A DNA stretch of 60,849 nucleotides, counting the filler, from Vannella sp. (taxonomy: Eukaryota): the NCBI GenBank assembly GCA_023345925.1. It is 6 parts of 6 records of this genome, joined end to end, with 100 filler letters (N's around TTAATTAATTAA, not from the genome) between each part and the next. Parts side by side here need not be neighbours in the genome. Positions count along the whole stretch, not along the records: positions 6,427 to 19,808 come from JAJQQN010000965.1; 5 more parts are not named here. One strand, written 5' to 3'. Of this stretch, positions 1 to 60,849 are shown piece after piece. The translations under genes were made by a program, and so were the position numbers. Every line of letters starts with the position of its first letter. The first letter of the stretch is position 1. The notes beneath the pieces are model-generated. The model saw only the letters and a list, made by a program, of their open reading frames with translations. It was not told the DNA's origin and did no database searches.

Positions 1-237
1 CTGAAACTGGACTTGGTCAACGATGAACGTACTCTTGAGTGCCTTGCTGAGAGGAAGCAAGCTCCTGTTCAAAGCTGTCAGGGCCAAGAATTTGCTAAAG
101 AGATCAATGCAGCCAAGTATATCGAATGCTCTGCACTCACTCATAAGGGTATAAAAGCTTTTCTGCAAGACACAGCTGAGATTGCTGTTTTGCCACAAGA
201 AGCGATTGAAGAAACTCAGAAATGCCTCCTCATGTGA
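1..237 (+). CDS. Rho/Rac-family small GTPase, C-terminal fragment (5' truncated)
   Basis: LKLDL (G4-like) at window start, 'AKEINAAKYIECSALT' (G5) and a CaaX end CLLM*. Confidence 0.85.
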   Translation: MKLDLVNDERTLECLAERKQAPVQSCQGQEFAKEINAAKYIECSALTHKGIKAFLQDTAEIAVLPQEAIEETQKCLLM

Positions 238-371
238 ATCAGGCCTCCAAGAGACTTCTCTCCTTGCATTTCTGACAACACTATGGCTCCTTTCTGCGCC
301 CCATTGACCCTAATGAAGGCCTTTACCTTTTGATTCTCTTATCTATTTATCCAAGTTGCAGCTTTGGTCCA

Positions 372-1922
372 TCAATAGAAGGCGTAATTGACGCAGAAAT
401 CCCATTGTCTCACTCGATCCGTATCCTCTTTGATGAGGGGTTTGCAGAGATTCACTTCAATCCGTCCAATAGGGGATGCCCACACCAACCCTACACCAGC
501 AGACACTCGAGTATCTTGAACCAGGCGCTTCACAGTGGGTACAAAGTTTTCTGTTCAACATCAAGTTAGTGCCGTATTACTCAAGAAGGAGAACCTCCTC
601 GGGAAACCTCACGGCGATCGAGAAGTGTTGCTGAACCACAATTAGCAAAGGTATGGAGGAAAAGCGTATCAGGAATAGCTTCTGGAAGGGATGCGGTCAA
701 ATGAACTCCGCTTGCGTAAAAGAGCTCCCCACCGATCCTGTCGTCTTTTCATTCGCCAGTGTTAGAAAGCCGCCATCACAGGGAGAGACAGAGAGCCCTT
801 ACTCTTATGAATAGGGCCTACAGTTCTATTCAAGAAGCCTCTAAGAGGCATTGGTCCACCCAAGAAGAACCGATCACAAACAGAAGACTTTTTGTCTCTC
901 AGAGGGATCAAGATTCCTCCCCTAAAGAAAGTGTTCATCGACAGGAAACTGGATATCGGCCAGTTCACTTGAACATCCATCTGCTCCTTTAAAAAGTGCG
1001 TGTTTCCTCCCAATCCCGCCAACTCTGTCCGCTGAAGGCCCCGATTAGGCGAAATTCGATCGCTCCAGAGTCACCTACGAAGTTCACTGCTGCTCCCTCA
1101 AAGGGAACAACTGGGTTGTCCCGTCCATCCAGGGCAAAGTTATGAGCGATGGAGGACTTGACAGAAATTCCGCCATCGAGAACCACTTGGGAGTCAATTC
1201 GGCGCTTCAGATCCACATTGCGGATGGAAGCTTCATAGGTAAAGCTGTGCCCTTTCTTTGTATCCAGCGTTGCTGTCAGATTCAAGTTCTCCTGGCGGAA
1301 CGACGAGTTCTCGAGATGATCCTCGCGGTACCCTTTCAGTTCGACTCCCCAGCGCCTTACGAAGGGATGATTGAAAACAGGTACTGAGAGGTCTACATTG
1401 AGTGATTGGCTCAGTTGTCCAGCAAACAGCTGAAGCCCCAACTGCTCCAAACGGCCGCCAATGTTGTAATGCTTCACGTTGAAGTTCATTCCTCCATCAA
1501 AGCCTCGGAACTGGACCCCACCGCCTCCACCAAACATGCGGGTCTTCTCTTGAACAAAGAAGTTAGCGTCCACGTCGCCCTTCTGGAACAGGGAGCTTGG
1601 GCGGAGGGTTAGAACATGCGCGGGCCCTTTGGTCTTAAGCATCTGTTCCTCAGGTGTAGTGAAGAGCGTATCACACTTGGCGAAGATCCTATGCGAGAGC
1701 AGTGTTTGAGTAGCCAATGCAGATCGCTCCAGCACTTGGCCTGCAGTGGACGCCTCCACCAACCCAGCCTCGAACAAGATATCGCGAATCACCTCATCTG
1801 CTCCCTGTCAGAGCGCACTCTCCTATACTACACCACTCACGAGACACCCTCTTCGTCCCAAAGATCCGGATCTTGGCCACGTGCGCTTCCACATCGAACC
1901 GAAGAACCGTGTCCTCGTCCAT
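372..1922 (-). CDS. SAM50: Sam50/Omp85 mitochondrial outer-membrane beta-barrel assembly protein (spliced)
   Basis: POTRA-like N-terminus (KIRIFGTKRVSR), 'DGRDNPVVPFEG', 'DRFFLGGPMPLRGF', C-terminal 'RVSAGVGLVWASPIGRIEVN...WDFCVNYAFY*' joined across short GT-AG introns. Confidence 0.9.
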
Positions 1923-1943
1923 CCCTCCAAGCCCGAATGAGCC

Positions 1944-2006
1944 CGTTCTCGCTCTGATTCCTTCCACTTGGAGGCGTTCTCGCTCTGATTCCTTCCAGTT
2001 GGAGGC
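1944..2006. repeat. 31-bp tandem duplication upstream of SAM50
   Basis: CGTTCTCGCTCTGATTCCTTCCA(C/G)TTGGAGG twice, one mismatch. Confidence 0.85.
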
Positions 2007-2213
2007 TCTTCGGGTTCTCTCCTCTTTCCACTGCTCAAGAGCTCTCCAGGCACCCACCAGAGGGAACAGCGCTTTCTGAGACGCAAAACTCTTCTAGTTA
2101 GGTCCTGAGAGGATGAGGGAGGCTCTGTAGGCGGATGCAGTTCTATCTAGACGCAGGAAGGAGATGTATTGGAGCCAGGCGAACGGAACCAGGTTTAACC
2201 ACCGTTCCCCTCC

Positions 2214-2525
2214 TCAGGCAAGGGGAGGGCGATGGCGATCTTCTTTGCAGCCCTTTTGGTTCTTGACGGGACTCTTACAGCATCTCCACTCTGTAGAGCT
2301 GAAAGAAGCAGTGTTCCGCTTGATGTACTTGCCTGGATGGTAACAACATGCCGTAGGATTGTTCTCTGCTACCTTGTACACGCGCCGACAGCGACGGCAT
2401 TGCAGGAGAGCAAAAGGGTCTGATGTGTCTTCCTCTTCCTCATCCTCTGGCTCCTCCTTCTCTCCTGGCTCTGGACGATTGAACGGGGCGGCTTCCTCTC
2501 CCTCCTCGCCACAGCACCCAAACAT
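2214..2525 (-). CDS. Small single CHORD-like zinc-binding protein
   Basis: CxxC...CCYHPG...WRCC...GC....H pattern; acidic linker; N-terminal MFGCCG. Confidence 0.7.
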   Translation of the reverse strand: MFGCCGEEGEEAAPFNRPEPGEKEEPEDEEEEDTSDPFALLQCRRCRRVYKVAENNPTACCYHPGKYIKRNTASFSSTEWRCCKSPVKNQKGCKEDRHRPPLA

Positions 2526-2592
2526 GAAGAATGACCTCCCATGTGTTAGAGAGTGCTTGTGAGCGTCAGGAAGAAGCATTTGCGGGTTCCTG

Positions 2593-3533
2593 ATGCTCAG
2601 TAACGTGGTCCTTTGGGGCACGGGGCTGGTGGGGGTGACTGCATGTGCTCTGTACCTCTTCCAGGACTACTTGCTGTACTTTCCAACCATCCACAACTCG
2701 CGGAATCAGCTCGACAAGCCCTCAGGCTCGCTTGCGAACGTGTTTGAGGACCACTTCTTGAGGACGCCTGACGGGGTCACTGTGAACCTCTGGCTCTTCC
2801 GTCAGCCCTCGCAAGGAAGGCCTACGATACTCTTCTTTCATGGGAATGCTGGAAGTAAGTCTGTTGGCCTCTGGTTGGTCTCTAGCTCACTGAGGAGGGA
2901 GATATCGGACACCGGTTGCCTAATCTACGTCAGCTGTACCTTCGCCTGGGCTTCAATGTTGCGATCTTAGAGTACCGAGGGTGAGTCGTCACTTGATACC
3001 CTCTCTTCTTAGAATGGGAGCTCATGTGGAGCAGGTTCGGTCGGAGTACCGGTTGGCCTCGCCAAAGTGGTATTCTGGTCGATGCCAACACTGCATTGAC
3101 CTTCTTGAAGTCAGCTGAAGGAACAGGAGAGAGCCCTGTTATCCTCTTTGGTCGCTCCCTTGGTGGAGCGGTGGCGATCCACCTTGCTGTTGAAAGGGAG
3201 GCTGACCTGGCGGCTGTCATTGTCGAGAACTCATTCACAAGCATTGGAGACATGATTGATGTCCTTATGCGTTATCTGAGCTGGGCCAAGGTCCTTGTAG
3301 CCAACCCTTGGCGGTCGGTCGATATCATCGGCCCGCTGAATCTCCCGATTCTCTTTATTTCCTCCACCAGGGACGAGCTAGTCCCCGCCAGCATGATGCA
3401 ACGTCTTTGGAGGACCTGTAAGTCGAGTGCCAAAGGCCTCTTAGAGTACCCTTCGCATCATATGGACGCTTGGATGGAACCCACCTACTTCGAGGACATC
3501 CAGACCTGGTGCTCCTCCCACGGCCTCCATTAA
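2593..3533 (+). CDS. ABHD13: ABHD13/Bem46-like alpha/beta hydrolase (2 introns)
   Basis: N-terminal TM, QDYLLYFP, FHGNAGNIGHR and EYRGFGRS restored by splicing, GRSLGG nucleophile, ENSFTSI. Confidence 0.88.
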
Positions 3534-3974
3534 AGTTGCCTATAACGAACAAGAACCTCCCTCCCAACAGGCTCCTCTTTTTGATAACGAACCGTTCACT
3601 TGAAGGAGAACTAATCTCGAAGTGAAATAGCTGAGGACCTCATTCAACCTATTCGTTGGCTGCTTACCTGTTATAGGGCAATGATTTGGTCTTCTATCCT
3701 TGTCCTGGAGTATTGAGAGTGCTTCCGGAAGGACATCTTTGTAGACTCTTTCGGCTTGTCTACGATTGAAAGACTGATTTTGAGAATCCATCAATGTTGT
3801 GACAGGTTCAAGATGCCTATCATGGGAGAGTGCCTTTTAGGTGAAGATAATGAAGACTCAGTGACCTTGAATGCCGGTATTCTACGTCCACCCTCGTATT
3901 GATTGAATCTCATCTTGATGAGGTTAGAAGGCACTTTATTGTTGCGTTCGACCCAGTCTCTTCTTTTGCTCACA

Positions 3975-6251
3975 TTAAAAGGGCTCAGTTGCTGCTCTGA
4001 CGCTTTGGAGGATCTCCTCAATGCGTTTGCGATAGTCCGCATCCTCGCACTGAATTTCCTTGGATTTGAGGTTGATAGTGGCCTTGGCACCGCCTTCAAG
4101 ATCAATTGTGATCACACGAGAGCGCTCATCGAGATGAACCTCGTTAAAGTGACGCCGGAGGAAGCAGCAAATCGTTTGAGCTTGATCCATGGCGTTGGGG
4201 CAGCAGCTCTCCATGAGTGTATGGGTCGCTGGATTCACCTCAATCTGCAAGATGAGAGACACAATCGAGTCCGCTAGCATGTCATTCACAGGGTCACATT
4301 GCCACTCCACATGCAGGTACTTTCCCTTCTTCGCGTCATAAAGCACATAAACTGATTCACTCACGAAGAGAGCCTCAGGGAACTTTTTGTGCTCTTTCTT
4401 CTCGACGCTATCATACATGGCACTCAGGCAAGCCGAAAGCAGTTTGAATGGGTGGCGGAAAGGAACTAATGGAACGTAAGAATCTCCATATCGGCGAGGA
4501 TCAGTCAGAGAACTTACCTCGCTGGCTTTGAGAGACTTTCACTGTAGTTAAGTTAGAATACGCAGCAATGTCATCGACAGAGATAAGAGAATGCTTGAAT
4601 CCCTTCTCCACGAGGATGCCCGAGATGACTTGACCCTCCTGGAGACCATTCCTGGCCAGATCTCCAATCACCACCGCTCTACTCTCAGATTTGAACTCGA
4701 TAGCGACAGTCTCAGTATTGGGCGGCGTGTAAATGGCGCACTTTCGCCCATTCCTGACAAACTGCTCCTCGAGATCTCTCTTCAGGTGAGCCATTTCATT
4801 GGCCTCTCCGTGAACGAGCACAATGTGAGGGGGTTGAAGAATGTCAATAAACTCTTTTGTCTGTTGACTGTCAGAGTGGGCTGAGAAAGAAACGTATCCG
4901 ACAGACATCTTCAACTGAAGAGTCTCCCCAGTCAATGACTGGATGGCCTTGGGCGAGTTGAGAATAGTCTTTGCAAGTGTTCCTTCAACGCTGTAACCTG
5001 GAATGATAACGCTGTTCTTTGGGTTTTCACACCACTTCTCCATCAACTCTCGACTTAGACCGTTCTGGAGCATGCCAGGACTAGCTAAGACAACACAAGG
5101 TCCCGAATCTACAAACTTGTCAATCCCAGTGAGCTTCTTGATATGGCGGAAGTCAAAAGGATTGCCGATCTTGCTAGACTCGATAATCTTCTCGTTCATC
5201 ATGTTGGTGTAAGCCTGGAAGACCTGCATGCAACGGGCCGCTAGCGGGGAAGCATAGTAGATCTGAGTCGAATGCATGTCCTTGTTGGCCCGCCAGTACT
5301 CTTCCAGGATCAGCATGAGCTCTTGGGCACTTCCCAGAGCAAAAACTGGTATCAAGCAACGCCCTCCGCTCTTCACTGTCCGCGTCACAAAGTCTAAGAA
5401 CCGTGCTTCTCTCGCCTGATACAAGTAAGAACCCGGCTAACACGCCATGAGCACTTACCTGTCGAGGTTCGTGATCCTGACTTCCGTAAGTGCTCTCAAC
5501 GATGAGCACGTCTGGCTTTTGAGAAGGAATCTCTGCTCCCATCAAGTGGCGGCTCTCCTCACGCGAGTAGTCGCCCGTGTAAAGGATGTGAACTCCCGCA
5601 ATCTCGATCATGAACATAGCGGCGCCCAAAACGTGCCCAGCGTTGTAGCACCAGAAGCGAATGCCATCCACGTTGATCTCCTGATGATAGTTGATGGGTT
5701 CTATCTTGTCCATGGTGCACTCCAGGTCGTTCTCGTCGTACAGCGGATCGCTGATCGCAATATTACTGACTTTGACGTAGTCTGACAGGATCAGCTTGTA
5801 GATAGGCTTCGTAGGATGGGTCATGAACACGCGGCCTCGGAAATCCGTCTGGAAGTAGCATGTAAGCGGGGATGAGGGAGGCTGGGAACGAGTTCACCTT
5901 TTGCATGAAGTAAGGGAGAGCTGCACAATGATCAAGGTGGAAGCTTAAGTGATGTCATGAGTTTGCTGTGTTTGAGAGGAGAGTGGTAACTCACTGGCTG
6001 ATGAGGAGGAGGTCAATACTGCTCGGATCAATTTCATCAAAGAAGGGAAGTCCCACGATCCCATGGCGTCCAGGATGAACACCACAATCAAGCTTTTCAG
6101 TAGTAAGACATCAACCCGAAGAGGGGACTAGGAGGCCTACCATGATGTTCTTCTTCTTGAACGAAAGAACGATGCATGAACGACCGACTTCGTTCCCCGC
6201 TCCAAGAGGAGTGATCCTCAACACGTCTCCTTGTGGAGTAGGAATCTCCAT
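3975..6251 (-). CDS. CPSF3: CPSF73/Ysh1 pre-mRNA 3'-end endonuclease (multi-exon; a short upstream exon is possible)
   Basis: [60 protein letters not shown]-terminal EW....NDMLAD. Confidence 0.95.
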
Positions 6252-6326
6252 AGCTCGTCTCTTTTGCCCTGCAAATGACTGCGAGTGAAGGCGGAACGGT
6301 GCATCTGCCCCGCCAGTCTCTCGAGC

Positions 6327-6426
6327 NNNNNNNNNNNNNNNNNNNNNNNNNNNNNNNNNNNNNNNNNNNNTTAATTAATTAANNNNNNNNNNNNNNNNNN
6401 NNNNNNNNNNNNNNNNNNNNNNNNNN
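6327..6426. other. Artificial contig spacer
   Basis: N44-TTAATTAATTAA-N44. Confidence 0.98.
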
Positions 6427-6443
6427 TTGGGGGAATGCTCCAG

Positions 6444-8249
6444 TGGGTAAGTCCAATAGACGGGAGTAGGACATCCAAGCGGGAAATGAGGAGCTTTTGG
6501 AAGCCAGCATAGCTGACCTACCAAACTCACCAGAAGGTGGCTTGGATGCCGCCTTCTGTGATCTTTCCTAACTTGGATTAGACCTTCCTCACATATGCCT
6601 CCAGCACGGGGAATAGTGACGCCGTCAACTACTTGCTTTCGCTGCCCGAGATCGACGTTAATGAGGTGTGTTCTCCTCCCTCTGAAATTCTGATCATGAC
6701 CGCGTTCCTTCAGGGAGTAAGGCACAAGTATTATCTCCTTTCCTTCGGATCCTTCTTGGAGGCTCTCATTCGATCGATCAGTCAGGCGGTAGTCATCCCT
6801 AATAACCGGATGTTGTCTCACTGATCTGCCTTAAACGGTTTCTTTTGATGAAGGAGGGAGAAGGAAAGAAAACTCACCTTTTGGGGATGTTATAGTATGT
6901 ATGTGACCAATCCATCAGATCCTTCAAAACTTGAGAAAGGAAGGACAGTTGTGCAGAAGAAAAAAGAAGGAGAAGAATTCACCATACTGGGGATGCTTTA
7001 GGACGTAAGCGACTAATCCATCATCCCCTTTTTAAGTTACTGCAGAGGGAGAAAGTCTCACCTTTTGGGATACTTCAGGATGTACGTGGCTGATTCATCA
7101 GAGAAGAAGAGGCAAACCCTTCTCACTTTTGGGAATAGATCTGGCCTTTGGATCATGCTGTCGATGGCAACCATCCAGATATCATCAGGTTGCTCATAGA
7201 AGCGGGAGGAAGGTGCCATCATTATGATGTACGTTAAAGATGAGAATGACAGTCTCTCACCGTTGAGATAATAGCGTAGACGCCAACTGGACCTTTACTT
7301 GGCAGGCAATCCATTTGCGTTGTGCAAACCCGTCGAAGGAATCATACAGGATGTGCTGGAGGTTGATGCTCGTGTGGCTAAACTCATGACTTCAGCAGCC
7401 CACCTGAAGAAAGGGGAGCTGAAGCAGTGGTTCGTGGATGGCCGATTGCCGTGTTCCTCATCTCTGCAGCCTTTCTGGGAGCCAATCCTCTTAAGATTGG
7501 ATCATTTCGACGAGGCATTAGCCAACAAGATGGATGCTCTCGCCACAGAGCAGCAGGAGAGAGAGAAAGCCTCCCAAGATGCAAATCTGATCCAGCAGAA
7601 GATCTATGATCTCCGCTCCCAACTTTCCGAGTTCGAAAAGAAGGAGCGTATCCACGCACAAAATCTGAAGACTCTGGAGAAAGAGCTGGAGGACTACCTG
7701 CGGCTGGATGTTGGCTCTTTGAAGGCCTTTGCTCAATCTGCTTCGGAGATGGAGAAGGAGTTAGTCTCTCAACTTGAAGCCCAGCTTGCGAAGGACAAAA
7801 GAGGTCTCTTTGCTTTGGACGAACAAGGCAGCCCGAAACTTGCTTTGTTGCTAAACTGCTTCGGCGCTAATGCAGAGACCATCAAAGCGGTCCGACATCT
7901 CAACAGCAATGGATTGATTTCTCAGGGAGAGGACGCCTTAACATCGTGGGTTCTCCGTGGGCTCCCAAGAGACCAACAGATTGTGGTTCTTTATACTCGA
8001 GAGCGCCTTCAAAAGGGGAAGTTCCCATTTTGGTTGCACGACTGCGCTCTTTGCGACTGTGAAACAGCCGAAGAGATGGCCAGCTTTTTGAATGAGAACG
8101 GACTTACGCAGGTGACTGCTGACACCATCTCCCAGACAGGTGCTTCTGGACGAGGAGCGCTGCTATTCCTCACTATCCAGGACCTTCAATTGGGAACAAA
8201 GGATCAAAAGGCATTAATGATGTCTCGTCAATATCACCGCGAGAACTAA
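6444..8249 (+). CDS. Ankyrin-repeat / coiled-coil / SAM-like protein whose hairpin loops are built from 3-nt micro-exons (5' truncated)
   Basis: Phase-0 exons 6444-6446 (W), 6534-6536 (K), 6582-6665 (TFLTYASSTGNSDAVNYLLSLPEIDVNE), 6714-6716 (G), 6786-6788 (A), 6896-6898 (Y), 7002-7004 (D), 7079-7081 (D), 7139-7228 (IWPLDHAVDGNHPDIIRLLIEAGGRCHHYD) and 7275-8249. Internal exons are flanked by AG and GT, mostly with an upstream CTRAC/YTCAY-type branch point. Confidence 0.75.
6873..7138 (+). repeat. Degenerate repeated intron/micro-exon cassettes (3 full, 1 partial; related fragment at 6427-6452)
   Basis: Shared pattern YTCACC..(T)TGGG(G)AT..TY.AG|NNN|GTA.G.G.C.RATYCATCA at about 6873, 6978 and 7057; the 3' splice-site half recurs at 7122-7138. 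Confidence 0.85.
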
Positions 8250-8795
8250 CTACACCCACGCCTGTTGACTGAAAGTTGCTCTTGATATTGACTCAGGAGC
8301 ACTGCAGGATCCTAGAATCTGATAAAGTCACACACACTGGAGTAAACGGAAGAAAAAGAATGGTCTGTAGGATTCATTGGCAAAGCAGTGTTCACAAGCC
8401 CTGCCTGAAAGATCCATAGTCAGACTAGGGATGAATCAGAAACAATGGGCTACCTCAAACTTCAGTGAGGTTCTAACAGGTGATTGAAAGGTGACATGTG
8501 ACAGGTGTCAAGTAAAGTGCTAGTGATCTCACCACCAGAGTGACCCAGTCAGTTCTGGGAGGACTAAGGTTGAAAGTCTACAACCATCTCAAGGTGGAGT
8601 TTGCCCGAGGACAAGCATGGCCCACGTATCCACTCCGGCCTCCTTGGGCAAGAAGGAGGAAGCGGTTTTCCACAAAAAAAGACTAAATGTTCGAACGCTC
8701 GAAAAAGTGAAACAGTGGAATCACGTTTAAATCACTTTGGGATAGCTCAAGATCGAATTGGGAATAGAAAGTCATTTTTCGGTTCCCTGAGGGAT

Positions 8796-9571
8796 ATGGA
8801 GGACCCCAACTTTGCGGTTCTTGATGTTGAGGTTGATAACGAGGGCTGCCGTGGGTGGCTCATGAAAGTACCAGATGTGGTAGGCTCTCATTGGAAGCAA
8901 GCAAAGAAGGGAACGGTACTCGCCACTATCAAGAAGGAGAAGGGCAAAAGGATGATCTCTATCCCTCTGTCTCAGTTCACGAACGTGCCATCAGATGACT
9001 TTCAGTGTGAGCTGACTGAGAGACCACTGGAAAAACGAAAGCTCTTCATTCGCCACCCCGACGACAGGGTCTCGTTTGAAGCCTCCCCCAACATCGAAGC
9101 TCGCTTGAACCTCTCTCCCGCCCAGAGCAAGGCCCTCTTTGAAGTATCTTCACGCATTCAGAGAGAGAAAGAAGTGGCCGCTCCCAAGTCAGAGTACATG
9201 GAGAACACCCCGGTAAAGTGCTCTTCAAGAAGGGAGATTCTGGGCACTCACACTCGTAGCAGCTCAAAGCAAAGCATGCCCAGCTGGTTAAAGATGCCAA
9301 GGTTGTTTTCAGAGCGGAAAAGATGGAAGCGGGCATCCTTCGAGAACGTCTCTTCGCCCTCTTTCGCGAAGAGACTTGTTGGACCAAGACTGCTTTGGCG
9401 CATAGGCTCGGTCAGTCGGAGGTGAGGCTTAGAAACGTGCTTTGTGTATGCTAACATGGTCACAAGGCCCACATTTCTTCTGTTCTCGAAAAGATTGCCC
9501 AAAAACGCACCGAACCTCCCAATCGCAATTCTTGGGAACTCATAGCCAAGTTCCTCAAATCAGAGTACTAA
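8796..9571 (+). CDS. GTF2F2: TFIIF beta subunit (RAP30/Tfg2), 2 introns
   Basis: N-terminal 'GWLMKVPDVVGSHW'; spliced winged-helix 'LRERLFALFREETCWTKTALAHRLGQSE|AHISSVLEKIA...PPNRNSWELIAKF'. Confidence 0.8.
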
Positions 9572-9990
9572 CTGAATCCACTGATTCTGTTGTCGACAGA
9601 CCTTTGATTGAAAGGCCCCTCTTCACTCAAGAATCCTCTCATTCCACTGTTAAACAAGTTATCCACTCAACTATGATCCTTCCGCCATTCTTGTGGACTC
9701 CAGTGACTCAAAAGGACTGCTGGGAAAACTCTCTGATTGGCCCTCAAAGAGCGGGAAGGAGGATATGTTATCAAACGACAATCTGCCTGCCTTCATTTCT
9801 AAAGATCTGGGACAGAAAACCTGTTTGAAGATGACTTTAACATGACACTAGCACTGCAAATTCATCCTTGAGTCGAAAGCAGAAAACTTTGCCTGTATTT
9901 ATCAGTGACCACGTTAGCTACCTCGATCACCTTGACCTAGATAAGAGAGAATGTCAATTATGGGAATCGAGAAATAACAGAAAAATATTC

Positions 9991-12900
9991 TTATTTGGCT
10001 TCTCTGCTGCTTCCAAGGTGGATTTGAGTTCTCTTGATGGTCGGCTGAGCGGCGATGTTGTTGCTCCATTCGCTTGCCACTCGAGTTTGAGGGGGAGTTC
10101 CTTCTGTTCTGCTCGGAGCTGGGGCTGGCAAGGTGCCTGTGGCTGTTGGTGTTGGATCGGGCAAGCTGCTCATGGGGGCAGGGCGTGTGTCTGTCATGGC
10201 CCTTACAGTGGCAATTCTACCTCGGGGCAAACAAGCAATATCCGTTTGAGTGGAATTACCTCGGGCAGTGAGAAGCCCCGATTGCGCCGAATCGGCATCA
10301 CGGGAGCGGAGGATTTCTGCTTCTTTCTTTTGCTCAAGAACCTCCATGTCGCTGAGCGAGAGTTGAATAGAGAATCGACTGGACACGTTAGGGGCTGAGA
10401 TTTTGTACTTGGTGCGAGGCAAATCCTTCCGCAGCTCCACTTTCTGGCCTGTTGTAAAGTCAGGAACAAGCGTGAATGAGAGGATAAGGGAATGGCCAAC
10501 CTGAAAGGATTTTGATCATGTCAGAAGAGGCAGAGAACTGCCGAGCGATTTCCATCAACGACTTTCCATTGCGTATCCCATTGACTTGGTCAATGCCTCC
10601 AAAATCGATCAAAATCTTTACAACGGCCGTGTTTCCACCCTTGACGGCGTTAAATAAGCATGTTTCGTCCTCACTGAGCCCCAACAGGTCAGCGAACAGA
10701 ATGTAAAAGATGTTAACAGTGAATATACCTGCTTGTGATAGTGAGATCTGCACCGCTGCTAATAAGAAGTCGCACCACATAAATGTTATCGAGCATACAA
10801 GCGTAGTGCAAGCAAGTCTCTCCAGCCAGATTCTTCTTGTTAACGTCAACTCCCAATTCAATCATCCGTCTGATGACAGTTAGCAGTAACTCTCGAAGGT
10901 CCTCCTTGTTTTCAACAGGATAGCGAACAATGTAGAACAAAGCCGTATTGCCTTGGCTTGTCTGCTTGTTAATATCGATTCCGGGTGTTGACAAGATCTT
11001 CTGCAGGATCTCCAGATGTGCCAAAGTGTAAGTACTTGCAGCGCAGTGAATAGGCGTGAACCCATTGGCGTCCTGCTCATTGAGATCACCAGGAGAGTGA
11101 GCCAATATGTCAGAAATGCGGGAGGTGGCTGCCTCAGCTACAGCCTGATGGAGATTTGTACGATCTTGAGCATCTTGATCATCTGCTGGCTGCCAAAGCT
11201 CACAGACAGTCTTGCACTCATTCTCCAAGCGAATAAACATGCCTACTACCAACCCCGAGATGGGAACGATGTGGAATGAGACTTCGTTAGTTTTGGCGTA
11301 CTCAGGATCCTCCAATTTGTGCATTTCCCGAAGGTAATGGATGTCCTTAATCATATCATCAATCCATTCACGGCTCTGCTCCTCAATAGAGTCCTTCTCG
11401 CGTGCAAATGCCTCTTCAACCTTCTCCAAGCTAAATTCTTCTCCAACCAAACGGAATTGCTCCGAGAGGACAATCTGAGCGTCTCTCACAAAGTCGTTAA
11501 TCTTCGGATAAATCCTCTGTTGTAAGGATGTGATAAGGGCTTGGATGCGCTGGCGATGAGGAGTAGAGTCATCTGCGTTATCAAGGAAAGGAGAAATAAT
11601 CCTCAGATTCTCTTGAACAGCTTCCAAGTCATCAGGAGGGCGCTCAACATAGTTCTCAGGCACAGCATCGTATTTGTACCCCATTTTCCCGAGCAGTCCG
11701 AGCACTTCCACATCAATCTCATGCAACCACCAAGCCGAGATTTCATCTTTGCGTTCCCCACTCATTAAAGAGCGCTTTTCTAACTTCAGTTGATCCAACC
11801 CGCCCTCGCATATGCCACGGTAGCGACTAATATGCATGCTGACCAGACTTCCCATGTCAAAGTTCTCCAACTGCTCGAGATTCTGCTTATAAGTCGGTCG
11901 GAAGGCGGTTGGGCGGCTCATTTGTTCTTTGTATCCAGCGATAGCGTTGGAAAGAAGGGCTGTGAGAGACTCTTTAAGGTCTGAAGGTCCTTGTTTACCG
12001 AAGAGAGCGAGTCTCTCAAGTGACTGATTGAGTGCTCCGAGCTCGGAGATGGAGCAGCAGTTCATATTAGCCTTGTGAATGACGTCCATGTCCAACGCAA
12101 GAGCATCCTGAGTGAGTCTCTCGACACCAGCCATCAGTTCTTGATAGATTGCGTTCGTTGGGAGCTCTACGAGCTTCTCCATCTGAAGGGGGCTCATCTC
12201 ACGGATTCTCTTGGTAACCTTCTCTTCAGGAGGGTACACAGCGTCCTGTAGAATGAGGAAACTCTCAATCTCCTTCGGATCGATGCTCACACGGACTTTC
12301 CCGCTCTTTTCCTCCACCGAGATGAAGCGGCCGTAACGGAAGACGTTCGTAGTGACTTCCACGATGATCAAAGCACCCTTTAAGAGATGCTGGACGCCGC
12401 GCATGCGCCCTGCGAACTCGCGGACATGTCGACGCAACACAACTGGGTCGGATACAGCAGCCCAGCTGCTTATGAGGTTAAGGATCTCTTCACGGTCCTC
12501 TGTTATGGCAGAGAAGTCTGTGTTATCACGCGCCAGGAAGGAGCCCTTGTCGGACTCTTGAGGAAGGACGTCCTTGGCGGGGGGAACTCCAATCAGGCAG
12601 GAGAACGGGTCCACTTGATGCTCACGTAAGAAAGAGAGAAGGTCGCACGCCAAAGTAGCGTGGGCGTGAGCGCCCAGCTGCATCTGGTCGACCCCAGTGG
12701 GCGATCCAAAAGCGATGTAGTCGGTGAGGATACCTTCAATGTGCTCCACTGCAGTGGGAGAGAGAGGATTACGGAAGTTGCCTGTCTCCACAGAGTCAAC
12801 GAAGAACTTGTAGAAGAGCGCAGTGCATGAACGGGTGCCGTTGCTGTGTTGGAAGGCGGAGAGAAGCTTCATAACGGTCTCCACCTGCTGGCAGAACTCC

Positions 12901-13214
12901 GCTTGTAGTGAGTTAGAAGAGTTGGTATGCTCTAGCTTCTTTCTCTTCTTCTTTTCCACTGCAACTCGCTTCCGTTGCTTCAATGGCAAACGGTCTAAAC
13001 AGCCGAAGAGGGACAAGATCTTGTGCAACTCGCCCGTCCGCTTGACAGCTCCCGCAGACAACTCCTTCTCTAAGTTACCACTACCGCCTTGAGGCAACGA
13101 GATGGCCATAGGACGGATAGACACGCCCCTGTCCCTCGTGGACTTGGCTCGTGTGGTGGCCATCGGGCAAATGGTCGTGGAAGGCGTCCAGAGGGATTTG
13201 AAAGTGGATTTCAT
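9991..13214 (-). CDS. Large helical protein of unknown function with C-terminal ankyrin repeats and a Pro/Thr-rich tail (2 introns; start may be a downstream ATG)
   Basis: GFTPIHCAA, GNTALFY, GETCLHYAC, ETCLFNAV repeats; ORFs 10713-13214, 10460-10861 and 9991-10440 join via GT-AG introns. Confidence 0.75.
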
Positions 13215-13225
13215 TGTTTGAGGGG

Positions 13226-13738
13226 ATGTTTGCAGTGGTGGTAGAAGGAGAAAGCGTTCGGAGCGACTTTCGTGAAGTGGAGTCGAATAAGTTCCTCATT
13301 GAGGTACCAGTGAGGGGGAGGAAGCTCAAGTCTTCGACAGTATGCGTGTTCTTGACAGGGAGCTCTACGATTCCTCTAGGAGGAGCCGCAGCAGTGCACT
13401 ACGCGTGGCTTTCGGATGCTGCTTTCATCTTCGCGGCTTCGTTAACGAACGAGGTGCCCAGTGCTCTCTTCTCTGTTTCCCTAAGTAGTGATGCTGATGA
13501 TGTACTTCGTATTGGCATCTCCATCGAGCCCGTACAGAGTGTTGCGCAACAACAGCACACCAAAACAGCTCTCACTAGCCACCAGGTGGCTCTAAAGGTC
13601 GCTAGACACTTCCACAACTATGTTAGTAGCTTCCCTCAAAGCAGTACACAAGGAATCCCTCTCGCCTTGTTGGACAAATGGTTCCAGGGCTTCGAGAAGA
13701 AGATTGCAAGCAATCCTGCCTTCTTAGAGGCTTTGTAG
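13226..13738 (+). CDS. Hikeshi/OPI10-family protein
   Basis: MFAVVV start, VCVFLTG, PSALF, IGISIEP, HFHNYVSSF, IPLALLDKWFQGFEKKIASNPAFL. Confidence 0.85.
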   Translation: MFAVVVEGESVRSDFREVESNKFLIEVPVRGRKLKSSTVCVFLTGSSTIPLGGAAAVHYAWLSDAAFIFAASLTNEVPSALFSVSLSSDADDVLRIGISIEPVQSVAQQQHTKTALTSHQVALKVARHFHNYVSSFPQSSTQGIPLALLDKWFQGFEKKIASNPAFLEAL

Positions 13739-13790
13739 ACCTTCACAGGCACCCAATGAACAGCTAGACAGTGATAAAGAAGGAGAGGCT

Positions 13791-16700
13791 TTATAATGAG
13801 GACGGAGGATCTGGCAATGGGCTATGGCCGGGGGAGTTGGGCGGTCCACCCGATGCTTGGCGCCTTGTTCTCAGAGGAAGGCTCTCTTCTGACCCAAACA
13901 GAGAGCCAGAGAGGGAAGACTCACCAAAGAGCATGGGATCCATCTCTTCCACGTCAGATGGGACAATGAAAGACCCTCCAGGACTGGAATCTGGAATTAC
14001 GAACCCTTTCCAGGTTTGGTCCGCTGTTCCTCCGCTGCTTGTGCGTTTAAACTCGGAAGGGTGTTGTCGCGGGGATATGTCACCAGCGGATTGGCGGTTC
14101 AGGAAGGTGCCTTTGCGTTCCCGCATTCGGACGGCAAACTTGTCCCTTTTCACCCATTTGATCACCAGCGAGTCTTTTCCAACGGAGAAGAGGAGGTTCT
14201 TTGCACCTGTTAGAGAAATGACTGGTTGCTTATGGTCTGAAAGGTCTTGGGTGGCTTTCATCGATGCCACATCCCACAACACGATGGAAGCTCCAGAGCA
14301 GGCGAAGAGGCATTGAGAGGCTTCTATCATATATAGATGGCGCACTCCATTGCAAGTCAAAGTCCTCTCCAATTCGATGGTGTTTTCATTTTCCCGCCAA
14401 ATCTTCACTTCTGCGTTGGTTCTTGAACTCGTCCAAATCCACTTGTTACTGGGCGAGAAGCAAATAGAAGAGATTGGACCTGTGTGCGCTTCCCAAGAGG
14501 CAATATACTGGAGAGATGAAGCGTGGATGATGTGAATATGCCCTTTTTGATCCCCGGCCAAGATATGAGTGTCTGCCTGCTGTTCCTGACTGGATAGTAG
14601 GCAACTTGCTAGGTAAGTCACCTTGGTGTGCGGGGGGAGTGAGAGATAGTGGGCCATTTCGAGGTGGTTAGAGTCCCATACGAAGAGCTGGGAAAGGTCG
14701 GGAGAGGATCCCCAGACTGTCTGGTGGACTTGGATGAGCTGCCTTATCGAAGAGGTTTCAGAGCGGAAAGGGAAGAATTCTGCAACCTCCTGGAAGTCTG
14801 ACTTGGACCAAACACGTACAGTCCCACCCACAGAGGCAGTCCATACGTGGTCCCCAGAGTACAATAACGCTGTTATGCGATATTCATGAGCTTTCCACTG
14901 GTGTATCACCCCAGACAGATCCAAATCGACAATGAGAATCGATCCATCTATGCAACCAATCCATAAGCGTTCTTCAACCAGTCCTAAAACATTTGCAGGA
15001 CTGTCAAATCGACTTTTTGCGGCCACTTTGAAGTCTTCCACATAAGCGCTGTTCCAAGAGGTGGTGGTTGGTGGTGAAGGAAAGTATTCTGGAGACGAGA
15101 TAGCCTTTGGAATGGCTGGGTCAGGATAAAGATCCTGACGTCCCGCTCTAAACACACATAACTTCTGCAAACGATTTGCTAAGTCAGAGAAGGAAGGACG
15201 AAGCTCAGGATCTTGATTCCAGCATTCTTCAATGATATGACGGAAGACAGAAGGACATTCAGAATCTATAAAATCAAGCGAGGGTCGGAGTCCTGCGCTT
15301 ACCACCAGATCCTTCGTAGCTTTGCTGCGCCGCGTTTTTGCGTTGGGAGAGGGAGAAGACGGCCCCTCACAAAACTCACTGAAAGGGAAAAGAAGAGAGC
15401 CAATCTCCCAACAGACAATCCCAAAACTGTAAACATCCGCACTAAGAGTGTACTGGCCTTTGGACAGAGTCTCAGGAGCCATCCATTCCCAGCAATGAAG
15501 TTGTCCCTCCACAACAGGAGCCACAAAGCGAGAGAGCCCAAAGTCAGCAACTTTTGCTCTGACTGCAGCACGCTCTGAAAGGCTTGCCAGAAAGATATTT
15601 GGGCTTCTCAGATCACGGTGGATGATAGGAGGTTGAAGAGAATGCAAATACGCCATCCCTGTCGCAATATCGCAAGCGATTTGTAGACGCAAACTCCAAG
15701 GAAAGAGGTCTCTCGAGATAGAAACGATGCTTTGGGAATCAGAAAGAAGTGAACCAGGGTGAAGGAACTCAAAGAGGTCTCCCCGCTCCATCAACTCCAA
15801 GACAATCTCAATGTGAGTCCCTAATGTGATGCCAAGTAGCTTCACCAAGTGTAAATGGTTGAGCTGGCTCATTATGAACACCTCTTGCTGGAAGCTCCGA
15901 AAGTTTTCTTCCATTGCAGTCGTGCCTGCAGAGAAAGGCAGCTGTTTGATCGCGACTAGCTTTCCCGGAATCGTTCCTCGGAAAACTGTTCCAAACGGGG
16001 TCTGAGCAATGATGTCCCCTCTGGTCACCTCGTTTTGTCTGAAGATGCGAATATCAGCTAAAGCAATATCCGGTGCAATTGCAGCAATGCGGACCTCTCT
16101 AGTAGCAGAGGTAATGTGATTGCAGAAGAGAGATTTTCTTTGGTTAGTGATTGCCTCAACGCATTCGCGATAAGTGAATTCAAAGGGATCGCCTTTGTTG
16201 GTGGCTTCTGGACCACGCAAATTAAGACAGTGAGTGCATGGAATGGTTCTACGATACGAGCGTTTCATCTGAAAAGCATCTTCCAGAAGACCATCAGTGA
16301 TATCGAGAATCCAACGGAAAAAGGAATCTTGGGGATCATCAGGCTGAGCTCGAATAAGAATGCTGAGCCGATATTGAGGACCATTGTAATCGATGAGAGC
16401 GGCTTGACCTTTGTAACCAAGCAGAGCCGAAGATCGACCAATCGAAAGTCCCACCACAGATGGTAAATGCATGAGGCGGAGAATGAGACGACTGATGAGA
16501 CCGTGAGGTAAGAAAGAGAATAAATAGTTTCTCCCATAACTTCGCGGAGCTATGGCAGCAAAAGGAACAATCCAGTGTTTCATCAAATCACCTTCTGACA
16601 GTTTGAGAGGCATCATAGAAGGAATGACAAATGAACAGCTTCCGCCATCAGTCAGAAGAGGAAATATGATGAAGAACTTCTTCATCATGTTCAACAGCAC

Positions 16701-19462
16701 CAAATGTATATCAGTTGGGTAGTCCATGAAAACTTGTGAAATGTGCGCCTCAGGGAGAATGCCATTCCGAATCCAACTGTGTTTGAAAGTCAGAAAGTTT
16801 CCCATCACTGTTGAGAGCCAGAGAGGATTGAGTATGACTAAACCCTTGCCAGCTTCTTCCGGCTCGTACTGAGTAACAATTCGACCAGATTCTTTGAGGA
16901 ATTCTACACAGGCAGGGAGACAGCTTGGAAGTACCTCGCATCCTCTGGCCCATTCTTCAAAACGAGTCCATTTGACATAGGGTCGCGCCGCTTTGCTATC
17001 TACGTGATGTTCGAGATGTTCCAACAATCTCAGCCATTCTGATGGCACCCGCGGGAGGATTTTTTGTTGCAAGACCACCTCGATGAGTCTCTCTTTTAGC
17101 TCTTGTATGCCAGATCCACTCCGACAACTTACAAAGTAGACACCTTGCAGTCCAGCAAAGCGTTGAGGTGGGAATTGGTATCTGATCTCTTGCTTGGTGA
17201 ATTCGAGCTCTTCTTCGTTGTTTACCATTTGATCCGTGTGAGTTCCAACAAGGAGAACAGCATAAGGTTTCGAGGCCCCAGCTAGAGATCGTATCTGCCA
17301 CATCCAGTATTCCACACGGTCTTTGCGAAAGTCAGAAACGTTAAAGGCTATCAAATAAACAGATTGCTGAGTAAGGAAGAACTGGTGGGTGGGATAAAAG
17401 ATCTCTTGCCCGCCAAAATCCCACGCATTAAAGCTAATTTCAACAGTGGAATCCGTAGCAATGGTAGGAGCAGATTGGGTCAGGAGATTTGGCGTTGCCT
17501 TTCGGTTGCTTAGAATAAGGCCTTTGTGGATTTCAATTCCGTTGGTCGAGATGTTATCTTTGCACTTGGACTTTCCCTTCTTCTTTTTGAGGCACTCAAG
17601 AAGAGTGGTTTTACCAGTCCCCTCTTCACCGACCAACAGAAGTTTGCATTCAGCCCAACATTCAGACCGCTTCTCCAAAAGGCGATAGTACGATTGAATG
17701 CGGACCCAAGAGCCTCGAAATCCCTCGGGTATCAGCGAAAGTGGATTTCCATCAATTTTGATTGTCTGCAAGACAGTGAGCCATGCCAGAGCGGTTGGAA
17801 TTGTCTCGATCTTATTGCCTGAAATATCCAGGGATCTCCTGGTCCTTCGCTTCTCTTCGTTCAAAGAACACAACATGCGAGTTACTGCTTCTGGAACACA
17901 GGTCAAGCCACAGTTTGAGAGATCGATCACTTTGGACTGGAAAAGCTGATGGACCAAAAGTTGAGCTAACGGGGCGGATTCACAAGTAAAGATTCGCTCA
18001 GGAAGTCTCTCCTCAACGCGTCGGAAGGCAACGCCTTTTGCCAGAAGTATCTCGGCTACCTTGAACAATTCAGCGTCTAATGCGCGACCAAGGGACCCTT
18101 TGGAGCTGGATCCATTGAACTGGAAGAGGGATATGTGGTTTGGATTGAATGATGAATGAGAGCAGAACTCTTCCAACAGCTCTGCCTTCTGCTGACGGTC
18201 CAATGAGGATTCCAGAATAGCAGAATAGGCATTATTTGTGAAAGATGAATCAGATTGAAGGACTGCTTCGAAAGGTCCCCTCCCTTCAAAATTGACAATT
18301 TTGTGGTTGACTCCGTTTTCCAACAGGAATATCAAACATTCCATGTTTACGCTACCAACTGGGGAGCACACCGCATGCAAAAGAGTGTTACCGTACTAAT
18401 TTGATTGAGATCTCTAGCTTAAGGGCGGTCAAGTGCAGAAAGACTCACCTGGTCCGTTTCTTGCAAGTCAAAGTCATATTGTTGCAACAGCTTCAGCGCA
18501 CTTGTTTGACCAGAGTTTGCAGCTTGGTGCATTGGAATACTACAAGAGAGATTCCCTGATGCTCTTTTGTTCCCCAAAGCAACGTCATTCCTCAGTTTGC
18601 GGAGAAGTTTCACTGCACCAGCGTCAATCAGTGCTTGAATCGTATCCGTGCACCCTCCAGAGCATGCATGCATCAAAGGAGTCCAGTTGCACTTCAACTA
18701 GGTCAGTAGAATCCCTCCAGTAGTCGAAATCACTCACATCATCTCTTTTCGAGATGTCAGCTCGGGCTTCCAGCAGTGATCTGACAGCCAGGACGCTTCT
18801 CGAGATGCAAGCCACAGATAATGGCGTTCTACCCAGCTAGATTTCACGTTAATCGAGCGCCAGAGAGAGGCAAGACGAGACTCACCTCGTCCTGCGCATT
18901 TATGTTCGCACCACACTCGCTAAGGAACTCTATGATGAGTTGATTACCTAAACGAGAGACTATGTGAAGAGGAGTCGCCCCTAAATCGTCCTTCTCGTCC
19001 ACAAGGTACGCGTGAGTGCGCCCCAGCAAGCAGATGACTTCATACGCTTGGGCAGAAGCTGCGTAGTGGAAAACAGAAGCCCCAGACAAGTCCCTCGTAG
19101 AGAGATTACCTTGATAACTCAACAAGAGTCGGATGAGCTCAGGGCTGTTCGCAGAGGCGGCTCGGTGGAGGGCGGTAGCGTGGGTTTTGAGGGTGAGAGC
19201 GTGAACATTAGCAGGCGGCTCATGTGAGAGTAAAAGTTGGGCAACTTTCACTCTTCCATTCCTGCAAGCCACGCAAAGAGGGGTACCGAAGGAGCCTTCT
19301 GCCATGGCGTTGATAGGAATCCCTGCCTCCAAGGCAGCAAGCACCCCCGCAGTGTCCCCTTCCGCGCAGGCTTGATGAAGAACCGTGAATCCACGCTATC
19401 TTTTCGTCAGACCACCACAACCAACACCAAACAGCACAAACCCTCTCTTGGCCACTCGCCAT
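13791..19462 (-). CDS. ROCO kinase: ankyrin-LRR-ROC-COR-TKL kinase-WD40
   Basis: Ankyrin exons 18380-19462; LRR 'IDLSNCGLTCVP', 'LDISGNKIETIP'; ROC 'KLLLVGEEGTGKTTL', 'WDFGGQ', 'VGTHTD'; kinase 'HRDLRSPN', 'DFG', 'WMAPE'; WD40 tail. Confidence 0.92.
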
Positions 19463-19735
19463 CTCCCTGGTCCTTGAAAAAAATAAAATAGATATTTATT
19501 ATCCTCCCGCTTATGTGGGGCACAATTCAATACTGCACATGAGCAAATCCAGGGGAAATGCTCTGCTTCCTCTTGCAGGGAAACTCAGGTTGCATGGATT
19601 TATCAAAAGAAATCATCAGAACCCCTGATGATTGAACAAGAAACGGGGCATAATAAATGCATGATTATTTCGTGCTAATCGGAGGCGACCAATCATGAAC
19701 CCCCTTTTTACAGGGCCATTTCCCCTTGAAGGTCG

Positions 19736-19808
19736 ATGAGGATGATGCCGTCCCTGGCGATGTTCCTGGCTATCGCGGGGATCTGTGTGTTGGCTGGGGA
19801 CGTGATGG
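19736..19808 (+). CDS. Possible 5' end of a secreted protein (truncated by contig end)
   Basis: MRMMPSLAMFLAIAGICVLAGD resembles a signal peptide; divergent from the ROCO gene. Confidence 0.3.
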
Positions 19809-19908
19809 NNNNNNNNNNNNNNNNNNNNNNNNNNNNNNNNNNNNNNNNNNNNTTAATTAATTAANNNNNNNNNNNNNNNNNNNNNNNNNNNNNNNNNNNN
19901 NNNNNNNN
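19809..19908. other. Artificial contig spacer
   Basis: N44-TTAATTAATTAA-N44. Confidence 0.98.
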
Positions 19909-20683
19909 GCCGGGAACTATTTATTGATCCAGTCAGAGGTTCTGAAGTGCCAGAGCATTGCTGAGACTTACCCAAAGAACTACTATGCTTGGACTTATCG
20001 GTCTATTCTATGTAATCGCCTCTGCTCCTTGGAAGACGTCCAGAATCAATTGGAATCTCTGGCGCAATGGCAAAGGCGCCATGTTTCCGACCACAGCGCT
20101 TGCCAGCACCGGCAGCACCTTTGGAAGCTCTTTCTGGGATTCATTAGCCCTGACTTGGAGTCAGCTTACCGCCAAGTTATCAAAAATCCAAGAAACAAGT
20201 CACTTTCAATGTTGGGCTCGGTTTCACTCGATCATAGTCAGCTTCACTTGCTAACAGCATTTTGGGATAACGAGTTTGCACTCGCCAATCGACTAATGGA
20301 GTTCTATCCGGGACACGAGTCTCTTTGGTACCACCGAAGACTTTTAGTGTCTTCTCGACTGATTGTAGCTCTGATTGCTTCACTTCCTGGGGCTGATTCT
20401 GTTCACTTTCAAACGGAGTTTTCTTTCATACAGACTGCTAGGGAGGACGACGCTGTCAGCTACTTTGAGAAGAATCGGCGCTTTGCCAGTTCGTACCATT
20501 GTTGGCTCCTTTCACTGGTACGTCTCTTATCCCTTTCCACTCACTCTCACATCTTCTCAGATACGATCTACCGTTCCTGACGGCCATCCTTTGGGTGTGT
20601 CCAGGCAAATCTTGATCCAAGAGGAGAAAGCGGCTTTCCCGCCCTTTTCCACATTTGTATCAACCCGCATCATTCCCAAGTGA
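19909..20683 (+). CDS. PTAR1: Protein prenyltransferase alpha-subunit repeat protein (PTAR1-like), 5' truncated
   Basis: YPKNYYAWTYR, HVSDHSACQHR, YPGHESLWYHRR; one intron near 20518-20560. Confidence 0.8.
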
Positions 20684-20775
20684 AAGATTATATTATAATG
20701 AATCAAACAGAATGCATTTCATTGGTGGGAGAGGCCATTTATTTGTCATTTTTTAGTGGAGGGAAGAGAGTGGCC

Positions 20776-21086
20776 ATGGAACAGAACAATATGGAGCAGT
20801 TGATGAACACTATGATGACGCCAGATCAGCTGGTCGAGCTGAACATGCAAGTGACCTTGGAAATGTACAACAAGTGGGTGATCGCCTTCTGATCTCGCCT
20901 TGGGAATGTGTTTCTCACGGGAAAGGGTGGCTTTGCAGGATGCAAGCGCAGTGCTTTGACAAGTGCGTGCTTAACTACAAAGAAAGCGAGCTTTCCTCCG
21001 GTGAGCGCGTCTGTGCAGAGAGATGTGTCGTCAAGTTCGTTGAAACCTCGAAGAAGATCGGCACGAAGATGCAGGGAGGCCGCTAA
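20776..21086 (+). CDS. Small Tim chaperone (Tim10/Tim9 family), 1 intron
   Basis: Twin CX3C: CFDKC...ELSSGERVCAERCVVKF. Confidence 0.88.
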
Positions 21087-21155
21087 ACACTTCTAAACTC
21101 TTCTCTAAAGCTGTAGCTAGTCTTGTTCGGAGCAAAGGAGTCATTTCTTGTCGCC

Positions 21156-22115
21156 ATGGCGGAGTGCGAGGGGGCGGGAGGGAGTCCTCACTTCTTAGAC
21201 GTTCATGTGATCGAGGGGAAGGAGCTTAAGATCACCAACTTCTTCTCAAGCTCTGCAAGCGACTCCTTTGTGACTCTGAGCACGCGAGACAAGCTCCAGA
21301 AGCTGCAAACGTCCGAAGTGCAGTTGAAGACGCTGACGCCTCAATGGGGGCAGACTTTCACCTTCAATCTGCCACAGAATCCAGATTCAGAGACCCTCTT
21401 CATCACTGTATGGGGCAAGAAGGCCATCAAGAGTGACGTACACATCGGTCGCCTTGAAGTTCCGGTCTCTTTGGTGCTCCAACACGCTGGAGAAGGCGAG
21501 AAGGGCTACAAACAGAACACTCCTTTAGAACGCTGGTTTCTCCTCCTTCCACAAGAGGGAACGAAGGACTTGAACGCGCCAACAGGCTGGATCAAGCTCG
21601 GTTTTACTTACAAGTTCATTCCTTTAGTCCTCGACGTCATGCCAGGCTCTTCAATGTCTGCTATAGACCCATATGTATCCATTGGCATGGCTGGAATGCA
21701 CAAGAGTGAGGAGGTTACGGCTATTGTATGCTCCACGTGCCAAATGCCCTACACTGCGGAAGAGATGAGCGCACACGTTCGTGCCTGCTCTGTGGTCGCT
21801 CTAGCTATTCACTCACCACCTCTGTATCCCCAATTGTCACCAAGCTTCTCTCCCAGAGTGGCTGCTCTGCAAACGAGCGACTTTTCTGTGCCGGAGGGAT
21901 TCTCTTCTGACCCTTCCCAACCGTCCCCTAACTCACCCAGAGTGTACTCAATAAGTCCCTCTCCAGTATCTCAACAAGAAGGCGCTTCTCTGTACAGCTC
22001 ATCGCCTCAACGTGACTTCTTTGGAGAGGTAACGTCTCTTCGGCGAGACTCTTTGCCTGAGCCAGTCTCTGATCCTTATGCGGCCCCGCAGTACACTTTC
22101 GCCTTCCCACAATGA
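21156..22115 (+). CDS. C2-domain protein with a C2HC zinc knuckle and Ser/Pro-rich tail
   Basis: LDVHVIEGKEL...KTLTPQWGQTFTF...LFITVW...IGRLEVPV; CSTC...H...C. Confidence 0.8.
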   Translation: MAECEGAGGSPHFLDVHVIEGKELKITNFFSSSASDSFVTLSTRDKLQKLQTSEVQLKTLTPQWGQTFTFNLPQNPDSETLFITVWGKKAIKSDVHIGRLEVPVSLVLQHAGEGEKGYKQNTPLERWFLLLPQEGTKDLNAPTGWIKLGFTYKFIPLVLDVMPGSSMSAIDPYVSIGMAGMHKSEEVTAIVCSTCQMPYTAEEMSAHVRACSVVALAIHSPPLYPQLSPSFSPRVAALQTSDFSVPEGFSSDPSQPSPNSPRVYSISPSPVSQQEGASLYSSSPQRDFFGEVTSLRRDSLPEPVSDPYAAPQYTFAFPQ

Positions 22116-22149
22116 ACAAAGAATGAGGAGAAAGAGGGTTATTAGCAGC

Positions 22150-25100
22150 TTAGGCCAGAAGAGCGAGGTACCGAAGGCGAACTTGGGAAATATCGTAAAC
22201 CACATACTCGTTGAAGGCAAAAGAGCTGGCGCTCTGGCCATGTGGTACTGGGATGTTGTTAAGCTGGTGATGATTGACAACCAGTCCATTCGGCATAGTG
22301 ATAGCGCGGTTGGGGAAGGACTGAGCCCTTCCTTCGCCCTTCGTGCTATGGAATCCCAGAGGGCATTCCTCCATGTACTGGGGAGAGGTGACACTGAAAG
22401 GAGTGCCCACCACAACCTCATTAAGCATAAGCAAAGCAGGATTACCTCGGACATAGCCACGAGCCTTCCCAAAGGAGTCCGAGTGATAAATCCCTTTTCC
22501 GAGCAACATGCCGGTTGAGGGCGCTTCCGGCGGGGCAATGCGCAATCCGTGACGAAGAATGCCCAAGTAGTTCGTGATGGCTGTTCCATGCCAAAGGAGC
22601 AAGTGGTTGGGCGTCTCTCGCCAGCGAGTAATGCGCAAAGACTCCTCCGAGCGGTTCACCGCGAAGAGAGTTCGGATGTTTTGAGGGCAACTGCGGCGGA
22701 TGACAGCAAACTCAGGAGACGAGGGGTCTAAAGGAACTAGGTCGGTACCTAAGCAGGAGTAGACATAGTCATAAGGATGGATGTTATCGACTCGGCAGCG
22801 GTGTTGAGCAGCCAGAAGGAGCTTACTGGCCGTGGCAATGTCCCCCAGAGCGTCCAAACTGGCGTACTGTTCACTGAGAATGGCTTTGCTGTTCAGGATG
22901 GGCAATCCTTCGCGGTTCTCTCCGTTGCGAGGAACAAGCTGATAGTATTGGTTCGACAAGTCTGCAATGAGATCTCCCAACCGGCGGACTTCGGGAATGT
23001 TCGCGTCCTGGGAGAGATCTGCGAACCAGGCGTCTTTGGTTGCGTTCAAGTCACTTACAGCTTGTTGCAGTTGGAGCAACAAGGCCAGAGCTTGGTTGAT
23101 TGTCTCTGAACTGATGAAGCCGAGGGGGGTTCGTAGGTTCATGTCAACGTGGACGGTTCGTTTCATTCTTGGGACGTCACAAAACTCTGCCATTAGTGAA
23201 GCTACTGCAGCAGGAAGGTGGCACTCCGGAGCAGGTTGTCCCTTGGCCTTCTTCTCTTCAAGGAGAAGGTTCAATGGCAATAGAACATCACTTCGGCGGG
23301 TGACAGTGGTGGGTTCAGTGACTATTTGGTACTTCTCAGGGTTAGGAATATAGCCAGAAGGCCAATGAGACCAAGAAGTTCCTGTCTTCTGCTTGAAAAC
23401 CTTCTCAAACTCTCGAATCGCTGCTTCAGCAGTGGCAAAGGGAGTGCGTTGGTACTGGCCTTCGTCCCCAATGCGGCCCCATTTGGTAAAGAGGATGAAA
23501 AGGTCCTTGCGTGTGTCATAAGCAATCTGAAGCTTGTAAAAGTCATTCTGCCCGAAGGCGCCTTGTCGGACGTCAACGCGGCTCATTAACGCATGGAATG
23601 GCCGGGACTCGTCGTCAGGGTCGTAGTAAAGAACACGGGCACCACGGTCTGTCATGCGAGTGTCAAGCTCTGGAACGCACTTCTCTGTGATGACTTTGGC
23701 TTGTTCCAGAGCAGCCAACGCGTCTGCGTTCCAGTCAGGGGAGGCTGGACGCTCACTTCCAGTCCTGCTATCAGCGCGTGATAGCGGTTTGCGGACGGAT
23801 TCCAGCTTTAAATGAGTGGATAGCCATTCAGCTAGCTTGGGAGAGGCTTGCTCTGAAAGTGCATAGTCTAAAGGAGTCTTGCCAGACTTGTCAGCCACAT
23901 CCAAAGGCGCTCCACTGCTAGCCAGCAACGAAAGCATCTCAGTGTTCTCAAAAGTACCGTAAGGCAGCGGACAGACAACGCAATGAGCCAAGGTCTGTCC
24001 CTCATGGTCTCTAGTATCTACTGAAGCCTTCAACCCTAAAAGCATCTCGACCATGGCATAGTCGTTCTCTTGGATTGCAAAATACACAACGCTACGACCG
24101 CGCCCATCAGGCTGATCCAAAGAGAACGCACTGCGAGTCTCCGGACGTTGGAAGAGTCCTTGAAGCATCTCAAGAGCCCATCGTCGGGAGTCCATACCTT
24201 CCTTAGCCAGCTGTAGAAGCTTATGGAGAGGCGAAATGTACTCTAGAATGGATGGCAAAGCGCAATACTTGGACAAGGGAGGGAAAAGAATGTCGGCCGA
24301 AGCTCCATATTGAATGAACAAGTCAATTAGGTTTCGCACCTCTGCCATGGACGAAACAGTGTGGAAGTGATTCGCTGTCAAGTTGCTGAACAAGAGAGCA
24401 AAGGCAGAGTATCCTTGATGGTCGATATCATTCGGGGAAGCACCACACCCTCCCTCTTGGTCATCCATGTCATCCTCGTCATCCGAGTCAGCTGGGCCGA
24501 CATTCTCTCCTTCCCCAGCCATCAGATAGCGGCACAGTGCCCCATTTAGCTTCATAGCAGCATAATGCAGTGGCGTGCGGCCAAAGCGGTCCACGTCAGA
24601 CGGAGAAACTTGCTTCGCTCGGAACTGTTTGGCAATCTTCAAGCTCCATTGGCCATCTTTGGCTTCGCAGACGCGTGCTAACGCATGGAACAGGTTTTGT
24701 TCATCTCCATCCTTCGTGGCAAAGCGAGCAATGGACCGGGTCTTGCGCAAGAGAGTCTCCACATACTCGTACTGGGCACTGGCCAGAGCATCATGAACTG
24801 CTGACTCGTACGAGTATCCTTGATTCAGCATAGTGTAGGCTACTCCACGCCACCCTTTAGAGACAGACCACTTGAAGAGAGAAGTGCAAGCGGCGTTTCG
24901 AGACACCCACTCGTACTCGTGGCGTTCTCCCTCCTCATCATAAACAGTCTTATTCTTCTGCTCCCAGATGTGCAGAGGAGTCGTCATCGACGCTCCCCGT
25001 TGGAGGAGAGTCACAGCAAAGCCAGAGCGAGAAGCTTGAAGAGCCAAAGCCAGCGGCGAGTTCTTGTCATTGTTCAGGCGATTCAGGTCCGCTGACTTGG

Positions 25101-28100
25101 CCAAAAGGCAGTTGACACTGATAAGAGACGAAGAAAGGCAAGCATAGGCCAGCGGCGAGTTCCCTAAGACATCTGGCTCATCCGCTAAGATGCCTTCAAC
25201 CTCACACAAAGAGAAAACAGTCTCAATCGGGTCTGTGGTCTCAGGAATGAAGCCAGAAGGATTACCGGCACCAACCAGTGGCACTGGGAAGGCCATATGT
25301 AGAGCAGTGCGCCCGTAAATGTCCTTGGCATTGACATCTGCCTTGTGGTCGAGCAAAAGCTCTTCAATGTCGAAGCTGCTCGCCGCTTTCTTAACTGCCA
25401 GATGGAGCGGCGTTGCGCCGCTGAGAGTGTGCAGAGTGGGGTCGGCTTTGTTACGGAGCAAGATAGTGACTCCCTTCTTCCAGCGCAGGCTGCAAGCTAC
25501 ATGCAAAGCGGTGCATTGGAGGGCATCAGTCGCATCAATCGGAGCTCCTGCACTCAGCATTCGGCGGAGGAGCTCCTTTGATTGAAGCTTGATAGCACCA
25601 TGAAGAGGATAGTGCTTCCATCCGAGAAGGCAAGGCTCACTGACAGTTGCTGCAAGGTCGAGAAGCCGATTAGAGTGCGCCACGTCCTTTTGGCGCAGTG
25701 CCAAGTGAAGGGGCATCTCGCCCTGGGCATTAAACTGACCCACAATCGTGCATAGATGATTCCTGAAGTCTTTCAGCAGGAAGGACCACAAGGAAGGGCA
25801 ACTAGGACCCATATGGAGCGCACTGCACCTCCCCCAAGCGCCATATCCCGGGAAATCTGGGTTCAATTCAGCTTCTTGGACCAGAGTAGGAGCCTTAGAG
25901 TCATCTACTTCGACGTCCTTGTCCATTATCTGGAGCATTCTCGCACTGAGAGCCTCTTCATCTGGATATCCGTCCTCCAAGTGCAAGTAGTCGAAGTTTT
26001 CCGGCAATTTGCGGGTAGAAACGCGTTCCCAGGCTTCGTCTTGCTCGTAGCGCGCAATCAAGTCAGCAATGGAAGTCTCACCGGAAGTCTCAGTGTTCCT
26101 CTTGGACAGCTCAATTCTGTCCAGAGCTCGCAAAGCGTTGGCAAAGCCAGTCAGCTCTTCTTGTGAATAACTGCGCCACTGACTAAGGCGCCCAACAGTC
26201 TGAGAGAGAAGAGGGAGCTCAGTAGAGTGAAGAAGATAAGCCAAAGTCACTTGGACGAGAGAGGCTCTGGTAGGATCCCCATCCGTTGCAGTGCGTACTT
26301 GAGAACGGAAGAAAGAGAGGAACGGAGTAAAGCCCCAATGGTCTTCTGTTTGCAAGAGAGAGTCGTAAGAAGCCTGGCCCAAGCGCCCGTGCAAGAGCTT
26401 CAGCAGTCCCACAACATCCACACTACTCGAGTGATCCAAGAGAAGATGCAGCAAGTTCTCCCCTGAAGAAGCAGCCACATAAAAGAGGTTGGCGCCGTTC
26501 TCCACCAGCAGTGTGACCATGGGAAGGTCCCCGGCCTTCAAGGCTAACTGCAAAGCACAGTCTCCTTTGGTGTTAGTAACATTCACGTCTATTCCCTTTC
26601 CAATCAAGATACCAACAAGGCTCTCCTTCAATATGCGACGCTCTTCGTAAGCCTTCAACGCCCCTTCCTTCAAGTAAGGTTCCGGAATACCCTCGCACTT
26701 CTTCATCAGGTAGTGCAACGCAGAGCTGCCGGTGACGTCTGTGGTAGACACTTTGGCTCCCTTCTGAACAAAGTACTCGAGCTGCTTGAGAGTGTCTGGA
26801 GTGAGCGGAGCCATGCAAGTTTGGATGATTACTGAGCGCCCTTCTTCGTCTGTCAGGTTAATATCAACGGAAGGGTCTTGCAGGAGCTCGTCAGCAACAC
26901 CTGTGTGCCGTTTGGCCAATGCAACTGCGAGGGGAGTTGTCTTCCAGTCGTTGTAGGGATTGGCAGGCACTCCGGCTCCAGGCTTGGGCTCTGTGACAGT
27001 CCCAACCGGCGCAATGAGGAACCTGACAACCTCTTTCCAACCATACGCAGCCGCATAATGAAGAGGAGTGTTCCCAGAAGAGTCTGGCATGGTAGGGTCG
27101 GCACCTTGGCGAACAAGATAAGACACAATCTTCAAGAACCCGTTCATCACAGCATACACAAGAGGAGTTCGTTTGCGTTTGTCTGGCTTATCAATCTTTG
27201 CACCCAGTTCCAAGAGGACTTGGACAGCAAGCATATTTCCCATTTTGCAGGAAAGCGAAAGGGCAGTCTGGCCGTCTTGATTAGGACGCTCCAGATAGTT
27301 AGTGAGGCTGCTGGTTGGCTTCCGCGCCTTCTTTTCTCCCTCTACCGCCTCTTCTTGAGCTGCCAGAGCCTCTGCAATCTGAGCACCGGCCGTCTTGCGA
27401 GCGAACGCGAGGAGAATCTGAAGCGCATCGATCTGATTGTTGGCAGCGGCCCAGTGAAGCGCATTGTTCTTTCCCCGGCCCACTTGCTCCAGCAGAATCT
27501 TGACTTCCTCTGGCCTGCATCCCTCCAGGAGTGCCCGGATGTTATCGACTCGTCCCACAGATGCAGCTAGCATCAAAGGACTTTGTCCATTTGCCAGCCC
27601 GCGAAGAGACACTCCAGCTTTGAGTAGAACTCGAAGGGGTTCGGGAGATTCTCCAACGGCGGCATAGTGGACCAACTCATAGCCATTGTCGTCTGCCAGA
27701 GACAAAGCATCAGGTCTCAGAACGAGCAATTGCTCCAAATAAGCTCCAGAAGAGGACAAACAAGCACAGTGCAACGGAGTGATTCGCTGGTAGCCCTGTT
27801 TGGTAACACTGGCAGGCGTCCGGATGGGAGAAAGAGCTTGGCCATGTTCGAAAGTCAACACTTCTCGATGGAGGAAGCTCCAGTCATCATCGTCTCCAGG
27901 AGACAGAAGCTCGTCAATAACTCGTGCTGCCAGTCTGCGATTCCCTACTCGTAGGATAGCAGGCAGCGCAGTGATAAACTCGGCATTAATCTCATTTGTA
28001 AAGAGGAATCGGAGTGCTCTTAAAGAAGGGAACGCCACGTTGGAGATCACAGTTTCCGAGAACGCATCCGAAAACGCTTCTACTGCGGAACAATGTGCAT

Positions 28101-30081
28101 GTCCGCCCCATTCTGAGGAGTAGTATTGCGTTCTGTCATTCAGGAACGCGTTGTTTCCTTCCTTTCCTCCTCGGCTGGCACCGACAGAACCACTGCGGCC
28201 ACGATGAGAGTATTTGGAGGCATTCCCAGTCTCCAAAAGGTCCATTTCAGGAGCAGGCAAGTTCACACGATCATAGTACTTGTCAGAAGCCATCAAGAGT
28301 CTGAGAGAGGTAAACTGAGTGTGCCCGTCCCTCCGAATGCGCTCTAAATCAGTCAATTCTTCCTCCCTGTTGAGCTCTGATTGAGGAGCAAGCGAGATGT
28401 CACGAGGAGACACACTCTGAGAGGCGGCTTGGTCCTCCTCGTCCATGATTGTGTCCTCCTCGTCCATGATTGTATCCTCATCAGAGTCTTCCTGTGCCAC
28501 TGGAGCCCGAGGAACAGCTGCATCTGCTTTGGAACCTTTGGCGGAGGCCTTTTTCGCTGCTTTTGCTATCGCTGCTTGGCTTACCTTCTCTTCGAGGATA
28601 GCCATCGCTTTGTCAGTGTCACTCAATGTCTCAGGAACAGCTCGAAGAGCTCGTCGCATGGCGACAGTCATTGGAGTTACTGTGAGAGAGACTGCGCGGG
28701 GCGCAAGCACCGAAGAGACTCTCTTTGTATCCGTTATCAGGTCGCTTAGTAGCTCAAGGTTGTCTGTAAGACACGCACGTAACGGCTCGGTCTTCGAAGT
28801 GCACGCAGAACAGCATTTCTCCACAATCTGGGGAGTGTTTTGGCAATAGGTCGGGTCTTGCTCAACCACCATCACTCCTGGCTGCGGCTGGTTCTTCTTC
28901 GCTCTTCCTCGACTGGTAGAACGAGAAGGAGCCCGCACCTTCTTCGCAGGAGCAGGAGAACGCGCTTTTCGGGGGGAACGCGGCGTCCTTTTGGCTACAG
29001 GAGAAGGAGAGCGCCTCTTGATTGGCTTCAAATCGATGGGAATGTCTGGTATGTCCAAAGCAGGAGCCTCATACTCCTCCTCCTCCTCAACAACCTTCAG
29101 TTTCCTTGGTCGACCTCTTGTTCGAGGAGTGAGAGGTTCCTCCTCTTCCACTGCAGCTGCAAGTGCTGCCTTCCGCAAGGCAGCCCTTTCAGCCTTTTGT
29201 TCCTCTGTAAGCCGAGGCCTTCCGCGCTTGCCAGGGCTGGGAGTGGGAGCGCTGTCACCAACGGTTGGGACTTTGGCAGCTTTGGGAGGTCTCCCTCGCC
29301 GCTTCTTGGGAGCTGGCTCTTCGTCTGCGTGAGAGACCTCTTCGTCCGTCACATCCTCATCTCTTGGCGCCTTACGCTTTCGCCCCGTCAGTGAGGAGAG
29401 AACGTTGTCCACAGAGGTAGCACCATCTTCCTTGTTGTATCGAGCGAGATAGGTGCGTTCGTCCAAGCGCTCATCACTTGAGTGGTACTCGTAGTCCTCA
29501 TCCTCGGCCTCACGCTCCCAAATGGACTGAATCTTGGCTTGTTGGTCAGCAGGAAGTCGAAGCAACGCCGTTCCCGGTTCAGGAACGGTTTTGACACGAC
29601 AGATGACACTCGCCAAGGACGTAGTGTCTTCGAAGTTGTTCTCAAACAGATCACATTGGCCAGGAGGAGCAAACTCGAGCCAGGTGATGGCGAACTCGTC
29701 CATCTCGCTGGTGACATCGTACGATACTCGCGCCAGGAAGAAGTACGGGTCCTCATCTGCACGTACTGCAAGGATAGATAGCGCAGGGTAGATAGTGTGC
29801 ACGTCTAGGGGCTGAACACCGATAGAACGTCTGTCTCGGAGGGAGTAAGAGCCTTCTACGGGAGCAGTCTCCTTTTCCCTGCCTACATCAGCTTCAGGAG
29901 CCTCAGAAGCCTCTGGAGCCTCCAGGTCTTCAACAGTTATGTCGAGATCATCTCCCTCTGGAACAGTGGAAGGCGCCTCATCCGCCATCTCACTATCCAT
30001 AGACACCTCGCCAGGGAGAACCTCAACACGGCTGTCAATCTCAGTCTGGCCTTCTAAGGTAACCTGAGGTTCGGTATCCAT
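22150..30081 (-). CDS. Giant intronless PARP: AT-hooks, many ankyrin repeats, WGR, regulatory and catalytic domains (PME-5/tankyrase-like)
   Basis: RGRP motifs x3; many TPLH/TALH repeats; 'FTKWGRIG'; catalytic H-Y-E in LLWHGT, GKGIY, NEYVVYD. Start set at MDTEPQ; the upstream ATG near 30129 is also possible. Confidence 0.9.
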   Translation of the reverse strand: MDTEPQVTLEGQTEIDSRVEVLPGEVSMDSEMADEAPSTVPEGDDLDITVEDLEAPEASEAPEADVGREKETAPVEGSYSLRDRRSIGVQPLDVHTIYPALSILAVRADEDPYFFLARVSYDVTSEMDEFAITWLEFAPPGQCDLFENNFEDTTSLASVICRVKTVPEPGTALLRLPADQQAKIQSIWEREAEDEDYEYHSSDERLDERTYLARYNKEDGATSVDNVLSSLTGRKRKAPRDEDVTDEEVSHADEEPAPKKRRGRPPKAAKVPTVGDSAPTPSPGKRGRPRLTEEQKAERAALRKAALAAAVEEEEPLTPRTRGRPRKLKVVEEEEEYEAPALDIPDIPIDLKPIKRRSPSPVAKRTPRSPRKARSPAPAKKVRAPSRSTSRGRAKKNQPQPGVMVVEQDPTYCQNTPQIVEKCCSACTSKTEPLRACLTDNLELLSDLITDTKRVSSVLAPRAVSLTVTPMTVAMRRALRAVPETLSDTDKAMAILEEKVSQAAIAKAAKKASAKGSKADAAVPRAPVAQEDSDEDTIMDEEDTIMDEEDQAASQSVSPRDISLAPQSELNREEELTDLERIRRDGHTQFTSLRLLMASDKYYDRVNLPAPEMDLLETGNASKYSHRGRSGSVGASRGGKEGNNAFLNDRTQYYSSEWGGHAHCSAVEAFSDAFSETVISNVAFPSLRALRFLFTNEINAEFITALPAILRVGNRRLAARVIDELLSPGDDDDWSFLHREVLTFEHGQALSPIRTPASVTKQGYQRITPLHCACLSSSGAYLEQLLVLRPDALSLADDNGYELVHYAAVGESPEPLRVLLKAGVSLRGLANGQSPLMLAASVGRVDNIRALLEGCRPEEVKILLEQVGRGKNNALHWAAANNQIDALQILLAFARKTAGAQIAEALAAQEEAVEGEKKARKPTSSLTNYLERPNQDGQTALSLSCKMGNMLAVQVLLELGAKIDKPDKRKRTPLVYAVMNGFLKIVSYLVRQGADPTMPDSSGNTPLHYAAAYGWKEVVRFLIAPVGTVTEPKPGAGVPANPYNDWKTTPLAVALAKRHTGVADELLQDPSVDINLTDEEGRSVIIQTCMAPLTPDTLKQLEYFVQKGAKVSTTDVTGSSALHYLMKKCEGIPEPYLKEGALKAYEERRILKESLVGILIGKGIDVNVTNTKGDCALQLALKAGDLPMVTLLVENGANLFYVAASSGENLLHLLLDHSSSVDVVGLLKLLHGRLGQASYDSLLQTEDHWGFTPFLSFFRSQVRTATDGDPTRASLVQVTLAYLLHSTELPLLSQTVGRLSQWRSYSQEELTGFANALRALDRIELSKRNTETSGETSIADLIARYEQDEAWERVSTRKLPENFDYLHLEDGYPDEEALSARMLQIMDKDVEVDDSKAPTLVQEAELNPDFPGYGAWGRCSALHMGPSCPSLWSFLLKDFRNHLCTIVGQFNAQGEMPLHLALRQKDVAHSNRLLDLAATVSEPCLLGWKHYPLHGAIKLQSKELLRRMLSAGAPIDATDALQCTALHVACSLRWKKGVTILLRNKADPTLHTLSGATPLHLAVKKAASSFDIEELLLDHKADVNAKDIYGRTALHMAFPVPLVGAGNPSGFIPETTDPIETVFSLCEVEGILADEPDVLGNSPLAYACLSSSLISVNCLLAKSADLNRLNNDKNSPLALALQASRSGFAVTLLQRGASMTTPLHIWEQKNKTVYDEEGERHEYEWVSRNAACTSLFKWSVSKGWRGVAYTMLNQGYSYESAVHDALASAQYEYVETLLRKTRSIARFATKDGDEQNLFHALARVCEAKDGQWSLKIAKQFRAKQVSPSDVDRFGRTPLHYAAMKLNGALCRYLMAGEGENVGPADSDDEDDMDDQEGGCGASPNDIDHQGYSAFALLFSNLTANHFHTVSSMAEVRNLIDLFIQYGASADILFPPLSKYCALPSILEYISPLHKLLQLAKEGMDSRRWALEMLQGLFQRPETRSAFSLDQPDGRGRSVVYFAIQENDYAMVEMLLGLKASVDTRDHEGQTLAHCVVCPLPYGTFENTEMLSLLASSGAPLDVADKSGKTPLDYALSEQASPKLAEWLSTHLKLESVRKPLSRADSRTGSERPASPDWNADALAALEQAKVITEKCVPELDTRMTDRGARVLYYDPDDESRPFHALMSRVDVRQGAFGQNDFYKLQIAYDTRKDLFILFTKWGRIGDEGQYQRTPFATAEAAIREFEKVFKQKTGTSWSHWPSGYIPNPEKYQIVTEPTTVTRRSDVLLPLNLLLEEKKAKGQPAPECHLPAAVASLMAEFCDVPRMKRTVHVDMNLRTPLGFISSETINQALALLLQLQQAVSDLNATKDAWFADLSQDANIPEVRRLGDLIADLSNQYYQLVPRNGENREGLPILNSKAILSEQYASLDALGDIATASKLLLAAQHRCRVDNIHPYDYVYSCLGTDLVPLDPSSPEFAVIRRSCPQNIRTLFAVNRSEESLRITRWRETPNHLLLWHGTAITNYLGILRHGLRIAPPEAPSTGMLLGKGIYHSDSFGKARGYVRGNPALLMLNEVVVGTPFSVTSPQYMEECPLGFHSTKGEGRAQSFPNRAITMPNGLVVNHHQLNNIPVPHGQSASSFAFNEYVVYDISQVRLRYLALLA
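28433..28479. repeat. 21-bp in-frame tandem repeat inside the PARP (EDTIMDE x2)
   Basis: TCCTCCTCGTCCATGATTGT(G/A) duplicated. Confidence 0.85.
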
Positions 30082-30235
30082 GCGCAGTCCGACAACAGAA
30101 AATATTACCTTAGCCGCTTTCCCGCCCATTGAATTCTCAACCGCCAAAATCTCAAAAGAAAAAGAAAAAAAAGAAAAAAAAGAAGACTGACATTTTTTGA
30201 TTAAATTGTTTGTTTGGGGAATTGAGGTCATCTTA
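30082..30235. promoter_or_regulatory. Putative bidirectional promoter with a poly(dA)-rich tract
   Basis: About 155 bp between divergent starts; AAAAGAAAAAGAAAAAAAGAAAAAAAG at about 30154-30182. Confidence 0.5.
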
Positions 30236-32389
30236 ATGTCCTCCTCGCCTCCCCGTAAGCGAGCCAGGACTGTTCTCGTGAGTAGTGGGGAGACGGACCA
30301 GTCCCCTGAGCCAGCTGAAGAGCCAGTAGCGTTGTTTGAGTGTGTGCTGTGCGCCTCGTGGGTGGATACTTCCGAACTAGTCATTCTTGACCTTTGTTGT
30401 CATCGAGTCTGTCGAAAGTGCTGGAAAGAGCGCTGTCGGTCGTCGTTAGAGACTATTGAAGAGCTGGCTGTCCTCTCGTGCCCTCTTTGTGAAGGTGGAG
30501 TAACAGAAGGCGACGTGATGCTTGGTATGGAGGTGTTCGAGTACCAGCAATGGCAAAACCTGGCGTACTCTCAAGTACAGCGGCTCAGAAAGAGTAATTT
30601 TCTCGTGGAGTGTTCGTCTTGTGGCTTCTCAGGACCCGCCACAGCCTCTTCTGTCCTGTCCCAGCTCTCTCCTGACGAATGCCCTGTCCTTCTTTCACTG
30701 CTTCAAGCAGAGAAACAGCAGGCTCTTCTGGACATCAGCATTGGAGCAGAAGTGAGCTGTCCCAACTGTCAGATAAGGCTCTGTCGCGTTTGTAACAAGC
30801 TTACTGGGCTGGCAGAGGACCACTCACTCTTCTCTTGTCATAAGATCAGTTCTCTCATCATCATAGAAGTGCTTGATGCGATTGAATCAACTCAATCGAC
30901 AGAAACTGATCATCCAGTAGTTGATGCGATAGAAACAATTGTTCATCCAACATTTGGAACCCCCGCTACCCCGAATGTTCATCCAACATTTGGTACCCCG
31001 AAACTGAAGTATCAAAATCCTTTGCATCGCAGCATGAGCAATGACGCAGAATCACGGCAAAAGTCTGTCAAGGCTGCAGGAGAGGTGGAGAATGAACAAC
31101 GACAACATCTATCGACTCTTCTTAATGTCCTAGCCGAGCTACTCCCATCGCAAGAGGGATACTACCCAGACGCGAGCCTGTTTTTTGTGCTCAAGAACTC
31201 TTGCTTGCTTCCCCTTCTTTCCTCCTATTTCCGCAACGATTGGCTGATGGAGAAATCAGAATTCGGCGTGTACTTTGCCATTCTCTCCGTCATTCGCGCC
31301 ATTTGTAGCCATAACTTACTGTTCACCCTGTTACTAGTGAGAGGCAAGGATGGACTGGACTTGAAAACGAGGATTGATGAGTTGGAACATCACTTTTCCC
31401 GGTTTAACAAGCAAGCGGAGGTGATCACACAACAGGAAAACCAGGTTGCAGATCAAATAGTCTGCTTAGGGCTTGATGTGAAACAGATCCAATTTGAAAT
31501 CGAAGCAATGGCCAACATTTGGGCGGGTGGCATTCAAGCCAAGTATCTTTTGGAGCCGACAAACTCGATTCCGATTACTGACAGCTCAGAGGGCATTCAA
31601 GAGCCTTCCCACGAAGCAGAATACGTCGAGAAAATGCGCAATCTCAACCAGTTCGACTTTTTGTCCCCTTTCCCCCCCTTGCCAAGAGCACGTTACATGC
31701 CTGAAATGGAATCTGCATGGCAACACTTCTCAGGATCTCCTGCCACTATCTCGAGGATCTCTCGCGAATTCTCGTCTCTCTCTAGTTCTCTCCCGCTTTC
31801 GTATCATTCTGGAATCTTCGTGAGAGTGAATGAGGAGCAAATCAATCAAGTGCGCTTTTTGATCATCGGTCCTGCTGGAACCCCTTACGAGAATGGATGC
31901 TTCTTATTTGACATGAACTTTACCAATACCTACCCAGCTGCACCCCCTGTTGTCCAAATCATGACGACTGGCAATGGGAGAGTCCGATTCAATCCCAATT
32001 TGTACAACTGCGGAAAAGTTTGCTTGTCCTTGTTGGGAACATGGCCAGGACCTGGTTGGGAGCCCAATGAATCAACTATTCTCCAAATTCTAGTCAGCAT
32101 TCAATCCCTCATCATGGTTCCAGATCCCTTTTTCAACGAACCAGGGGAAGAAGCGTTGATGAACACTCCGCAAGGTGCTGCGCAGTCTGAAAATTACAAC
32201 TCTCAGATCAGAAGAAGTACAATGGAGTTCGCCATCGTTGAACAGCTCATCCAGCCTCCAGCTGGATTCGAGGAGATTATCAACCTTCACATGACTCTCA
32301 AACGAGACCAAATCCAGAGACAGTTCGCTTCTTGGAATGCTGATCCTCAACTGACCCAGAAGCTGAATGATCAATACCAAGTCCGCTGA
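30236..32389 (+). CDS. RING + IBR-like + UBE2O/BIRC6-type UBC fusion (E3-E2 hybrid), intronless
   Basis: CVLC...CCHRVCRKC...CPLC RING; CSSC...CPNC..CRVC...H...C; 'IIGPAGTPYENGCFLFD', 'RFNPNLYNCGKVCLSLLGTW'. Confidence 0.88.
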   Translation: MSSSPPRKRARTVLVSSGETDQSPEPAEEPVALFECVLCASWVDTSELVILDLCCHRVCRKCWKERCRSSLETIEELAVLSCPLCEGGVTEGDVMLGMEVFEYQQWQNLAYSQVQRLRKSNFLVECSSCGFSGPATASSVLSQLSPDECPVLLSLLQAEKQQALLDISIGAEVSCPNCQIRLCRVCNKLTGLAEDHSLFSCHKISSLIIIEVLDAIESTQSTETDHPVVDAIETIVHPTFGTPATPNVHPTFGTPKLKYQNPLHRSMSNDAESRQKSVKAAGEVENEQRQHLSTLLNVLAELLPSQEGYYPDASLFFVLKNSCLLPLLSSYFRNDWLMEKSEFGVYFAILSVIRAICSHNLLFTLLLVRGKDGLDLKTRIDELEHHFSRFNKQAEVITQQENQVADQIVCLGLDVKQIQFEIEAMANIWAGGIQAKYLLEPTNSIPITDSSEGIQEPSHEAEYVEKMRNLNQFDFLSPFPPLPRARYMPEMESAWQHFSGSPATISRISREFSSLSSSLPLSYHSGIFVRVNEEQINQVRFLIIGPAGTPYENGCFLFDMNFTNTYPAAPPVVQIMTTGNGRVRFNPNLYNCGKVCLSLLGTWPGPGWEPNESTILQILVSIQSLIMVPDPFFNEPGEEALMNTPQGAAQSENYNSQIRRSTMEFAIVEQLIQPPAGFEEIINLHMTLKRDQIQRQFASWNADPQLTQKLNDQYQVR

Positions 32390-32404
32390 ATAGCCATGAA
32401 GGTC

Positions 32405-32504
32405 NNNNNNNNNNNNNNNNNNNNNNNNNNNNNNNNNNNNNNNNNNNNTTAATTAATTAANNNNNNNNNNNNNNNNNNNNNNNNNNNNNNNNNNNNNNNN
32501 NNNN
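32405..32504. other. Artificial contig spacer
   Basis: N44-TTAATTAATTAA-N44. Confidence 0.98.
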
Positions 32505-32688
32505 GCCTTCCTTTGAGATATGAGGGATGAGGTTAAGGTTTCCCAACTCTTCAACAAGTCTGCGCCTCAAGTTTTCTTTCGTTCCATCCACTGCCAGCTT
32601 AACATCGACTCCATGTGCTACCTTGGGGAAAGGAGAAATCTGGAGGGGAAATGCGCCTCAGTTTTCCGTTTAACACCAGAGCGTGGGG

Positions 32689-35600
32689 ATGGCGGAAGGG
32701 CCTCGGACGCCGGTGGTGGCCTTGAGGAAGGTTACTTATCGTGATTTTAATGATGAGGAGCAAGAGGTCGTGCGATACGTAGCCCGACAAGGCCTCAACT
32801 CGGTTCTAAATGATCCCAATCGGGTATGACCTCGTTGTTTTCTTCGAGGGAGGGCCTGAAGAGTGACATCACATTGCTATGACCTCCTTCTTAACTCCAA
32901 TCCCCTCACCGTTCACTCTAGGCCCCTGTCCGGTCGATACCCCCGCAACCCATCCCTCCTCCCCGAGGACTTCCTCGTGTCGAGCCCTTCCACTTCAAGA
33001 GATACCTTCTTGAGCAAGAAGAGGTACGCTCCTTGCCAGGTGCTTCTTACCAAGGCATCCTCTGACTCAAACTACAGCGAGATCGAACCCGCGCGACTGT
33101 TCTTGAAAGTTTCGCCAACCTCGGCAAGGATGAGGCCCTTGAGGGTGCGTACCCAGCTTCTTGTAGTGAAGCTTGTCTCACATTTACTTTGTGAAGCTGT
33201 GGACCCCGAGGAGGCGATCGCAACCCTCATTGAGACCGTCCCAGACATCTTCTTCATGGATTCCTTCCAGTTCCACAACCCTGCTGTTCTCCAGTACATG
33301 GAAGATCAAGGATGGACCTCTCCTAATGTACAGCAGGAGAAGGTAAGTCTAGCAACCTGTTAATCGCACAGAAACTGAGCAAGGCGGCCAAGTTCTCTCA
33401 CTATCTGGACCTGGTGGAGGTTGAGCTTGTCAAGCAGATCTCTACCCAGTCCAAGTCCTTCTTCTCTGCGCTCACACGACTCCGTCGATTGAGGGATGAA
33501 GTCAGTTTAGCCTGTACCGAGATCCAACACCTTCGGCAAGCTCTTCACGGTCTTGAGTCCTCCACGGGGCGCTCCATCGGCGTCGTGTCTTCTTTACAGA
33601 AGCAAGAGAATACCAAAGAGCTCCATCAAAAGGTCAGAAGGCCAAGCAGAGCGAAAACTAGCGAGCGCGCTGACCCCTCCCGCAGATGTCTCTGATTAAG
33701 ACAGTCCGAGAGACCCAACCAAAGGTCCAACAACTACTCAGTAGCAGTGACTACATCGGCGCACTGGATCTGATCGAACGGACGCAGCACATCCTTGCAA
33801 GCGAACTCAACGGCATTCACAGTTTGCGGTGAGCCAGAAGTCATTCAGACTGTTTCCCTCTGACATTGGCTTTCAGTCATGTTGCCTTCCAGCTCCAAGA
33901 GATGTCCAATGTCATCGGGAGAATCATGGAAGAAGAGTTCTTCAAGATTGCCTTCCGGACAGATCCTGCACCGCTTCCTGCACCACTTCCTGACCACCCC
34001 CAACCTGATGCATCCTCTTCAAATAACCTTTTGGCGTTTGAGATATGCCCTGCGCTGATGGGGCTCATCCGCCTTCAGTATCTCCACAAAGTGAGCGAAG
34101 ATTATAGTCATCGGGCTGTCACAACAATGCAGGAGATCTTCCAACTGGTAGGCTCGCTCCCTTCATGTACCTGTTCCTCGTCAGCTTACCCGGTGTTAGG
34201 CAGTGGCCATCCTGCCTCCAGCGAAGAATCTGTCGAGTGGTATCTCGAAAGGCCAGGTGATTGAGGGGTCCATTCGGTCGCTGAACACAAAGGAGTTCCT
34301 TCATTGGTTGGAAAAGGACATTGCAGGGCCACTTATCGCTCAACTCCAAAGGGCAACGGAAGTGCGAGCTGTCATGCTTGATCTATTTGACCTTCTCAAT
34401 CACCCAGAGACGCGAAAGGAACATGGAATTTCGTTTGTCACTTCTGCTGCCGACCCCGAGACCCTTGAATCCCTCAGAGCTCGCTCCAGCAGTGAATACT
34501 ACGACCAAATCACTTTGGATAATGAGAATGTCGCCATCCGCCTTTGCGAGACAGCGCACAAAGAGCTTGCCAAGGTCATCCAACTTCGCTCTGAACAGCA
34601 CATTCGTGTGCAACTCCCTGACTTCGTATTGATTGCCCAGTTTATCCAGAGCTTTATGGAAGACACTGAGAAGTACTCTCAACGCCAGAGCATGGAGCTT
34701 CGAGGAGTTTGGGCCACTCAAGAGAGAGCCTACATCAAGAACTTCCACAATTCAAGGGTCTCCACGATTGCTTTGATCTTAGATAACGAAGAATGGACTC
34801 AAGCAGAGGTTGCACAAGAATTCCAAAACCTGGCACATTCTCTTTTCCATCCAGAGAGCTCCGAAGAGGGAGCTGTGAACGTGCCCAAACCAGCCACGAC
34901 CTCCACAGGAATCTATTTTATCTTGCAAGTGGACGGAGATGAATATTGCGTGGTCAATAGCGCCCTAATGCTCCTCAAAATGCTATCAGAATACTTAGAA
35001 TGTGCCTTGGCAATGCCAGAGCTTGTCCATGATGTCGTGAATAGCATTGTTGAGATACTTAAGGTACCTCGTTTGCTGCCCATTTATCCTTGTGAACTAA
35101 CATCCCAAAGATATGGAACTCTCGTTCCTGTCAACTTGTACTTGGAGCTGGCGCAATGACAACAGCTAGTCTCAAAACCATTACAGCCTCCAATCTTGGT
35201 AAGCCTTTTCTACCAACTCCAGGACCCACTCACTCACTGACTGCCATTAGCTTTGGTAGCAAGATGCTTGAAACTCTTTGCAAGAGTTATTCCCCCACTC
35301 AAACAGACTCTCAGTCGTCGCTTCCCTGAGAATCAACAAAACCTGCTCAATAACTTTGATCGAGTGGAGCATGTCAGTCTCCCTCTCCCTCTCTCCCGCT
35401 TCCCATTCCCGCCAACTCACCAGCAGCACAGGATTTCACTCAACATTACGACCAAGTCATTGAGAAACTCAAATCTCTGGTCAAGGGGAGGATTGATGCT
35501 TTGTGCCAGAATCTGGCGCAAACAGAGAATCTCAATAGTGCCTCTTCCACCATCTCCCCTTACATTGTGAAGATTACAAGAGCCGCAGACTCACTTCACA

Positions 35601-35958
35601 AGGTCCTTCACCGATTCTTTCCTCCGCAAGACCTCCAAGTAATGTATTGGGAGCCCCTGAACCTCGGTCTGACCCCTTTCAGAACATTTTTAGCGAAATC
35701 TTTGCCATGTTCAACTCCAGCCTTGTTGAATACTTTAGCGTGATGCGCCTCAATGCCGCTGGCAAGAAGCGGTTAGTCATTGGCTCCACCTGACCCCACA
35801 GTGAACTAACGGCCCCTTCCAGTCTCCACACCGACATCAATTACCTCATCGACACTCTCTCGAAGCTTCCTGGCGTTGAGGATCAAGCCTCTTCACTGAA
35901 ACTCCTCCAAATATTCTTTCTTTCACATTTCGGGGCAATTCCAGACATGGCTCCATAA
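32689..35958 (+). CDS. VPS54: GARP complex subunit Vps54 (many introns)
   Basis: LNSVLNDP, QEK|FSHYLDLVEVELVKQISTQSKSFFSAL, LILDNEEWTQAEV, NSRSCQLVLGAGA, LKTITASNL. Confidence 0.9.
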
Positions 35959-36143
35959 ACCACCAAAAACCAGACCCAAAATCCTACTCGCCCCTTTCAA
36001 GCGTTTTGATTGGTTGGGAAGAAATCTTTTTCAGAATCAATCGAGATCGTGCACTTCTTCACCGTTGGGAGAAAGGACTTGTCCCGCCTTATCTTTCTTA
36101 ACGGTCAATTACCTTCCATCCCGCATTGGACGACGTAGTAGAC

Positions 36144-38694
36144 ATGACCGAACCACGCTCGCCTGCGCGAGAGATAACAGAGAAGCTCATGCTGCTCGTT
36201 TCGCAAGGGGCGCAGATGTCCCGTTCGTTTCCTTCTGCAGAGGATCAAGCGTACTACGTGAGCTTGTATCCGGAGTTGAAACCCTTGTTGGATGAAGTGA
36301 GACGTAACTGTATCAACCTTACGCAGTCCCTCTTGCACGTCAACTCTTCCAAGTCGTCTGTTATCCCTGAACTGGACTACCGTGATCCAGAACTCATCAA
36401 AGACAACTACAGAGACATCGTCTTTGCCACAGATGAGAAGCTGGAGTACCTGGTTCGTCACAGATCATCGAAAAGGGGTTGAACTCACTCTTCTTGTGCA
36501 GGACCACTACTTTGATGAGATCCGAAGCGCTGGGAGGGATAAGATGGCTCCCACCTTGAATGTACATACTGTGGACACAGGAAAGAGGGTCTACCACGTG
36601 CAGAGTGCCTCGAACGTTCACCGACCCCAAATGGAGTTCGAGCCCGTGGACAACTCCAAGTCCGTGTTCGTCCCAAAGATCACTTCCAAGCCCAATGCTC
36701 TGGTCCCCCTCGCTGAGGTATGGAGGAACGCCGAAGAGATCATCCGCCAAAGCGCCAACGCCACTGAAATGGTCCAGTACGTGACTTGCTCTGTCCCTGA
36801 AAGCTTACTGACAACTCCATAGCCTCCCACACCCTTATCAACCCGAGATTGATGCGTTTCAGTACCTCCCCCAGCAACTGGCTGCCCGTAAGGAGGTGAT
36901 CTTCCAGAATCTTGCAATCACGCCTTTCACTTGGGTGGACACGTTGGATCAGCTTCAGCTCCTAAGCTCTAAGCTAGAGAAGGTTGATGAGTTCGCTATT
37001 GACATCGAAGCACACGCGTATCGGTCGTACCAAGGATTCTGCTGCCTTCTTCAGATCTCCACGCGAAAGGAAGACTTCATTGTCGATCTTTTCTCTTTGA
37101 GGAACCAAGTCCACATCCTGAATGGCTCATTCACGAACCCAGCCATCGTCAAAGTCCTCCACGGAGGTGATAACGACATTGTTTGGCTTCAACGTGACCA
37201 TGGGCTGTACATTGTCAACCTTTTCGACACTGGACAGGCTTCGAGAGTTCTGTGTTACCCCAAGCTATCCCTTTCCTATCTCCTCGAGCGGTTCTGTGAC
37301 GTCTCCTCCGACAAGAAGAAGCAATTCCAACTCGCCGATTGGAGAATCCGCCCAATCCCTGAAGACATGATGGAGTATGCTCGATCAGACACTCACTACC
37401 TTCTCTACATCTATGATCGCGTTCATAACGAGCTAGTCGAGAAGGGACAAGTGCTCCCAGCTCTCAACAACAGTCGATTGCTTTGTCAAAGGGTCTATGA
37501 CAAGGAGATGTTCCAGCCCACTCTCGCTTCCTTCCAACTGAAGTGTCCTTCTCTCAACAAGACTCAGAGCGCTGTTCTCCAATCCCTCTTCGAATGGAGA
37601 GACTTCTTCGCTCGCCAAGAAGACGAAAGCATTCGCTTCATTCTCCCCAACCACATGCTCATTAAGATCGCTGAGCTCTTACCACAAGACTCCATAGAGC
37701 TATTCTCTTGCTGTAACCCTCAACCGCCTCCCTTCATCAAAACCAACGCGCATGACGTCATCAAAGTGATCAAGGACGCTCAAGAAGGCAAACCGATCCT
37801 TCTGGAGTTCAGCAAGCTCACTCAGCCCATTCAATTACCTTTCCTTCACGAGAAAGCATCTTCTACGCCCCTTCCTGTACCCTCCAAAGCTGTGGAAGAC
37901 CAACGAACAGCCAACAAGGACCTGACCCAAACAGAGCTCTTCCAACAGGCTGATTGGCTGCAGTCCTCTGCCAGGCGCACTGCCGCTCTTGATCCGATCA
38001 ACAACGTCTCTCATTCATCTGCTAGTTCCACTGCACGCTTCTTTGGTTCTCCAGCAAGCGCGCAGAAGGGCGCTGAGGCAAAGTTGGCCCAAGTCAACCA
38101 ATCTCTCGCCAGTGCGTTCTCCTTTGATCTTTCTGCTCCTCTGAAGGTACCAGAGTCTATGGAAGAGATCTTCCAGTTCTCGAATGCTAACCGGAAGCGG
38201 AACAAAGAGAAGAAACGACTAAAGGAGGACTCGATTAACGCCGGACCTGTCTCCCCCATCAAGATGGCGGAAGTAGAGCCAACTGTCGCGCCTAAGGCTA
38301 AACAAGAAGACCCACGTGAGTTCATGAAGAACATTGGTTGGCTTGATCCCTCCCTTGCCCCCCTGATTGCCCCAAAGGCGACTCCCGTTGTTGCTCCAGT
38401 GGAGGCCAGTACAAAGGAAGCGGCTGTTGTTGAACCGTACGACTATTCCAAGCATCGTTCATCCAACTATGGCCTAAAGAAGGCCACAGAGCCCGTCGCG
38501 AAGAAACCTGTGAGCGAGGACCAGACTGAGGTGTCGGTCCCCAGCTTTGGAAAGGCTTCCTCGCGAGTGCGAACAGCCAAACCTACCCAACGTACTCAAA
38601 CATCCTCCACTCGCGGACGTGGCCGCGGCTCTCAAGTGAGCACTCCCAGACCCTCTCCCTCTGTACTCACCCTTTGAAGCAGAAGAAGCGTTAA
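36144..38694 (+). CDS. RRP6: Exosome exonuclease Rrp6/EXOSC10
   Basis: RPQMEF..VDNS...FVPKITSKPNA, FAIDIEAHAYRSYQGFCCLLQISTR, QLADWRIRP, YARSDTHYLLYIYD, HRDC 'WRDFFARQEDES'. Confidence 0.95.
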
Positions 38695-38825
38695 TCGGAT
38701 CAATCAGTCACGTTGTGGGGTTTAAATACCGCCACAACCCCCCTGCTTGCTTGCTCCTGATAAACATGTTCCTCTTGGTCCCTCCATCTCGGTTTATCGT
38801 TGTGTGTGGGCCTTTGGGGTCTTGG

Positions 38826-39086
38826 TTAGAGCTCTTGGATGGGGACGGCATCCGTTCCATTCTGGATAGCAGCAGCCTTCATGTAGAGAACAACAAAGAC
38901 CAGGGAGAGGATAGCAATAAGTGCGGGGATGGCAATGGAGTAGACCTTGGTGAACGCCTCCTTGTTGCGCTGGATGCGAGCTGCCTTCTCATCCTTGGGC
39001 TCTTTCCTTTTTTCCCAAGAATCAGAACCATCAGACAAGTCCACCCCATCAACCTACTTGGGCTGTCCAGGAAGTTGTCGGGCCAT
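38826..39086 (-). CDS. SMCO4: SMCO4-like small single-pass membrane protein (1 intron)
   Basis: Spliced MARQLPGQPK|KEPKDEKAARIQRNKEA followed by a TM helix, resembling the SMCO4 'MRQLKGKPKKET' start. Confidence 0.7.
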
Positions 39087-39327
39087 GGCTTGACAGGAGA
39101 CAAAGAACCTTCCCAAACCAAACAACGATTTGAATCATTGATGGATTTTACTGCAAAAAATTGTACAAGAAGCTACGAGACATGGCGGTGATAAAAGTAC
39201 GTGTTTGTCGAACGAGACTCAAAGGAAGGATGGAGGGGATCAGCGCGCGAGACAATGACAATGACTGGAAGAAATCATCAACAAAGCCGTGGGACGAGAA
39301 AGGGCCATTTTTCTCCTCCACCGGTCA

Positions 39328-39864
39328 ATGGAAAGGCTCCTCAAGGTCGGTGTGAGGCTATTCCACACTCGGGAGGACTTGAATGTGGAAGCAGAGGACA
39401 TCTACGGGTTCAGTGGACTTGACATCAACGGGAATGAGATCCAAATGGACCAGTTTCGCGGCAAAGTCGTTCTCTTTGTCAATGTTGCAACCAACTGAGG
39501 CTTGACGAAACGCAACTACGAAGAGCTCAATCAGTTACATGAGAGGTTCCACTCTCAGGGGCTCGAGATAGTCGCGTTTCCGTGCAATCAATTCCTTCAT
39601 CAAGAACCTGGCACCAACAAGGAGATCGAGAAGTTTGCGCGAGAGTCCATGGGGGCCAAGTACCTCCTCATGGATAAGATCGATGTGAACGGAACCAACG
39701 CAATCCCGCTCTATCGCTTCCTCAAGAAGGTGACCGACCAAGAACCAGTCAACTGGAACTTTGCGAAGTACCTCGTGGACAAGCAAGGCCGACACGTCAA
39801 ACACTACGAATCTGGAGTTCCCCCTCTGGAACTGGTCACTGTGATCGAGTCTCTGTTAGCCTAA
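39328..39864 (+). CDS. GPX: Selenocysteine glutathione peroxidase (in-frame TGA at 39496-39498 read as Sec)
   Basis: GKVVLFVNVATN-TGA-GLT at the catalytic position; AFPCNQF..QEPG; WNFAKYLVD. Confidence 0.92.
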
Positions 39865-39889
39865 GACCTTTCCCTTTCCATCAAATGAA

Positions 39890-39950
39890 GCCGACATCAT
39901 GAAAGCTGCCTTGCAAAGCCCTCTTTGGCTCAAAGCAACCTGAAATTAAT
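39890..39950 (+). promoter_or_regulatory. Candidate type II SECIS element
   Basis: ATGAA(39899)-AGCTGCCTTG-C-AAA-GCC-CTCTTT-GGC-T-CAAAGCAACC-TGAA(39941): core, imperfect helix II, AAA bulge, apical mini-stem. Confidence 0.65.
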
Positions 39951-40028
39951 TCGCCTTTTGGTTGATAAAAGGGAAATGGTCCAATTCTCGGTTTGGTTGG
40001 GCCTTCACTTCACTCTCGCCCTCTTTGC

Positions 40029-43000
40029 ATGCCTGCAGAGGACACCAAGAAAGTTAGCCCTCCCACAGAGGCTGCAAACGATGCTAAGGCTAAGGAGGCA
40101 AAGGCAAAGAAGGAGGAGCTGGTGCGTGTGATTGGGGAAGAGAGCTGGAGGACTCATGCGGGCGGGACAGTCGGCAGAAGATCAACAAAAGAAGGACGAT
40201 ATCGATCTGATTGTCACACGGACCACAGACCCTGAATCTGGTGTACAGAAGGCTGCCATTGAGGCGCTCCGAGCGGAGATTAAAGGTTCAAAGAGGTCAG
40301 TTCCCTCTCTGTTACCCTCTTTGCTGGTATCCACGCTCTAACGCCCTCTCGTCTATCCTTCAGTTCCATCTCTTCTATTCCAAAAGGCCTCAAGTTCCTC
40401 CGCCCTCACTACAGTGCGCTCAAGGAGACTTTCGATGGTTGCCAAGGGGAGAACAGAGTACGTTCCTCTTTGAAAGGGCCCAGCGCATTGAATTAACCCC
40501 ACTCTGGTCTAGGCTCTACTAGCAGATGTCTTGTCTGTGCTGGCTATGACGATGTCGGCAGAAGGCTCGATGGACAGTCTCCAGTTCCGACTACAGGGCT
40601 CCAGTGGTGCTATTGAGGATTGGGGCCATGAATATGTTCGGTATGAAGTCTTTGTTGCTGTCATTGTCCTTCGTATTCATCGTGGGAGTAGCAACCTTGC
40701 AGGGGAGATCATCCAGGACTTTGCTAACCGACAGGCTGAAGAGAAGGACGTTGATGATCTGATGGCGCTCGTTGACGCGGTAGGAGCCCCTTTCTAGTAC
40801 TGCACTTGACTGACATTGTGGACCAGATCGTTCCTTTCAACATTCTCCACAATGCCGAGCCAGAGGCGTGCGACCTCTTATTGGAGGTTGAACGCTTGAG
40901 AGACATTCGCCAGCATGCGGATGAGACCAACTACAGCCGTATCTGCCTCTACTTGCTTGGTATTGCCAGTTACGCCACGGAACCTGAGGATGCAGAGATC
41001 CTGAACGTTGTTCTGGAGATCTACCGCAGCCTGAATAAGCTCCCCGAAGCAATCTTCACAGCTATGCGACTGGGCGACCCACAGGTCGTTAAAGAGGTCT
41101 TTGAGAGCGCTGACGACCCGTTAGTAGCCCTCTTCACCTCGGATCGTTGGTAACCTTCATCTAGAACAACTAAGAGGCAAATGGCCTTCCTTATGGGGCG
41201 CCAGAGAGAGTTCAGCTTCGACGAGGAGGACGAGGAGCTGGGAGACTTGGTGGGGAACATGAAGCTCGCCACTTACTACCACGATCTCGCCCGCGATCTC
41301 TCTGTGTTGGAGCCCAAGGCACCCAAAGACGTCTATAAGATGCACTTGATCGAGAACCGGCATCGTAAGTAGCATCAGAATGATCAAATAGTGCGGCTGG
41401 CTCACCATGGGCACAGTCGCTAACATGAAGGTCGATTCTGCCAAGCAGAACTTGGCCAACTCCTTCGTTAATGCCTTCTTGAACGTTGGCTTTGGTACAG
41501 ATACGCTTCTGCTGGAGGGAGAGGAGAAACCGTGGATCTTCAAGAACAAGGAAGAAGACCGGATGAGTGTGGTGGCCTCCATTGGTCTCTTGCACCTTTG
41601 GGATGTTGAGGAAGGTTGCTCGCAGATGGATCCTTTCTTCTATTCAGAGGAGGACTCTATCAAGGCTGGTGCTTGCCTTGGTGTTGGCCTTTCAGGTTGT
41701 GGTGTCCGCAGCACGTTCGACCCTGCTCTGACCATTCTTGGAGAGTACACCACCAGCGAAACCAAGCCCACCCTCAAGATTGGAGCGATCCTCGGTCTTG
41801 GCCTTGCGTACGCTGGCACAGCTCGTGAAGAGCTGATTGAAATGCTCACAGAAGTTCTGGAGAACGACACAGAGATGGATGTCCTCTCTGTCACTGCGTA
41901 CGCTCTTGGCTTGATCTTTGTAGGAACAGGGAATGCCGAGATTGCTGGCAGCATCACTGAAATCATGCTCTCCAACAGCGAAGAGATGCTTAACCATCCT
42001 TACACCAAGTTCCTGTGCTTGGGATTGGGCCTTCTGTACTTGGGCAAGCAGTCCATGGCTGACTTGACCATGGAGACACTTAAGGTTGTCGAAGGGCCTA
42101 TTTCTCGTTATGCTCAATTCACGGTTGACTCTTGCGCCTATGCTGGCACTGGGAATGTCTTGAAGATCCAGGAGATGCTTCACGCGTGTGGCGAACACCT
42201 TCCTGGAGATAATGACTTCCAGGCGGTGGCTGTCCTTGGGATCTCTCTGATTGCCATGGGAGAGGAAGTTGGTACCGCAATGTCCACCCGTGCATTCAAT
42301 CACCTTCTACAATACGGCGAGCCTGTTGTCCGTCGCACTGTGCCCATGGCCATGGGACTTCTCTCTATTTCCAACCCCAATCTGCAAGTGATGGACACGC
42401 TGAGTAAGCTCTCTCACGACAGTGACGTTAACGTTGCACAAGGTGCTATCATGGGCCTTGGCCTCATTGGCGCGGGAACTAATAACTCTCGCATCGCCGG
42501 ACTTCTCCGCCAGTTGTCTGCTTACTATTGCAAAGAGTCCGAGCCCCTTTTCACAGTCCGCATTGCTCAGGGCCTTTTGCATCTGGGTAAGGGTCTAGTC
42601 AGCTTGAATCCATTCCACTGCCACGGGGGACTCCTCTCTAAAGTGGGAGTGGCCGGCATCCTCGGCAGTCTCCACGCCTGTTTTGATTTTTCTGGTTGTA
42701 AGTCCTCTCTTCTCGTTGGGGTTGCGTGTTCATGAGAGTCCAGTGATTCATGCAACTGGACACTACTTCCTTTATCTCTTTGCGACAGCAATGCAGCCTC
42801 GCATGTTGATCACTTTGGATGAGGATCTGAATCCTCTGGAGGTGACTGTGCGAGTTGGTCAGGCAGTGGATACTGTCGGACAAGCAGGTAAACCAAAGAC
42901 AATCACAGGCTTCCAGACGCACACCAGCCCCGTCCTCATCGCACACGGTGAACGTGTTGAATTGGCCACGGATGACTGTACGTATCCACGTTCACCGCTC

Positions 43001-43092
43001 TGACTCGATCCTCACTCGTCTTAGATATCGCTGTTTCTCCCTATCTTGAGAACTGCGTGATCCTGAAGCCCAACCCCGACAAGAAGCAGTAA
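40029..43092 (+). CDS. RPN1: 26S proteasome regulatory subunit Rpn1/PSMD2 (8-9 introns)
   Basis: [96 protein letters not shown]. Confidence 0.97.
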
Positions 43093-43371
43093 CTCGAGCA
43101 CTCAATAAACGGTAACGCACCTCTCCTCCCTTCCCCTCACCTTTCTGCATGTTTAGCCCCGCCCTGACCGGAAGAATAAGAAAGTAGCAAGCGTTTCCAT
43201 CGCTTTGCTGCTGATACAACCTTCCTACATCCAACGGCTCGTTCCTTCCCCGCCCGTCGAGAGATCCGCGTTGGCGGGGTTTGCACCAGCCCACACTTCC
43301 CCACCTCCCAGACCATCAATTCCACATTCTAAACAGAATTCTGTTTTCATTTCCTTTGCGCGTGGGCGGGC

Positions 43372-44429
43372 ATGCAGCGCCCTGTCTTGTTCCAGTACAG
43401 CCCTGCTTGGGGACTTCCCTCGTTTGATCCTTTCTGTTTGAGTGCGCATGTAAGAGAGAGAGGTGGAGGGGCATCTGGCTTGCCTTGCGGGCTGCTCTTG
43501 GTGGGCAGAGGCTCACGAGGAGGGGTTCTCAGGCCTTTCTTAAGTTGGCGGGAGTGAGCAACGTCTCTTTTGTTCATACGGACAACCCTGGGCTCTCTTC
43601 TACAAAGAGACTTCCAGTGTTGCAGGATGGAGACAACTTTGTGCATTCAGAGGACTTGATGGAGTACACAATGGCGGTGAGGGGCACTTCTCTTCCCTCT
43701 GTGCTTCCTCAAACACTCACTGGACTCGTCGGATCGTTGCTTCTACTTGTAGCATCTGGGAGCGAACTTGGATGAGCGCTTGACTCCTTCACAACGTGCG
43801 GAGATCACCGCCTTCCGATCACTCATCGAAAACAAGTTGTACTATGCGATGGTGCGCTCCCTACTCATCCAATCATGCTGTCTGACACAAACGTGAAGAT
43901 CTATTACTGGTGGAAGGATGGGAACTACGGCAAAGTGACCAAGAAGGTCTATTCAGCGCTCATGTCCTTCCCCATTCGCGAGATTCAGCTCTTCTTCTAC
44001 CGCAAAGATGTTCTTCGCCAACTTGAGGTACTTAAGATCGCCACCGACGAAGACGCTTTCCAGATTGGCGAGGAAGTGTTCGAGAGTTTGAGTGGGAAGC
44101 TGGGAGAGCAAAAGTACTTCTTCGGGGACCTTCCCTCCTCGTTAGACGCTATTGTCTTTGGGCATTTAGCTTGCCAATACTTTGCTCCGATGCCTGAAGA
44201 AGGATTGCGCGCTCAGCTCGAAGTGCACTCAAACTTGGTGCGATTTGTCACCCGAATGTCGGAGGAAGTCCTCGAAGGAGGGCCTCCCAGCATGACCACC
44301 CTCCGTGAAGATGTGGCGCGAGAAGCCGAGGACGCTATTCGCCTGTGGAACTCGGTTGTCGTTACTCTTGGGGTGGGTGTGTGCATGTGGCTCTTTGTTC
44401 ATCAACGCCCTTTCAGCACAGGAAACTAA
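43372..44429 (+). CDS. MTX: Metaxin (Sam37/Sam35-like, GST fold) with a C-terminal TM
   Basis: WGLPSFDPFCL, RLPVLQDG, LSGKLGEQKYFFGDLPSSLDAIVFGHLA. Confidence 0.85.
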
Positions 44430-44469
44430 ACTTCCCTAAACTCCATTCGCTGCCTTGAGCAAAACGTCA

Positions 44470-44569
44470 NNNNNNNNNNNNNNNNNNNNNNNNNNNNNNN
44501 NNNNNNNNNNNNNTTAATTAATTAANNNNNNNNNNNNNNNNNNNNNNNNNNNNNNNNNNNNNNNNNNNN
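44470..44569. other. Artificial contig spacer
   Basis: N44-TTAATTAATTAA-N44. Confidence 0.98.
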
Positions 44570-44938
44570 GTGGAGGACAGAATCATGTACTCTGCCCTTT
44601 CTGTGGCAGCTCAGGACCTCCGTTACTGGAAAGAACACAAGACGTATGACTTTGACGAAGAGTGGACCCTGAATAAGATGCGAACCATCCTCTACATGGC
44701 CGCCACACACGGTCACAAGGCCATTGTACTCGGTGCCTTGGGTTGCGGAGCCTTCCAAAACGACCCAAAGATCATCTCCCATCTCTTCCATCAACTCCTT
44801 ACCACAGAATACGCTGGAGTGTTCGAGTTAGCCCTCTTTGCCATCATCAAGTCCGCCCACAACCTCTCTTGCTTCCGCCATCATTTTGGCCCTTTTTCAA
44901 CCAGCGACTTGATTCATCGCGGTCCGTCCAATAAATGA
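44570..44938 (+). CDS. TIGR02452 / microbial-type PARG macrodomain protein, C-terminal fragment
   Basis: SVAA.DL, KMRTIL.MA..HGHKAIVLGALGCGAFQNDP..I...F..LL. Confidence 0.8.
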   Translation: MEDRIMYSALSVAAQDLRYWKEHKTYDFDEEWTLNKMRTILYMAATHGHKAIVLGALGCGAFQNDPKIISHLFHQLLTTEYAGVFELALFAIIKSAHNLSCFRHHFGPFSTSDLIHRGPSNK

Positions 44939-44982
44939 TAAACTGAAAGGTTTTGGTCAGCTTTTCTCTCCGCACGTCCAGG

Positions 44983-46109
44983 ATGAACAAGGCGGAGCTC
45001 GCCATCCCGGATATGATCACGCAGGTCAAACGACCTACGGAAAACGATGGAGAGGACTATAGTGGAGGTATCTCTGCTCGAAGAGAGAAGAACGAGCGTG
45101 TGTTAGCCTCTCGGCGGTTGGGGTTTGAGTTGACAAGAGGGCTTGGATGGTGTAGCGGAGCCTGAGGATGATTATGAGTACGTCTATACTAGACCTACTC
45201 TCTTTCAAAGGGTCTTCTGCTGCTTCTCCCGCCCTCCGGAGGAACAAGGAGCTGAGATCAAACCCATTGAGGCAAAGGTACAGCCAATCTCTCAACTGAA
45301 CCTGCAGCAGCTCTGCCTGATTTTGAGCGTGTGTTAACCATCCCCTCCAGCATGAAGGGCGGAGCGGATTACTTCCAACCCAAGACGGAAAGACTTCAGG
45401 TCGCATCTGCCTCATCCTGGACCTTGACGAGACACTTGTTCACAGTTCATTCCAGGTAAGTGTACACCCCAGCATCTGGTACAGTGAACGAGGGAACGGC
45501 TGCTGACGCACAACACAGGAGGTCCACGATGCAGACTTTATCATCCCCGTTGAGATGGAGGAAAGAACACACAAGGTCTACGTAAGCAAGAGACCTGGTG
45601 TGGATGATTTCCTTCGCACTGTTGGCGAGCACTTCGAGGTCGTCATCTTCACCGCCAGTATCCCAAAGGTAGGTGCGGTTATGGGACCAACGCTCATCTA
45701 ATCCCTCATTTACAGTACGCTGATCCTCTTCTGGACCTGTTGGACATCCACAAAGTAATCTCCCATCGCCTGTTCCGCGATGCGTGTACATATTTCAAGG
45801 GCAACTACGTTAAGGTTCGTCATCGTTATCCTGTGGAGCTACTTCAATGGATAACAGGTTGCTCACCACGACGAGTAGGACCTCGCCAAGATGGGACGAG
45901 AGTTGAAGCGTACTCTGATCGTGGACAACTCCTCTGCGTCGTTCATGTTCCATCCTGAGTATGCTATTGAGTGCATTAGTTGGTTTGACGACAAGAACGA
46001 CACGGAATTAGGAGAAATGGCCGAGTTCCTTGTGAAGATGGCGGGAGCCGCGGATATTCGCCCTGCTATGCAAGAGTGGAGAGCCAAGCACCCCCCTCCT
46101 CGTTTGTAG
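44983..46109 (+). CDS. SCP/Psr1-like CTD small phosphatase (HAD, NIF domain), multi-exon
   Basis: [53 protein letters not shown]; upstream FCCF motif. Confidence 0.92.
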
Positions 46110-46277
46110 ATCCTCCTTGGAAACTGAGCACCGAGCCGACTGGGCCGGATCAGACTGTTCCACATTGTATTTTTACTTCCGTTGATAAACTCTCCCTCCC
46201 TGACACCCACTGTACCTTGGAGTGTGCGTTTACTTCTCATGAGAGTCTCTATAAGTACAAAGAGGTCGTTTGGGTGG

Positions 46278-47061
46278 TTAACAGGGCGGACCCCTGCTCC
46301 TCAGAACCCCAATCTCCCAGATCAACTCTTGGAGCCTTCCCAGATTCAGTGAGAAGAGTAGAAGAGGGGAATGGGCATTCTTACCTTTGCTGGGAGGGTG
46401 AGATGTTGGGGAAGGTGAACTTGCATGCTCCAGTGTTATCGAGCACAACCAGCGACACATTGTTCGTGCGTTCTAAGGTGTCCACTTTGGGGACTATAAG
46501 AGAGAACTTACTACTTATGGTGTACTTTAGATCAGAGAGAAGGATGATATCTTGTGTGAATCCCTGGGTATCTTGAGAGATGAGCTGCTTGTGCCAAGCT
46601 TGGAGAGCGTACTGGCTGTCGTGAGAGCAGAGTATTACTTCGCAGTTTGATCTAAGTTTGGGAACGCAGAAGGGTATGATGGCCTCTGGTCGAATCCAGG
46701 TGAAGTGTTGAGGGAAGAAGACAATCATCACCCACTTTTGTGAGTGCTCTAAGAGGCGTCTCAGGGAGAACTCTACAATCTCTCCCCGATACACAGCAAC
46801 TCCTTTGATATCTGCAGCTGGCAAAGCGGGAGGAGAGGGACAAGCGGTAGGAACGTGAGGAGGAACAAGGAAGTGTGCTGAACGAGCAAGGGACCGCCGT
46901 GGGCTAGACGGGCCAGACACAACGATGGTTTGATCAATAGGAATATGAAGGTCCACCAACGCACACGTTCGCTTCGCATCTGCAGTAACAATGTCCCCTT
47001 GGCTCTTCCTACGTTTCCCCAAAATGCTGTCCCCGCCACCAGGAACTTGCAGCGTGTTCAT
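46278..47061 (-). CDS. Peroxiredoxin (AhpC/TSA)-like protein lacking the peroxidatic Cys (1 intron)
   Basis: KWVMIVFFPQHFTWIRPEAI vs consensus FFYPLDFTFVCPTEI; SHDSQYALQAW; LLSDLKYTISSKF. Confidence 0.7.
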
Positions 47062-47113
47062 GGGAGGAAAGAAATGGGCATTTATCCGATTTGCCCATTA
47101 TTTCTCTTTCACT

Positions 47114-47850
47114 CTATTTACCTTCTCGTGCATTTCGTCGTTGTTTGACGTCATAGTTGTACACCCGAGCGACGTTGACTTCAGTGGTGGTGATCTGAGA
47201 CTTGAGGTGCTTGAGATCGACTATCACCTGCTCCAAGTTCTTGTTTGCCACCGCCAGGTTATTGGTGAGAACTTCCTTGGCCTCCTCGAGCGGGTACTCA
47301 ACCATGACATTGGCCTGAAGCACTTGTTATTGAGCCAACGCTATGATACAAGTTGGGCTGGGGATAGGCACTTACCCCAAGCCAAAGGCACACAGTCTGG
47401 GGATTCTCGATCACTGCTTGGGCGTAGAGATGGTCAGAGAGCTCGTAGTGAGTTTGAATCGTCTCTCCCTATTCATGAGTGTTAAGCTGAGGTTCAAGCT
47501 CAATGAAGGGGTGACAAGCCCACCTGCTTTGATAGGAGAGTCTCAACAACGTCGAGTGCCTTCTTGATATCGGGCATCTTTGATCGCAAGTCCCTCTTCT
47601 TGTCAGTGAGCTTCTCTTCTAACCATTTGTATGATCTGAGATATGAGTGAGATCGCAATCTACAAGAGAACAGGGAGAACCAACGAGTAGTTCTCGTTCA
47701 GCCTTTGAAGAGCGCTGTTGGCGCTATCCTCGTCTTTCAAGAAGAGGCTGACATCGTCCTTCCCCATTGTAAGTTCATTTCCTGGTCGTGGGTCACTCTA
47801 CACACAATGAACTGCACGGAAGGGATGCCGGGAGACACCGCGGAGCTCAT
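47114..47850 (-). CDS. PFDN3: Prefoldin subunit 3 (VBP1)
   Basis: GIPSVQFI, CLWLG|ANVMVEYPLEEA, QITTTEVNVARVYNYDV. Confidence 0.93.
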
Positions 47851-48029
47851 GGTTGAAAGAAGCTATGTTGTTCCAAATTATGCAATTATACATGAGAATA
47901 ACTGATGATTTGCATTATCATTTAACCCGAGCCAAAATCTCCATTTGGGGCATTTCACCTCAAACTTTCGTTTTCTCCAAAAGAACTTTCGTCGAGAAGG
48001 CGACTCCTTTTTTTTTGCTCGTCGTTAGG

Positions 48030-48869
48030 ATGTCCGGCGTGTATGTTCTCTCGCGTGATCAGGGACTTTTGGACTGAATGGGATGGTGCAGCAAGTATGT
48101 TCCTGAGGGAGTTCTGAAGAAACAGAAGACCGCACAGGTCATCCGTGAGAAGGATGAGGCTGACCGCAAGGCCCTCAAGGCTGTACGTTCCCTCCGTTAG
48201 GGTATCAGCAGTCACCTGACTGGGTTCTCGAATTTTTAGAAACGCCTGAAGAACCGACGTGAGATCTACAAGCGAGCCAAGACCTACGCTAAGGAGTACT
48301 ACAACCTGGAGCGTGCTGAGATCACTGCTCGCCGCCAAGCTAAGGAGGCTGGAAACTTCTATGTTCCCGCTGAGCCCAAGCTCGCTGTCGTCGTCCGCAT
48401 CCGAGGTATCAATGGTGTTGACCCCAAAACTCGCAAAATCCTTCAGCTTTTCCGTCTCCTCCAGATCCACAACGCCACTTTCGTGCGTCTTAACGCCCCA
48501 ACCATCAAGATGCTCCGTCTGGTTGAGCCCTTCGTCACCTATGGCTACCCCAACCTGAAGACCGTTCGCGAGCTGATCTACAAGCGCGGATTTGCCAAGA
48601 TTGATGGACAGCGTATTCCCATCACCACCAATGATATCATTGAGAAGGCTCTGGGCCGAGTTGGTATCATCTGCATTGAGGATATCATCCACGAGATCTA
48701 CACTGTTGGTCCCCACTTCAAGGAGGCCAACGCCTTCTTGTGGTCCTTCAAGCTGTCCTCCCCCAAGGGCGGCTACAACCGCAAGAGGAACCATTTCATT
48801 GAGGGTGGTGATGCTGGTAACCGCGAGCATTTGATCAACTCTTTCATCCAGAAGATGAATGGCCAATAA
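48030..48869 (+). CDS. RPL7: 60S ribosomal protein L7 (uL30), 2 introns
   Basis: [63 protein letters not shown]. Confidence 0.98.
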
Positions 48870-48916
48870 GCGCAGTGTACTGGATAAATACCACTTCCTT
48901 AATTCTATTTCTTCAC

Positions 48917-50925
48917 ATGTCCGAACCGTTCACGGCTTCCGACGACACCGCTGTGGTCATGAGCCGTGAGCTGCACCAGAGTTTGGAGAGAGACAGCGGT
49001 GGGAGACTCTCCGAAGATTGGGGAGAGGTGTTTAAATGGATGGATCTCTGCGCGGCTATCTCCGCCACGAAGCACGCCAAGACAGGGAAACTGGTAACCG
49101 CCCAAGTGGACGACATGCGGATCACCGGTCCCCTCCTTTACGGAGACATGTTAACTGTGCATGCTCAAGGTATGCCCTCGCCTGCAAGTGGACTCCACTC
49201 ACCCCCTTGGGTAGTGAACAACGCGTGGAACACTTCCATGGAAGTGGAGATCAGACTGGAGGCTGAGAACCTCTTGGAAGAGAGGAGTGACAAGAGAGTG
49301 ATATGCAACTCGTACTTCACCTTTGTAGCTGTAAAGGATTCTTCCGGAACCTCCAAACTTCCAAAGTTGATTCCCTCCAACCCCCAAGCTGAACAGCGCT
49401 TCTATGAAGCCATAGAACGCCGCCAGATTCGTTTCAAACGAAGAGAGTTGATCAACTCCACTTCAAAGCACTTGGAAGATCGCTTGCAGCTCGTTTGCGA
49501 GCTAAATCCAAACGGTATCGAAGTGCAAGAGAACCAACACTTGGAAGAGGAGATAGGAGACGACCAAAGGACTCGCAAGCTAATGGCAGAGTCTTCTATT
49601 GTCTCTTGTATGCTCGTGCTACCTCCCAATGCCAACCATTATGGAAATACCTTTGGAGGACAGGTATATCACTTGGTCTCTTCGGATTCCTTTTAGTGAC
49701 AGCGTTTAGGTCATGTCCTGGATGGAAGAAACTGGCAGGCTTGCAGCTAGAAAGCATGGACGCTGTCCAATGTATTTGTGTCACATTGACGACATCAACT
49801 TCATTCAGTCCTCCAACGTCGGAGATTGGCTGACAATCAAAGCACAAGTGAACAGAGTTTTCAGCGACTCTCTGGAAGTTGGCATTCGAGTGGAGAGCCA
49901 AAGCTTTGCTCAAGGCACTGAAGAGTATGAACCCTTTCAAGCAACCCAATATCTTGTTCTAACGGGGCTGCGGAAGAATCAAACACATTAACAGCGGTTA
50001 TTTGACTTACAGCACACGGCCGCCCTGCTCAAGGTCCTTAGCATCTTCACCTATTCGTTTACCTTCAGAGTGTCTCGGGGCGGCCTTCCCGTTATTGTCA
50101 TTAGTCGTTCCGGGAGATTCTGAGCGCGAGAGGAAGCAATACCAGGATGCTGTGGGACGCCGCAGAGTGCGAATCGAAAGGAGCATTATCTCGAATGAGT
50201 CCTCCACATTGGCTCCTATTTGGAGTCCTCTATTATCGGGGTGAGTCCCCAACTCTATCTCTTCTGGAGTTTCGTGTAGCTGATTGAACTTTGCAAGTGA
50301 TTTGATCTTCTCTAACATCAAAGAGTTGCTCCGAATCTCACTGGGAGGAGAAGTTCGGTGGTGGGAGCTCCACAACAACTTGGAAGGCGTCAGAATTTCT
50401 GTGTGTGACTCAGAGAGTGTTACTTTACTTAAGATGGAGTTTACACTGGAGAACGCAACATGCGTAGGACTCCATACAGCCAAAGACATCTTTCCTGTCT
50501 TCACCAATGTCGAGCTTCGTACAGAGTGGGATACGCTCTTGAAGACTTGTGTGGTTAAGGAGGAAATCGATGAGCTGAACGATGTCGTTCATGCCACTTT
50601 TGGGGATGTTGAAGGGGATGGGCGAAACGATCTTTGTCTCCTTCGTTCCTGGAGGACACCTGAGTTTGGTTCAACGAGCAATCACTATCTCCTGAGTTCC
50701 CGCTCCATCACTCATCCACTTGTGCCGGAAGTGGACGGTGTAAAGCGGGGCTTCATTTCGCCGTCAGGATTTATTGTTTCTGATTTACCTGACCAGCGCA
50801 TCCAAGTGACCTACGTGATGCAGATTACCGGAAGCACTCTTCAGTTCACTTTGGATCATATTCCGGTCGTCACTCTGCAACGATTCAAAAATCTACAAAA
50901 ATGGTATTCCAACCTTGGGCCTTGA
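48917..50925 (+). CDS. Acyl-CoA thioesterase with two hotdog domains and a C-terminal START domain (ACOT11/12-like)
   Basis: GEVFKWMD, VNNAWNTSMEV, VLPPNANHYGNTFGGQ|VMSWM, VNRVFSDSLEVG; START 'RTEWDTL...DLCLLRSWR...SITHPLVP..RG.ISPSGF'. Confidence 0.88.
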
Positions 50926-51773
50926 GCAACAAGTCCAAATAGAAACAGTCCCACTTCAACTCTGCTCATTCCCAAGGGAATAGAAAATACTATGACTATT
51001 GATCTCCCTTGCGTCGGCTCATAACCTGTTGAGTGAAGCGAACGGAGAAGCTGGGTGAAAAAGGTGCATTCGAAAGAAGTTGCACTTTTCTGTTTGTATC
51101 TGATATGTTAATCAGTGGCAAGGAAGGGAAACAAGGTTAATCGGAGCAATACGCAACCCTACATACCAACCAGGATTGAGCTCTGATATCACGAAATCTC
51201 ACTTTTCCCTCCATCATCACGAGGCGTCTTCAGGGTAGACAGTTCACCAAATTGGGGTACCTCTTCATAGAGGCCTGTCATTGAAACAAAATCTTCCATC
51301 CTACTCACATAATTGCTGAACCAGTTAGCATCCTTGGAAGGATCCAGAGCAGCAAGAAGACCAGCTCCCTCTTAGTCATTGTTGAGAAAATCTCGTCCAG
51401 CATCGACAGTGTCTGGAGGAATATCTCTGGAAGGTCTCAAGATGCGGGTGAAGGTTTGCAAGGAGTTACGCAGAGTTCCAAGCCGCCGGAGATGTCCAAC
51501 CCGACAACGTTATCAAAACTTATGTGCACTTATGCTCTCTCCACAAAATGGCTTCTGCGAGAGTTTGTTTATTTTCTTCTGTCTTCCTGGGTGGAGTGGG
51601 AGATTGAAAAAGATATTTATGTCACAATTGGTGGCTTATGTTGAGCAATTGCTGGGTCTGGCGTATCCAGCCGGGCACGCTTCCCCGGCCAGGGAGCTTC
51701 TTTCGCCGAACCAGGAGCAGAAGGAGGAGATGGAGGAGTGTTCCTTGTTGTCGGAATCGATAATCGTCTCATT

Positions 51774-51873
51774 NNNNNNNNNNNNNNNNNNNNNNNNNNN
51801 NNNNNNNNNNNNNNNNNTTAATTAATTAANNNNNNNNNNNNNNNNNNNNNNNNNNNNNNNNNNNNNNNNNNNN
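51774..51873. other. Artificial contig spacer
   Basis: N44-TTAATTAATTAA-N44. Confidence 0.98.
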
Positions 51874-52000
51874 GTCAACGCCAATGGAGGCGCACATGAC
51901 CTGGAAATGCTTTCGGAGCTCGGGGTTCCGATTGATGTCCTTCTTATGCTTACGAGCAAAAGTTTCCAGGTTCTCTTTGAAGAGCCAGCTGCTGCTGCAT
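51874..52000 (-). pseudogene. SNF8: SNF8/Vps22 (ESCRT-II) exon with an apparent frameshift
   Basis: FKENLETFARKHKKDINRNPELRKHFQVMCASIGVD; upstream MQQQLA is in another frame (2 nt missing); no first exon found. Confidence 0.65.
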
Positions 52001-52904
52001 CTACCAACCACGTCAAACCCTCCTCAACACCATTTCAGCGCTCTTTCTAATCGGAATGAACGGATCAAGTCTCTCAGCAACTTATGGAAGCGCGAATCTT
52101 CCGGGAGAAGGATGATTGAGTCGTCATGTGAGAGGCTTGAGCTGGCGACACCTCAAGCCTTTCAGTAGCTCTTCGTGTTTCAGCCAATCAGCTGCCACTT
52201 GGTGGACTTGGTGAAGGGGCCAAAAAAATCGGATACTGGATGCAAAAAGCTGCATGTAGTTACGTTCTCAAGTCATCCGTTCTTTTTCTTCATTGAGGAT
52301 GATCGTAGGTAGGGAGAGCGTCTGCAAATTCTTGTTCTTTTGGAAGCTCTTGGGCGGGTTTCCTGACCAAGAAAGCTCCTTCGTCTGCCAGAAAAGCATC
52401 TCTTTCGCAACCGAGAAGCTTAATCGCACATCTGAGCCTGGACTGCCCACCATTCACCTTCATCTTGGGAGCTCATCAAGGATGCAAGCCTGTCTGGGAT
52501 ACTTCTGTGTTTCAGGACTACCACAAACACAAGTGCTTTTGATGAATAAAGAGTACTCTTTATCATTTCTAGACACCAATTGGTGGTCTGAGATCTGAGA
52601 AGAAACACAGAAGCTGGGTGGTTGGTCTCCTCCGTTTGTTTCGACATGACCGGTTGGGTTGGGACTCGAGCTTAGGCTTCAGGTCTTAGCTGGAGTACAA
52701 TACAGCTGTATTGGTAACCACAGAACAAAGAAGCTGTTACAACTGGTCAGTTTGATCGTTGATTCGGGTGTTGGAGAGAACAAGAACAATACTTACCTTT
52801 CAGAGAACTCCACAACCAAAGGCGTGGTGGCAGCTGTTGGATCGAACCCGAGAGGCACTAGTACTGTGCTCATTAACCTGTTGAACCTAGGTGACCACGT
52901 GATC

Positions 52905-53210
52905 CTAGAACTTAACGTTGTGTGGTAAGGTTTCTATATCCAACAGCAGCGATCCGGAAGGGTGATTATCAGTGTTCATCTGGGGTCCAGAACTGCATTT
53001 GGGCCTCGTTCTTTCTCTTTGGGAGGGTATCAAAATGGTTTTGGCGTGCCCGGCAAAAATCTCCGTTTTCATCCATCCAGAAGGTTGGTATGCCACATGA
53101 ACTCCTCTTACAACGTCATAAGAGAAGTTGGTAGGGCATACATACCGTTGAGGATCGCAATTGGAAGCAAAGAGTCCCCATTAGCGGAGACGGTGGGGAG
53201 AGTGTTGTGA
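52905..53210 (-). mobile_element. Degraded pogo/Tigger-type DDE_1 transposase fragment
   Basis: TVSANGDSLLPIAILNG...AYQPSGWMKTEIF...ILIPS...DNHPS motifs, then stops. Confidence 0.7.
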
Positions 53211-53499
53211 GGTCCTCTGCATCCTCTGTGCTGCGGAGAGGCTCCATTTTCCTAGGTATTTGAAACGATAAGTTGGTTGCTTACTTTCTCAGGGAGTGTC
53301 GGGCCCAGAGGAGGTTGAATGAAGGCACCAAAGGAAGATCTTCATCCTCCGCTTCGTTCCCTTGTCTCCAATCGGTCTTCCACTTGAAGCCATGACTCAT
53401 GCAAATGAAGACCTAGAAAGGTCAAACTCATCTGCAGCTACTCGAGTTGAGACATCGGGTCGGAGAGACATCCTGGCAGCTCTCTCGTCAGGAGGTAGA

Positions 53500-54070
53500 G
53501 TTATGAGCTCACTCTCCTTCCCACAATCTGATTTTTTAAAGAACCAGATTGTGTGTAGATTAAGATCCCTTCACATTGGCTTTGTTGGTGATTCTTTGAT
53601 AATACGCATCCAGAGAAAGTTCTCTCCTCTGGTGAAAAAAAAAGTTGCGTTCTTTAGGTGATAACTTTGTAGTGTGAGCGACAATCTGGTGATGAAGTAG
53701 CTCTCTACAATGGCAAATATCATATCTAAAGTATAGCTGTCCTTGTTGTCGCGGGATCTTCGTATACAACTGTGTGATACCGGATCTAGGACAAACTTCT
53801 ACGACAATGTGATATGTGCTGTGGTTGATGATGACGGCCTGGGCAAGTCTTATGGCCCTTATCTTATGGGATGTGTTGGGTTGTCTTGTACCAGATGAAT
53901 CTGGTACAAGGCAGAGTAAACTTTGGGCTCGTGGACTATTTTCAGCACAACCCGAGAAACACGGCCCGATCATGGAGAATCTCTGGTCTTTTCATTTGTG
54001 CATAGCTACCGCTGCACCAATTTGGATTGTAGATGCTTTGTATTCTGTTGCACCTGCAAAAACCGATTGA
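53500..54070 (+). pseudogene. Possible decayed TBL/SGNH-type O-acetyltransferase/esterase
   Basis: IGFVGDSL followed, after stops and a frame change, by HLCIATAAPIWIVDALYSV. Confidence 0.3.
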
Positions 54071-54075
54071 AATCT

Positions 54076-57000
54076 TTATTGCAGAATGAGATTTTTCTGG
54101 GCATCTCGACAAGCGACAAGAAGGAGTTCGTAAAGTGGTTCCACATCGGCTGGATCGATTGGATAAATACATCTTGTTCTGCTGGATTTGGGTGCAAAAA
54201 AGTAAGATCCAGAGACAAATAACTCATGTTGGATTAAAACACAGTCAGGAGCAAGCTGTAGACCAATAATAGACTTAAACGATTTCTCGAAAATGACAGA
54301 AGAGTTTTGAACGATCAAACAGTGCCTATCGCTGAGGAGAAGGATGCCTTCGGTCACACAAAAGCTCTTTTTGTACCACTCTTCTGAATACTTGCCTTCT
54401 GTGAGACACTTAAGCAGGGCATGGCCAGCCGCTGTCTCAGTGTCATAAATACGAAGAATGCCAGAATTGTCAATGCATCTTGGCATCCTAGAGCGAACAC
54501 GTTCTGACTCCCAATTCATGAAAGTATTTCCGATTCCTTGTGCCATTATAGAAGCAGACCCGAACACAGAGACCAAAGGCTTCACAAAAATGCCTGATGT
54601 ACCTTTTAGGGCTCCAACTAGTGCACCAGTAGCTCCTCCTGAGCGTGCCCCTTGAAAAGGAGAAGAGACCACACCATACAACGCATGAGCCATTCCGCTC
54701 TTCGCATTGTTTGCAGCTCTTTGAAAAACATCTTTTGCTCCTTGAGAAGAGCTGTGGCGCTGAGAATCTTCCCATTGTTGCTGAAAGTGTTGGTCAAATG
54801 TGAGGAAACTGGCAATTTGAGCAATTCCGCCTGTCAACTTTCCAGCACTATTGGCGATTCCGTAGGCGCTCTTATGTACCAAAGAAGATGTCCCCCGCTT
54901 AAGTCCAAGCCCAAAATCAGCGGGACTATGGACAATCGCTTGGGCGGGCTCATTGAAAAAGTCATAAACACCAGTGCCTAAATTACTTATCAGAGAGACT
55001 GGATTCCCGAGAATCTCGACGGAACCAATTATCTTGTACATCTTCCGAAGTAGGGCCTGCTTGTAATGTTTGCTGATTCGAGTTGTGAGCTCCTCTCCGG
55101 AGAGGAAAGGGTGGTCCATTGTAAGACCGTTGAGTTCGAGTACAGCTCTATCAATATTGCAAAGAAGACGTCCTCCCATGGGGAGTTTGGGAGCTAGATT
55201 GATCTTTCCAGACTTCAAGTTGAGAGTGAGATGGAACTTCAAAGGATTGATGACAAGCTTATTGAAGTAGAGCACCCGCTGCTCTTTCACAGAGTCAAAG
55301 GAGGCTCTTAAGAATGGAGAATCATCCGGAATATCCGATATTAGGGATTTACCAGAATTAGTAGAAAAGCAGTCCCTGAAAATGGCCCAAAGGTTAGTGA
55401 GAAGCGCACTCTGTAAGATCTTCTGCCTACTTCAATTCAGAGGAGAATTGGATAAGCTGTTCGATAAGTTTGCCATCAGCTCTGAGGTCTAGTTCTCCAA
55501 GAGTCGCGGCAAAGTAGTCAAAGAAGTGAATGCTCTTCATCTTTAAATCACGTTAGAGAGGATTCTTAGAGAGAAAATCTTACTTTTGAGTTCTTCAATA
55601 CAAGGAGGTGGAATGCGAAATTGTTGGAAGCATTTTCAGGAAGAACTGAGTACAGGAGAATAGGATGGAGTGCTGAAGGGAGCTGATTATTTAGTTGAAT
55701 TCGCCCTACATGGAGTTCCAGAGTTTGGTGTGACGGACTCGAAGTGAGATCACAAGAAAGGTTCTCAATGGCACAGTAGAGGATCTCTTGTGGTAAAGAG
55801 CTGACCACACTGACCCCAAGGTGACCAATCCTAAAATTAAAGGTGGCTTGAATAGGTGCGGATTCATCTCCAATTGAAAAGAACTCTTCTGCATCAAACA
55901 GAACAGAGCTGGTGAGAGAATCAAAAGATCTGTTTCCTACAGTTCGGAAACGGAGCACTCGAGAAGGGCCATTCGCTTCAACATTAATTTGGACTGTGGT
56001 GGTTTCTGAATCTCCTGGGAATAATACACGCAGTGAACTTTGAGTAAACGAGTCGAAAGAAATCTCTGATTTTTTGCCTAAAACATCAGCGATGATCACT
56101 TTCTTTGGCTCTTCTGGTAGATCCCACGCAAATGGCAGAGAATCAAATGAAGGAATAGTATCGAAGATTCCAGAATTCTTCTGGTGAATAGTAAGAGGAA
56201 CAGAAAGCTGATTTTCTATCAAAAAATCTGGAAACTGGAGGTTCTCTCTCAATAAAATCAAAGTAATGTTCTGCTCCTTGTCCACTTGAACATGGACTGA
56301 TAAAATGGCGAATCCGATGGATTGAACGGGCGTACCATAGCTCAGGTTATTTTGCCCTATCTTTTGCCTCAATTTGATGTATTTGTCTCCCAACTTCGTG
56401 AAAGTCAGGATCCAAATCTGAGAAGACAGAGAAACTTACTTCTTCAATCGAAAATGGTTGACACCACTCAAAGTCATTTTGAGTTGTGATAGATAAGAGC
56501 AGTGGAACAGATTTGTCTCTCCAATGGAAGGGTATCTGCTGCGAAGGGCATAAAGAAGCAATAGTTTTGGTCAACGCTTGCCGATACTTGATTTCTCGAG
56601 CTGTTTGATTGACGAGTAGAAAACGAGGAGCAAAAATAACTTCCTTCGTCCTCCAGAAGCGAGAAGGATTATGGCGGATGGTAACAGATATTTCATAGCG
56701 AGGAGAGATGCCTAAAGTGGCCTTCCCGCTCATCCTCATGCATTGAGTGACACCTTCGGCGCTCAAGTCAAACGGCCGACTCCATTCCGACCCTGCAGCT
56801 TGAATAGAGACGAGTGGCTTCGCCGTCTCTTCTGGTGAGAAATAAACTTCCATTGGAGCAGGATCAGCGTAGTAATCAGTTGTTTCGTCTAATTGGGGAC
56901 GGGAGTCTACAGCGATTAAATCTTGTGAATTTGCCTTACGATAGCAGATGGGAAGTCCTAGGCGATTAATAAAAACGAATTCGTGGAATATTGTGATGCA

Positions 57001-60000
57001 GCGGGTTCTCAGGATCTCATCAAATTGTATCTCTGCCTGGAGGCAAATCTGGAGACCTTGATCTGACGTTAGTGTGAAACACAAGATGTTGTTAGAGCAG
57101 TTCGAAGAGTTGAACGTTTGGTAAAGAAGATCGCCCTGGCAATCAGCTAGTCTGAGGGAAATCTGGATTGCTCTCAACGGGTCTACGAAGTGCGATGCTT
57201 CGGATGCACCGCTTTCGAGTATCAGATGATCAGATTTAGGTTCTGTTCCTTCATAGCGAAGCAGGACCTCCACTGGGACAGGTAATGAGTTCTTGAAAGT
57301 AATAGCAGGGAGAAAGAGGATTTGAACTCTCCTGCCACTCAAAACGGGAGCTATCCAAACGTGAAAGCCCTGAGAGTCCTCTTTTGAGGAATAGCAAAGT
57401 GCATTTGTAGGTAATTTCAATTCCGAAAAACGCTGTGGATCGCAATAATCGTGTCCGAAAGGGGCCACAGAAAATTCCCCCTCTTCGATAAATTGAATAG
57501 GGACGTAAACGCTTTCGTTCTTGTCAATACTCAAGACCTGAGAGGGATGAGAAGGAGGAGCAGCAATCAGAATATCGATCAGTCTGTCGCATCGATTTTC
57601 TATTGAAACACTCGGTCGAATAGTGATTAATTTGCTTCCTCCAGGAAGAACTGAAATTTCTGCACAGAGATGGGGTTTTGAGCCACCTGGAATCAACAGT
57701 GGGAAGAAACCAGCTCTCCTGAACGGAACAGAAAATGGGACGCTGAACTGAGCTTCTTTGCTTAATGCGACTTGAATAAGGAGATCTTGGTTGGTAACTT
57801 CTTCCTTAAACTTCTCAAGAGTATGATATTGGAGGTTAATTTCCTGAGCTATGCTGACTTCAGATCGTTCGTTGTGTCCCAGATATTCGAAAGTAGCCCA
57901 CTCAGAGATACTAAAGCGAATAGCGTGGCCACTTTGGTTGGATAAGCAGTAGGGAGCAGATTCAGAGCTGAAAGAATTTTCTCCTGAGTCTGTTCGGAGA
58001 GATTGTAGCAATTCATTGAAAGTGGTGGCGCAGGCTGGAGTGACATTCAACTCCAGAGAATCAGAGGAGAACTCCAGATGGAATGATTCAGGGCTCTGTT
58101 GTAAAGTGAGACAGGCGCTCAAAGGCTCTATCAGTGGTTCCCAAGCCTCCAATTTTACATTAAAGTAGTCAACACCTCCAGCAAATTTGGCTTCGGCAAC
58201 CACTCCAGCTCGCCAGTCAAAAGCAAGCTCACAAGAGGCCAAATAAAAAGAGAATAAGGGACTCTTACTACTCCTTAGAATAGGGTCATTCATCAGTGTC
58301 ACATCGCATCTGCGCATTTCAATGGCAACCACTTTGATAACACTGGCCGCTCCAGAACTACTTTCCATTAGAGAAGTTTGGGCAAGGGAACGGAGCTTGC
58401 CTTGAGCCTTTTTGAGAGTCTTTTGAACAAATTTGTTCGATTCGATTGCGACTAAGTGAGCGTCTTCGTCTGATGGTGGACGGCTGTCTCCTGAGAGTGA
58501 CTCAAAAAGGTGCCGTAAAGCCGGCGAGGACTCCTGGTAGATTCCTAAGAGAGTCCTGTAATCTTGAATTGAAAAGGCAGCCTCAATGGGTTGAATGATG
58601 ATTCTGGTCGTGTTTGTCCGATCACTGTAACTCAACGCAGATTGTCCAGCAACTTGGAAGGGGGACATCATCAAAGTTTCCTTTGGTCTGTTAGAATACT
58701 CGCATTTTCGCAAACAAATGTCGGACATTGACAGGGTGCAGAAACGACCACCTTCTAAACTAACAAATAGCGCTTCGATAATTGAGCCTGAAAGAATGAA
58801 AGTAACTGGCTGGGTCTTGTGTTGCCGCAGAATGATTTGAGGTTGTACCAATTTGACCAGAACTTCCCCAGTAGGTTTTTGGGAGTTCTTATTGGGAGTT
58901 GGGATTGCGTTAGCCTTGATAGCAGGAGTGTAATAGCCTTGCAGTGCAATTTTCATTTTCAATATCAACGCAGCAACCTCGATAATAAAAGGTAACGATA
59001 GAGTCAGATGGCAACCATTGAACGTAATAGATAGTCTCAAGATCTCAAATTGGTTGGTCCTCCTCAAGTCTATGATTAGCGCTGGCTTGAGGGCTTGAGA
59101 GGTTGATCCTTCGCTCTTTTGGGTGAAAATTTCTCGATCCTTAGTAGCCTCCTCCATTTCGTCGAACAGACAGAGATTAATCAGTTGAAGTTGAGCCAAA
59201 AGGTCGCCCTCTTCCGAAAGCGAATGGCTAAAATTAATGTTTTTTGCTTGCAGTATTGCCAGCTTGCGTTGGTTATCTCTGTTCATCTGCCATTGAACTA
59301 AACGGACTTCAAGAGAAGATTTGGAACATGTTCCACTCGTTGCTAATGCCAAAGGGGAACCGTTTTGGTGGTCGTTTCGAGTCGTGATTGAGTCTTCACC
59401 GCAAATGGCTTTCCGAATAGCATAGAAGCCTTGGATAACACGTGAGAGATGCTGTAGATCATCCAAATCTGTACCAATCATGACGTCACCGACAGATACT
59501 GTCATGCAACTTTCCAATCTCATTTGGTTCAAATTGTGATTCTAAAAACATGTCAGAAAGCAAGAAGGGAAAGGTGCTGAACGTACAAAGTCAATATCAA
59601 CGGGGTTCAGTAGACAATTGTTTGAATCAGTTCCCTTCAGAGCGATTTGGATGCTTCGAAAACGAACGTCAGAAACAGCATTCCCCATTACTTTTGTATG
59701 GCTCAATTGGATGCTGTCTGCCGCGAGGCAAAGACTAACAGACTCCAAAGGAATGATCAAAGTGGGTTCATCAATTTGGACCCGAACTTTGAATCCTGAT
59801 GAGTCGACTTGATACTCCATAATAAAACACCAAATGGGAGATGCACTCGATTGGATCAACACTTGATGTGGGAAGAAAGCCTCATTGGAAAGGAGAGGAA
59901 GATTGGCAGATAACATACCGACGTTTCCCTTCAATTCATAATGGTTCATTGCACTGCTAATAATGAGGTTGGAGGTGACTCCTTTCACAGAAAGCTCGAG

Positions 60001-60849
60001 AGAACGTCCAGAAGAGGAGAGAGGAATGACTATGGCTACCTCTTCGCATTCGAGAGATAAATTGAGAAATGGAACTGGATGCTGACCACGTTCCAATGAA
60101 TCCATTACAGATGCTGCAAATTCAGTAGACGTCTCAACCATATCCTTGATTGAAGAGATGGAACCTCCTCGTTGGACAAAATTCTCCATAGATCGGTTGA
60201 TAGCATGAGAGGTCTCTTTGATATGCTGCAGAAATGGCTGTAAAACAATCTGACGGAGCTTGAATGTCATCTCATGGTTGGCTCGCCCTGGCGCCCAGCG
60301 GTGAGAAACTATATCGAAGGAAACCAGGCTGTTTGGAGAAGAGATTGAGATAGGAGAGTCCCCATTAGTCTCTATACCCTCAGTATCAAAAAGAACCTTT
60401 GGTAACTCGTCACCAAGTGTTGCTGTCATTAGAGCACCGTTTAGGCTCATACGTATTTCAGTTGTTTTGTCAGAGGAAGAATAAGCCACTTTGGTGTGAT
60501 AGATTGCTAAATTGAGCGCAACTTTGCTTTCTTTGAGCGGCGATAAATCATCGGAAAACGATAAAGTGATCTTCTTAAAATCACAAGTCCCTTGAATCAT
60601 TAATTGCGATTCTGGGTCTTCAAAAGTGCGAGTCTTCTTCTTTTGCTTTGCAGCCTCTGCTTCTTGGAGGCTTTTCAGGACTTCAACGAGTAGTAAGTGT
60701 CTTGACTCATGAGGCATTGAGTGATCTAAGCCCCTCATGAAGGAATCGAAGACGAGCCGAATAGAAGAAATGCTCTTGGTGGTCAAATGAAATGCTGCGC
60801 TTTGAGAAGAAAGTTGAAACTGTGCTTTCGGAAGCTCCTTATGAGTTAT
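54076..60849 (-). CDS. VPS13: Vps13-family lipid transfer protein, C-terminal part (5' truncated, several introns)
   Basis: YFNVKLEAWEPLIEP, VAB repeats (PSVSIENR, TKEVIFAPRFLLVN, PDFLIEN), IIGSVEILGNPVSL..NLGTGVYDFFNEP, R.RMPR. Confidence 0.95.

Follow-up and report, generated by a model that had tools for sequence, protein, structure and literature searches.

How can the residues that link two neighbouring ankyrin repeats be encoded when the DNA between the two exons holds no reading frame? The question is raised by a gene on the plus strand of a 60,849-nt stretch of Vannella sp. DNA (assembly GCA_023345925.1; six parts joined end to end, hereafter referred to as the window). A preliminary description of this DNA had proposed that the hairpin between the two ankyrin exons is assembled one codon at a time from an array of micro-exons, located in a region (6666-7138) devoid of a continuous ORF. 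This region does contain stop codons in all three frames. The features concerned, in window coordinates, are as follows.

6582..6665, plus strand: ankyrin-repeat exon of 28 codons (TFLTYA...EIDVNE), 84 nt, phase 0/0, collinear with the homologs P0065, P0153 and P0099
6714..6716, plus strand: one-codon exon 1, cag-GGA-gtaagg, Gly; branch-like CTGAT 20 nt before the intron end
6786..6788, plus strand: one-codon exon 2, cag-GCG-gtagtc, Ala; the weakest, with a donor GTAGTC lacking the G at +5 and an extra CAG 4 nt upstream
6896..6898, plus strand: one-codon exon 3, tag-TAT-gtatgt, Tyr; same codon in a second version of the locus, haplotype B
7002..7004, plus strand: one-codon exon 4, tag-GAC-gtaagc, Asp; GAA, Glu, in haplotype B
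7079..7081, plus strand: one-codon exon 5, cag-GAT-gtacgt, Asp; AAT, Asn, in haplotype B, with a donor GTAAGT
7139..7228, plus strand: last ankyrin-repeat exon of 30 codons (IWPLDHA...), 90 nt, phase 0/0

The five units, in each of which a single codon stands between AG and GT, were found exactly where they had been placed, and the two flanking exons are exact codon multiples, as had been reported. The units divide the region into six introns of 48, 69, 107, 103, 74 and 57 nt, and they occur far beyond chance. When AG-to-GT spacings of 1-15 nt were compared in the array, five matches were obtained at 3 nt only. The pattern YAG-NNN-GTA occurs five times, whereas 20,000 dinucleotide shuffles averaged 0.10 and never exceeded 3; with the best of the 15 spacings allowed, five units were reached in none of 5,000 shuffles, and with the looser pattern YAG-NNN-GT in 7 of 20,000. 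Among the other 473-nt stretches of the window, searched on both strands with spacings of 1-12, none contained more than three units.

The branch-like motif said to precede every unit was also recovered: each of the five acceptors of the array has one, 17-20 nt before the intron end. For the three long-exon acceptors of the gene this distance is 10, 13 and 15 nt, and it lies between 11 and 15 nt in 8 of 12 ordinary introns of the window, which were hand-picked, predicted from DNA, and are 41-55 nt long. (An ab initio intron harvest yielded eight candidates, some of them clearly mis-cut.) The donors of ordinary introns include GTTGGC, GTTTGT and GTAGGA, which places the weaker donors of the array within the range of the organism. 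Two further candidate signals were discarded. The CTRAY-like motif that follows some donors at 9 nt is not conserved as a branch site (both unit 3 and haplotype B have CCAAT). A predicted stem masking the acceptor, with the codon in its loop, was considered for units 3-5 and exceeded shuffles for unit 4 only (z -2.1; one of the five units); one pair of that stem is broken in haplotype B by 7014 T>C.

Introns 3-6 resemble each other, five of the six pairs at p<=0.007 (300 shuffles), and each of them combines a purine-rich tract with CTCAC or TTCAC and with an acceptor containing a G-run. The tracts (6850-6872, 6953-6977, 7043-7054 and 7099-7116, plus strand) are located directly upstream of the branch motifs and contain 14-18 purines per 18 nt, against 6-13 in ordinary introns. 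They recur in the loose ends of other copies of the locus and are candidate splicing enhancers.

All five units are in phase 0, so any subset of them stays in frame, and a direct join of 6665 to 7139 does so too. The 32 combinations calculated previously shrink to 24 distinct peptides, since units 4 and 5 both encode Asp. Including all five yields a linker of seven residues, the length most common among ordinary ankyrin repeats in the window (6 of 10 regex matches). Seven had been presented as the exact ankyrin value; the count itself stands, but it carries less weight than claimed, the homologs having loops of 6, 10, 11 and 13 residues (five distinct loops).

All of the five units initially listed thus appear to be real, but the list was short: a probable sixth and a doubtful further unit lie upstream, next to a gap.

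6327..6426, no strand: gap of 44 N, a 12-nt linker and 44 N, which hides the 5' part of the gene
6444..6446, plus strand: probable one-codon exon TGG (Trp), cag-TGG-gtaagt, whose G-run acceptor resembles those of units 3-5
6534..6536, plus strand: doubtful one-codon unit AAG, with branch-like CTGAC at 17 nt and a weak donor GTGGCT

The W-T junction at the TGG unit corresponds to RWTLL in P0153, a homolog from Vannella robusta. The branch point of this unit falls inside the gap, and the unit is probably the end of a second array, the start of which is hidden there; one contig of sequencing run X1 extends 211 nt further upstream than 6427. The AAG unit lies in the intron before exon 6582, where an 11-bp hairpin (6531-6559, plus strand; z -4.5, 200 shuffles) buries both its AG and its GT; this hairpin also shortens the effective intron. 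The branch motif of the AAG unit is altered in one X1 contig (6514 T>G). In addition, a possible 6-nt exon (tag-ACGGGA-gtagga, Thr-Gly) is present at 6460-6465 (plus strand), only 13 nt behind the TGG unit, a distance at which the two would not both be usable; together with AAG, this 6-nt exon would yield a consensus-like G-x-T. The spacer at 6327-6426 recurs identically at 19809-19908, 32405-32504, 44470-44569 and 51774-51873, five times in all, and its 12-nt linker contains stops in six frames. Given these identical spacers, the pieces may be concatenated contigs, and the CPSF3 gene (about 3978-6275, minus strand), whose best relative stands at 72%, is perhaps not a true neighbour of the ankyrin gene.

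Downstream of the array, the gene continues with an ordinary intron and a long last exon.

7229..7274, plus strand: ordinary 46-nt phase-0 intron (GTACGT...CTCAC...TAG) with an in-frame stop if retained
7275..8249, plus strand: last exon, 324 aa, with a small helical domain, a coiled coil and two probable SAM-like domains around HDCxxCxC

Membership of the two upstream exons in the ankyrin family follows from their alignment as consecutive repeats with P0065, P0099 and P0153 (blastp of the two repeats joined, E 2.8e-9 to 1.7e-5), and the close relative P0026 has Pfam Ank. In the AlphaFold2 model of the tail (mean pLDDT 91), a small helical domain is followed by a long coiled coil at about residues 78-173 and by a pair of further small helical domains. 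This pair probably represents tandem SAM-like domains, although the resemblance is weak: the top Foldseek matches of the tail are mostly SAM but weak (best E 0.13), Pfam SAM_3 matches weakly in 7 of 35 family members (best E 8e-4), and comparison with liprin SAM domains in VIA gave Z 7.7 over 156 residues (within 150-324; rmsd 5.2), inside the range of common matches, as is the Z of 6.6 obtained for residues 174-248.

The last exon has 39 relatives of 42-94% identity among ENA or JGI environmental gene calls, almost all of them last-exon fragments, and a profile search returned 112 clusters at 50%. Full-length homologs are P0065 (444 aa) and P0153 (435 aa; its source name is Vannella robusta, Amoebozoa), in both of which a capping repeat and two ankyrin repeats precede the same tail, in an order collinear with the exons of the window; about 100 aa of ankyrin sequence plus the tail explain them fully. 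By this comparison the window gene probably has three repeats and two loops, with one-codon units in both loops. P0131, a close homolog of P0065, lacks repeat 2; it may be an isoform that skips an exon, or a paralog from which the repeat was deleted. The same coiled-coil and SAM-like tail is found behind many ankyrin repeats in P0126 and P0121 and behind a different long N-terminal part in P0117 (P0105 scores in 23 stretches, maybe through the coiled coil only), a distribution that suggests a mobile module. A protein search of the ESM Atlas gave no usable match, and one with P0153 gave nothing beyond its own cluster. No related loci were found in viral, metagenome or prokaryote collections (137 pattern matches in the metagenome and 120 in the prokaryote collection, none confirmed). 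The pattern of IDVNx followed by an intron and a 3-nt unit gave 0, 20 and 19 matches in these three collections, and none of the 39 lay in an ankyrin context or belonged to an array within an ankyrin gene; they were treated as chance. Taken together, the homologs point to an undescribed multigene family of candidate recognition proteins in amoeba-like cells.

Other ankyrin genes occur in the window. A ROCO kinase gene with ankyrin repeats, Roc, COR, kinase and WD40 (13794-19460, minus strand) carries three phase-0 introns of the ordinary kind at the corresponding hairpin position and lacks micro-exons. An intronless ORF of 2749 codons (22153-30399, minus strand) encodes many ankyrin repeats together with WGR, PARP regulatory and PARP catalytic domains, and one of 860 codons (10716-13295, minus strand) has ankyrin repeats at its end, with more short exons towards 9990. 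Together with the Vannella robusta homolog, the ROCO kinase and ankyrin-PARP genes make an amoebozoan source plausible.

The stretch was present in six sequencing runs, all of DNA and from four studies; X1, X2 and X3 belong to one study, which is possibly the source of the window. Contigs of X1 to X5 were compared, X4 being without coverage of the array (X4 and X6 contributed small shares). X5, from a separate study, supplied two 151-nt contigs over the array with zero and one differences from the window. In X1, X2 and X3, a second version was present as well, haplotype B, which is an allele, a strain variant or a recent paralog. Record 14 of X2, covering 6833-7187 of it, differs from the window by 13 substitutions and three indels. 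All indels are intronic, all seven covered AG and GT dinucleotides and the branch motifs are unchanged, and a substitution at 7085 even converts the donor of unit 5 to the consensus GTAAGT. Two of the three covered micro-exon codons are changed (unit 4, Asp to Glu; unit 5, Asp to Asn), as are the first codon of exon 7139-7228 (Ile to Tyr) and a codon at 7155 (His to Arg). In neighbouring contigs, tied to haplotype B by depth only, two Arg residues are replaced by Lys, and exon 7139-7228 ends 6 nt earlier, in frame and with the donor kept. The exons of the window copy and of haplotype B contain neither a stop nor a frameshift.

The substitutions of record 14 are denser in the micro-exons (2 of 9 bases) than in the exon (3 of 49) or the introns (8 of 297); Fisher's test gave p=0.03 for micro-exon versus intron bases and p=0.044 when all coding bases were taken. 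When the codon that follows is added to the micro-exons, making four loop codons, the count is 4 of 12 bases (p=0.0006), a grouping chosen post hoc. All five coding substitutions of the record are non-synonymous, and so are those at 7188 and 7212; seven of seven is not significant alone (about 0.13, taking three quarters of random changes to be non-synonymous). This signal of selection stems from one haplotype pair and few sites. The tail of P0001, the closest relative, differs at 18 of 315 residues, which implies that the whole gene may simply evolve fast.

Further contigs resemble the window, with 7-10 differences, in just 43-60 nt that have unit 4 at their centre, and then continue into at least three left and at least three right flanks, all different, and thus derive from at least three other copies. 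Preservation of the unit core between flanks that can no longer be aligned is what functional splice signals predict. One loose end of these copies contains tag-GAA-gtaagt, another CTGAC directly ahead of an acceptor motif. At the upstream end, three different ankyrin-2 sequences agree with the window across 6630-6672, beyond which they diverge and become pyrimidine-rich, as would fit use of the same donor. At the DNA level it is well supported that one-codon exons encode an ankyrin loop in a variable, receptor-like family.

Such exons are not without precedent, although the preliminary description knew of none. Iotti et al. reportedly gave the original account of the nank genes of Tuber melanosporum in 2012. 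According to the descriptions in citing papers, these NACHT-ankyrin genes gain diversity through alternative splicing of 3-bp, codon-sized exons, whose number is given as multiple, "tens" or "dozens" (PMC4986451, PMC13449251, PMC9815663). As far as those descriptions go, the window gene shares with them the 3-bp exons, the expanded family of ankyrin receptor-like proteins and the connection to diversification of a recognition domain. It differs in several respects: its full-length homologs have neither a NACHT domain nor room for one (its own 5' end lies in the gap), its tail consists of a coiled coil and probable SAM domains, it belongs to a protist rather than a fungus, its five units just fill one loop instead of numbering in the "tens" or "dozens" quoted (the upstream array is cut by the gap), and it is known from DNA alone, whereas alternative splicing is reported for nank. 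The window gene would thus be nank-like in layout and possibly in purpose, but not a member of nank.

Three other systems are comparable in part. For Drosophila sowah, the cited table annotates two 3-nt exons, ME2 and ME3, 1.1 kb apart, in addition to exons of 6, 12 and 27 nt (PMC8042270, Table_4); the window gene likewise has 3-nt exons, but five in a row, separated by introns of 48-107 nt and in a fast-evolving multigene family, and sowah is regarded as an analogue, with no homology claimed. The Schistosoma MEGs are described as strings of very short exons (from 3 bp, up to 81 bp) between introns of 0.2-5 kb, encoding secreted proteins of variable multigene families (bioRxiv 10.1101/2023.06.21.545858). 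Very short exons strung together in a variable multigene family are thus a shared trait; the introns of the window gene are only 48-107 nt long, however, and the splitting is confined to loop residues within a folded repeat domain. In brown-algal ROCO and NB-ARC-TPR receptors, exon shuffling is reported in which one exon equals one whole repeat (PMC13449251). There, too, gene structure is matched to the variability of a repeat domain in candidate receptors of a eukaryote that is neither animal nor plant, but in the window gene one exon equals one residue.

What, then, is the array for? On balance, the five units are probably real one-codon exons which are all included, one after the other, into a seven-residue loop that is diversified mainly in DNA and not by programmed skipping. 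Each short intron would be recognised across itself, by intron definition, and the introns removed one after another, one codon being joined each time. The array would have grown by duplication of units of intron plus codon, as the resemblance of introns 3-6 suggests; gain or loss of one unit would lengthen or shorten the loop by one residue without a frameshift, and codon changes between DNA copies would provide another route of variation. Such gain, loss or mutation of units without loss of frame would suit a loop pressed to vary, and a degree of skipping, for which unit 2 with its weak signals is the likeliest candidate, may give rise to minor isoforms. In ankyrin proteins, the loop and the first helix form the concave binding face. 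DARPins bind their targets via randomised positions on that face, as described in the cited passages (PMC8229355). We predict that the protein serves as an intracellular sensor with three ankyrin repeats as its variable binding face, and the coiled coil together with the probable tandem SAM domains would allow self-assembly. The layout is likely to vary this predicted binding surface, much as the citing papers report for the immune-receptor genes of the truffle. Two observations speak against serial inclusion: the peptide obtained with all units has neither the D nor the G of the ankyrin hairpin consensus, and the best-known precedent, Tuber nank, is described as alternatively spliced.

The latter is the direct precedent for the strongest of the alternatives, combinatorial splicing as in the truffle, in which the units are cassette exons whose frequent skipping produces a set of loop variants in each cell, up to 24 peptides per loop in the window copy and 32 in haplotype B. 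The phase of the units leaves every subset in frame, loops of 6-13 residues are tolerated in the homologs, the signals of unit 2 are weak, and alternative paths are available upstream (TGG, AAG in its hairpin, and the 6-nt exon tag-ACGGGA-gtagga). There is, however, no surplus of units, as seven residues need all five, and the loss of two or more would reduce the loop below all five distinct loops of the homologs. Furthermore, the neighbouring units 4 and 5 specify the same residue in the window haplotype, diversity is already present between DNA copies, and the ordinary introns (41-55 nt in the 12 hand-picked) indicate a short-intron setting. Exon skipping is usually rare where introns are this short. 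We consider frequent skipping a serious rival, though less likely than serial inclusion. Slightly more doubtful still is the broader proposal that an expanded family of intracellular sensors in a free-living protist, with an ankyrin binding face, a coiled coil and a polymerising SAM pair, builds both binding loops from one codon per exon and generates a receptor repertoire by skipping together with exchange of single-codon units. Combinatorial diversification at the level of single residues would then have arisen independently, outside NLRs, in a unicellular eukaryote.

A third alternative dispenses with any diversifying role: the exons would be constitutive, and introns would have proliferated neutrally by repeated duplication in a tolerant loop. 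The mutual similarity of the introns fits this, ordinary ankyrin genes of the window already carry phase-0 introns in the hairpin (the three ROCO junctions), and fast evolution of the whole family could account for the codon changes. On the other hand, the loop codons are denser in substitutions than the introns, and arrays precede both ankyrin exons seen and occur nowhere else in the 60-kb window, which renders neutral proliferation improbable. That the units are not exons at all but decayed repeats within a single intron 6666-7138 (or that the gene is a pseudogene) agrees with the direct join being in frame, but is highly improbable: that join would leave a linker of two residues, compared with 6-13 in the homologs, an intron of 473 nt would exceed the 12 ordinary ones about ninefold in length, unit cores and splice dinucleotides are preserved between diverged flanks, and neither the window copy nor haplotype B has a stop or frameshift in its exons.

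Five one-codon exons in a row between introns of 48-107 nt would represent an extreme test of how the spliceosome deals with neighbouring introns. Exon definition is impossible across 3 nt, which makes the order and the fidelity of intron removal directly measurable in this gene. Genes of this kind are invisible to gene callers. Codon-sized exon arrays in ankyrin proteins are already known, but a literature search, covering mainly papers outside subscription, found no account of such arrays in protist ankyrin genes. Should the codon variation hold across the paralogs of the window gene, truffle, animals and a protist would have converged on codon-sized exons for the binding loops of their repeat proteins.
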